The notes beneath the pieces were generated by a model that saw only the letters and a program-made list of their open reading frames with translations, was not told the DNA's origin and searched no databases. The translations under genes and the position numbers were made by a program. DNA of 64,000 bases from Alphaproteobacteria bacterium (GTDB taxonomy: Bacteria; Pseudomonadota; Alphaproteobacteria; MPNO01; UBA830): the NCBI GenBank assembly GCA_965243135.1, contig OZ251539.1, positions 416,001 to 480,000 of the forward strand. Reading direction: 5' to 3'. This document shows positions 1 through 64,000 of the stretch, piece by piece; position 1 is the first letter of the stretch, and every line of letters starts with the position of its first letter.

Positions 1-510
1 GCCGCGGAAGTTGCCCTTCGGCAAGCGGCCGAACAGGCGCTGCCGCCGCCGTGCGAAGCCGACATCCATTATCTGCAAGGACGCATCGCCCTCCATCGGG
101 GCAATCCGCGAGAGGCCCTCGAAGCTCTGGCCGCCGCCACGGCCCTGGACCCCGGCTACTGGAACGCCTGGCGCGATCAGATCCCGGCGCTTATACGCTT
201 GTTGCGGGAGCCAGGGATGCGTCCGGCAGACTGCCTCGACAGGACGCGCCGTCTGATCCGAGCGCTCGGACTGCTTCCGCAGCTTGCCAATGACACACGC
301 CAGTTCTCTATGCTGGCGCTTTCGCTTGAGCGGCACGATCCGCATCGTTCGGCGACCCTTCTTGCCTTGGGGCTTACTTGGTCGTGGGCGGGTCAAGAGC
401 AATACGCTCGTGGCGTTCTCTTTCGCGCGCTGGAGGCGCCCGAAGCGTTGCCCGACGTTTGCGAACATGCAATTCGGTCGAGGGTCACGGCCGCCTTGGA
501 GGGCACATGA
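1..510 (+). CDS. TPR-like protein, 5'-partial
   Basis: Frame +1 is open from base 1: ADIHYLQGRIALHRGNPREALEALAAATALDPGYWNAW is a TPR-like helix pair; continues into ORF 199..510. Confidence 0.55.
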   Translation, partial: AAEVALRQAAEQALPPPCEADIHYLQGRIALHRGNPREALEALAAATALDPGYWNAWRDQIPALIRLLREPGMRPADCLDRTRRLIRALGLLPQLANDTRQFSMLALSLERHDPHRSATLLALGLTWSWAGQEQYARGVLFRALEAPEALPDVCEHAIRSRVTAALEGT

Positions 511-559
511 AGCCGGAAGCAATGGAGCTTTCGGCGCTTGGGTTCGGTGCGGCGGCAAC

Positions 560-1201
560 ATGACGAACGGCAACCGAGAAAGATCGCTTTCTTCGGGGAC
601 GGGGGCCGGACTGGCCTGCCTTTTCGCGGTTGTCGCCGTGATGTGGGCGAGGGAGGCGAATCCCGGTGCGCAGAACGCTGAAGCTTGGGGAGCTTTGTGG
701 GTTTACGCTTTGGCTCTCGTCATCGAATGGCGACGCTCTGGAATTGAAGCGGCTGCCAGGCGCGCCTTGTTCAGCGTAGTCTTGGCGGCGGGAGGCGTGT
801 CGCTCGTCGGCGTCTGTCTCCTCGCTTGGGGATATGCCGTTCCGGCGACAGCGTGCACCAACCTTGCGATCGCCCCGGCCTCACCAGCCGTGGCGGCCGT
901 AGCCGGTTTGGGGCTGGCGTTGCTTCCGCTGGCTGGGGTAGCTTGCTTCGGAACCGCGGTTCCGCCGCTTTCCGCAGCAGCAGCCTGCGTCGTCGCGGCT
1001 GTCTGGATGCAACCCGCCTTGCCGCCGTTGGCGTGGTTGCCGATCTCTCCGGTCGCGGGCGCGGCGCTGGCCGGAACCTTGGTCGCAGCGACCATGATCG
1101 TTGGATGCACGGCGGCCAGAGGGGCGTTCGCGGCTATCGGCGGGCTGACGGTCTATTTTGCGATGAGCGTGGGTGGTGCCATGCTGCTCGGAAGGTTGTG
1201 A
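560..1201 (+). CDS. Hydrophobic multi-pass membrane protein
   Basis: ATG at 560 in ORF 284..1201; several Ala/Leu/Val/Gly-rich hydrophobic segments. Confidence 0.55.
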   Translation: MTNGNRERSLSSGTGAGLACLFAVVAVMWAREANPGAQNAEAWGALWVYALALVIEWRRSGIEAAARRALFSVVLAAGGVSLVGVCLLAWGYAVPATACTNLAIAPASPAVAAVAGLGLALLPLAGVACFGTAVPPLSAAAACVVAAVWMQPALPPLAWLPISPVAGAALAGTLVAATMIVGCTAARGAFAAIGGLTVYFAMSVGGAMLLGRL

Positions 1202-1612
1202 GGGGCGGTAGCGAACGAGGTTCGAATCGCGGATCACGCAGGCGCGTTGACCGCGGCAATTCCTTCCCCCTATCAACTCCGAAGCGGCAGCTTTCCGCAG
1301 CCACGTCAGCGAGCAGGGTGAAAACTGGTGTAGGCCAACTTGCATGGCCCGTTGAATAAAACGAATCGGCACCGAGAGTTAAGCATGGGCACATGACAGT
1401 TTTTCATTTGTCCCGAGATCGCTTGCCGCGATCTCGCTTCGCGGGTGTTGAGTCTATCGTTGCAGGCGATGGAGGCGGATTTATTCGAAATGTTCGCCGA
1501 GCAGCCACGCCTCGGCAATCATTCTGGTGCGCGCCAGGCACAGCTGGAAATTGTCGAAAATCGAAAAACTGCTCGACAAGATTCGTACCGCGCTGGTCTA
1601 GGGCCGCCGGAG

Positions 1613-3160
1613 GGGTGTGAATCTCATATTGCCAAAGTCAAGTTTTCCATTGTCAGGCTGCGATGGCCTCCTGATCGTCGTTCGCGATGCTTGCTCCGAC
1701 CATTGCTTGCCATGCCGAATCGGTCTGACTTTATCAATGCCCTGAAGGTGAGGACGTTCTGACCGCATGCTCCAACGCGCCCGTTTCATGCGCTGGTTGA
1801 CCAGCACCTTGTTGGCGGCTTCGACAACACCCGACCCGATCGTGTAACCCATGGCATTCAGGGCCGCGTAACGCATGCGGCGCCTGTGCTTCTGGAAAAA
1901 CCTGAGTTCGCGTTCGAGATCCTTGAGTGCCGTCGCAGTCGTCGCCTTGTCGCGAAGATGGCGGATCGCCCGAATGACCTACCGTTGGCATCGTCGCGCA
2001 GGATGGCACGGTACTTGTCGTACCAATCGGTTGCGACGGTCGGCGACGTCGCTGAGATGTTCGCATGCATGGAAGAAACGCCCGCTCGTCGGGCTGAAGC
2101 CTCTCAAGAAACGTCCAGTTGTCGGCTGCGGCGTCGGCGACGAGTTGAAGATCGGGTCTCACTTTCCGGATGTGGGCGACCTCTTCCGCGATCTGCGCTT
2201 TCAGCGTTACCTTGCCGGCTTCCGGCATAAAAATACAATGTTTCCAAGCGATTGCCGTCCGCGTCATGGAAACTGACCGTCCCGCAAGACGCTTCGCGCC
2301 AGCATGCTTCTTCGCGCCCGTTGGGGCGAAGCGCAACCCCATCGAGCGAGACAGCGAAAGAAACCGCCTCCGTCGGCACCGGTTTCGCCTTCCGGATTTC
2401 GTCCATGGCCGCCTCGCCTTTCTCCTTCCAGAGATCGCCCGCCGTAACCAAAAGACGTTGCAGATGGCTCGTCGACGGGTTCATGCCCCCCAGTTTTTCG
2501 AAGAGTTTGACCGCGTCTCTCGGCGTACAGTGGTCCATGGAGAGCGCGGTAAGCGGCTGGAACCGTGAGATAACCGTCGACCAGCCCCAGGCTTTCATCG
2601 ACCGGCGGACGAACTTCCCGAATGCAACCGCGAGCGGGAGAACGTGACAGGACCGAACAATGTGTGGATGGTCTTTTGCGTCGGTGCAGCCCGGTAGAAA
2701 ACCTGACCCTCCCGGCGAACCGGGCCTTCCTCCACGTCCCGCGCTTCAATGTAATCGCCTACGGCCGCCCGGCAGATCGCGTAGGTATGCTGGAACAACT
2801 CGGTTTCGAAACCGGCGAACGCCTCGGAACCCTGATCTTGTCGTTCCACCCACTCGAAGGCTGCGGCTGACTGGAATGCCTCGGCAGTCGCCGCGGGGAG
2901 CTTCGAGAAGGACAAACCGGCCGAAGGCTGTAATGCTGGCATGGGAATGATGTTGTGGTGCCAACATTTTACCGCATCTTGCGGCTTGGAGCATTCCTTT
3001 TTTCGCCCCCCCCCCCCCCCCCGCCATCGTGACAAAATCCGCGCCCGGTTGTCACGAAATCGCTGATTTTGGCCTTGAAGCGCTATCGCGCAAACTTTGT
3101 TAATCCTTAAAAATCAACACCTTATAGATTTTTCAATTTGGCAATATCAGATTTGCACCC
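1613..3160 (-). mobile_element. ISKra4-like (UPF0236-type) IS, copy 1, frameshifted transposase
   Basis: Ends GGGTGTGAATCTCATATTGCCAAA and TTTGGCAATATCAGATTTGCACCC; 8-bp direct repeat cgccggag (1605-1612, 3161-3168); motifs HACEHL and IGSGVVEAANKVLVNQRMKR. Confidence 0.9.
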
Positions 3161-3263
3161 CGCCGGAGGCTCGTGATTTCGCGGTTGAGCCAGCGGCCCA
3201 AGGTCAGCAAACGCAAAGCGGCCGGCGCAAGGAACGCGTCGCCGACATGGAAATCCACTGCTA

Positions 3264-4482
3264 GTGCTTTATCAGAATATTATATTAGGATAAACTGATT
3301 TCAACTTGCAACGGGCGTCGTCGATTTTCATCTGCCAGTCCACGCCCCGCTGCCGCTCGTTGACGTCGACAGCCCACGCCGAGATTTCGGCCTGGAGGGT
3401 CTCGAGGTCGCCGAGCCGACGATGGCGCAGGCACTGCCGGGTCATGGAGCTGAGTTCGTTCTCCGCGATGTTCAGCCAACTCCCATGCTTCGGCGTGTAG
3501 CAGAACTCGATTCGCTTGACCAACTTCCGTGCCCGCTCGGGTTCGAACGCCTCGTAGAAAGCTCCTGGCGTATGGGTGTTGAGGTTGTCGCACACGAGGG
3601 TGACCTTCTCGCAGTCCGCGTAGCGGCCCTCCAGCAGGTCGGCGACTTCCTCGGCCCAGTCCACTTTCGTCCTGCGCTTGCGCGCTGTCGCCCGTCGCCA
3701 GGAGGACAGGGCCTCGCAGAACATGAAGATCGACGCGGTGCCCGCCCGTTCGTACTCGTAGTCGACGCGTCGCGGATGATCTTTGGTGGCGGGAATCGGC
3801 ACGCGCGTTTCCTTGATGAGCTGCACGGGTTGCTCGTCCATGCAGACCACCGGACGCTCGAGATCGTAAGGTTTTTCATATGTTTCAAGCACTTGTTCCA
3901 TGTGCGCGGCAAACTCCGCATCGCCGTCGGGCGGAATCACCCAGTGCTGGACTTTCCTTTTGCAGGAGAAGCCGTTTTTTTTAGCGTCTGTCGCACCGTT
4001 TCATAGCTTATGGAGTCCACGATCCCCAATTCCACCACCTTCCCGGCCAGCAACCGCAACGACCAGTTGGCGTACCCTTTCGGGGGATCCCCCTGACGCA
4101 AGGCAATGACCTTGGCCTCCGCCTCGCCGTCGAGAATCTTCGGTCTCGGCGGCGTCTCCCGCCGCTTCCGCTCCAGCGCCCGCCCCTCCCTCGACAAAAT
4201 TCTGGCGGATGTTCTCCACCGTCTTCGTCCGACACGAGAACGCCTCCGCGATCTTCCGGTCGGTCCACGCCGGCCCGTCGGCGTCGGTCTTCAACAGAAT
4301 CTGGGCGCGGCGAACCCTCTCGCTGCTCCCCTTCAGCCTGCGGATCGTTTCGTGGCAGGTCTCCCGTTCCTCGGCCGTCAGCCGGACGATGTACTTCTTG
4401 TGCATGAAAGCACGTAGCCTACGTTAGCTACTCGATAGCAAATACTGTATAAAAAATCTAATTTTTTATTTGGATAAAGCAC
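3264..4482 (-). mobile_element. IS630-family element
   Basis: IRs GTGCTTTATC and GATAAAGCAC flanked by TA in CTAG context; ORF B 3272..3940 has DE, DNLNTH and SWLNIAE; A8 slippery site near 3975-3982; ORF A has an extra frameshift near 4185. Confidence 0.9.
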
Positions 4483-5065
4483 TAGACTGTCCTGTTGCCG
4501 CCGCCGTGGGACCGCACCGAATTCCCGTCCGTTCACGTGAGCGAGCCGGAACCGCCTGAAGGTGCCAAACCGGTGGATCCTGATCACCACAGTCGCCATT
4601 TCCTCCGTGGATGACGCGTTGCAGGTCATAGCCTGGTACGCTTGGCGGATTGAAGATTGGCATCGTGCGTTGAAATCCAAGTGTGAAATCGAGGAGACAG
4701 GCCCCGCAGCCTGCCTCGAACGAGTGACCAACGCCGTCATCGCATGGCGCATCATGTTGATGATCCTGTTGGCCCGCAAGACACCGACAGCTCCTGACGA
4801 ACTCCTGTTTTTGGACTTGGAATCGCTCGTCATCTACGCAACGAAACTGCTGTCGGCGAGAAGGCACGGGAAAGGTTCCGCTGCAGGCGTTGCGACAGAA
4901 AAGCGCTAGCACGAGCGTTAATTGCGATGCGCTGGTGCGGGTCGACCGCGCAAGCTCGATGCTGCCCTACAACGCGGCGACTATGACCTCGAAGATTCCG
5001 CTTTCGCGATTGACGCCATGACATTGCGCGGGGCCGCCGATGACGAAGACACCAGATCCATGTCA

Positions 5066-5400
5066 TCAGCGTCGTCGGCCACTAAACGTCCTTCGCGCAT
5101 GTTCGGGAAAGGTCGGAAAGCCGCCGACCGGAGCGCCAACTGGCCCGCCCGGAGGCCGCTGCACGCGCCAGCTGCGTCTCTTCATCTCCGTGCAGAAGGG
5201 GCGATATGACCGCCCCGACCCGTTCGGCCGCAGCCTCCACGCCCTGTCCGCGACATGCGCATATCGAAGCGTCATCTGGACATTCTGGTGGTCGGCCAGG
5301 CGTGCCACCACCGGCAGCGGAATGCCTTGCACCACCGCATGGCTGGCAAAAGTATGCAGCAGATCGTGCAGACGGACATTCGAGTTGACGGGGGACTACT
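5066..5400 (-). pseudogene. Tyrosine recombinase C-terminal fragment
   Basis: GIPLPVVARLADHQNVQMTLRYAHV resembles the integrase box II H...Y region. Confidence 0.55.
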
Positions 5401-5548
5401 TGACAATGGCAACATCCCCTGCCAGACTTACCCTCCTTGTGATCGTGGTGGATCGAGAAGTTCCTTAGCCTTGATGACGGTCTGGAGTGGAAATGCCGCT
5501 CGCTGCTGCCCTAGACACCTTGACACTGAGTGAACATGGAGGCATGAC

Positions 5549-5893
5549 ATGTCTGAACAACCAAAGAAAAAACGCGGTTTGTGGTGGAAACTCCCAGCAA
5601 TCGGGGTAATCGTAATTGTAGCAGTTAGCATGCTCTCCGACAATGGTACCATTGAAACTTGTGATGATTTGGCTCCTCGTATCATTGACCTAAGTAAAGA
5701 ACAAAAAAATCCCTTCTCGCCATCGATACTAAAGATTTATGATATTACTGAGCAGGAAAAAACCGGAAATCAGATATTAAACTGCCATGGAAATGCTAAA
5801 CTAAGCCGGGGAGATCTAGATCCAAATGTGAATTTTTATCTGCAACAGGATGATGATGGTGATCGGTTTTTTGGCTACAATATCGAACGTTAA
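5549..5893 (+). CDS. Hypothetical protein with N-terminal membrane anchor
   Basis: GGAGG RBS upstream; basic N-terminus then hydrophobic helix; two Cys; AT-richer than flanks. Confidence 0.75.
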   Translation: MSEQPKKKRGLWWKLPAIGVIVIVAVSMLSDNGTIETCDDLAPRIIDLSKEQKNPFSPSILKIYDITEQEKTGNQILNCHGNAKLSRGDLDPNVNFYLQQDDDGDRFFGYNIER

Positions 5894-6044
5894 TAGAGGA
5901 TCTACTGAGGACATTGTTAAATGTTATGTTGCTGTCGATTCCTAATTTAACTCATGAATTAAACCTGAAGTGTAACAACCTATTCGTTAAGGTCAGTACG
6001 GTTGAAATTCTCAATAAATTTGTCGCGGAATGTGGTATCGAGAT

Positions 6045-6580
6045 ATTTTTATAGAACTCTGTTTTTGTTTCCGGATCGGGATTTTCGCCGTCAGGCGGCG
6101 TTCACCGCCTAATTGTCATTTGTGGCGTGCGTTCCGGTTATCGCTCGCTAGGCGGCGGCGAAGCGGCCCGACATTGCCCTAAAGGCGAGGATGTTCTGAC
6201 CGCCTTCGATGCTCCAGCACATGTCGGCCCGCTTCATGCGCTGGTTGATCAACACCTTGTTGACGGCTTCGATAACGCCCAACCCGATCATGTAACCGCT
6301 CAGGCCGCGTGGCGTATGCGGCGTTTGTGCTTCAAGAAAAACCTGAGCTCTCGTCGAGATCCTTGGGCACTGTCGCTGTCGTCACCTTGTCGCGGAGAGC
6401 GCACGGATGACCTTGTTGATGCCGTTGGCGTCGTCACGCAGGACAGCCCGGTACTTGTGGTAGTCAGTCGCGATGGCGTGAACGTCGCTGAGATGTTCGC
6501 ATGCAAAAAAAATCGGGCGGCTGTTCGTCGGGCCGAAGTCTCTCAAGAAACGTTCAATTGTCGGCTGCGGCATCAGCGAC
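6045..6580 (-). pseudogene. ISKra4-like transposase C-terminal fragment
   Basis: ACEHLSDV, YRAVLRDDANGINKVIRA and GYMIGLGVIEAVNKVLINQRMKR match the other copies. Confidence 0.8.
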
Positions 6581-6584
6581 AACG

Positions 6585-7020
6585 TACAGCGTGTACAGTG
6601 TGCGCCGACCTTGCGGTCGCCCCGGCGTCACCAGCCGTGGCGGCCGTGGATGCTTTGGAGCTGGCGTTGCTTCCGCTGGCTGGGTAGCTTGCTTCGGAAC
6701 CGCGGTTCCCCCTTTCCGTTGCAGCAGCCCGCGTCGTCGCGGCTGTCTGGTTGCAACCCGCCTTGCCGCCGTTGGCGTGGTTGCCGACCTTTCCGGTCGC
6801 GGGCGCGGCTCTGGCCGGAACCCCGGTCGCAGCGACCATGATCGTTGGATGCACGGCGGCCAGAGGGGCGTTCGCGGTTATCGGCGGGCTGACGGTCTAT
6901 TTTGCGATGAGCGTGGGTGGCGCCGTGCTCCTCGGAAGGTTGTGAGGGAGCGGTAGCGAACGAGGGTCGAACCGCGGACCGTGCTGGCACCGACGCTTCG
7001 ACCGCGGCAATTCCTTCCTT
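6585..7020 (+). repeat. Diverged duplicate of about 847-1265 (3' part of the membrane protein gene)
   Basis: Near-identical sequence, e.g. QPALPPLAWLP...LLGRL plus downstream bases; contains frameshifts. Confidence 0.85.
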
Positions 7021-7272
7021 CCGTTCCGTACAGCGGAGGAGATGTCTCCCGAGCCGATCGATCTTCCGCAACCAGGAGGCGCGGCAACCGCTGGGCAGGC
7101 GACAGGTTTCATCGGTCGGATGCGTTACGGAGATATGCCTGCGGCATCGGCGATCATCGCTTTCCGCAGCCGCCGCATCGGAATTCCGAACACGCGAAGC
7201 GTTATCTTTCTGTCGCCAAAGGCACGGGATTTTGCAATAATCCCCGTGCTACGATGGAGATGACGATAAGCT

Positions 7273-8804
7273 ATGCGGCGTTGTGCCCGTCACATGCTCG
7301 CGTTCTTTGCGGCCGCAGGCGCTGGTCTGTCGGTGGCTGCGTGGGCCGATCAAGCTGTCGATCTTGAGAACGAAATCGCCGCCGCTCTCCAACAGGCGCA
7401 GTCGGCGCTGGATCAGGAATCCGCACGGCTGGACGAACTGGCCGACCGGCAGAAACTCTTGGCGTTGCCCGACGGTACTCCCAGCGCCGCGCAGGCTGCA
7501 GCCAACATTCGTCTCTATGAAATAACAATCCGTGAACTTGAGGCGAGCTGGATTGCGCACCAGAAGTCGCTCACCGGCGCGCTGAACGGGCTCCGTCCGG
7601 AACTAGAGGCGCTAGTGAAACGCCTGTCCGGCTCCACCTCCATTTACGCGTCGGGCGAGAACTCCTTGGGATTAGACCGTAAGGACCGCGCCTCAATCCA
7701 GCGGGGATTAACGGCCCTCGGTTTCGATGCCGGTCCGTCGGACGGACTGTTCGGCAATCGGACTCGCTCGGCAATCCGCGGATGGCAGGCGGATACGGGT
7801 CATCAAGAAACCGGTTACCTTACGCGAGAGCAAGCCGACTCTCTGCTTTCCGCCGGACAGGAAGGGAGCGGAAGCGGCTCGTCCAGAACGCCTCCCGTGC
7901 AGCCGGAAGCCGAACCTGATCCTTCGACTCGAAGCATCCGTCGACCGGCTCATGGTCGCGAGGCTTCCTCCGAAGAGGCGGCGTTCGGAGTCGGCAAACT
8001 CTTCCGGGATTGTTCGGCTTGCCCGGAGATGGTCGTGATTCCGGCCGGTACGTTCCGAATGGGGTCCGCGCCGTCAGAGCATGGCCGCCGCAACAATGAG
8101 GGGCCCGTTCATTCCGTCAGTATTTCGCCTGCTCTCGCGGTCGGGGTCCATGAGGTGACGAAGCTTGAGTTCACCGCCTTCACTGCCGAAACCGGACACC
8201 GAACAGGAGATAGCTGTCTGATTCAGCTTGACAGGATGGAAGAGCGGCGAGGCAGGGGCTGGCGGAACCCTGGCTTTCCGGAGACGCATCGCAATCCGGT
8301 GGTATGCGTCAACTGGAGCGACGCGCAGGCTTACATAGAGTGGCTGCTCCAGAAAACCGGAGCCAGATACCGCCTGCTCACCGAATCGGAGTGGGAATAC
8401 GCGGCGCGGGCTGGAACGGAGATGCCTCGTTGGTGGGGCGATGCGTCGCAATGCAGCCATGCGAACGGAGCCGACAAGACCCATCCCGGAGCGGCGGGCG
8501 TCGACTGTCACGACGGGCATCGCTGGACAGCCCCGGCAGGCAGCTTTCGTGCCAGCCCTTGGGGCTTCACGATATGTTGGGAAACGTTTGGGAGTGGACG
8601 CAGGACTGTTGGAAGGACAGCTACCGGAATGCGTGGCCGGACGGCAGGGCTCGGGAAGAGCCGGATTGTTCCGGGCGCGTACTTCGCGGCGGTTCCTGGA
8701 ACCTCGATGCGGCCGGCCTGCGGGCCGCCAATCGTAGCTGGAGTTTCCATGAAGTCCGAAGCATCGATATCGGCTTTCGGGTTGCAAGGGATATATCGCA
8801 ATGA
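7273..8804 (+). pseudogene. Secreted protein: coiled coil, peptidoglycan-binding domain and FGE-sulfatase (SUMF1-like) domain; frameshift near 8565
   Basis: Signal-like N-terminus; IQRGLTALGFDAGPSDGLFGNRTRSAIRGWQ; CPEMVVIPAGTFRMGS; YRLLTESEWEYAARAG; C-terminus LHDMLGNVWEW...GFRVARD lies in ORF 8304..8804. Confidence 0.85.
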
Positions 8805-8949
8805 CGTTGCGAGCGGCGATCAATGCGTGCAGGCGGTTGCGGGTTCCCGACCGCACGGAAGGCAATGTGCATTCGGGGACGGTTCGGTCGCTTGGTTCAT
8901 TTCGAGAGACATTCGGGGAACGGTTGCGATTTTCTGAAGAGGTTTCCGC

Positions 8950-9936
8950 ATGAAGAAGCGAGAGGTGCGTGGCATCTTCTTGACCCTCTGTATCGGCTTC
9001 GCAATTGGAACCGCGTCCGCGCAGTCCGATCCTCAAGTCATCCCGGCAGCGGATCTGCAGGTCCAAAAAGAGGCACTCGAACGCCTTGCGGCACAGCTTG
9101 CGGAGCAGTGGAAATCGCTGGACGAGCGGCGGCGCGAACTTAACCGAGAACGCCTGCTTTTGTTGGCGGGGGACCGACCTGCAGACAAGGCGCAACTTGA
9201 TATCTGGTTCAAGCGCGAGAGGGTGGCCAAAAGTCTCGAAAGCGACATTGATAGCTTGAAACGGTTGAAAACGGTCATCGCGTCCGGAGCACTTGCCCGA
9301 GTTCGACGACCGCGCATGCAACAGGCTATCGCGTTCGTTCCCTCCCCGGGTTTGGCGAGGGCCAATCTCGCGGTCAATCTGCGCGATGCGCCGGACGGTG
9401 AACGGATAAGGGTCTTGCAATCAGACGAACTCGTGATCCGGCTGGCCAGCGGCGGCGGTTGGAGCGTTGTCGCGACGACTGATGGAATTGCGTTCGTTCC
9501 TACGTCACAGTTGAAACAACTGGCCGACACGATGGATAAAGAAACACTTGCGGGCACCACATTGCTGAAGGGCAACGCCGAGACGCTCGCTTCGCCGTCT
9601 GCCGCTTTGGCCATTCGGCGGACCTCCATGGTCGAAGAGAACGCCCCCTTGGCCCCTGCAGGAGGCAGCGAGGCGGGGCGACCCTCCCGGATCGTGGTCC
9701 ATGCGGTCGCAAAGAGCTACGTTCTGGTTCGGGACACGGACGGCAACGAACTATACTCTGGGGTGATGCAGGCCGGAGACGCCTACGAAGCACCGCTGGG
9801 CGAGAATCTCCTGCTAGACACCGGAAACGCTGGTGGTCTCCGCGTGACCGTCGATGGACAGGAGGCTCCGCCTCTCGGTTCTATCGGCGATGTTATGCGT
9901 GGGATTCCGCTTGATCGAAGACTTCTCAGCCGGTGA
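8950..9936 (+). CDS. Secreted protein with coiled coil, SH3b-like and RodZ C-terminal (DUF4115-like) domains
   Basis: Signal peptide; VNLRDAPDGERIRVL...GWSVV...AFVPTSQL; SYVLVRDTDGNELYSGVMQAGD...TGNAGGLRVTVDG...PLGSIGDV. Confidence 0.75.
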   Translation: MKKREVRGIFLTLCIGFAIGTASAQSDPQVIPAADLQVQKEALERLAAQLAEQWKSLDERRRELNRERLLLLAGDRPADKAQLDIWFKRERVAKSLESDIDSLKRLKTVIASGALARVRRPRMQQAIAFVPSPGLARANLAVNLRDAPDGERIRVLQSDELVIRLASGGGWSVVATTDGIAFVPTSQLKQLADTMDKETLAGTTLLKGNAETLASPSAALAIRRTSMVEENAPLAPAGGSEAGRPSRIVVHAVAKSYVLVRDTDGNELYSGVMQAGDAYEAPLGENLLLDTGNAGGLRVTVDGQEAPPLGSIGDVMRGIPLDRRLLSR

Positions 9937-9939
9937 TGC

Positions 9940-10270
9940 GGCAATGCGGCGGCAATCTGCATGCCGCGTCCGCGAAAGCCCAGCGGCGTTGAGCGGCCGC
10001 TCGTCGCCGGGGAGCGGCGTCTGAGTTTTTGTTGCGCGAGGGAGGGGTGCGGCTGTTGCGTCACGCCGCCCTCGGTGCGGTACTTCGGGCGCCGGGTGTA
10101 CGTGGCCTTCGTCTTCGTGTTCCTGACAGCCATGTCGCAGGGGGTTCGGAGTCCCGAGTTCCGTCTGGTTGTCGATCGTCTGGGCATCGACAAACGCACG
10201 CTTCAGCGCTGGCGGCGTAGGTGGCGCAAGACTTTCGTCGAGACCTCCCTGTGGCGAAAGCCGCGGCCCG
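9940..10270 (+). pseudogene. Fragment of the Cys-rich transposon ORF (paralog of 35396-35900)
   Basis: RLSFCC...VTPPSVRYFGRRVY...IDKRTLQRWRR is shared with the minus-strand copy near 35.6-35.85 kb. Confidence 0.75.
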
Positions 10271-10521
10271 TGAGCCGACATGTGCGGTTGTTTCTCTTGG
10301 TGCGGTGTGTGGTGTGGTGTGTGGTGTTCACGACGCGCTGAAACCGATTTCCCCGGCGCGGGACTTGTGCTCCGTGTCGGCTGCTCTACATCCCGAACCG
10401 CCTCTCGACGAAATGGGAGCGCCGAGCTTTCGATCTTTCCGCTTCGATGCGCCCTTTCGAAAGTGATCGAGGCGATCGAAGTTCGGATACGACCGTGATT
10501 TCAACTTGTACTCCACTCGTT

Positions 10522-11304
10522 CTATGCGCCGGAGCGATCGATATGGACCCGCACTCGACTTATTTGTCGACGCTGCCACTCGCCCTGACGATACTGCGGG
10601 CGGCCCCGAAGATTGCCGACGATGTTCGAGTTCGGCTTGATGTTCGCGGCATTCCATGGAACGGTCTCATCCGTACCGTCTGTAAAATAAGTCGTGATCC
10701 ACGCCCAACCCTTGGACAACAGCGCTTCCTTAAATGCGCCGCTCGGTCCTTCAGGATCGAATTCGATGGGAAGAATGCTGCTGCGCGGTCGGAAAGCCGA
10801 CTCCGGGATTTCCTCCGGCAGTTCTACCTCATGCCCTGCCAGACTCCTCAGGTAGCCGTAGTTCGTCTCGCACAGCTTCGTAATCATCTCATACTGCGCT
10901 TCGCAGTAGCTGCGCAGATCCGCGAACATCTCGGATTGTCTGCGATAATCTGCATGTTCGATGAAACATTCCAGCCTCTTCAACGTTGCGGGCTTGTTTT
11001 TCAGGAATTCTCTGTAGTGCTTTCCACTCTTCAGCCGGTTCGTTTCCGCAGCAGTCGGCACGACATTTCCGTACAGGTCGAGGCCGCAATGATGCCTGTT
11101 CATCGGTACGGCGTGATCCATTTCTCTATCGTCCTCCGTGAGCGTGTCGCCCGTGTAAGCGCAACACCCGTCAAACCACTCGAGGGTCTTCTTCCAGTGT
11201 TCGTCGGTGAAACCTCCGGCAAGGAGGCTGGCGTCGGTCAGGAGGACGCGCACGAAACGGTTCGCGGCGTCTCCCGGACGGTTTTTGGCAATTTTGCGTG
11301 GCAT
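10522..11304 (-). CDS. HNH endonuclease domain protein
   Basis: CCAYTG...EMDHAVPMNRHHCGLDLYGNVVPTAAETNRLKS; GGAG RBS upstream. Confidence 0.8.
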   Translation of the reverse strand: MPRKIAKNRPGDAANRFVRVLLTDASLLAGGFTDEHWKKTLEWFDGCCAYTGDTLTEDDREMDHAVPMNRHHCGLDLYGNVVPTAAETNRLKSGKHYREFLKNKPATLKRLECFIEHADYRRQSEMFADLRSYCEAQYEMITKLCETNYGYLRSLAGHEVELPEEIPESAFRPRSSILPIEFDPEGPSGAFKEALLSKGWAWITTYFTDGTDETVPWNAANIKPNSNIVGNLRGRPQYRQGEWQRRQISRVRVHIDRSGA

Positions 11305-11334
11305 TGTTCGATCTCCATATGCTGCGACGGACCG

Positions 11335-11950
11335 GCCGCCTTCATACTCTTCTCAGCCATCTTCGTCTCTCCGTTCCGGGCCGCGCAGGTTCTCCGGCGT
11401 CAGTGCCAGCAGCCGCTCCCGCGACGGAATTCGCCCCGGAAACGACCGTTCTCGATGAACGCCGCAAGCGAGCGTTCCCTGACGATGACGCCCCTGGTCG
11501 CCAGCCGGGCACAGAGGATCTCCGCGGGGTCACCTTCGTCGACGCGGCGCATCAGCAGGCTCTGCGGCTGCTCCACCGCTTCGCAGTATCTCGGTCCTCC
11601 GGTCGGGGACTTTTTCGATTTCGGCGCGCAGCTTTTCGAGGCGCATGCACGGTGTTACCGCTTCTGGAATGGTCTACCGACAGACGCGGCCCGCCGCCAT
11701 CCGACGTGCCGGAAAACGCAGAATTCCCGTGAGGACGGACCGAAGGCGAGGGCGCAATCCGGTTTTCCGAAGCGCTGTTGCGGATACCAAGAGCCGAACT
11801 CGCCTCATGACGAACCGGCGGCGGCCGCCTTTCGCGTTCGCTCGTCGGATGCCGTGCCGGAACTGTTTCGCCCACATGGCCTCCGACCGGAGAAAATCCG
11901 CCGCTGATCCGTTGGCGGAGCAGGGAACGCTTCTTTCCGCCGCTGATGTC
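11335..11950 (-). repeat. Degenerate copy of the mob-leader region (about 16710-17460)
   Basis: Frameshifted MRLEKLRAEIEK...LMRRVDEGDPAEILCARLA, followed by the first codons MAEKSMKA. Confidence 0.8.
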
Positions 11951-12167
11951 TCCGCGACCGGCCGTGGATGCTCCGCAAAACCCCATGAGCATTCAGCGCA
12001 CACTATCGATCCGGAAACGCAACACAGGCATCGGCAATCTCCGTCGTGGGGCCGGGTGAGCTGGCGGGTGGCGGCGGCGCGGCACTCGCTTCAGAGAATA
12101 CCCCTTTTCCCGGCTGGTGCCGTGACATTACCGAGATGAAAGGCGTCCCGTGCGTCGAAATGGGACG

Positions 12168-12962
12168 CTAACAGGCCGTGTCCGCCGGCGGCAGAACCCG
12201 AAATATCCAGTCGGTCATGACGAGCATGTTCATGCTGTGCTTGTGGTCGGCATATACGACCAGGCCGTGCACTGCGGCATGCCGGTTCGGCAGGAAGTCC
12301 TTTTCGACCTCGGTGGTATCGTTCGGAGGCACATGCTCGTAGATATGCCGGTACAACCGATCCAGTATCAGATACCCGAAGAACGTCCCTTCGGCGATTT
12401 CTTCCAACGGCCTCATTTCGACGAGCGTCTGGAGCAATTGTTTCGAGCCCATGTGGTCGGGGGTCGGCATTCGGGATCGCAGCACCCGTTCGATTTCCGG
12501 AAAGAGCGAACGAACGACGCACCGGTAAAGGCGTTCTTCATGAGCTTGCAGCGCTTCACGGAACGCCGCTTTCGTTTCGTCGTCGACGTGATATCCGTCC
12601 AGATTCTCTTCGAAGGATTGCCGTATCTCGCTCCAATGTTTATCGTAGTACGATGACATGCAGGCGTCGAGGCGTGCGGCATCTCCACCGCTTTGCTCCA
12701 TGCAATGGTACGGCGCATGATCGAACGGCAACCAACCGGTTTCGTTGAGCGCGTCGACCAGTTCCGCCTGTTTTCCGATCAGGGCGAGATACGGCTTTAT
12801 CACGGAAACGAGTTCCGGCACGGCATTTTTCAGCGCCTCGAAGTGAGGGGCGAGTTCCTCCTCGTTCTCCCTGAGGTATTCCTGCAGTTTCTCTAGGTGA
12901 GGTTTGAATCCTTCCAAGACGGACTCGAATATTTCGGACAGGTCCGGACGGTGGTCGGTCAT
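12168..12962 (-). CDS. Hypothetical protein with HEPN-like RxxxxH motif
   Basis: Helical protein; AFREALQAHEERLY...FPEIERVLR and C-terminal NRHAAVHG. Confidence 0.65.
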   Translation of the reverse strand: MTDHRPDLSEIFESVLEGFKPHLEKLQEYLRENEEELAPHFEALKNAVPELVSVIKPYLALIGKQAELVDALNETGWLPFDHAPYHCMEQSGGDAARLDACMSSYYDKHWSEIRQSFEENLDGYHVDDETKAAFREALQAHEERLYRCVVRSLFPEIERVLRSRMPTPDHMGSKQLLQTLVEMRPLEEIAEGTFFGYLILDRLYRHIYEHVPPNDTTEVEKDFLPNRHAAVHGLVVYADHKHSMNMLVMTDWIFRVLPPADTAC

Positions 12963-13390
12963 CTGGCAGTTTCTCCTGCAAAAGTTCCCGCGCCGAATGT
13001 CGGCGGCCGCTCAGGACTCTCGGAACCAGCCGCGCTCCAGTGCGTCCTGCTCGCTTTCGGCACCGTTTCCGAGCGGTGCCGGTTGATGCGCAGCCGCGCG
13101 ACCCGCTGCTCCAAGGGCGGGAGGTTCCCGTGGCGTTCAATTTCCGCTTGGTCGAGCATTTCGCCACGTTCGTTGCTGTCGAAAATCCCTCGGGAGAGCC
13201 TGACCTGCATCTCTTCCGAAAGCTGCTGCATTCGGTCGTCGTCGAAGAACTCGGCTCCCCTTTGCGGCACACGGTAGAGCGCGTCGTCGTGGACTACGCC
13301 GCCTGTCCGAGGGGAACTGTCGTACGATTCCGACTCGTGCCTCCATCCTTTCGATGCAGTCACCGTCGCATCATTCCGGATGGAACACAA
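12959..13390 (-). CDS. Hypothetical protein (may be degenerate)
   Basis: 143-aa ORF whose stop overlaps the start of 12168..12962 (ATGA). Confidence 0.4.
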   Translation of the reverse strand: MCSIRNDATVTASKGWRHESESYDSSPRTGGVVHDDALYRVPQRGAEFFDDDRMQQLSEEMQVRLSRGIFDSNERGEMLDQAEIERHGNLPPLEQRVARLRINRHRSETVPKASRTHWSAAGSESPERPPTFGAGTFAGETAR

Positions 13391-13545
13391 GCACCTATCG
13401 GACAGGTGCCGGAGTTCCTCTCGAAGCGAATGGCTCCTTTGGGCGGACGAAGACTGCGTTCAAGGACGCTCCGCCGTGTAGCGTGGCGGCGCATCGTTAC
13501 AACGAGTGCCGACCTCTTGTCCGGTTTCCGACAGGCTGTGCGAAA

Positions 13546-13863
13546 TCAGTTCGGCAACCGCTCCTCTTGTGCGGGCCTGTTCGGGAGGGTTTCGGGCGCG
13601 GGCGGCTTTGTCCTTACCGGCTTCCTTTCCGGCAGCTTGCCAGTGTCCAGAAAGGCCCCCAAAGACCGCTCGCCGACCTTGACCCCCTGCCGGGCCAGCG
13701 CGTCGGCGAGCGCCTTGACGGAGGCTCCCTCCGCAACCTTCTCCTTCAGGAGCGAGGCCATTTCCTCCAATATCTCCTGGTAGGTCACGCGCTCCGGCCT
13801 GACCTTCCGGATCTCCGCACGCAGCGCGTCGGCGTCGACCGCCTTCATGCTCTTCTCAGCCAT
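13546..13863 (-). CDS. MobC/TraK-like small protein, duplicate of 16403..16732
   Basis: Nearly identical to 16403..16732 except for the C-terminus and a 6-nt deletion. Confidence 0.7.
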   Translation of the reverse strand: MAEKSMKAVDADALRAEIRKVRPERVTYQEILEEMASLLKEKVAEGASVKALADALARQGVKVGERSLGAFLDTGKLPERKPVRTKPPAPETLPNRPAQEERLPN

Positions 13864-13915
13864 CTCTCCTGTCCGTGCCGGGGCCGCGCAGGTCCTCCGG
13901 CGTCAGCGCAAGCAA

Positions 13916-14682
13916 CCGCTCCCGGTTCCGTCCTGATCCGCGGACTCGCGGGAGAGGGGCGGGAGGTGGAGTTTTCTCCCGACGAGATCGCGGACAGTCG
14001 GGGGAACGTCCAGCTGGACCACGGCTACGCACGAACGATCTCTTCGGCCTGGGGAGAGGCGGTCGACCGGGTGTTCCTGTTCGCCGACGACAAGCTGGAG
14101 GCCTCGATGATCCGGCGCACGGAAGCGCTTCGGCGGGACGGACTCGACATCTACGTCGATCGCGAGCCGTTGCGCGCGGGAGACGCGGCGAACTATCTCG
14201 CCGAACGCTGGCGGCGTCCGCCGCCGCCGGACGGCCCCGTCGAAATTCCCGCGAACGGCGGCGGTCCGGCGGAGGGCAACGCGGCGCGGTTCCCGGAGCG
14301 CCCCGAAGAACGCGGCGCCCGCGAGCGGCCGACGGATCCGGACGGCCGGGGCGCGGCGGACTGGCTGGCGGCGAACGGAAGCGTTTGGGAAAGGGACATG
14401 GCCCGCGTCATCCGCCGCGCCGCGTCGGAGTTGCGCGAGCGCGTCGGCGGGGATGTTTCGGAGAACCGGCAAGAGCCGCGGGAACGGACGGCCGCCGAGG
14501 GCGGCCGCGCGACGTCCGGGACGGGAGGAGACGCGGCGCTGCAGACGGCGCCGCATCCGCGGAAACTTTCGGCGGCTCTCGCCGGACGGGCCGAAGAGAT
14601 CTGCCGGGCTTCCGGGCGGGAAGCGGACCGGGAACTACTGGCAGGCGGGCTCGGTCGCGGGAGAACGGGGCGCTCGCTCTCG
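13916..14682 (+). pseudogene. Internal duplicate of the relaxase gene (about 19617-20381)
   Basis: APGSVLIRGLAGEGREVEFSPDEIAD...LAGRAEEICR is almost identical to the full relaxase. Confidence 0.9.
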
Positions 14683-14709
14683 GTGCGACGCGGGGTGAAG
14701 CCACCGGTG

Positions 14710-15621
14710 TCAGGTGCCCGCAAACGCCCGCTCGAGTGCGGCGACGTCGAGTTTCGTCATCGGCAGCATGGCCTCGAAGACGCGCTCCCGCGCCGCGTCG
14801 GCGGCGTCGGTTCCGAGCCAGTCCAGCCACTGTTTCGGCACCACCTGCCAACTGATGCCGAAACGGTCCTTCAGCCAGCCGCATTGCCCCGGTTCGCCGC
14901 GCCGCGAGAGTTCGTTCCAATGATGGTCCACGTCCGGCTGGCCGTCGCAGAGCACTTGCAGCGACACGGCCTCGTTGAAGCCGAAGGCGTGGTCGCCCGG
15001 GCTGTCCATCGCCGCGAAATGCTGCCCGGCGAGAACGAAGCGGCCGATCTTGACCATCCCTGCTCCGTCTTCGTCCGGCCCGATTCGCTCCACTTCCCCG
15101 ATTCGGGAATCGTGGAAGACGCCGCAGAAGTGCTCCATCGCGGCCATGGCGTTGCCGAGTTGCCCGCCGCAGAACATCAGGCACGGCACGATGGGCGGCA
15201 AGCCGGGATCCGGGGAAACCGTCACCTGCCAGGAGACGCCGAAGCGATCCGCCGTCCAGCCGAAGCAGGGACTCCAGGGGTAGGCGTCGAGCGGCATCAG
15301 CACCGCGCCGTCGCTCGACAGCTTGGCGAACAGGCGCTCGGCCGTCGCGGAACCGACGTGGGCGAAGAACGAGATGCTGGGATTGATGACGAACTGCGGC
15401 CCGCCGTTGACCGCCGTGAAGCGCCGGCCGCAGATCTCGAAGTCCACGCTCATCACGCTGCCGCGCGGCTTGCCGGCCGGATTGTCGGACGAGCGCGGAT
15501 AACGCGAGCGGGCGATCACGCGGCCCGCTTCAGGCGTCTCGACGTAGAACGCCGCCGCTTCCTCGGCCTTGTCGTCGAACCACAGACAGGGCGCGACGGT
15601 CGGGTTGTTCAGGGTGTTCAT
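14710..15621 (-). CDS. VOC/PhnB-like protein (3-demethylubiquinone-9 3-methyltransferase-like family), two domains
   Basis: PCLWFDDKAEEAAAFY, NGGPQF...SISFF, WTADRFGVSWQ and QCGWLKDRFGISWQVVP. Confidence 0.9.
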   Translation of the reverse strand: MNTLNNPTVAPCLWFDDKAEEAAAFYVETPEAGRVIARSRYPRSSDNPAGKPRGSVMSVDFEICGRRFTAVNGGPQFVINPSISFFAHVGSATAERLFAKLSSDGAVLMPLDAYPWSPCFGWTADRFGVSWQVTVSPDPGLPPIVPCLMFCGGQLGNAMAAMEHFCGVFHDSRIGEVERIGPDEDGAGMVKIGRFVLAGQHFAAMDSPGDHAFGFNEAVSLQVLCDGQPDVDHHWNELSRRGEPGQCGWLKDRFGISWQVVPKQWLDWLGTDAADAARERVFEAMLPMTKLDVAALERAFAGT

Positions 15622-16402
15622 GGCAACTCTCTCCTTATACTCGGCAGCGCGTCGAGCGAAGGCGCCCGCCCGGGTGGCATCTCATGATGCCTTGCTTCAG
15701 CAGCCGCGTCGCCCTTCCAGAACACGACCGCGGCGGCAGCGACGCAAGGCGAATGTGCGCCCCGGCGGCACCTCACGACGCCTTGCCCGGTTGCTCGCGA
15801 CGATGCCGCTCTCGCTCATCCCATAGAGCTGGTACACTCTTGCGAGGATCATGGCGGCGGGGCTCCGACCGCAACCCGGCAGGCCACGTGACCCGCTTCG
15901 ACGCGGTCCTCCGGAGGCCTGAAGTGGACAGCCGCTTCGCGCCTGACCACTTCCCCACAGGCCCAACCACTACAACGGAAGCGGTCAACTAATTTGGTAC
16001 ATACCAGTTCAAAATGTTCTTGACAGCCGAGACGCCTCGGAGAATCGTGACACGGCGCATGATCGTCTTGGGAAGGTTGGACTTCGGATGTTTGCCGCTG
16101 CAGCGACGGAGGACGGTCTCTGACGATCGCTGCACTGTCGGCGAACGTTTCCACACGCTTCTTCAACTCGGAACCTTCCCGAGCGAATGAATGCCCCCGT
16201 TGCTACTTCGGCGGCAACCGTCTGTCGTCAGGTTTGCTTTTGCGCTTCGCCTTCACGAAACATATCTGGCCGCCGGTCGAGGGGCTCTACACGCGAAAAG
16301 CGTTCTCCCCCACTAGAGCAGGCCTGACCACTCACTTTCCATTTGTAGAGCAGGTCGCCCTCGGCGTTTAGCGCGATCTTCCAAGTCCACAAACGAAATT
16401 CG

Positions 16403-16732
16403 TCAGGCATCGACTCGTCTCTCCGGTCTGCGCGGCGCTTCGGGCGGGCTCGCGGGATTATCGGTCGCCTTCGTCCGCACCGGCTTCCTTTCCGGCAGCT
16501 TGCCAGTGTCCAGAAAGGCCTTCAAAGACCGCTCGCCGACCTTGACCCCCTGCCGGGCCAGCGCGTCGGCGAGCGCCTTGACGGAGGCTCCCTCCGCAAC
16601 CTTCTCCTTCAGGAGCGAGGCCATTTCCTCCAATATCTCCTGGTAGGTCACGCGCTCCGGCCTGACCTTCCGGATCTCCGCGCGCAGCGCGTCCGCGTCG
16701 AATTCGACCGCCTTCATGCTCTTCTCAGCCAT
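16403..16732 (-). CDS. MobC/TraK-like relaxosome accessory protein (putative)
   Basis: EKVAEGASVKALADALARQGVKVGERSLKAFL; transcribed away from the relaxase. Confidence 0.6.
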   Translation of the reverse strand: MAEKSMKAVEFDADALRAEIRKVRPERVTYQEILEEMASLLKEKVAEGASVKALADALARQGVKVGERSLKAFLDTGKLPERKPVRTKATDNPASPPEAPRRPERRVDA

Positions 16733-17025
16733 CTTCTTCTCTCCTGTCCGTGCCGGGGCCGCGCAGGTCCACCGGCGTCAGCGCCAGCAACCGCTCCCGC
16801 GACGGAATCCGCCCCGGAAACCGGCCGGTCTCGATGAACGCCGCAAGCGAGCTTTCTTTGACGATGACGCCCTTCGCCGCCAGCCGGGCGCAGAGGATTT
16901 CCGCGGGGTCGCCTTCGTCGACGCGGCGCATCAGCAAGGCCCGGAACCGGTCCACCGCTTCGCGGTAACTCGGTCCGCCCGTCGGGATTTTTTCGATTTC
17001 GGCGCGCAGCCTGTCGAGGCGCATG
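16725..17025 (-). CDS. Paralogous MobC/TraK-like small protein (start approximate)
   Basis: MRLDRLRAEIEKI...RVDEGDPAEILCARLAAKGVIVKESSLAAFIETG aligns by eye with the next ORF; the two overlap. Confidence 0.55.
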
Positions 17026-17544
17026 TGCGGCGTTACCGTTTCCGGAACGGTCCGTCGACAGACACGACCCGGCCCGCCGCCATCCGGCGCGCCGGGAAAC
17101 TCAGAATACCCTCGCGGACGGACTGGATGCAAGGGGTGGCGATCCGGTTTTCCGGAGCGCCGCCGCGGGAACCGGCCAGGCGCCGGGAGCGCGACCCGGC
17201 CATTCCCTCGAAGGCGGGGAACCTGGAATTCCGCTCCGGCGCGCCGACGCTGCGCGTCGTTTCCCGAACTCGCCGCAAGACGGAACGGCGGTCGGGCCGC
17301 CTGTCGGGCTACGGTTTCTCGCCGCCGCGGAAACCGGCTCCGTCGGCGCGACTGTCCGCCGGAGAAACCAGGCAGCCGATTCGCCGAAGGAGCCGGGAAC
17401 GCTCCTTTCGACAGGAGCGCGCCGCGGGAGACTGTTTCCCGTCCGCCGACGGCGACGCTCGCTCCTGACTGGACCCGCCCCTTGACTGGAACGGGCGGGA
17501 AACGCAAATTCCTGCCGACGGAGAGGCCGTATTGCGGATCGTAC

Positions 17545-17592
17545 AGCCTTCACACTTATGCACTAAACCGCCCCGCGGTCGCGGCGGGGCCG
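17545..17592 (-). promoter_or_regulatory. Candidate oriT/nic site
   Basis: Minus strand AGTGCATAAGTGTGAAG resembles MOBF nic sites (TGCG-N4-GTGT); adjacent ccccgc...gcgggg hairpin; lies between divergent mob genes. Confidence 0.4.
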
Positions 17593-17692
17593 TCCCGACG
17601 TTTCCCGGCGGCCCGCCGAGACGTCCGAAGGCCGGGCCGGCTGCGACGGCGCCTAGCGAAACTGCGGGAAGGCGCTTCCGCGGGCCGGCCGC

Positions 17693-20600
17693 ATGGTAGC
17701 GTCGATCGGCCAGGCGGCCGCCGCGGAATACTACCTCGAATCCCAGCGGTCGTACCGCCCGGCCGATGCCTGGTTCGTCCCCGGCGAAGAGCCCGACGGC
17801 GCCTGGTGCAACCCGTCCGGGCTGTTCGATATCGCCGACGGCAGCAGGGTGGAGACGCCCGACTGGCTGGCGCTCTACGGCGGCTTCTCGCCGGCCGGCG
17901 GCGCGCGGCTGACGCGCAATTCGGGCAGCGCGTCCCGGTCAGCCGGCCTCGACGTGACCTGCAGCGCCGACAAGACGATCTCCGCCCTCTGGGCGGTCGC
18001 GGACCCCGGGCTGCGGGAGGGGATCGAGCGTGCGCACGCCGCCGCGGCCCGCGCCGCGCTGGAGGAGATCGTCTTCCGCCATTGCGGCTACACCCGCGTC
18101 CGCAAGCGCGACGGAGAGATCCGCGTCGTTCCCGCCCGCCCGATCGCCGCCATGTTTCCGCACGGATCGTCGCGCGCCGGGGATCCGCAGCTGCACATGC
18201 ATTGCGTGATCCTGAACGTGGCGAGGACGGAGGCCGACGGCAGGTTCCGGGCGGTCCACCAGTATCCGGTCTATCTGTGGCGGAAGGCCGCCGGTTCGGC
18301 CTACCGCAACGCACTCGCCTGGCGTCTTCGCGAGGATCTCGGCCTGCCGGTGGAACGCTACGGCGAGCGCGGGGAATTCACGCGGGTCGCCGGCGTTCCG
18401 GTCGGCCTCGTGAAGCGCTGGTCGAAGCGGCGCGAGAAGCTCGAGAAGCAGGCGGCCGCGATGGGCTACGCCGTCAAGGGCAACGCCGCGCGGCTGGCGG
18501 CGGCGAACCTCGCCGGACGCCCGAGGAAGGATCGCCACGATATCGAATGCCGCCATGAACGCTGGCGGAACGAGGCGGCGGCGCTGAACGCGGCCGGGCT
18601 CGCGGAGTCGGTGGCGGAAGCCGGAAGGCGGTCCGTCGCGCCGCGGTTGCCGGACGGCCTCGAGGAGTTGCCGCTCGAACTGGTCCGCCGAACCGCCTCC
18701 TTCCGGCTGCCGGAACTCGTCGAACGGGTGGAGAATGCGACGGCGGGCGCGCTCGACCGCGCCGGCGTCCGGGCCTGTCTAAAGCGCGCGCTGGAGCGGG
18801 ACGATCTGGTTCTTCTGGACGGGCCGAAGAAGTCGGCGGACGCCCGCGCGGGCCTCGCGCACACGAAAGTCTGGTCGACCCCGACCGAAGTCGTCGCGGC
18901 GGCGGTCGGCGGGCGGGACGGGGCCGCGGGAGAGGGCGAACGGGCCGCGGCGGGCGAGCGCGCGGAAGGCGCGGCGCTCCTCGCCGCCGGCGGTTACGAG
19001 TTGATCGCCGCGGCCCGCGACTGGAAGGCCGCTAAGGCGCTTGGAACGGATCGCGGCATGCGGCCCGTCACGATCGACCGGCTGCTTCGGATGGAGCTCG
19101 GCAGCAAAACCGCGGTCCAGGTCGACGGGACGCTGACGGAACGCGAGGCGCGCTGCCTGGCGGAACTGGCGAAACGCACCGGCGCGACGATCCTGCCGGC
19201 CGGCGGAGCGCGGCGGAACGGACAAGGGGGACGCGACATGAAACGGCTTTCCGAGTTGCTGCCTGCAGTGGGCGGCGCGGTCGGCGTCGGGGGGATGCCG
19301 GGGAACCTTCATCTCGGACGCGACCTTGAAGACGCGATGAAGTCGCTTGTCAGCGATTGGGATCGCTTCCGGCGATCCGGCGGAACGGCGATGGTTCTCG
19401 CGCGCACCCGGGCGGAAGCGCAGGCGCTGTCCTTCCTGCTTCGCACGCGCGCGCTGGAAGGACGCGGCGGGTCGGCTGCGATCCGCGTCGCGGGCGGCGG
19501 GAGCCGCCGGACGGCGCTTCTGGAAATCGCGCCGGGCGACCTCGTCCGGCTCGGCGCGCCGCACCGCGGGCTGAAGCTGCCCGCCGGAACCGTCGTCGCC
19601 GTGAAGGAGGTCGAGGCCGCTCCCGGTTCCGTCCTGATCCGCGGACTCGCGGGAGAGGGGCGGGAGGTGGAGTTTTCTCCCGACGAGATCGCGGACCGTC
19701 GGGGGAACGCCCAGCTGGACCACGGCTACGCGCAAACGATCTCTTCGGCCCGGGGAGAGGCGGTCGACCGGGTGTTCCTGTTCGCCGACGACAAGCTGAC
19801 GGCCTCGATGATCCGGCTCGCGGAAGCGCTTCGGCGGGACGGTCTCGACATCTACGTCGACCGCGAGCCGTTGCCCGCGGGAGACGCGGCGAACTATCTC
19901 GCCGAACGCTGGCGGCGTCCGTCGCCGCCGGACGGCCCCGTCGAAATTCCCGCGAACGGCGGCGGTCCGGCGGAGGGCAACGCGGCGCGGATCCCGGAGC
20001 GCCCCGAAGAACGCGGCGCCCGCGAGCGGCCGACGGATCCGGACGGCCGGGGCGCGGCGGACTGGCTGGCGGCGAACGGAAGCGTCTGGGGAAGGGACAT
20101 GGCCCGCGTCATCCGTCGCGCCGCGTCGGAGTTGCGCGAGCGCGTCGGCGGGGACGTTCCGGGGAACCGGCAAGAGCCGCGGGAACGGACGGCCGCCGGG
20201 AGCGGCCGCGCGCCGTCCGGGACGGGAGAAGACATGGCGCTGCAGGCGACGCCGCGGGAACTGTCGGCGGCGCTCGCCGGACGGGCCGAAGAGATCTGCC
20301 GCGCGTATCTTCCGGGCGGGAAGCGGACCGGGAACTACTGGCAGGCGGGCTCGGTCGCGGGAGAACGGGGACGCTCGCTCTACGTTCATCTCGCGGGCGG
20401 CCGGCGCGGCCGCTGGGTCGACGAAGCCACCGGCGAGAAGGGCGATCTCCTCGACCTGATCCGCGCCGCGCGCGGCCATTCGCGCATGAGCGACGCGATG
20501 CGGGAAGCCGCGTCGATCGTCGGCGGCAGCGCGCCCGAACCGCGCGAGGCCGTCGCGCCCGCAACGCCGGCGGCGGACCCCCGCCGCCTCGAAAACTTCC

Positions 20601-30789: not shown

Positions 30790-33249
30790 TGAGAGGTGAT
30801 ACCCGTGTATGAGTGACGCGGAGACCAACTCCCTGAGAACGCTGCTGACGGTGCTGGCACGCATTTGCGCTGCGTTCCGGATCTGCCGCTGAGAAAGCGG
30901 GCTGTCGGCAAGCAGGCTGCGTTGGCGAGGCGACGTGTCGGGCGCTTCGGAGGCGGCCTCGACGATCTGCAGCGACAGGACCGGCGTCTCGCGCAGAGCG
31001 ATCTCGTCAGGGCTTGCGGAAGCCCGATGCTCGACAGTCAGCAAACGCTTCTTGCGTCGTAGGTTGGAGTCGCCCCAAGCGTGCAGTTCGGAAGAGCCGC
31101 GCAACGCCTGTCCGCCTCGCGCATGGGCGCTCTTGCGGGCATGGTGGACGAGGACGATGGCGGCGTCGAAGTTGCGTTGCAGGTCGCGGAGACAGGCAAG
31201 CAACGGCGCGACTTCGCCGGCGGCATTCTCGGCGGTGGAGGCGAACCAAGGGGCCCAGCAGGCGTGGCCGGACGCGGCGAACCGTCAGGCGCTGCCTGTC
31301 GTCGGCCAGGTCGAGGCGCACGGCGGGAACGTCGATCACGTCGATATCGAGGTTGTCGAGGTCAGTGCCGGCGGCTCTCGCGATACCGTCAAGGCGCTCG
31401 CGAACGACATGGCCGGCATCTTCGGCGGCGAACAGCAGAACGCGGCCGGAAGGGGTGTGAATCTCATATTGCCAAAGTCAAGTTTTCCATTGTCAGGCTG
31501 CGATGGCCTCCTGATCGTCGTTCGCGATGCTTGCTCCGACCATTGCTTGCCATGCCGAATCGGTCTGACTTTATCAATGCCCTGAAGGTGAGGACGTTCT
31601 GACCGCATGCTCCAACGCGCCCGTTTCATGCGCTGGTTGACCAGCACCTTGTTGGCGGCTTCGACAACACCCGACCCGATCGTGTAACCCATGGCATTCA
31701 GGGCCGCGTAACGCATGCGGCGCCTGTGCTTCTGGAAAAACCTGAGTTCGCGTTCGAGATCCTTGAGTGCCGTCGCAGTCGTCGCCTTGTCGCGAAGATG
31801 GCGGATCGCCCGAATGACCTTGTCGATACCGTTGGCATCGTCGCGCAGGATGGCACGGTACTTGTCGTACCAATCGGTTGCGACGGTCGGCGACGTCGCT
31901 GAGATGTTCGCATGCATGGAAGAAATCGATCGCCCGCTCGTCGGGCTGAAGCCTCTCAAGAAACGTCCAGTTGTCGGCTGCGGCGTCGGCGACAGCGACG
32001 AGTTGAAGATCGGGTCTCACTTTCCGGATGTGGGCGACCTCTTCCGCGATCTGCGCTTTCAGCGTTACCTTGCCGGCTTCCGGCATAAAAATACAATGTT
32101 TCCAAGCGATTGCCGTCCGCGTCATGGAAACTGACCGTCCCGCAAGACGCTTCGCGCCAGCATGCTTCTTCGCGCCCGTTGGGGCGAAGCGCAACCCCAT
32201 CGAGCGAGACAGCGAAAGAAACCGCCTCCGTCGGCACCGGTTTCGCCTTCCGGATTTCGTCCATGGCCGCCTCGCCTTTCTCCTTCCAGAGATCGCCCGC
32301 CGTAACCAAAAGACGTTGCAGATGGCTCGTCGACGGGTTCATGCCCCCCAGTTTTTCGAAGAGTTTGACCGCGTCTCTCGGCGTACAGTGGTCCATGATC
32401 AGGAGAGCGCGGTAAGCGGCTGGAACCGTGAGATAACCGTCGACCAGCCCCAGGCTTTCATCGACCGGCGAGATGGACGAACTTCCCGAATGCAACCGCG
32501 AGCGGGAGAACGTGACAGGACCGAACAATGTGTGGATGGTCTTTTGCGTCGGTGCAGCCCGGTAGAAAACCTGACCCTCCCGGCGAACCGGGCCTTCCTC
32601 CACGTCCCGCGCTTCAATGTAATCGCCTACGGCCGCCCGGCAGATCGCGTAGGTATGCTGGAACAACTCGGTTTCGAAACCGGCGAACGCCTCGGAACCC
32701 TGATCTTGTCGTTCCACCCACTCCTGGATGAAGGCTGCGGCTGACTGGAATGCCTCGGCAGTCGCCGCGGGGAGCTTCGAGAAATCGATGGACAAACCGG
32801 CCGAAGGCTGTAATGCTGGCATGGGAATGCTCCTGATGTTGTGGTTTGATGCCAACATTTTACCGCATCTTGCGGCTTGGAGCATTCCTTTTTTCGCGCC
32901 CCCCCCCCCCGCCATCGTGACAAAATCCGCGCCCGGTTGTCACGAAATCGCTGATTTTGGCCTTGAAGCGCTATCGCGCAAACTTTGTTAATCCTTAAAA
33001 ATCAACACCTTATAGATTTTTCAATTTGGCAATATCAGATTTGCACCCGCCGGAAGCGGCGGGGAAGCGCCGCAGACAGGGCGTGCCGGTCGCGACGGCG
33101 ACTGCGAGGTCGAGAGCGAGGAAAGATTTGCCGCATTTCGGCTCTCCGATGCCGACCGCCTGTTCGCTCCACAGCTGTTCGACGAGCCAGCGCCGCTCCT
33201 GCGGTTGTTCGGCGAGCTCCGCGGGCCGACGGGTGGGGAAAGCATTCAT
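30790..33249 (-). pseudogene. AAA_25/RepA-like ATPase-helicase, interrupted by IS copy 2
   Basis: RWLVEQLW...GEPKCGKSFLALDLA before the IS; VLLFAAED, IVLVHHARK and LRGSSELHAWGDS after it. Confidence 0.85.
31453..33048 (-). mobile_element. ISKra4-like IS, copy 2 (least decayed)
   Basis: Same IRs as copy 1; 8-bp direct repeat gccggaag (31445-31452, 33049-33056); 1596 bp. Confidence 0.92.
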
Positions 33250-34010
33250 GATCGCGCTCCCCTGCGTTTGTCGGGCGTGAAGATCTCGAAGAACAGTTTC
33301 TCGTCGAGTTCGGTGATCTCGCGCTCGGCGGCAGCGGCGAGCAGACTGTCGGCCATCCTGGTGAGGGAGCGGTAGTTGCCGGCGGCATGATCGCAAAGGG
33401 CGTCCTTGAGGCTCTGCGTCATGAGATTCGGGTTGCCGGCTTGCTCGAGGAGGTGGTTGAGGCAGGCGGCGAGTTCTTTTCGTTCGGCGTTGGCCAGGCG
33501 TTGGGCGGGACTCCAAGGGCTGCAACTCGTCGCGCTGCAGCTTGTCGGTAAGGCGCGCATCGCCCGCCAGCACGATGCTGAGAATGGATCGGGAGTCGAA
33601 CTCGGTGGCGGCAAGCAGGCGCAGTTCGCCGAGCACTGCGGGCTGAAGTTCCTGCGCTTCGCAGCAGGACGGGACGCGCCGCTTCGAGGTGGTCCTGCCA
33701 ACGCCCGCGCAGCGCCTTGAAGCCGCCCCTTATGGGGGCGCAACGGCGCCTCGAACAGTTCGCCCGCGATAGAAGTCGGCGAGATTGGACGCGTCAGGGC
33801 GGCAACCACCGTGGTTGCGCGTCAGCCGGTTTGCAAGCAGCCGCAGAACCACGCTCTTGCCTGCGCCTGGTTCGCCGACGGCGAAGCCGCCGTCGCGGCG
33901 CTCTTCGACCCGCCAACAGAAGCTTTCGACCCGTGACGTGACGAACAGTGCCTCGACCGGCAGGCGAGAATGGGTTCCATTTGAGGCCGTGAAGGGAAAG
34001 CAGTCTACGT
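33246..34010 (-). pseudogene. ExeA/TniB-like AAA ATPase
   Basis: GEPGAGKSVVLRLL; ELRLLAATEFDSRSILSIVLAG; LCDHAAGNYRSL; frameshifted. Confidence 0.8.
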
Positions 34011-35361
34011 TTCCATGTCCTCGTTGCTTGGAAGGAAGGCAGGGGGCAGGCCGGTCGCGGCCGCGTCGTCCAGGATCTGTTTCAGCAGCGGCGCCCCTGC
34101 CGCTGGCGTGGGATCCGTGTCGACCGGCCGCACATGCCGGCGTTCGCCGTCGGCATTGGCGTTCTTGTCGAGCGGGTAGAGCGCGCACAGCCAGGTTCTG
34201 TGCCTGGGATCGACGAGGTCGATCGTCGACAGGTCCCAAGATGCGAGGTGAAGATCCCGCATGTGGCGGTACTGCGACGGCACCTCGCACGCCTTCAAGC
34301 GATAGCGAGCCGTCGCCGCGCCGCTGTCGGCGTATCGCTCCGGTGCGGAACGCGCGCCGCAGCGCCGGGAGGACATTCGCGACCAACGTGGGGGCTTTCA
34401 AGGAAACGGGTTGTCGGCGTGGCGCCGAGTTCCCGGTGGACACGGTTGTTGTAGTCTTTCTGAACCCACGCTTGGGTTGCATCGTTGAGCTGCGCCAGAG
34501 AAAGCGAGTCGACGCCTTGCAGCATCGCCAGCAGGCGACCCTCGATAATCGACCAAAATCGTTCGGCTTTGCCGTTCTGGTTCGGAGAATAAGGCAACGT
34601 GGTGGCATGCAGGATGCCGAGCTCGTGCAGCCCGTCCCGCACCTCGCCTGCGGTCTCCGCCTTGCCGTTGTCGGTCGCCCGCGGCAAGCCGTGTTTCATC
34701 AGTGCCTGCGACAGGCCGTGCACGAAGTTCTGCGCGGTTTCCCCGAGATACCACTGGAGATGACAGGCGAGGCGGGAGTGGAGGACGGCCAGCAGCAACG
34801 GCGTCCGCCATTGCCCTCGCTTGTCAAGCACGCGGAGCGAGCCGTGATGGAAGTCCGCATGCCACAGGCCGTGGGTATGTTTCGTAACTGCGTATCTCGC
34901 ATTGTTCGCGCCGCGCCGCCGCCGCTGCTTCTCCTGCCCGCCTCGGCCGCCGCTTGCGCTGTAGCCCGTGCGCCCGCATGTAACGCGCCAAGGTGGCGTA
35001 AGACGGCAGCGGGCCAAGCGACGGGTCGTTCTCCACCAGTGCATTGAGGTTGTCGTAATGCAGTTGCGCCGACCAGTCGGGATGTTGTTGCGCCTGCAAC
35101 GCTAGCGGCGCGAACAGCGTGCGCGATCGCCCGGCACCGTACCCGGCGGCGGAGAGCGCCGACCGGGCGGCCCGTCGCGCCTGCCAGCGTTCAATCGTCA
35201 CGAAGGAAAACCGCGTCGGTGCGCCGGTCACGCCGCCACTCCTGTCGCGCCAGCCGCTCGACCTCGACGCGCAGTCCCCCGTGCGGCGGCGGCGCCGCCA
35301 GCAAAGGGCCAACGACGGCAAAGCGCAGCCGCGCCCACCGACCTTCGTCTTGTTGCTTCAC
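34005..35361 (-). pseudogene. DDE integrase-type (Mu/IS481-like) transposase
   Basis: RWARLRFAVVGPLLAAPP; LWHADFHH; DNG; PYSPNQNGKAERFW; YNNRVHRELG; many indels. Confidence 0.85.
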
Positions 35362-35395
35362 TTCTGTCCGCTCCCGTTTGGTGAGGACGCGGACC

Positions 35396-35900
35396 CTAAA
35401 TTCCCCTCCTCAATCGCAGAAGACGGCAAGTTCTGCGGGCGCGCCATCGCCAAACTTGCTCGTCAACGGCGACAGCCGCTGCAGAAGAGCCATCTGTGAA
35501 TATCTCGACCAGCGATAGCGGAAGTATCTTCGGCGGTTCCGGAAGACGAGCACGCAGCTTGCGCCACAGGGAGGTCTCGACAAAGACCTCGCGCCACCAG
35601 CGCCGCCACCGCTGAAGCGTGCGTTTGTCGATGCACAGACGATCAACGACCGACCGGAACTCGGGACTTCGCTTCCCCTGCGACATGGCTGTCAGGAACA
35701 TGAAGACGAAAGCTACGTACACCCGCCGCGTACCGCACCGAGGGCGGCGTGACGCGCCGACGGCACCCCGCGCAACAGAAACTCAGACGCCGCGCTCCAG
35801 CGATGAGCGGTCGCTCAACGCCGCGAGGCTTTCGCGGACGCGGCATGCAGATTGCCGCCGCAGTGCGGGCAGGTACGGGCCGCCAGGTCCTCGTCTATGC
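35396..35900 (-). pseudogene. Cys-rich/HTH small transposon ORF
   Basis: PRKPRG...RLSFCC.GCRRRVTPPSVR...IDKRTLQRWRRWWRE. Confidence 0.7.
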
Positions 35901-36338
35901 GTTCGAGAAAAGCCCAGGTTGTGGAGTCGACGGGAAAATCGTGGGACAATGGTCATGTCTTCTGGGTGGTCATGAACCCGGAAGACACCCCCTCGGCACT
36001 TGTCTGGCAAGCTCGCCGAGGGGGATCCTCAAATATTTTGATTAAAATCCACAGGAAACATGTGCATATCCCTGCACAGCCACAACAGCGTTCCCGCTGA
36101 AGCGGTTTCCAAGCGCCTCAAGAGATCTGCGCACGAAGAGGGTGATGTCCTCGCCTTGCCTGCGCGAGCGCAGACTCCCGAACCGGCGAGAGCTGGGGAC
36201 AGGTTCTGTCTTGAGCGCAAATGCCGCGAGCCTGCCTGATTTTTGGATTCTCGCTTTCGTAGTGTATAAGAGCGGCTTTCGCGGCGGCCGTTCCTGTCCC
36301 CCTCCCGGCCGTCAAGCGCAGAAATTGGAGGACAGCCG

Positions 36339-37679
36339 ATGATCGCGAACACAGAAGCTCCCAAAAAAGCAAACGCAGCGCCGACGAAGGAATTCTTCGT
36401 CCGAATGATAACCAAGGACATCTCCTTGGAAGACTGCATTCTCGATCTGGTGGACAACTGCCTGGATGGAGCGAGGCGCGCCCATCGGGCTAGAGACGGC
36501 AATGACAACACCGAAAAACCATATGACGGATATTACGCTAAACTGACATTCGATGGCGATGGATTCACGATCAAGGACAATTGCGGCGGAATCAGTATGG
36601 AAAACGCCATCGATTATGCGTTCCGGTTCGGCAAACGTCCGGGTGGACCCGCAGACTTGGAGGCTTCTATTGGTCTCTACGGAATAGGTATGAAGCGTGC
36701 CGTGCTCAAGATCGGGAAGAGTATCGAGGTCCGGAGTTCTACGGAAGTGGAGGCGTTCTTGTGCACTATATCCGTGGATGAATGGCTAGAGCATGACGAT
36801 TGGGAATTCGACATGGATAACGCGAAAGTTTCTGAAATCTCCGGGACTACGATACGAATCCAAGATCTGTGCCACGGCATCGAAAACGAATTCAGCGATG
36901 CCACTTTCACGAACCGTCTTACCGCTATTACGTCGCGAGATTACGCGCTTTTCATTGAGAAAGGATTTAAGATCACAATAAATGGAAAGAACGTTCGGGC
37001 ACACAAGTATACTGTGAGGCGGAGCAACGATTTCGTACCTCTTCGCAAGATCTATAACGATGGAGACGTTCGAGTAGAGATTTTTGCGGGTATGGTCGCA
37101 CTCCCCAATGATGATCGCAAGCCTTTCGACAGAACGGCAACGACAACCCACGGATGGTACGTTCTATGTAATGACCGCGTAGTGCTTGCGGCGGACAAAA
37201 CGGAACGTACGATATGGGGCGTCGCGGGCTGTCGAAGATGGCATCAGCAATATCACGGTTTTGTGGGGATGGTGCTTTTTTACGCTGACGATCCGAGTCT
37301 GCTGCCTTGGACCACGACGAAACGCGGAGTAGACCTCGGCTCGCCTTTATATCGCAGAGCAGTATTGGAAATGAGAAAAGCGACCGAGCCGTGGATTAGG
37401 TACACGGGCAGTCGCAAAAATAATCTTGAAATGGCAAAGGAACTGGAGCGCGGTGCGGGGCCAATTAGTATACTCGAAATACCTACAAATGCAAGGTTTG
37501 GCGTCCCGGAAATTCAGACTGATGATAAAAATCCCATGGTAAAAATTCGCTATGAAAAAACCCGAGATCAAGTGAAGAAGGCGGCAGAAGCCCTCGGTAA
37601 TACGCAATTACCGAACAAGAAAATCGGAGAGAAAACCTTCGAGTATTTTCTGGAAAACGAGACTGATTGGGAGCAATAA
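36339..37679 (+). CDS. GHKL (MORC-like) ATPase
   Basis: ILDLVDNCLDG, IKDNCGGI, IGLYGIGMKRA and GTTI; S5-like GWYVLCNDRVV and LPWTTTKRGVD; GGAGG RBS. Confidence 0.88.
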   Translation: MIANTEAPKKANAAPTKEFFVRMITKDISLEDCILDLVDNCLDGARRAHRARDGNDNTEKPYDGYYAKLTFDGDGFTIKDNCGGISMENAIDYAFRFGKRPGGPADLEASIGLYGIGMKRAVLKIGKSIEVRSSTEVEAFLCTISVDEWLEHDDWEFDMDNAKVSEISGTTIRIQDLCHGIENEFSDATFTNRLTAITSRDYALFIEKGFKITINGKNVRAHKYTVRRSNDFVPLRKIYNDGDVRVEIFAGMVALPNDDRKPFDRTATTTHGWYVLCNDRVVLAADKTERTIWGVAGCRRWHQQYHGFVGMVLFYADDPSLLPWTTTKRGVDLGSPLYRRAVLEMRKATEPWIRYTGSRKNNLEMAKELERGAGPISILEIPTNARFGVPEIQTDDKNPMVKIRYEKTRDQVKKAAEALGNTQLPNKKIGEKTFEYFLENETDWEQ

Positions 37680-37680
37680 T

Positions 37681-38640
37681 GTGTCGTCCTCCGAGCGAAT
37701 AAATTACGCAATCAGGCCCAACAAGGCGATAGAGCGAAAGCTGATGTTCGAAACCCTTGCTGGTCTCATGCCGATTTGCCCATTTAAAGAATATCGGTAT
37801 ATCGGGTTTGGTTCATTGTGGTTTGTCGATTTCATTCTTGCACATAAAACCCTGTCCATAGACGACATGATTTCCATTGAAAGTAACCCCGATATAGCAG
37901 GCCGCGCAGATTTCAACAAACCGTATCGTTGCATTAGTGTACGAGAAGGAGAATGCAACGGTGTGTTACATGAGTTATATGAAATCGATCACGAAGAAAA
38001 GCGTAATTTGGCTTGGTTGGATTACGACGGTAGTCTCAGCGAAAGTATATTGGATGACTTGGAAATTTTATGTAGAATGTCGATGAGCGGCAGTGTTTTA
38101 ATTGTAACACTTAACGCCAATAAAAATAACCTGCCAAAAATAGATGATGACGGGCAACAGATTCACGGCTTGCAGGGTCGGTTGCTAGCTGCCGTTGGGA
38201 AGTTTAAGAATTTAGTCCCGACCGGCACGAATTTCAAGATTGAACCGTATCGGAAATTTTTGGCGTCTTTGTTGTTGGATCATATGGAGAGTTTGATAAG
38301 ATTCACCGGACAAAAATGTCTACCCTTGTTCAATATTTCATATGCCGACGGTGCGCCCATGGTGACGGTCGGGGTTATCATTGCCGATGAGAAGCTGTTT
38401 GAAGCCGTTCAGTCGAAGTTGAATCAACCAAGCCCCTTGGGTCCAATGGACAGAAATACCCAGGTCTCGATTGGCGTTCCAATGTTGACTTGGAAGGAAA
38501 AAATGGAGTTGGATAAAATGATGCCTAGTTCGCACGAAATCCCAGCCGCGGATTTGAGGTTTCCTATAGATGAAGATAAGATTGAGGACTACCGGCGTTT
38601 CTATAAACATTTTCCAATTTACGGCGAGATCACGATATAG
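37681..38640 (+). CDS. Putative SAM-dependent (O-)methyltransferase-fold protein
   Basis: INYAIRPNKAIERK, YIGFGSLWFVDF, MISIE and AWLDYDG; starts 1 nt after the ATPase stop. Confidence 0.7.
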   Translation: MSSSERINYAIRPNKAIERKLMFETLAGLMPICPFKEYRYIGFGSLWFVDFILAHKTLSIDDMISIESNPDIAGRADFNKPYRCISVREGECNGVLHELYEIDHEEKRNLAWLDYDGSLSESILDDLEILCRMSMSGSVLIVTLNANKNNLPKIDDDGQQIHGLQGRLLAAVGKFKNLVPTGTNFKIEPYRKFLASLLLDHMESLIRFTGQKCLPLFNISYADGAPMVTVGVIIADEKLFEAVQSKLNQPSPLGPMDRNTQVSIGVPMLTWKEKMELDKMMPSSHEIPAADLRFPIDEDKIEDYRRFYKHFPIYGEITI

Positions 38641-38959
38641 CAGCGGCCGGGCGAGGGCGCAGGGTCGATGAATCAACTTACCGATATGTGTTGGCGATGT
38701 CGTGACGTGCGTTCACATTTTCGCATCATAATCGCTGCTGGTTGTTATCAGTCTTTCTCTGTCGATTGTCGTTGGTTCGGAAAACATTCGGTGAGTGATT
38801 TTCAGGGAATTCTCGAGTCCGTGGGTCGGGGATAATGGACGCCTTGACGCCTTTGCCGACCCTACCGATTCATTCGGGAGGTTTCGGCGGCACGCTAGGT
38901 GGTCACAGGCAGGGCTGGTGCCCGTCGCCCCAACCTGGTCGGCTCCTCACAGCCATTGA

Positions 38960-39330
38960 GCGAGGCGACCCCGATCTCGCCACCATATTGGCATTCCCGG
39001 ACGGTCGCAGCTCGCCAGCGGGCGTCAGGAAGCGCGCGGCGGTCCCTCTGATCGCGCATCCCGTTGGCGTAAAGCTTGATCTTCCAGAAATCTGTCCGGG
39101 TCGCCAGCGTAGTCTCGCGTACCGGTCCGTGGGATGGCGGTGCAAGAAACAGCCATGAACGAAGCCGACCGCACGATGGAAAACCGGGCGTGCCGGAAGC
39201 CGCCTGTCATGAAGACGGTACCGAAATCCGCGTGCGTGCGGCTTTTGGCGCAGGATCATCTCGGGACGGGTGTCCTTGCCGCGAACGGCCGCGCATGATG
39301 GCCGCCGTTCGCGGCAAGGACACCCGTGTC
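38960..39330 (-). pseudogene. vsr: Vsr (very short patch repair) endonuclease remnant
   Basis: AAVRGKDTRPEMILRQKPHARGFRYRLHDRRLP...FVHGCFLHRH...DFWKIKL. Confidence 0.8.
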
Positions 39331-39834
39331 TGCGATTGCTGATCGCCGCTACGGATTTCTCGCGACGAATTTCGTGGGATATATGGTCGTGGTCAACCTT
39401 GTCGCCATCGTCGGCCTCTTTTTCGGCTCCGGAAGGCTTTTCCGATTGTCGCGGGCTGCGCGGGGGAAACACGCTGCAACGCCGAACTGTCCGTCGAGAA
39501 AGATCCATCGGCATATGGGATCCTCCTGCTCCGAGCCCTTCTGCAGAAATTTGACGGCAATTTTCCATCAGGGTATTATGACTTCCTGAGCTACACTGGA
39601 ACTTGGCGGACCGAGGTTCTTATCGGGTAACTGTGCCGATGACTTGGACTGTGGATGGAATGAAATTCTAATGCGGGAGCGGAGAACGCCTTCTTCCCGA
39701 ACTCAGCTTGCGGCTTGTAACTTAGTTATGCTATGCTTGAAGCGATGGATCGCCGCAACTCCACCACCTCGGATATCTCGGCGCTTTTACAGGATTCATC
39801 AAGACGAGCTTCGAGAAACAAGAGGAATCCTGTA

Positions 39835-40665
39835 ATGCCGGAAATATCCAAAGATAGAGCTGTAGAACTCATTAGGCACCAGCTCGATGAGATCCCGGAA
39901 GTAAAGGCTATCGCTCTGACCCGCGAAGCCTTACCTCCGCCTCTCGGAATGGTGACGGCGATTTTTGGAATAGGTAGTAAATTTTATAAATGGCACAGAA
40001 GTACGCTAGTTTGTATTTCCAAAATTTTTGGAGAACGTTCTGAACATTACAAAGAATTGTTGTCAATAAAGTTCCTTCCAGAGTCTTCAAGTTCCAGCCA
40101 AGAACAAAAAAGAGAGGCGCTCGATGTCGGTTTGAATCAAACCGCGGGGATCCTTGAGTCGATGATTGAAGAAATACAGAATTATTGGGACAAGGAACAA
40201 CCTTCCGTCGTTCGGATCAAAAACAGTTCTCAATCGAAGCAAATTTTCGTTGTTCATGGAAGGGATGAAGGCATAAAAGAGACCGCGTCGAGATTTTTAC
40301 GACAACTGAACCTCGAACCGATTATATTGGACGAGCAGGCTAGTCGCGGCGCAACAATCATAGAAAAATTTGAGCGACACACGAATGTCGGATTTGCCTT
40401 AGTGTTATTAACTCCCGATGATGAAGGCTCCCTTCGGGGAGAAGACATTAATCCTCGAGCTCGACAAAATGTCATTTTTGAACTGGGCTTTTTCCTAGGT
40501 TGTCTCGGAAGGGGGCGTGTCATCGTCTTGAAACGGGGTGAAATTGAAATTCCGTCGGACTACACGGGAGTTCTATATATCGAATTGGATGATAACAATG
40601 AATGGAAAATGGCTCTCATCAGGGAACTGAAAAGTGCAGGATGTGAGGTGGAGGAGAGCGGATAA
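39835..40665 (+). CDS. TIR-like nucleotide-binding domain protein (CAP12/Pycsar effector-type TIR)
   Basis: IFVVHGRD, TIIEKFE, LLTPDDEG, RARQNVIFELGFF and IPSDYTGVLYI; GAGGA RBS. Confidence 0.9.
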   Translation: MPEISKDRAVELIRHQLDEIPEVKAIALTREALPPPLGMVTAIFGIGSKFYKWHRSTLVCISKIFGERSEHYKELLSIKFLPESSSSSQEQKREALDVGLNQTAGILESMIEEIQNYWDKEQPSVVRIKNSSQSKQIFVVHGRDEGIKETASRFLRQLNLEPIILDEQASRGATIIEKFERHTNVGFALVLLTPDDEGSLRGEDINPRARQNVIFELGFFLGCLGRGRVIVLKRGEIEIPSDYTGVLYIELDDNNEWKMALIRELKSAGCEVEESG

Positions 40666-40799
40666 AGTTTATCTTCTTCTCCCCAAATCTTCTCGGGTTT
40701 TCTAAAAAACAGAACAGCTCATCCGTAGTCTTCTGAGCGTCGGCCGCAGGCGTTAACTGGGAAGGGGATGAGGCGTGGCTGACTGGTTGAATAGGATGG

Positions 40800-41257
40800 T
40801 CTTGCCAAGCTGAAGGCGTGGATTGAACACGGATTGACGCCCCTGCATGCGGCGGCGATGCTCAGGGAGGACAAAATTCAGCTTGACATGGCGCTGCCTA
40901 AATCATGCGATGGCGACCGCCTAGACTGAACGCGGATGGACGCCCCTGCAATTCGCGGACGGGTACAACGAGCACTCTTCCACGGTGGGGATACTGCATG
41001 ATCCGTTGGGTGATACTAGTCCGCGCGGGCATCGCAGGAGGCTTCTGAACGCCCGGGATGAAGACGGATCGACGCCTCTACATTTGGCGGCGGCGTTCAG
41101 CGAGACCCCTTCTGTGGTGGAGAAGCTGTTGGAGGCGGGGGCGAATCTCAAAGCGAAGAACGCAAAAGGCAGGATCCTCTATGATCTTGTCTCCGACGAT
41201 TCTCCCTTCAAGGGAACTGATGTTTATTGGTGGCTCCACGAAGGGAGCTTCGAATAA
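40800..41257 (+). pseudogene. Ankyrin-repeat protein remnant (paralog of 23129..24013)
   Basis: GLTPLHAAA, GSTPLHLAAAFSETPSVV; C-terminus KGTDVYWWLHEGSFE matches KGTEVYWRLNDARFE. Confidence 0.8.
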
Positions 41258-41464
41258 CGACCCGATCATCCTGCGGCGGCCAGGTTCGGGAAGGAATCGC
41301 AACGAACCCGGCGATTCCCGCTAAAGCCTGAAACTGCAGAACGAAGGATACGGTAAAGAGCTCGCATAGCGGCTGCCCATGGTGCTGAAGGAGACGTTGC
41401 GGTCCTTTGGACCGACAATCGTGCGGCGACTGACCGTTCGTAGGCTGTCAATTCGGTTGTTTAA

Positions 41465-41950
41465 CTTGTTGCTGGCCAGTGGACATGCGATCGCACGGCC
41501 GTCCGTCGCAGGCTCTCGTCGCCGCGGCGGTCGTACCGCGCCGTGGTATGCGGGCTGGGCGGGCTGGCATGTCCGGCGAGATGCTGGACAACCGCGATGT
41601 CGGCACCGGCCTTGAGCAGGTCGCTGACGAACGGCCGGCGCAGGTCGTGCGGACTGCAGGGCGCGATGCCCGCTTGCTCGGACCGCCGGTTCAACTGCAT
41701 CATGACGGCTTGCGGCGTCATGGCGCGCATGGCTACGCGTCCGGCCTTGTCGACCGGGCATAGCAGCGGTCCAGGGGCGGGGCCACGAACGGCGGTCCGG
41801 GCATCGACCTCGCTCCCGCGCAGGCGAATACGGTGCGCTCCCTGCTTTCCTTGCTGAGCACGACGACCGCGCCGGTGCCGTAGTCGGAGAGTCGAAGGGA
41901 GACGGCGTCCGTCCGGCGCAGGCTGGCACCGCGAAATTGGCGCAGTCGTG
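41465..41950 (-). pseudogene. Tyrosine recombinase remnant (paralog of 56445..57440)
   Basis: CSPHDLRRPFVSDLLKAGADIAVVQHLAGHASP...TTARYDRRG. Confidence 0.85.
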
Positions 41951-42029
41951 TTCTTCCTTGAGCCGAAGTCTCGGCAAGGGGTATTCGGAGCCGAGTGGAT
42001 TGTCCGTCCGCCCGTGAATTCCGAAACCC

Positions 42030-42420
42030 GGCAATGGCGAAGTGCTCAGACGTTCGCCGTGCGCCGCCTGACGCGCGCGATGGGACATCGTTATCGGATT
42101 CACCGAAGAGACCTGCCCGGCAACCCCGGATCTGGTCTTTCCCGCCCGGAGGAAAGCGATCTTCGTCCACGGTTGCTTCTGGCACCGGCAATCCTGCCTG
42201 CGCGAACGGCGTCCGAAATCGAGGCGGGACTACTGGCCTCTGAAACTCAAGCGCAACAAGGGGAGGGATGCCGATAACGCGGCCCGCCTCCTGGAGATGG
42301 GCTGGAAAGCCGTCGCGTTCTGGGAATGCGAAATCGCGGGTCTCGACTCGGTTCGGGTGCGGACGCGGCGGGCAAAGGAAGGCTGAAGGCGACTGTGGGG
42401 ACGACGCGTAGCAGGGTGGC
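42030..42420 (+). pseudogene. vsr: Vsr endonuclease, frameshifted
   Basis: VRRLTRAMGHRYRIHRRDLPG / DLVFPARRKAIFVHGCFWH...YWPLKLKRNKGRD...GWKAVAFWECE. Confidence 0.85.
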
Positions 42421-42631
42421 GGCCGAGCAAGCGCGAGCCGCGGCTGTCTCGGCGGGGGACGGTCAGATTTTTCGACTCGACAGATGGGCTGCGCTCGTCC
42501 GCGCCGTTGACGAATTCCGAAGACGCCGGTGCGTGACATGGCTCGTAAATACGGCATTTTGTAGGCGAAAAAAATTCCGATCGACATCTGGCGAGTGATT
42601 CGGTTATTGTAGTTGACGGTAGGGAGAAGAG

Positions 42632-43879
42632 TTGAAGCGGATAACGACCTTGGCGCGACCCATCGGAATTGACCTGTTCGCTGGCGCGGGAGGCCTTAGC
42701 CTCGGTTTCGAGGCCGCCGGCTTCGATGTAGCTGCAGCAGTCGAAATAGATCCCCTTCATTGCGCGACGCACGAGTTCAATTTCCCATACTGCCGGACGA
42801 TATGCGCAAGCGCGCTCGACGTCAGCGGCGTCGAAATCAGGAGGATGGCGGGGATCGAGGGCGAAGAGATCGCGGTCGTCTTCGGCGGCACTCCTTGTCA
42901 GGGATTTTCCATGATCGGCAAGCGGTCGCTCGACGACCCGCGCAACGAGCTCACCCATAGGTTCCTTGACCTCGTTCTCGATCTGCGTCCGGCCTATTTC
43001 GTCTTCGAAAACGTAAGCGGCTTGACCGTGGGCAGACAGCGCCGGATCCTGGACGATATGATCTCCGTTTTCGATTTGAACGGCTATCATGTGCTGTCGC
43101 CGCATCGTCTCCTGAATGCGTCGGACTATTGTGTTCCGCAGAACAGGCGTCGTCTCTTCCTGATGGGCGCAAAAGAAGAGTTGCCCTTGCCGAAGTATCC
43201 CGAATCGTGCGGTAAGCTGGTCACCGTTGCGGCGGCGCTCGACGACCTGCCCGATCCCTACGAATATCCCAAGTTGAAGGCATGCGACTGGACAAGGGCG
43301 GAATTCGGCGAACCGTCCGAGTACGCACGCGAACTACGTGGCGATGCAGTGGGCTTCGGCTACAGGAGGATATTCGACGAATCCCTTCTCACTTCTAGCC
43401 TGCGCACGACACATGCAGCGAAGACGCGGCGGCGATTCGCGAAGACGCCTATCGGGAAGACCGAACCCGTCAGCCGGTTCCGTAAATTGGATCCGGCCGG
43501 TCTCTGCAACACCATCCGTGCGGGAACGGGCAGCGACAGGGGCGCGTTCACTTCGCCGCGGCCGATCCATCCGCGCGCGCCGCGCTGCATCACGAACAGA
43601 GAAGCGGCGCGCCTTCATTCCTATCCCGACTGGTTTCGCTTCCATGTTACCAAATGGCACGGTTTTCGCCAGATCGGCAATTCGGTGCCCCCGCTGCTGG
43701 CTCGGGCAGTGGCGTCGGAGATTATGTCGGCGCTCGGGATCTCCCCGGTCGTGCCCGAGAAGCCGCTCGAACTCGGTGACCCGGCTCTGTTGTCGCTTAC
43801 CGCAACTCAAGCCGCTCTACGCTACGGGATTCCCGTCAACTCCGTTCCCAAACGCTGTCGGGGGCGCGACATCGGTTGA
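42632..43879 (+). CDS. C5 cytosine DNA methyltransferase
   Basis: DLFAGAGG, GGTPCQGFS, FENV, PQNRRR and QIGNSVPP; intact frame. Confidence 0.95.
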   Translation: MKRITTLARPIGIDLFAGAGGLSLGFEAAGFDVAAAVEIDPLHCATHEFNFPYCRTICASALDVSGVEIRRMAGIEGEEIAVVFGGTPCQGFSMIGKRSLDDPRNELTHRFLDLVLDLRPAYFVFENVSGLTVGRQRRILDDMISVFDLNGYHVLSPHRLLNASDYCVPQNRRRLFLMGAKEELPLPKYPESCGKLVTVAAALDDLPDPYEYPKLKACDWTRAEFGEPSEYARELRGDAVGFGYRRIFDESLLTSSLRTTHAAKTRRRFAKTPIGKTEPVSRFRKLDPAGLCNTIRAGTGSDRGAFTSPRPIHPRAPRCITNREAARLHSYPDWFRFHVTKWHGFRQIGNSVPPLLARAVASEIMSALGISPVVPEKPLELGDPALLSLTATQAALRYGIPVNSVPKRCRGRDIG

Positions 43880-44544
43880 TGGAAAAGACGCCGCCGCCGC
43901 GCCTGCGTGAGCCGCTGCTTCGAAAGCGGCGAAGTTGGAGGCGTCCGGCATTTCGGATGGAAATCCTGCTGATGTGCCCGATTTCTCAGGCACTCGGTTT
44001 TGGTCGTACAGATGAGCGACCTTGGAGTCGCTGTCGCTTGACGATAAGGCGCAACTGTCAGGAGGCTCTCCGATGATCGTGGATATCCATGCCCTTCGTC
44101 GGCCCAAAGCCGATCCGAAAAAGGGCTTGCTGGTTCAAACGGCAACCGAGGTGATCGCCCCGCGAGAACGCCTTTCGGCTCTAAGCTGCGTACTCTGTTG
44201 ATAATGTCTTGAAATACAGGTGGCATTCAAGGGTGCGAAATTTTTTACCCCGAATTCGGGTACGGAAAACAGCGGATTCTCCACGCTCGGACTACCATTT
44301 TCGCAGCCCAAGCCGCGCCGCGACCGCAACTGATCGCCCGGATCGCGATTCGCTAGCTCTGGATTCGCCGCTCCGCGTCGGTACAGATTCCGTTTCTGTT
44401 CCGACATCGCCCGCCTGCGTGACCCTTACAGGCCTGTCAACAGGCGGCCGAAATGGTTCGCGAGGTCCCGAGCAAACGGCATCCGACAAAAAAATGGCAC
44501 AGGGCAAACGCCTCAGCTCTACCCAGTTATGTTGAATTCAACAT

Positions 44545-45520
44545 AACTGGGTCCATGCCAGACGCGACTTCGTCAACCTGGAGACCGGCTACCCGAACCT
44601 CGCGCGGTTCGCCCAAAAGTGGCTTCGTCACATTGCGGCATTGTACCGTCTCAACGCTAGGCGTCTGGCACGGCCGGGCAACGCCGCCGCCCAGCGGCGG
44701 CTCGCGAGGTTCGCCGGAACGTTCTTCGCGGCGGCGAAAAAGGCACGAGACGCGCTCCCGGAGAGCGCGGCGCAACGCGGCCCTCTGGACTCCCTGCTGG
44801 TAAGCGTTCGGTTGTGGGGTGACGGTGTTGAGGCTCCACCTCCAAGCAGGGGTTCAACCAAGCAACCAGAATACCCTTGACCGGGAGGGCGCGTTCGTTT
44901 CGGGTGCTTGAGACGGCCTTGGGCCGCCCTTGTGTCGAACTGCGAAGACGACGGAGAACGAGAGTTTAAATCCCACAGCCGCAGGTTTGCTCGGGATCTG
45001 TTCGGGCGCCGCGGCGAGTGGCAGCCTGCGGCACCTGACATAGCGACATCGGCTCAACGCCAGACGTCTGGCGCGCCCTGACAACGCCGCCGCCCAGCGG
45101 CGGCTCGCGAGGTTCACCGGAGCGTTCTTCGCTGTGGCGAAAAAGGCACGGGCCGCGCTTCCGGAGAGCGCGGCGCAGCGCGACCCTCTGGACTCCCTGT
45201 TGTGCCATCGCGACGGCCTGACAGTGTTCGTCGACAACGCAGCCGTTCCCATGGACAACAACCCTGCCGAACGCGGCCTGCGCGGTATCAGCCGGTAGCT
45301 CTCGTTCGGGTCGCATAGCGTGGACGGAGTGCGGTTGGCGGGTATGCTCTATTCCATCTTCGGCACGCTGGCCGGCGTTTTGCCGTACCGCTGGCTGCTT
45401 GGTTATGCCTGCGCCCGACATCGCGGTCCGCCGCCGGAAGGCTCGGCTGCCTGGCTGCCGTGGGGCGCGGGCGAGAAGCGTCTGCGTTCCTGGCGTCCCG
45501 CTCTCGCCCAGGGACCGTGA
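44545..45520 (+). pseudogene. IS66-family transposase C-terminal remnant with about 150-bp internal duplication
   Basis: WVHARRDF; DGLTVFVDNAAVPMDNNPAERGLR; 44650-44797 repeated at 45053-45200. Confidence 0.8.
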
Positions 45521-47674
45521 GCGGCAGCCCCCGCCGCTACTGCGGGCACGACTTCTCCGAAGACGAGATCGACCCGCTCCCTGATCGCGGGTGGCCTCCA
45601 CCGCCGGGCGCTGTCCCGGGAGGTCTGCCGACGCCTCGACTGGCGCAACGGCGGCCCAAAGGATTATGAGCGCGCGCGTCGCCATGTTGTGCATGCACGG
45701 CGTGATCGTCCTACCGCCGCCAAGGCGTGCGCCGGTCGTCCGCTCGTGCCCGGTCCCGCGACCGACAGGCCCTTGGTCCCGACCCCCGAGCGTCTCGCCG
45801 ATGTCCAACCCGTCGCCGTGGAGCCTGTCCGGAATGCGGGCGAAGGCCGCCTCTGGAACGAGTTCGTCGCTCGCTATCAGCATCTCGGCTACTCGCCGCT
45901 GCCCGGTGTGCAGATGCGCTACTTCGTCCGGGCTGCCGACAGCGAACCCTTCGCCGTTCTCGGCTTCGGCGCCACGGCCTGGAAGATCGCGCCGCGGGAC
46001 AAGCTCGTGGAACTCCGAGATCCGCCGCCGCAATCTGCCGCTAGTGGTCAACAATGCCAAGGCCCTGCCTTGGGTGCAGATCTATTTTTGCCAAACTCCT
46101 TGTTTTTATTTACGGAATCGGGATTTCCGCCGTCAGGCGACGTTGAACGCCTGATTGTCGTTCGCAGCCCCAGTCATTGTCCGCCATGCCGACTCGAAGC
46201 GACCTGACCTTATCAACGCTCTGAGGGTGAGGACGTTCTGACCGCCTTCGACGCTCCAGCGCATGCCGGCCCGTTTCATGCGCTGGTTGACCAGCACCTT
46301 GTTGGCGGCTTCCACGACGCCCGACCGCGTAGCCGCTGGCTTTGAGGCTCGCGTAGCGCATGCGGCGCCTGTGCTTGCGGAAAAACTTGAGCTCGCGTCC
46401 GAGAACCTTGAGCGCCGTTTCCGTCGTCGCTTTGTCGCGGAGATAGCGGATCGCCGACCTTGTCGACGCCGTCGGCGTCGTCGCGCAGGACGGCGCGGTA
46501 CTTTTCGTACCAGTTGCTTGCGACGGTCGGAGACCTCGTTGAGATGTTCGCACGCAAAAATCGACCGCCCGCTCGTCGGGCCGGAGCTTGTCGAGAAACG
46601 TCCAGTTGTCGGGCGCAGCGTCGGCAACGGCGACCACCTTCAGGTCGGGCCGCACTTTGGTGGGCGACCTCTTCGGCGAGTTGCGCCTTCAGCGTCGCCT
46701 TGCCGGCCTCCGGCCCGAAACTGAGCGTTTTCAAGCGATTGCCTTCCGCGTCCTGGAAACTGACCGTCCCGCAGGACGCCTCGCGCCAGCACGCTTCCTC
46801 GTCTCCGTCCGGGCGAAGCGAAACCCCGTCAAGCGAAACGGCGCAGGAAACCGCCTCGCACCGTTTCCGCCTCGCGGATGCTTTCCATGGCTTCCTGCTC
46901 CTTTTCCTTCCAGAGGCTGCCCGTCGTCTCCAACAGACGCTTCAGGTGACTCGACGACGGGTTCATGCCCCCCAACTCCCCGAAGAGTTGGGCCGTTTCC
47001 TGCGGCGTGCAGTGCTCCAGAAGCAGGAGAGCGCGATAAGCGGCCGGGTTCAGCCGTCAGCCCAGGTCGTTGTCGACCGGCGAGAACGACTCCTTTTCCG
47101 AGCGCGTCCGAAAATACCGGACCGGACCGAACAGCGTGTGGACGGTCTTCTGCGTCCGCGCAGCCCGGTAGAAGACCTTGTCGTCCTTGCGAATCTGGCC
47201 TCCCCTCTCGTCCCGGTCCTCGTTGCAAATCACCGTCCGGCACAGCGCAGCGATCTGCTTACTCAACCCAAGCTCGAAATCGGCGAACGCCTCGGGACCC
47301 TCCCCCTCCGACCTTTCCTTGAGGAAGGCTCCCCGAACGCCTTGGCGGTCGCGGCCCCTTTCTCGACGATGGACGCGAAAGCTCGCACCGCCTCTGCGGC
47401 CACCGGGGAGAGGCTGGAAAGGGACAAACCGTTCGAAGATTGCGAAACTGACATGGGAATGCTCCTGATGTTGTGGGGTCAAGCCAACATTCTGCCGCAT
47501 TTAGCGGTCAGGAGCATTCCTTTTTTTCGTCCTCCGACCCCCTGATCGTGTCAAAATCCGCGCCCGGAACGGCGTTTTGTCACGAAATCGCCGATTTCGT
47601 CCTTGAAGCGTCGCAGCTCGTACTCGAATAATTGTTGAAAATCAACAGGTTGTGGATTTTTCCTTTTGGCAATA

Positions 47675-49318
47675 CAGCAATTCCCGCTAAGGCTTGAAAC
47701 CCTTGGAAAATATGGGGTCCGAAAAAAAATTTTCGTAGACTTTTCGAGGCGATTCGGGGCTATTTGTCTTCGAGCGGAGAATTTTTCTCTGGAAAATGGT
47801 TCGAAGGCGAGGCGGGATCGTACCAAAATGGCTAGAATGCCAGGCATGCGCAAGACGCTCAGCGCTCCGGGATTGCTGAAGGCGCTCCGGGGGGTTTTTG
47901 ACGGCATTGAGGATCTGACGGCGAGTCGAGGCGTCGCTCTTTCGGATTGCCTGATGTCGGGGATTGCGGTATTTGGTTTGAAATACAAATCTCTTTTAAA
48001 GTTTGATCGCGACGCGCGTTTTGATGAAACGGTTCGCAATAATCTTGCGACGTTGTACGGGATAGAGAGAGCGCCTTCCGATACTAGGTTGCGCGAGCGT
48101 CTGGACGACGTGGACCCCCATAGTTTACGCCCCGCTTTCACGAAGATGTTCCAGTTGCTTCAGCGTGGAAAGGGTCTGGAAGGTTACACATGTCTAGGCG
48201 GGCATTATCTTTTATCCGTTGACGGAACGGGATATTTTTCATCTCACAAGGTGCACTGTAAAAGCTGCTGTGAAAAGCACCACAGGGACGGAACAATCAC
48301 GTACTACCATCAGATGCTAGGGGCAGTTCTCGTGCATCCGGAACAAAAGGAAGTTTTCCCTCTTGCGCCGGAGCCGATCACCAAGAAAGATGGAAAGAAG
48401 AAAAACGATTGCGAACGCAACGCGGCGACACGATTGTTGCGCGATGTGCGGCGGGAGCATCCGTTTTTGAAATTGATAGTGGTAGAAGACGGACTTGCCT
48501 CGAACGGCCCGCATGTCAAGCATCTCAAGGAGTTGAACCTTCGCTTCATACTGGGAGCGAAGCCGGGAGACCATAAATTTTTGTTTGATTTAGTGAACAG
48601 GTCACGATCTGTGAAACGTGCCGAATTCTCCGATGAAGAAGGTATAATGCACGAATTCAGATATCTTAACAAGGCACCACTCAACGATGCGAATTTCGAC
48701 CTTGAAGTCAACTTTGTTGAATACTGGGAAAAGCACCCCGACGGCAAAAAGCAACGCTTTTCCTGGGTTACAGACCTGCCAGTAGGAGATCACAACCTGA
48801 TGGAGATAATGCGTGCCGGGCGTGCGCGTTGGCGTATCGAAAACGAGACCTTCAACACCCTGAAGAACCAAGGTTACAGCTTCGAACACAACTTCGGTCA
48901 TGGTTACAAGCATCTGTCGAATGTTTTTGCTAACTTGATGATGCTGGCTTTCCTGATCGACCAGATTCAGCAGAGATGTTGCAATCTGTTTCAAAGAGCA
49001 CAGAAGAAAGCCGAGCGTTCCATCTACCTGTGGGAGAAGTTGAGAGCTATGTTCTTCAACTTTTCACTACCAGGCTGGGAAGCGCTTTATCGTGCTATAG
49101 CGTTCGGATACAAAAAACCGATTCTGGAACCTTACGATACTTCTTGATATAATAAATTTTCGAAGTGTGTAGCAGGTTCTTCAGGGGGAAACATAACCAA
49201 CGAAAGCTTCGGTCATTAAGCCGAACGTTAGACGTTCGTCCTGACGGTCGTACCTTCTGCCGAGAAAGTCCTTTACATCTGATTTGGCACGACCACTACA
49301 AGTTAGCGGGAATTTCTG
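47675..49318 (+). mobile_element. ISNCY-like element with intact DDE transposase
   Basis: IRs CAGCAATTCCCGCTAA and TTAGCGGGAATTTCTG; 9-bp direct repeat ttggcaata (47666-47674, 49319-49327). Confidence 0.9.
47828..49147 (+). CDS. DDE transposase
   Basis: LSVDGTGYFSS, VVEDGL and GRARWRIENETFNTLKNQGY; no frameshift. Confidence 0.92.
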   Translation: MARMPGMRKTLSAPGLLKALRGVFDGIEDLTASRGVALSDCLMSGIAVFGLKYKSLLKFDRDARFDETVRNNLATLYGIERAPSDTRLRERLDDVDPHSLRPAFTKMFQLLQRGKGLEGYTCLGGHYLLSVDGTGYFSSHKVHCKSCCEKHHRDGTITYYHQMLGAVLVHPEQKEVFPLAPEPITKKDGKKKNDCERNAATRLLRDVRREHPFLKLIVVEDGLASNGPHVKHLKELNLRFILGAKPGDHKFLFDLVNRSRSVKRAEFSDEEGIMHEFRYLNKAPLNDANFDLEVNFVEYWEKHPDGKKQRFSWVTDLPVGDHNLMEIMRAGRARWRIENETFNTLKNQGYSFEHNFGHGYKHLSNVFANLMMLAFLIDQIQQRCCNLFQRAQKKAERSIYLWEKLRAMFFNFSLPGWEALYRAIAFGYKKPILEPYDTS

Positions 49319-49676
49319 TTGGCAATATCAGACCTGCACCCCCTGCCTTGGGTTCGGATAAAAAACCTCGCGTCCCATCTCCTCGCTCTGGTCGAACGAC
49401 GACTGTCGGACGATTAGGAAGGCCGCTACGCGTTGCGTCCGGTCCTGCTTGAGACTTTCTGCGAGAGCCCGCGCTTCGAAGAGACCTGTTGCCAAGCAGC
49501 CAACTGGACCAAGGCCGGCCGCACTCAAGGGCACGGCAAGCTCGAGGTGCGGAACGAACGCCCCCTCCCGGTCAAGAACGCTGAAGCCCCTGTGCGGGAC
49601 TAGAGGCGGATCCTCAACAAATAAACCGTCACCCCCCGACCGAACGCTTACGACCAGAAATCATAAAGACATGAGA

Positions 49677-50267
49677 TCAATCGCGTTTGATTATCTTTCC
49701 GTAGTTCGAAGGAGTTGTAAATGGGTGTTCATTTTCAGAATCTTTAAAACGATTTGATGCGTCTGACACTTTGCGATTGTGACGACGTTCTGCACTGTGC
49801 ACCATTATTTTACCTTGGACTTCGGCGAGGTTTTGATCTCCGCGAATGACCAAATATGCCCTACAAAAGGTAAGCGTAATGAAAAAAATCAAAATCGCTA
49901 CCGAAATTCGGATAATTGTCCTTTGACTCGCTTCAGAAAACCCGGAGAAAATGATTTTCAAGAACTCATCTACGACTTCTGTTATAGCTAGTCCGATAAG
50001 GGAAACCCCGATGATCACGAGAAAAACGGCAAGTCGTCTAGTTACTTTTCGGAACTCTTTTACCAAATTTTCAATTTCTTGTAATTCAAGATCTTCTACG
50101 TTCATTGGCGGTATTCCACGCCCAAGGCGGAATAGGACAGCGGCGGCCAGAACTGAAAGGACTAAAATAATGTCGGATCTAATATCGCTCCATTGGCTTG
50201 GTTCAATAGAAAAGAACGCGATAATTGCGATAACAAATGGGATCAATATTTGCAGAAGCTTCAACAT
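49677..50267 (-). CDS. Four-TM membrane protein
   Basis: Four hydrophobic segments; AT-rich; 24 nt downstream of 50292..51323. Confidence 0.8.
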   Translation of the reverse strand: MLKLLQILIPFVIAIIAFFSIEPSQWSDIRSDIILVLSVLAAAVLFRLGRGIPPMNVEDLELQEIENLVKEFRKVTRRLAVFLVIIGVSLIGLAITEVVDEFLKIIFSGFSEASQRTIIRISVAILIFFITLTFCRAYLVIRGDQNLAEVQGKIMVHSAERRHNRKVSDASNRFKDSENEHPFTTPSNYGKIIKRD

Positions 50268-50291
50268 AGATATCTGCTCTTTGCCGACATA

Positions 50292-51323
50292 CTAGTCGAT
50301 TCTACCGTCAGCCAAAAAACGCCTGTGAACTTCAAAAAGCTGCTCCCTAACATGCTTCAAGTCTAGCAAGATACCTTTGTTACGTATTTTCTTGAAAGGC
50401 ATAGAAGTCTGTAGCCATGTCTTATCGCCTCGAATTTTACCATCTTTTGTTCTTATGCCGAGTTCTCCGTCTTCAATATTACGTAGTCCGATCGCCAACT
50501 CATTCATAAAAACTCGATCAATATGGCGGCGCGTGGCACGATACCCAATGTTAACTTTAACATCAAGAGCGGCATTAGGAGGTACGCTTTCGAAAATTCT
50601 TTCTGCCTCAATAGAGCCAAAAATCTCTTCGACAATTCTTTTTGCCTTCGACCATATCGTCCCGATTTCTGCAAGAGATCTACGTTCTTCAACTATCCTT
50701 TCACGTTTGGAAATTCCTAGATTTTCAGGTGGTTCTGCCACTGGTTCTGTTGCCAAGCCACCAATTTCAATGGATTTTACCTCATCAATATCAGCCGCCG
50801 ATACGTTGAAGGCAGACTGCAATATAATTTCATCTATTTGGTTTATTATTCCCGTTTTCCGTAAAAACCATGTTAGGTATTCTTCCAACGCTTTGGCTCG
50901 TACTGCGATATTCTGAACAATATAGCAATGGTCACCAATCACGAGCCAGTATACGATTCCAGTCAGATAATCGTTCCCACCCGGTGCATTTTCTTCGCTG
51001 ATACTCAATGTTGTGGCGTCCTGATTAGGACCGGTCTCGATCAACGCCTGCATATCACCGGGTGTGAATGCGCATAGAGTGCCGAACGCAGACTGTGGAT
51101 CAACGTGAACGTGATTGAAAAGTCTGTTTTGGTTGCGATCTTCTGACAGCGTTAGTCTGTATTTCCAGTTGTCTATATAGCGGCCACCGTCGGGATGTGG
51201 GCTATGAAGTGCACCTGCGATCGCTTGCGATAGGGTCACCCCGTTGGCAGCTATCGCACCGTCGCGCAATAACCTGCGATAGTGGACCGTAAAATGCCGC
51301 GTCATGGTCATCGGAACGTCCAA
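50292..51323 (-). CDS. Hypothetical soluble protein
   Basis: Intact 343-aa AT-rich ORF: TVHYRRL...FGTLCAFTPG...YWLVIGDHCYIVQ...LEEYLTWFL. Confidence 0.8.
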   Translation of the reverse strand: MDVPMTMTRHFTVHYRRLLRDGAIAANGVTLSQAIAGALHSPHPDGGRYIDNWKYRLTLSEDRNQNRLFNHVHVDPQSAFGTLCAFTPGDMQALIETGPNQDATTLSISEENAPGGNDYLTGIVYWLVIGDHCYIVQNIAVRAKALEEYLTWFLRKTGIINQIDEIILQSAFNVSAADIDEVKSIEIGGLATEPVAEPPENLGISKRERIVEERRSLAEIGTIWSKAKRIVEEIFGSIEAERIFESVPPNAALDVKVNIGYRATRRHIDRVFMNELAIGLRNIEDGELGIRTKDGKIRGDKTWLQTSMPFKKIRNKGILLDLKHVREQLFEVHRRFLADGRID

Positions 51324-51541
51324 GGCTCCAAATTATCCGATATTCCGCTGATCTCGGATCTCTCCGCGACCCACCGAGCGAATGAAGAACAGCAAACGAT
51401 ACGCGAGTTTGACCAAGCTGTCGACAGTTTCCGCGATTTGTGTGCTCAAAATCAACTTTGAAAGGGTGCTGACATAGAAACGCAAAGCCAGAAAACGTCT
51501 AACAAATTGATTTTACATGATTATTTAGCTCGGATATCCTG

Positions 51542-51915
51542 GTGTGCCGTGGAAGGGCGCTTTCTTCTGGCGGGTGCGAATTCCACCCAACAACTGCTGT
51601 TCCGATCAACTAGAGCGGTTTACAGAGGTGCAGGCTGAAGCACTCTGGCAGAAGGGCGGCGAAGGCCGCTTGGCGAACATGCGGATCTTAACGAGCGGCG
51701 AGCGTTGAGCAGGCATGGGCAAGGCGGGAGCTGGCCCTCTGGAGGGAAAACCGCTGACAGTCGGGAAGAGAACAACAGAAGCGCCGACTGTTTCCGCCGG
51801 GGTGTCGGCGCGCAGATGAAGGAAGCGGCAACACGGGAGGTCCTGTCGGTGACGCGCACGAGTCAACCGGAACCCCGCGAGGGTAGGCCGGTAGGTGGCG
51901 GGAAGGCTCGTTAGT
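51542..51915 (+). ncRNA. Group II intron 5' fragment (domain I region), no RT ORF
   Basis: GTGTG 5' end; GGTGCGAATTCCACCC; AACACGGGAGGTCC...CAACCGGAACCCCGCGAGGG...GTGGCGGGAAGGCTCGT recalls bacterial group II introns. Confidence 0.6.
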
Positions 51916-52619
51916 CCGCTCAGCGTCCTGCCGGTGTAGAAGAGCGTGCGTGCGCCCCGGTTTGGACGCAGGCATTTCTGGAAGACAAAAGGCGATTGCG
52001 CAGCGCGGCTGCAGACAGGTCGAAGACTTTCGCGACCATCGAGCGGACTGACAGCCAACCCCGGCAGCCTCGGCGCGGACGAAACGTTTTCCCGGCTCCG
52101 CTGGTTCGGCGCGTCCGGCGCGCCGGGACGGAACCGTCCATAGATTTTTTCTTGAAAATCTGTACTAAGATTCTTATTTTCCGTTTATGTTTAGAAAATG
52201 CGGCTCTTGGGGCGCGTGCGGTACCCGTTCGACCGCCGTGCTGTCGAAGCACGGCGAATTCTTTCTTCTAGTAAAAGCCCTTTATTAACATGATCTTAGA
52301 TACCAGATCCGGTCTACCTGCTTGGCCGGAGAAGACCGCATGTTGGTCGGAGAAGACCACATGCTTGTCTTTCTGGCGAAAGAATTCCATCAAATCATGT
52401 GGTTACCCAAAGGCTTGAACTTCCTGGCGCTGATTCGCCGACGCCTCCAGCGAAGTCCGCGACTGGTTCTGGATTACTTGCGGATGACTGAAAACGCCCG
52501 TAAAGGCACCCCAGCAGGCAACTACAGAATTAGAACAAATTAGCCGTGCTGTCGAAGGAAGACCGATTGACGATTCGGAGGCTACGCAATTGAAATACAA
52601 TTGGGGAGGGGAATCTGCG

Positions 52620-53694
52620 ATGCATGACGGGCTGCCGGACAAGGCTGGAGATCGACGAGGGCCTCGCGCCGTGAAAGGCCGGACGGCCATCAGCCTGTTC
52701 GCCGGAGCGGGCGGCATGGACATCGGCGTCGACCAGGCCGGCTTCAAGACCGTTTGCGCCGCCGATCCGCACTGCGCCGCGCCGCTGCGGCGCAATGCAA
52801 AGCGGAAGACCGTCTGGCAGGTGGATGTCCGGGCGCTGGATCCCGCGAGGATCCTGGACGCGGTCGGGCTGGAACGGGGACAGTTGAGCCTGCTCCACGG
52901 GGGTCCGCCGTGCCAGCCCTTCAGCCAGATCGGCAAGCAGGCCGGCCTTCGCGACCCTCGCGGAGGGCTGGTCTTCGAAATGGCGAGGTTCGCGGAAGCC
53001 CTTCGTCCGACCGCCGTCCTGATCGAGCAGGTGCCGAACTTCCTGCGGGCCCGGACTCTGGACGGCTCCCCCCTGCTGGACGCTCTTCAGGCGGAGTTTC
53101 GCAGACTGGGATACGACATGCGCGCCGACCTGCTCGAGGCCAGCGAGCACGGCGTCGCGCAGCGTCGGCGGCGGGCGGTCATGGCGTTCGTGCCTGCGGG
53201 CCAGCGGTTCGAGTTTCCCATTCTGCGATCCGGGCTTCAGGTCACGGTCGGCGAAGCGCTGCGGGGTCTCCCGGAACCGTCCGCTCCGGGCGGAGAGCCG
53301 CCGTTTCCGAACCACGTAGACGTGACCCCGCAGCGCGAACGCATCGCCTACGTGCCCGAAGGGCTGTGGCTCTCGAAGGCGCCCGGCGTGCCTCCGGACA
53401 TTCTCAGGAACCTGACCCGCAAGGACACCACGAAGTACAGAAGGCTGGACAGATCCATGCTGGCGCCGACGCTTCGATGCGGCGAAGCGCTCTATCATCC
53501 CACGGCTGACCGCTACATCACTCCTCGCGAAGCCGCGCGCCTTCAGGGCTTTCCTGACGGCCACGTTTTCGTGGGACCCATTCGCCGGCGAACCGGCGTC
53601 GTTCGCGACCTCGACCAGCATCGGCAGGTGGCGAACGCGGTGCCGCCGCCGATGGCCCGTCGCTTCGGATCTGAGAGAGGGCCTGTGCCTGTAG
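52620..53694 (+). pseudogene. C5 cytosine methyltransferase with small deletions
   Basis: SLFAGAGG, GGPPCQPFS, IEQV, AQRRRR and QVANAVPP; motif II shortened (CAADPH); likely native stop TAG at 53692-53694 is now out of frame. Confidence 0.85.
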
Positions 53695-56169
53695 TCAGGG
53701 AACTGTTCGGTCAGGTTCTCGACGGAAACATGGATTCGAGCGCTTGCCGCAGCGCACGGTGTCCGTTCTTGGGCGAAATCTGCGACGGCGGGGGAAACCG
53801 CGATATGGCTCGCGTAGCTGCGTCGGATCCGGGACTGGGCCCCTTTTTCGACTACGAGGTCGGCCGCAGGACGCAGGGCCATCTTCCGTGCGGCATCTGC
53901 TCGGTCGAAACCCCGAAGAAAAAAGAGACATGGGCGATTTGCTCCAGGCGACTGTTCGCCTTTTCCTCGAACGGCGTCGCGGACCGACATCGCGAGCTGG
54001 CCGACCGGGTGTTCGCGCTCTGCGGTTTTCTCCCCGGACAGGAAGTATCCGTGTGGTCTGAAATATCCCTCAAGGAGGAGGGGGAGAAAGGCGTGTTCGA
54101 CTATCGCCTCGACTATGTGCTGCGGGCCGCGGAACCCGGATCCGTTCCCGTCGTCGTCGAGACTTGCTCGACGTCTGGAGGGAACAGGGAAAAGGGGACC
54201 GATATCCAGAGCGCCTTTCGCAGGGCGGTTCTGTTCGCGCATTCGGCCGCCGGGGGTCAGGTCAGGGCGCCCGGGGTCAATGTGCGGCAGGTCTGGGCGA
54301 GAATGGCGTCGCAACTGGTCGCGAAAGCGGCGAACAGCTGGGGCGGGCGCGCAATCGTTCAGGATCTTCTGGCGGGTGTGGATCTCATATGGCTAAAATT
54401 GCATAAAGTGCAACATTATCAAGCTGCAAGGACTGTTATTTCCTGATTGTCATTTGCGGCAGGAACTCCGACCATAGCTTGCCATGCTAAACGGCCGGAT
54501 CTTATCAATGCTCTGAAAGTGAGGACGTTCTGACCTCATACTCCAACGCATGCCGGCCCGCTTCATGCGCTGGTTGACCAGAACCTTGTTGGCAGCCTCG
54601 ACAACGCCTGACCGCGTAGCCTTTAGCGTTCAAGCTTGCGTAGCGCGCGCTTGTGCTTCCGGAAAAACTTGAGCTCGCGTTCGAGATCCTTGAGCGCCGC
54701 CGTTGTCGTCGCCTTGTCGCGAAGATGGCGGATCGCCGACCTTGTCGATGCCGTTGGCGTCGTCACGCAGGACAGCGCGGTACTTGTCGTACCAGTCGGT
54801 CGCGACGGTCGGCAACGTCGCTGAGATGTTCGCACGCATGAAAGAAATCAACCACCTGCTCGTCGGGTCGAAGTTTCTCGAGAAACGTCCAGTTGTCGGC
54901 TGCGGCAACGGCAACGAAGGTCGGGCCGCACTTTCGTGCTCGACTTCTTCGGTGATCTGCGCCTTCAGCGTCGTCTTGCCAGCTTCCGGCCGAAATACAG
55001 TGTTTCCAAGCGATCGCCGTCCGCGTCATGGAAACTTACCGCAGGACGCTTCGCGCCAGCACGCTTCTTCGTGCTCGTCGGGACGAAGCGCAACCCCGTC
55101 GAGCGAGACAGCGAAGGAAACCGCACGGCACCGGTTTCGCCTCGCGGATTTCGTCCAAGGCCGCTTCGCCCTTCTCCTTCCAGAGATCGCCCGCCGTCAC
55201 CAGAAGACGTCGCAGGTGGCTCGACGACGGGTTCATGCCCCCCAGCTTTCCGAAGAGTTTGGCCGCGTCTCTCGGCGTGCAGTGGTCCATGATCAGGAGG
55301 GCGCGGTAAGCGGCGGGAACCGTGAGGTAACCGTCGACCAGACCCAGGCTTTCGTCGACGGGCATGAGTTTCGGGTGCGGTACCGAGAACGGCAATACGT
55401 GACCGGACCGAACAACGTGGTTTTTGGCGTCGGCGCAGCCCGGTAGAAGACCTGACCCTCCCGGTGAATCGGACCTTCTTCGTCGTCCCGCGCTTCAATC
55501 GCCTACGGCCGCACGACAGATCGTGAAGGCATGCTCCCTCAGCCTCGAAACCGGCGAACGCCTCGGAACCCTGTTCCTGTCGTTCGATTCCTTTGCAGAT
55601 GAAGGCTGCGGCTGACCGAAGTGCCTCGGCAGTCGTCGCGGGGAGGTCCGAGAAGGACAAACCGGTCGAAGGCTGTGATGCTGACATGGGAATGATGTTG
55701 TGTATTGCTGCCAACATTCTGCCGCATCTTGCGGCTCGGAGCATTCCTTTTTTTGCTCTCCAGCTCCCCTATCGCGACAAAATCCGCCCCTGGAACGACG
55801 TTTTGTCACGAAATCGCTGATTTCGGCCTCGAAGCGCCGCGACACGGACTCGGATAATCATTGAAAATCAACGTCCTATGTAATCTTCGATTTAGCCATA
55901 TCAGATTTGCACCCCTTCTGGCCGACTACACCCATACGGCCCTGCCGCTTGACGATCTGCGCTCGCCGGACTGGACGCCCGGCGAAGTGAACATGGTCGT
56001 TTCCGACCTGAGCGGGCCGGTCGCCCTGTACTCCGGGCCCATAAGGGCGGCGGGCGGAGACAGGAAATGCTGGTTCGAGTTGCTGGGCGCCCCTCACGTT
56101 CCGACGCTGGAATCCATAACGAGGAAGCTGGACGAGATTCCTTCTGTCGCCACGTTTCGGGTGCACTGA
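53685..56169 (+). pseudogene. NotI-like restriction endonuclease, interrupted by an IS
   Basis: VRELFG, CPFLGEICDGGGNR, CGICSV, WAICSRRL, DYVL, STSGGN and NVRQVWARMASQL; resumes LLADY...FRVH after 55914. Confidence 0.75.
54374..55914 (-). mobile_element. Divergent ISKra4-like IS, frameshifted
   Basis: GGGTGTGGATCTCATATGGCTAAA...TTTAGCCATATCAGATTTGCACCC; 8-bp direct repeat cttctggc (54366-54373, 55915-55922). Confidence 0.9.
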
Positions 56170-56444
56170 AGCGAATTCCCGTTCGACGGCGCGGCTTGCG
56201 GTCGTCGGGCTTTCCTGAGAGGTCGGTTTCGCGCTTCGCGTTTGTCGGCGCGCGCATGCTCGTCTTTCGCGTTCGGAATCGTCCGCAACCATGCGGGCCC
56301 GAACGGAAGCCGCGGCGCTGAAGTTCGCCGTGCGGATCCCGGCACCACCGTTCATTCCGCGTGGAAGCGCGCGTAGCGCGTCCCGGCGACTCCGCGAACG
56401 CCGCCCGCGCAACCGGAAACCGGGCCGAGGCGGCGTTCGCCCCG

Positions 56445-57440
56445 TTACGGCAGGAATACCGGCAGTTTCCCGGCGGCGCGCCGCATCGCTTCTTCGCCGC
56501 GCCGGTCGTAGCGGGCGGTCGTCTGCGGGCTGGCGTGCCCGGCGAGACGCTGGACGATCGCGAGATCGGCGTCGGACTCGAGCAGGTCGCTGACGAACGT
56601 CCGGCGCAGGTCGTGCGGACTGCAGGGCGCGACGCCGGCCTGTTCGCATCGGCGCTTCAGCCAGATCATGGCCGTCTGCGCCGTGACCGCGCGGATAGCC
56701 AGGCGTCCGGCCTTGTCGATCGGGCAGAGCAGCGGTCCGGGACCGCGGCCGCGGACGGCGATCCATGCGTCGACGGCGCGCCCGGCGTCGCCGGCCGCGA
56801 ATGCGGTGCGCTGCCGGTTCCCCTTGCCGATCACGCGAAGCGCTCCGGTGCTCCGGTCGTAGTCGCCGATCCGAAGGGCGACCGCTTCGGCGCGGCGCAG
56901 CCCGGCACCGTAGAGCAGGGCGAACGCCGCCCCGTCGCGGAATCCGGCCGGCGTCGGATCCGCGGCGCAGGCCGCGAACAGCCGCCTGATCTCGCCCGGC
57001 TCGAGCGCCCGGCCCGCCGGCGGCCTGCTTCCCTTCACGCGGGGGACGTCGACGGCCCGCATGTAGTCCTCCGTTCCGATCTGGCCCAGGCGCCAGCTCG
57101 CCTTCAGGACGCCTCGAAGGGCCGCGAGGTACTTGTTGGCCGTCGCGGGAGCCATTTCCTCGGCGACGGCCGACCTGACGGCCGCGACGTGCTGGAAGCG
57201 GAAGTTCTGCCAGGGAACGTGGGCCGCGCCGGGAAAGCCGGCGAGCGCGGCGAGCCGGTCCAGCGTGCTGCGCATGCCGTCGCGGGCGGGACCTTCCGCG
57301 AGGCCGGCGAGGTAGACGGCGGCCGGGTTTTCGTCCGCCTTGGCGGGCGGAATGCCGGGAACGGCGGGAAAACGGCTGGCGGCGGTTTGCCGAACGGGAG
57401 GAGGGTGCATCGGCGGTTTCCGGAGGCGGTCGATTTCCAT
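56445..57440 (-). CDS. Tyrosine recombinase/integrase
   Basis: RDGAAFALLYGAGLRRAE, GKGNRQR, HDLRRTF and GHASPQTTARY. Confidence 0.93.
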   Translation of the reverse strand: MEIDRLRKPPMHPPPVRQTAASRFPAVPGIPPAKADENPAAVYLAGLAEGPARDGMRSTLDRLAALAGFPGAAHVPWQNFRFQHVAAVRSAVAEEMAPATANKYLAALRGVLKASWRLGQIGTEDYMRAVDVPRVKGSRPPAGRALEPGEIRRLFAACAADPTPAGFRDGAAFALLYGAGLRRAEAVALRIGDYDRSTGALRVIGKGNRQRTAFAAGDAGRAVDAWIAVRGRGPGPLLCPIDKAGRLAIRAVTAQTAMIWLKRRCEQAGVAPCSPHDLRRTFVSDLLESDADLAIVQRLAGHASPQTTARYDRRGEEAMRRAAGKLPVFLP

Positions 57441-57699
57441 TCAGAATGATAGTTCTGAATACCTATTTTTCACACCCGCCAGATGCTGTGGGCGGCCGCG
57501 CCCGCCGCCACAACAATTCCGACCCGCGGGCTTCCGATGATACCGGGAAAGAGAGAGGTTGCGCTCTGGGCCGACCACGTCGGTCGATAGCTTCGACTGT
57601 TGGCGGTCCGCCCTGACTTCGCGTTCGCTACGTTGGAGGGCCGGTGGTTGCCCCTTTCCGTGACGGTGCGAACCCGACGGGAGATGATCATTCGAATAC

Positions 57700-58300
57700 G
57701 GTGCCGTGCATTCTGTCCGTCTTCGCTGAACGCTTCAAAGGCGGGCAAAGCAGCGCGAAAGCAAGACTGGAAAAGCCGCTTCTCGCTTCATCGTCATGGT
57801 CCGAGCGTCCGGGGGAGCCGGCTACCGAGCGACCGTGCGCTGGATTCCAGGGAAGTGGGACGGCTGTTCGCAGGCCGCGAGAATGACGCCCCTCCCGTGG
57901 GAAAGCGGTTTTTCGCTGCTGTACGGCGTCGGTCCGCGGCAAGGGAAACCGGCGGCGCAGCGTGTTCGCGAGCAACGGCGCGAAACGCGCTATCGATGCA
58001 TGGGACCGCCGCTCTGCCCCGTCGACAAGGCCGGCCGCATCGCCATTCGCCCGGTCACGGCGCAGGCGATGATGATCCGGCTGAAGCGCCGATCAGAGGA
58101 AGCGGGGCTCGCGTCCTGCAGCCCGCGCGATCTCCGCCGCACGTTCGTCAACGACCTGCTCGAAGCGAGCGCCGATATCGCGATCATGCAGCGCCTCTCC
58201 GGTCACGCGAGCCCGCCCGCCACGGCCCGCTAAGATCGCCGGGGAAACGAAGTCATGCGACGGGCGACGACTCGGCTGCGTGTCGACTGGCCGGTTTGTC
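57700..58300 (+). pseudogene. Decayed paralog of the adjacent tyrosine recombinase
   Basis: PLCPVDKAGRIAIRPVTAQAMM...CSPRDLRRTFV...GHASPPATAR then stop replacing the catalytic Tyr. Confidence 0.85.
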
Positions 58301-58880
58301 CTCTGCACTCCGGCCGAACCGCTGACGCGCCCGTCCTGCTGCAAGATTTGCGAACTTCATTCTTGGTGGGTGGAGATGTCAAACGGTCGGGAACAACCTT
58401 GCGTCCCCGCGCCTTGAACGCTTGGAGAGGCCCGTATCCATATCGTTGGTGTCGATGGGCACTCAGCGGGAAGCTCCAGCCTTCGAGCGCCGGTACAGGG
58501 TTGATGAACGTCGCAGCCCGCTTGCCCTCGCGCTATGCGCCCTCCGCGCCCTTCCAGCTCCGACAAGTCCCGCTCGTTGCAGTACCCGGCAAGCACCATC
58601 GCGGGCTGCGGGGTGGACCTGTCCCTGGCCTCATCGAGCAACCCCACCATCGCGCCCGAGTTGACAGGGAGCATCGTTTTCTACGGCGCAGACGGGGCGG
58701 AGAGCCTTTGCCGCTGTTGGGTCGGATGTCCCCACATGGGTTGCTTTCCTGCGCCTGCCGCTGCGGCAGGATCGGCGGTACCGGTTCGCCGTGCCGGGGA
58801 TCAACCCGTTCGATAGACATCGTCCACGTGTATCGGTAAAGTATGGAACTGAACGAAGAATTGTCGAAGAGGAGAATGAA

Positions 58881-59399
58881 ATGCTATTCGATGTGCATAG
58901 ATTCTTGATCACGAACTTGAAAACTAGCGAATTTTGGAAGGATGTCGATAGAGAAAAACCCGGATTAAGAAAAGCGAGAGGTTGCTATATTTTTTCGACA
59001 AATCACGGCCAAAACTTCAAACCTTGGTATGTCGGAAAAGCGGAAAAATCGGAGTTTGATACCGAAGTTTTTAATAGAAATAACAAGGAAATGTGTCGAG
59101 AAATTTTGAATAAACCGGGAGAAGTTCATCTGTTCTTGTTGCCGAGACTTACTCCCAAGAAGAGAAGATTTGGAAAATCCAAATACTCTCCTCATATACG
59201 ACACCTTGAGTTGCACCTTATTAGTTTGGCTCTAAAACGGAACAAGGATCTCTTTAATGTGCATTACGCAACAAGATTCAGGGAACTGAAAGTTCCGGGT
59301 ATCTTCAACAGCGATCCGGGTCATCCACCGTCGGAGGTCCAAGAGCTCAGGCGCACTCTTGGACTTAGGCCGGCAAAATCGAAGCCGCGGCTTCCCTGA
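58881..59399 (+). CDS. GIY-YIG-like nuclease
   Basis: GCYIF...WYVGKA, LELHLI and FN; GAGGAG RBS; AT-rich. Confidence 0.7.
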   Translation: MLFDVHRFLITNLKTSEFWKDVDREKPGLRKARGCYIFSTNHGQNFKPWYVGKAEKSEFDTEVFNRNNKEMCREILNKPGEVHLFLLPRLTPKKRRFGKSKYSPHIRHLELHLISLALKRNKDLFNVHYATRFRELKVPGIFNSDPGHPPSEVQELRRTLGLRPAKSKPRLP

Positions 59400-59692
59400 T
59401 CCCGTCCCTCCGCCGCCGTAGCATGACACTCAATAGTCGAGCACGGTGGTCGGCGCTTCCGTTTGCGACACAGCACTTTCACGGTGCCTTTACGATAACT
59501 CTACAATAAGTTTGCGGTGTATCGTTGCGAAGCTTGAGCTCGCAGGCGACTATGTCCGCTCCGTATTTTTTCCAGACGTGGTCCTTCCATCCGTTCGTGG
59601 GATCGTGTCGCGGGAAAATTCCCGTCTGCGCCTGCAAGAGTTGCCGTGGTCCGCGTGGAGCGCGAGGCCAACCGCGCCATCCGGTGGGGAGT

Positions 59693-60201
59693 GTGACCAT
59701 TAACCAGTCCGAATTTCTGACCGCGCTGGCGGACATCAAGCTCGAGGGCCGGTGGGGGTCGGGTTAGGTGGCGGTTGCATCCGTCTGTATCATCCGGGCG
59801 AGTTCGTCGGCAGTGCGATGGAGCTTTGCCCCATCACGGCCGTGGCCTACGACCGGATCGGCGCATACCATGACCCGCTGAATTGGCGCGATGCCGCCGA
59901 CGAAATCGGGTTGGACCATGAAACCGGGAAGGTGATCGCGGAAGCGGCCGACCATGAGGCACCGTGGCCAATCCAACCCGAACGTGCGCGACAAGATCAA
60001 GGCCGCGTGCGGACTGGCGACGTGATGCCTGATTTCGCGCCGCCGGGAACGAGCCTGCTGTTCAGCGACAGCGGCTTGAACCATGTTCCGTTCGAGATCA
60101 ACGGAGACATGGACGCCGAAGACCTGTGCGAACACTTGCAGGGCGTGACCGAGGCGCGGACCAAGTTCCGCGTGAGCTTCAACATCAAGGAGAACGACTG
60201 A
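59693..60201 (+). other. Small phage-like hypothetical ORFs, partly frameshifted
   Basis: GTG ORF (INQSEFLTALA) shifts into LCPITAVA...AADEIGLD; then MPDFAPPG...KEND coupled to the next gene. Confidence 0.35.
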
Positions 60202-60797
60202 TGACATACTTTCAAGATGCTGACTTTCGCGACATGCGCGAGAACAACAAGGCGCTGGTTCGCAAGGGACTCCAGAAGGCGCGACAGGAAAACCGGACGA
60301 TTTTCCAGTGCATGGATTACCTGACGAACAGCAAAGGCCACGCGATGATATGGACGGCTGCGAACGAGGTCGTTTTCGAGTATGGCGAAGAAACCGTCAT
60401 TGAGATTGTCGAAAAGGAAGGATGGAAGCTGGAAGCTCAGAATCTGATCTTTCGACCGACGACCATGACGAGTCGCGACAAGTTCCTGCAATCCGGGCAA
60501 GACGCGGCGCAAGACGGCGAAGTGATCCTGCTGATGACGTTCCGGGCGTCCGAAAAACTCCAGAACGAGATGCGGCATGAAGCCGCAACGGCGGCGCATG
60601 AGGAGGCTGAGGCTTTTCGGACCGCGCCGACTTTGAAACATCTCAGGAAAGCCGTGGATGATTGCATCGGCAAGATCGGCGCGCCGGGAACCGATTCCTT
60701 GTTGCGCGCCATCGCCGGTACGGGATCTATCGGGGTGATTCCAGAGGACCAATACGGGCGCGTTATCCTTGAGATCAAGAAAAGGATTGGCCAATGA
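60201..60797 (+). CDS. Hypothetical protein
   Basis: AAGGAG RBS and TGATG coupling; 198 aa. Confidence 0.7.
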   Translation: MTYFQDADFRDMRENNKALVRKGLQKARQENRTIFQCMDYLTNSKGHAMIWTAANEVVFEYGEETVIEIVEKEGWKLEAQNLIFRPTTMTSRDKFLQSGQDAAQDGEVILLMTFRASEKLQNEMRHEAATAAHEEAEAFRTAPTLKHLRKAVDDCIGKIGAPGTDSLLRAIAGTGSIGVIPEDQYGRVILEIKKRIGQ

Positions 60798-62460
60798 CCG
60801 GCATGACCCGCTTCAACCTGCAAATTCCGGTTCAGTTGCTGGAACGCATCCGGGCGGCGGCGAAGGGGTGCAAATCTGATATTGCCAAATTGAAAAATCT
60901 ATAAGGTGTTGATTTTTAAGGATTAACAAAGTTTGCGCGATAGCGCTTCAAGGCCAAAATCAGCGATTTCGTGACAACCGGGCGCGGATTTTGTCACGAT
61001 GGCGGGGGGGGGGGGGGGCGAAAAAAGGAATGCTCCAAGCCGCAAGATGCGGTAAAATGTTGGCACCACAACATCATTCCCATGCCAGCATTACAGCCTT
61101 CGGCCGGTTTGTCCTTCTCGAAGCTCCCCGCGGCGACTGCCGAGGCATTCCAGTCAGCCGCAGCCTTCGAGTGGGTGGAACGACAAGATCAGGGTTCCGA
61201 GGCGTTCGCCGGTTTCGAAACCGAGTTGTTCCAGCATACCTACGCGATCTGCCGGGCGGCCGTAGGCGATTACATTGAAGCGCGGGACGTGGAGGAAGGC
61301 CCGGTTCGCCGGGAGGGTCAGGTTTTCTACCGGGCTGCACCGACGCAAAAGACCATCCACACATTGTTCGGTCCTGTCACGTTCTCCCGCTCGCGGTTGC
61401 ATTCGGGAAGTTCGTCCGCCGGTCGATGAAAGCCTGGGGCTGGTCGACGGTTATCTCACGGTTCCAGCCGCTTACCGCGCTCTCCATGGACCACTGTACG
61501 CCGAGAGACGCGGTCAAACTCTTCGAAAAACTGGGGGGCATGAACCCGTCGACGAGCCATCTGCAACGTCTTTTGGTTACGGCGGGCGATCTCTGGAAGG
61601 AGAAAGGCGAGGCGGCCATGGACGAAATCCGGAAGGCGAAACCGGTGCCGACGGAGGCGGTTTCTTTCGCTGTCTCGCTCGATGGGGTTGCGCTTCGCCC
61701 CAACGGGCGCGAAGAAGCATGCTGGCGCGAAGCGTCTTGCGGGACGGTCAGTTTCCATGACGCGGACGGCAATCGCTTGGAAACATTGTATTTTTATGCC
61801 GGAAGCCGGCAAGGTAACGCTGAAAGCGCAGATCGCGGAAGAGGTCGCCCACATCCGGAAAGTGAGACCCGATCTTCAACTCGTCGCCGACGCCGCAGCC
61901 GACAACTGGACGTTTCTTGAGAGGCTTCAGCCCGACGAGCGGGCGTTTCTTCCATGCATGCGAACATCTCAGCGACGTCGCCGACCGTCGCAACCGATTG
62001 GTACGACAAGTACCGTGCCATCCTGCGCGACGATGCCAACGGTAGGTCATTCGGGCGATCCGCCATCTTCGCGACAAGGCGACGACTGCGACGGCACTCA
62101 AGGATCTCGAACGCGAACTCAGGTTTTTCCAGAAGCACAGGCGCCGCATGCGTTACGCGGCCCTGAATGCCATGGGTTACACGATCGGGTCGGGTGTTGT
62201 CGAAGCCGCCAACAAGGTGCTGGTCAACCAGCGCATGAAACGGGCGCGTTGGAGCATGCGGTCAGAACGTCCTCACCTTCAGGGCATTGATAAAGTCAGA
62301 CCGATTCGGCATGGCAAGCAATGGTCGGAGCAAGCATCGCGAACGACGATCAGGAGGCCATCGCAGCCTGACAATGGAAAACTTGACTTTGGCAATATGA
62401 GATTCACACCCCGGCGAAGGCCGAAGGCTTGAAGCCTAAAGCCCGAGCAGCAACAGGCAG
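60794..62460 (+). pseudogene. Ribbon-helix-helix (Arc/CopG-like) protein interrupted by IS copy 3
   Basis: MTRFNLQIPVQLLERIRAAAK before the IS, AEGLK after it. Confidence 0.6.
60866..62411 (+). mobile_element. ISKra4-like IS, copy 3 (inverted twin of copy 1)
   Basis: Reverse complement of copy 1 apart from poly-G length; 8-bp direct repeat cggcgaag (60858-60865, 62412-62419). Confidence 0.92.
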
Positions 62461-62892
62461 ATCGCCGCGGCCGAGCCGCCCGCCAGAAACAGCCGCCTGT
62501 TGTCGTTCCGCTGTAAGCGTTCGCTCGTCAAGTGACGTTTTTTGAGGAGTTGCCTCCGGTCCCGGGTTCGGCCTGACTTTCTTGACCGGGAGGGTGCCCG
62601 AGTACGGCGGCGGCGTTGCACCACGTCTGGCGCGCGAACCGGCAGCAGGTTTTAGCGCGGCATCTCGCGGAGCGGCCTGTCCAGCCTGACAAACGCTCAT
62701 GGCCTGCTCGCCCCGTAGCATGCAACTGGTGGTTTTGCTGGCGTCGTGCCGCTCGCCGACATAACCGTTCCGCGTTCGGGCGGCGCGGCGTGAAGACAGG
62801 GCTATACGGGGCAGCCCTCGGCGTCACGCTCCTCTCGAACGGTGAGCGCCGCCGCGAAAAAATCTCGTGGAACGGTTTCGTGCGGCCGGCAG

Positions 62893-64000
62893 GTAGTTAC
62901 ACAACAAAATTTTGGGCTGGAAACTAGTTTTTGATTCTTGTATACGAACGCCATGGCGTTCGAATCTGCAGGCGCGCTTCTCGGAACCGAGCTGTCGGGC
63001 GGCGGTCAGACTCCACCTGCGTCGCTCCGGGACAACGCGGCCCTCCTCCGGGAGAACGCGGCCCTCACCGGGAAGAACGCGGTTCTCATCCGGGAGATTG
63101 GAGAGCGCGACCGGGCGCTGGCCAAGGGAGCGTCGCTAGCGAAGCCGGAAGCTGCGGAGAACGGCGTAGAGAACGTGAAGGCCCGCAACCGCAGGCTCGC
63201 TCGGGATCTGTACGGGCGCAGCAGCGAGCGGCCGCCTGTGGCCTCCGGGCCGGGGGCGGCGCCCGGGAACGCCGTCGCACGGCCGCATGCCGTTCCCGGA
63301 CCTGCCCGTCCGCGAGGAGGATTCGGTCCCGGACAGGCGCAAGTGCAAGGATTGCGGCAAGGCTTGGGTCTCGAACGGCTACAACGAAACGTACGCCCTC
63401 GAGTACAGGATCGCGTTCGGCATGTTCGACGGCCTGCGCCCGGCCTGCACCTGCGGGCAGGAAAAGGAGGTCCCGGCCCCGGAGCGGGTGTTTCACCCGA
63501 TACGGAGTGTCCGTCTGGGCGTTCGTCCTGGCGGAGAGGTTCGGGCAGCACCGTCCGCTGCGTTCAGTCTGCCGTGCGTTGCGCCAGCACGGGCTTCCGG
63601 TCGCGCCCGGCACGCTGGCAGACGCGCAACGACGCCTGCTGCCGCTGTTCGAACAGCTCGACGAAGAGATCTCCCGGCGTCTGTGGGACGCTCCGGTTGT
63701 CAACGGCGACGAAACGGGGTGGCGCATACGGGAGTTGGGCGAGAAAGACAGCGGCAGCGCCCGCGCCTGGGTGTGGATCGCCCGATCCCACGATGCGATG
63801 CGCACCGTCACCGTCGCGCAGCGCGGAAGCTGCCCGCGAACTGTTCGGGGGCCTCGGCTCGCCCGAACAGGCGGCTTACCTGGTCTGCGACCGACCAGCC
63901 CCTGGTTCCGATCCCCGAACGTCTCGCCGACGTCCAACCCGTCGTTGTCGAACCCTGCCGGAACGCGAGCGAAGGCCGCCTCTGGAACGAGTTCGTCGCT
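62893..64000 (+). pseudogene. IS66-family transposase N-terminal remnant joined to a DUF4338 fragment
   Basis: LARDLYGRSSER, CKDCG, HRPLRSV...GTLAD and VNGDETGW; 63890-64000 matches 45760-45872. Confidence 0.8.

What the first reader, a model, noticed from the sequence alone, without database searches (positions are those of the whole stretch)
31453..33048. Recurrent 5-7 nt deletions anchored at AT(C/G): possible motif-directed mutational process
Seen: copies 1 and 3 differ from copy 2 by nine deletions of 7,5,6,5,5,6,6,6,5 nt. Six end exactly in GAT (tgtcgat 31821, tcgat 31926, gagat 32470, ctggat 32724, atcgat 32784, ttgat 32846), one starts with ATC (atcag 32398), one abuts AT, and only one is a plain repeat slip. 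The two divergent relatives (46 kb and 54 kb) both lack 5 nt at the same ATC codons kept in copy 2 (Y-x-[I-G]-S, H-[I-R]-K). The full relaxase lacks in-frame atccgc that is present in its duplicate (14555-14560). Gaps in the IS4 remnant (KP[IE]W) and the NotI-like gene (VE[..]TC, AI[..]VQ) fit by inference. Many ATC-rich genes here are untouched, so this is not uniform noise. Inference: a nick- or modification-directed lesion with end-joining repair that erodes unselected DNA. I know of no described bacterial deletion signature like this.
Basis: partly seen in the sequence, partly recalled or inferred. Interest (0 to 1): 0.85.

Follow-up and report, generated by a model that had tools for sequence, protein, structure and literature searches.

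The report
Motif-anchored 5-6 bp deletions eroding transposons
In this sponge-associated bacterium, dead jumping genes and other unselected DNA lose precise 5- or 6-base pieces that nearly always begin at the letters AT(C), a real and very unusual mutation pattern whose enzyme is unknown.

Summary
The element is a 1.6 kb ISKra4-family insertion sequence. Its six genomic copies show no substitutions but about 15 deletions of 5-9 nt.

Across the genome, gaps between paralogous repeats peak sharply at 5 and 6 nt. Of 188 unambiguous events, 119 have AT as the first two deleted bases on one strand. ATC or GAT sits there in 68, against 1.8% in the flanks. About half show no microhomology.

These are deletions, not insertions. 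IS66, ISAs1, IS4 and ISKra4 elements and a relaxase pseudogene all carry them. The same sites are lost in separate lineages.

Contigs from other public runs, including another study, hold both alleles, so this is not an assembly artefact.

A sister species shows the same 5-7 nt hump with a weaker NTC anchor.

No bias was found for transcription strand or replichore.

Best guess: an unidentified enzyme makes two cuts 5-6 bp apart. I found no described bacterial counterpart.

The parts
31454..33048 (-). Copy 2 (A) of an ISKra4-family insertion sequence; transposase reads on the minus strand. It keeps the nine segments lost in copies 1 and 3, but itself lacks six others and shares one frameshift with all copies.
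   Evidence: NCBIfam NF033572 hits on the two ORF halves of the fullest copy (51 and 116 bits, each below the 205-bit cut-off because the gene is split). Flanking direct repeat GCCGGAAG.
1614..3160 (-). Copy 1 (E): same element with 15 short deletions. Junctions relative to copy 2 lie after 1979, 2078, 2136, 2538, 2606, 2855, 2909 and 2949.
   Evidence: Own target duplication CGCCGGAGG, so it is a separate insertion. A contig of run X1 joins 1603 to 3160, an empty site.
60866..62410 (+). Copy 3 (F): inverted copy, identical to copy 1 in all 15 deletions but with different flanking duplication. The already deleted element therefore still transposed.
   Evidence: 1419 nt, 100% complementary to copy 1.
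31820..31826 (.). 7 nt kept in copy 2, lost in copies 1 and 3 (TGTCGAT; ATCGACA on the coding strand, in-frame Ile codon).
31926..31930 (.). 5 nt TCGAT (coding strand ATCGA), lost in copies 1 and 3; unique placement, no microhomology.
31989..31994 (.). 6 nt GCGACA within a GCGAC repeat; ordinary slippage-type event.
32397..32401 (.). 5 nt GATCA/ATCAG. Lost in copies 1 and 3 and also in genomic copy D, which lacks the six deletions that copies 1 and 3 share with copy 2. This is a recurrent hit or a gene conversion.
32470..32474 (.). 5 nt GAGAT (coding strand ATCTC).
32724..32729 (.). 6 nt CTGGAT (coding strand ATCCAG, Ile-Gln). Kept only in copy 2 and lost in all five other copies, which conflicts with the six deletions shared by copies 2, 1 and 3.
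32784..32789 (.). 6 nt ATCGAT (Ile-Asp), lost in copies 1 and 3.
32830..32851 (.). Two losses upstream of the start codon: CTCCTG (removes the AGGAG ribosome-binding site, abuts AT) and TTTGA/TTGAT.
46124..47674 (-). Diverged ISKra4-like relative (about 73% identity) with its own 5-7 nt losses, several at the same columns as other lineages.
54374..55914 (-). Diverged ISKra4-like relative (about 79% identity) with 5-7 nt losses, several shared in position but not always in length with other lineages.
14300..14800 (.). Relaxase duplicate. It keeps 6 nt (14555-14560) that the full copy near 20250 lacks, and lacks CGTAT that the full copy keeps.

Best explanation
This is a real mutational process specific to this lineage. 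Duplex DNA loses a precise block of 5 or 6 bp (less often 7 or 9). One end of the block is fixed exactly 5' of AT, mostly ATC, then TTC. The other end lies half a helical turn away.

The most likely cause is an unidentified site-preferring nuclease or transesterase. It would cut twice 5-6 bp apart, either as a staggered double-strand cut whose overhangs are lost or as two cuts on one strand. Resealing would not depend on Ku/LigD.

Every AT(C) is a potential target. In DNA without selection, such as dead insertion sequences and pseudogenes of integrated plasmid-like elements, sites are removed much faster than bases are substituted, until susceptible sites run out. In working genes, frameshifting losses are purged and only some in-frame 6 bp losses remain. 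Deleted IS copies keep their ends and are still moved in trans, which spreads the deletions.

Shown: the signature, its anchor, its polarity, its recurrence, its presence in independent data and in a sister species, and the lack of strand bias.

Inferred: the two-cut enzyme and the resealing route.
For: 1. Six IS copies have no substitutions but 15 indel events of 5-9 nt plus poly-C length changes.

2. The genome-wide self-comparison shows a gap-length peak at 5-6 nt. In the class with under 0.2% mismatch the counts are 1 nt 54, 2 nt 23, 3 nt 4, 4 nt 1, 5 nt 84, 6 nt 48, 7 nt 10, 9 nt 9.

3. Anchor: of 188 unambiguous 5-7 nt events, 119 have AT at an end. ATC/GAT is there in 68, against 211 of 11699 (1.8%) flank positions, P = 4e-68. 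AT occupies offset 0 in 124 side-counts, against 4-13 at neighbouring offsets.

4. Not slippage: 201 of 414 events cannot slide at all and 115 slide by only 1 nt.

5. Polarity: in 40 of 48 scorable 5 nt events the longer allele keeps the GC3 phase. The fullest IS sequence reads as one transposase with a single frameshift.

6. Host-level, not one IS family: ISKra4, IS66, ISAs1 and IS4 families all carry the gaps.

7. The same columns are lost in separate ISKra4 lineages, sometimes sharing the ATC end but differing in length, for example ATCCA versus ATCCAC.

8. Duplex-level symmetry: 51 coding-strand versus 38 non-coding-strand ATC starts, against a background of 221:209. For 100 private events the replichore split is 30/29 and 21/20.

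9. Real DNA: Logan contigs of runs X6 and X9 (study P3) and X10 (study P4) carry the undeleted segments. The X6 and X10 contigs also carry deleted junctions, for example at 1979 and 2078 in X6 at about the depth of unique sequence. X1 (study P1) has an empty site for copy 1.

10. The sister species G002 shows the hump in its own repeats: 4 nt 937, 5 nt 1740, 6 nt 3162, 7 nt 1209, 8 nt 195.

11. In 343 kb of unique chromosomal alignment, clean 6 nt gaps missing in this genome number 23, against 4 missing in G002. The 3 nt gaps are 10 versus 7.
Against: - No enzyme was identified.
- A staggered double-strand cut needs end joining, yet Ku and the LigD polymerase domain are absent.
- Beyond ATC, only weak extra context separates 175 hit sites from 4836 unhit ATC sites in the same elements. 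A classical long recognition site is therefore excluded, and only about 3.5% of ATC contexts were hit.
- 69 of 188 unambiguous events have no AT at either end.
- The six copies have no private deletions, and copies 1 and 3 (and B and C) are identical. That fits bursts along a transposing lineage better than steady decay in place.
- Young intact IS subfamilies (21 copies of 1.7 kb, 8 copies of 2.8 kb) have none.
- The chromosomal 6 nt gaps are not polarised by an outgroup. Only 3 of 26 show AT at an end in the G002 sequence.
- G002's anchor is weak: ATC 12, GTC 10, TTC 8 of 176 sides. Its events also show more microhomology.
Confidence: 0.4

Rival explanations
1. Template skipping at a modified or damaged base. 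A base in AT(C) carries a lesion or bulky modification. A polymerase loops out the lesion plus a few neighbouring bases. The resulting 5-7 nt loop escapes MutS/MutL, which (from my recall of E. coli work) corrects loops only up to about 4 nt. That blind spot would set the lower edge of the size peak.
For: - The dip at 3-4 nt followed by a rise at 5 nt fits a repair blind spot.
- MutS and MutL are present and uninterrupted.
- No end joining is needed, which fits the absence of Ku/LigD.
- The genome is rich in DNA-modifying genes: 20 matches to C5-methyltransferase (12 or more separate genes) and 8 to Vsr. An earlier scan note also describes Mom-like domains in transposons (not tested here).
Against: - There is no replichore bias and no transcription-strand bias. 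A strand-specific copying error would be expected to show one.
- The sharp fall above 6-7 nt is not explained.
- Loop-out without microhomology is energetically unfavourable.
- No modification at ATC has been shown.
Confidence: 0.25
2. Copying errors tied to transposition or transfer. The deletions arise when mobile DNA is copied during replicative transposition or conjugative transfer. They would then accumulate per jump rather than per unit time.
For: - There are no substitutions and no private deletions among the six copies, and deletions sit on internal branches only: B=C with 1, D with 2, A with 6, E=F with 15.
- Copies 1 and 3 have different target duplications but the same 15 deletions.
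- The ratio of 5-7 nt gaps to mismatches is 9.8 and 1.35 in two young IS families, 0.03-0.16 in most older IS families and 0.005-0.018 in large non-IS duplications.
Against: - Four IS families with different transposases and ends are affected, as is a relaxase gene.
- Young active subfamilies with many jumps show none.
- Unique chromosomal genes show an excess of 6 nt losses.
- There is no orientation bias relative to the element.
- The large duplications probably diverged in other hosts, so their low ratio is a weak control.
Confidence: 0.15
3. Sequencing, basecalling or assembly artefact at a motif.
For: - The genome is a single-contig assembly from a host-associated sample. Its relatives with the same hump may come from similar pipelines; I cannot see how they were made.
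- All runs laid were available only as contigs, not raw reads.
Against: - Identical sequence in different copies has different states, in nested sets. Two copies with different flanks share all 15 deletions. A motif-driven error would hit all copies alike.
- Deleted junctions appear in independently built contigs at about the depth of unique sequence in X6, and also in X10 from another study. Undeleted alleles appear in X6, X9 and X10.
- Frame logic shows true loss from a working gene.
- In the same alignments, gaps missing in G002 show only a small bump at 6 nt: raw counts for 1-7 nt are 618, 294, 185, 54, 12, 18, 5.
Confidence: 0.05
4. Ordinary replication slippage or microhomology-mediated deletion, made conspicuous by relaxed selection in a decaying symbiont genome.
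For: - Some events are repeat slips: GCGACA, CGAAT, and the relaxase gap with 4 nt of homology.
- G002 events show more microhomology: only 88 of 389 cannot slide.
Against: - 201 of 414 events have no microhomology and 115 have 1 nt.
- Slippage predicts neither a 5-6 nt mode nor AT at exactly the first deleted base.
Confidence: 0.03

Closest known systems
ID-TOP1 / ID4 signature: short deletions made by sequential topoisomerase 1 cleavage at embedded ribonucleotides (Reijns et al., Nature 2022, PMC8866115; passages read. Abstract of PMC13131469 seen in the listing)
   Same: Short deletions in a narrow size range, with a defined base at the deletion boundary (the TN*T motif), made by an enzyme that cuts twice and reseals without double-strand-break repair. 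Among ATC-start 6 nt events here, 30 of 64 also have the matching base just beyond the far end.
   Different: - That signature is 2-5 bp, lies mostly in short repeats or microhomology, and is linked to transcription.
- It depends on a type IB topoisomerase, which is absent here.
- RNase HII is intact here.
- Here the sizes are 5-7 bp, half the events lack any homology, and no strand bias was found.
EndoMS/NucS mismatch endonuclease (Ishino et al., NAR 2016, PMC4838380; passages read)
   Same: It cleaves both strands at the third phosphodiester bond 5' of a mismatched base. This gives 5'-protruding ends with the mismatch in the centre, a natural source of a 5 nt stagger. In ATCNN the central base is the C.
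   Different: - It is triggered by mismatches, not by a motif.
- It is known from Archaea and Actinobacteria that lack MutS/MutL, whereas this genome has both.
- Only a weak partial NucS_C-like match is present here (33.8 bits, profile positions 2-71 of 124).
- No deletion outcome is described in the passages I read.
- It does not explain the 6 nt events.
Repeat-induced point mutation (RIP) of fungi (recalled, no paper read)
   Same: A motif-biased mutational process that disables repeated mobile DNA far faster than background mutation.
   Different: RIP makes C-to-T transitions in eukaryotes. Here there are no substitutions at all among the six copies, only short deletions. Targeting of repeats as such is not shown.
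Ku/LigD non-homologous end joining after nuclease cuts (recalled)
   Same: It gives small deletions without homology at break sites.
   Different: Ku and the LigD polymerase domain were not found. NHEJ deletions are not of fixed length.
Very-short-patch repair (Vsr with C5-methyltransferases) (recalled)
   Same: Motif-directed nicking followed by removal of a few nucleotides. The genome holds 8 Vsr matches and 20 C5-methyltransferase matches, some inside this window.
   Different: VSP repair restores sequence and is not known to delete it. It nicks 5' of a mismatched T within the methylase site. No link between any methylase motif and ATC was shown.

Membership tests
ISKra4-family insertion sequence (the element itself) | Transposase matching NCBIfam NF033572 | tested here: inconclusive
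   the two ORF halves of the fullest copy hit NF033572 at 51 bits (profile 4-216) and 116 bits (profile 242-421). Together they span the profile, but each is below the 205-bit cut-off because the gene is frameshifted.
ISKra4-family insertion sequence (the element itself) | Terminal inverted repeats and target-site duplication at each independent insertion | tested here: met
   One search shows shared ends in all six copies. One search shows 8-9 bp direct repeats that differ between copies. One search shows an empty site in run X1.
Slipped-strand or microhomology deletion | Direct repeat at the deletion boundaries | tested here: not met
   201 of 414 events have no possible slide, 115 have 1 nt, and only 22 have 5 nt or more.
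Ku/LigD end joining | Ku and LigD genes present | tested here: not met
   no match to PF02735 or TIGR02778 in the 98.8% complete genome. The controls found both in Bacillus subtilis.
TOP1-type sequential-cleavage deletions | Type IB topoisomerase present | tested here: not met
   no PF01028 match. The control found it in Deinococcus radiodurans.
TOP1-type sequential-cleavage deletions | 2-5 bp deletions at TN*T motifs in repeats or microhomology; transcription-linked | tested here: not met
   Sizes here are 5-7 bp and there is no strand bias. The matching-base pattern is partial: 30 of 64 six-nt events and 12 of 65 five-nt events.
EndoMS/NucS-made staggered breaks | A NucS gene; 5 nt stagger centred on a mismatch | tested here: inconclusive
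   the best NucS_C match is 33.8 bits over profile positions 2-71 of 124, inside a 424 aa open frame, so it is not a typical NucS. A link to mismatches cannot be tested with these tools.
Systematic sequencing or assembly error | The same sequence context gives the same error, and the error is absent from independent data | tested here: not met
   nested, copy-specific states; both alleles appear in contigs of runs from two studies.
RIP-like repeat-directed genome defence | Mutations confined to repeated DNA and triggered by repetition | tested here: inconclusive
   The ratio of 5-7 nt gaps to mismatches is far higher in IS than in large duplications. However, selection and separate histories confound this comparison, and unique chromosomal DNA also shows excess 6 nt losses.

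The most novel reading that the evidence does not exclude
Bacteria of this sponge-associated genus have a DNA-excising activity that removes 5-7 bp at short WTC/NTC-type sites and acts preferentially on transposons and integrated plasmid-like DNA. It would be a prokaryotic counterpart of fungal RIP that kills mobile genes by micro-deletion rather than by point mutation, with sequence preference differing between species.
Probability: 0.12. Interest if true: 0.95.

Novelty: categorically new. Interest (0 to 1): 0.82.

Why it matters
Bacterial indel spectra are normally dominated by single-base changes in homopolymers and fall off with length (my recall). A second mode at exactly 5-6 bp, tied to a 2-3 base anchor, points to an enzyme activity on DNA that has not been described.

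It outpaces substitution by orders of magnitude in unselected DNA. About a quarter of the ATC sites of one element were lost before a single base changed.

If the activity is general, it is a new source of pseudogenes and a new force in early symbiont genome decay, and it should bias composition against AT(C) in neutral DNA. If it prefers mobile DNA, it would be a new kind of genome defence.

It also has practical uses. The signature gives a clock-like marker for ordering IS copies. It is also a warning for annotation pipelines that treat such frameshifts as sequencing errors.

Tried and rejected
- Codon-aware process: a first pass suggested that 5 nt deletions start at codon position 1. After removing duplicates the bias was modest (30/11/12). 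In-frame ATC codons are also the commonest ATC in this GC-rich DNA, 17 of 34 coding-strand sites in the element. I treat the bias as compositional.
- Six-frame codon-usage model to assign strands: it could not tell sense from antisense, so I discarded it. I replaced it with strands taken from NCBIfam-confirmed transposases.
- Majority rule for polarity: uninformative (62 versus 39), because deleted copies multiply. I replaced it with the GC3 phase test.
- Extended recognition motif: none found.
- GATC/Dam-type site: not enriched.
- Plasmid database search with the IS: no match.
- Family-level DNA search: only G002 of 25 other genomes holds relatives of this IS.
- G002 ISKra4 loci alone: too few clean events (20) to judge the anchor.
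- G004 IS66 remnants: an excess of 5-9 nt gaps, but they are GC-rich, few, and counted pairwise. This is a hint only.
- No genome outside the genus was tested as a negative control. The internal control is the near-monotonic 'missing in G002' spectrum in the same alignments.
- Literature (listings and abstracts only): no paper describing a 5-6 bp anchored deletion signature in bacteria. Three word searches do not prove absence, and supplements were closed.
- Earlier scan notes: none on this topic.
- Parts of the stretch without contig cover in X1 or X9 are not used as evidence.
Full report
**What is in the window.** The finding's interval, 31454-33048, is one copy of a 1.6 kb insertion sequence with shared terminal inverted repeats. 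Its transposase lies on the minus strand. The two halves of the transposase in the best-preserved genomic copy match the ISKra4 family model NF033572 (51 and 116 bits, together spanning the profile). The window is G000:C1:416001-480000 of a 6.10 Mb single-contig genome with 65% G+C, estimated 98.8% complete.

Copies 1 (1614-3160) and 3 (60866-62410, inverted) are identical to each other. They differ from copy 2 by nine deletions of 7,5,6,5,5,6,6,6,5 nt and by the length of a poly-C run, with no substitutions. Six deleted segments end in GAT. One can be placed as ATCAG, one abuts AT, and one is a repeat slip.

**The six genomic copies.** The genome holds six near-identical copies.
- When aligned, they show no substitutions but 15 indel events of 5-9 nt.
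- Copy 2 is not intact. It lacks six segments that copies B, C and D keep, and it shares those six losses with copies 1 and 3.
- All six copies share one further frameshift, so no copy is intact.
- The deletion counts are nested: B=C has 1, D has 2, copy 2 has 6, and copies 1=3 have 15.
- Two events conflict with any single tree. CTGGAT is lost in all copies except copy 2. GATCA is lost in D and in copies 1 and 3.
- No copy has a private deletion.
- Copies 1 and 3 have different target duplications. The heavily deleted element was therefore still mobilised.
- The chance that 9 or more of 15 events are ATC/GAT-anchored is about 1e-9.

**The pattern is genome-wide.**
- A self-comparison gave 8385 non-redundant repeat alignments. 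Their gap lengths have a second mode at 5-6 nt in every divergence class. In the class with under 0.2% mismatch the counts are 1 nt 54, 2 nt 23, 3 nt 4, 4 nt 1, 5 nt 84, 6 nt 48, 7 nt 10 and 9 nt 9.
- After removing duplicates there are 355 distinct 4-9 nt events with clean flanks.
- Of 188 events of 5-7 nt whose placement is unambiguous, 119 have AT as the first two deleted bases on one strand. Of the same 188, 68 have ATC/GAT there, against 1.8% of flank positions.
- The AT signal sits at exactly one offset.
- Among the 69 events without AT, TTC is the commonest start.
- Before that last merging step, 201 of 414 events have no microhomology and 115 have one base.
- In 40 of 48 scorable 5 nt events the longer allele keeps the reading phase, so these are deletions.

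**Which DNA is hit.**
- The gaps occur in ISKra4, IS66, ISAs1 and IS4 families. A relaxase pseudogene in the window also carries them.
- The ratio of 5-7 nt gaps to mismatches is 9.8 in the finding's family and 1.35 in one IS4 family. It is 0.03-0.16 in most older IS families and 0.005-0.018 in large non-IS duplications.
- Young, apparently active subfamilies have none.
- I read the falling ratio as saturation. The large duplications belong to two related integrated elements that may have diverged elsewhere, so they are a weak control.
- A 16-copy alignment of ISKra4-like elements shows the same columns lost in separate lineages. Sometimes the lost pieces share the ATC end but differ in length.
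- With about 64 ATC sites per element and 10-15 hits per lineage, this much overlap is expected if every ATC is a target.
- Comparing 175 hit sites with 4836 unhit ATC sites from the same elements shows only weak extra context.

**Is it real?** The stretch is held by sponge-metagenome runs and by runs of two coded organisms, from four studies in all. Runs from three of those studies were laid as contigs on window 1250-6000.
- The undeleted segments appear in X6, X9 and X10.
- Deleted junctions appear in X6, at about the depth of unique sequence, and in X10, which comes from another study.
- X1 holds an empty site for copy 1.
- Only contigs could be laid, not raw reads.
- Together with the nested, copy-specific states, this rules out an assembler or polishing artefact. 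A chemistry artefact is also very unlikely.

**Relatives.**
- The closest genomes are distant: matches of the 4.5 kb rRNA-region query to same-genus genomes were 84-94% identical.
- G002, another species of the genus, shows the hump in its own repeats: 4 nt 937, 5 nt 1740, 6 nt 3162, 7 nt 1209, 8 nt 195.
- G002's anchor is weaker and NTC-like, and its events show more microhomology.
- G004 gives only a hint.
- In 343 kb of unique chromosomal alignment between G002 and this genome, clean gaps missing here are 3 nt 10, 5 nt 1, 6 nt 23 and 7 nt 2. Those missing in G002 are 3 nt 7, 5 nt 1, 6 nt 4 and 7 nt 1.
- This suggests that working genes are also hit and that only in-frame losses survive. The events are not polarised by an outgroup, and few show the AT anchor in the G002 sequence.

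**Mechanism.**
- ATC starts are not biased toward the coding strand: 51 versus 38 against a background of 221:209.
- 100 private events show no replichore bias. The process therefore looks like one that acts on duplex DNA.
- Ku, the LigD polymerase domain and type IB topoisomerase are absent.
- MutS, MutL and RNase HII are present.
- The only NucS-like match is weak and partial.
- The genome is rich in C5-methyltransferase and Vsr genes, some of them in this window. No link to ATC was shown.
- My best model, at 0.4, is an unidentified enzyme that cuts twice half a helical turn apart, anchored 5' of AT(C), and reseals without Ku.
- The rivals are polymerase skipping at a modified base combined with mismatch-repair blindness to loops of 5 nt or more (0.25), and copying errors tied to transposition (0.15). 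Artefact (0.05) and plain slippage (0.03) rank lowest.

**Comparison with known systems.**
- The nearest known analogue is the eukaryotic TOP1 deletion signature (PMC8866115; passages read). It shares the logic of two cuts plus a boundary base. It differs in size, sequence context and enzyme.
- EndoMS/NucS is a known maker of 5 nt staggered breaks (PMC4838380; passages read), but it is mismatch-driven and is not clearly present here.
- Three literature searches found no bacterial counterpart. Supplements were closed, and the searches match words only, so absence from print is not proven.

**Verdict.** This is a real, statistically overwhelming and, as far as I could find, undescribed mutational signature. 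Its mechanism is open.

Noticed in passing
window 1-64000 and G000:C1:5.39-5.58 Mb: The window lies in one of two related large integrated plasmid-like or ICE-like regions. Many segments of 345-512 kb recur at 5.39-5.56 Mb with 93-98.6% identity, including a 28.9 kb block (483198-512109 versus 5533877-5562740).
   Followed up: partly
window 32888-32900 and the same place in the other copies: A poly-C run upstream of the ISKra4 transposase start varies between copies (about 12 to 18 C). It is the only other difference among the six copies.
   Followed up: no
window 1614-3160 and 60866-62410: Copies 1 and 3 are identical and inverted, and they bracket about 58 kb, like the arms of a composite transposon. 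In run X1 the site of copy 1 is empty (joint 1603 to 3160).
   Followed up: partly
window 23294-23905: Five or more tandem copies of a 102 nt unit with decaying identity (100% down to 61%).
   Followed up: no
window 39131-39307, 42111-43726, 29600-30455, 52686-53669; also G000:C1:5505061-5506340, 3219330-3220602, 2956903-2958228: Unusually many C5-cytosine methyltransferase matches (20 in the genome, 12 or more separate genes) and Vsr endonuclease matches (8). They often sit as neighbouring pairs, and several lie inside this window, some of them fragmentary.
   Followed up: partly
G000:C1:2513338-2513547: A 424 aa open frame with a weak partial match to the NucS C-terminal nuclease domain (33.8 bits).
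   Followed up: no
G002 (60 sampled 20 kb regions, L068-L087 and L102-L141): The sister species is extremely repeat-rich: 1.2 Mb of sampled DNA gave 1.5 Mb of pairwise repeat alignment. Its short deletions peak at 6 nt, with 7 nt as common as 5 nt. The length preference therefore differs between species.
   Followed up: partly
G000:C1, cumulative GC skew: The skew minimum is near 5.16 Mb and the maximum near 1.65 Mb. The replichores are therefore unequal (about 2.6 and 3.5 Mb), which may reflect recent rearrangement or insertion of large elements.
   Followed up: no
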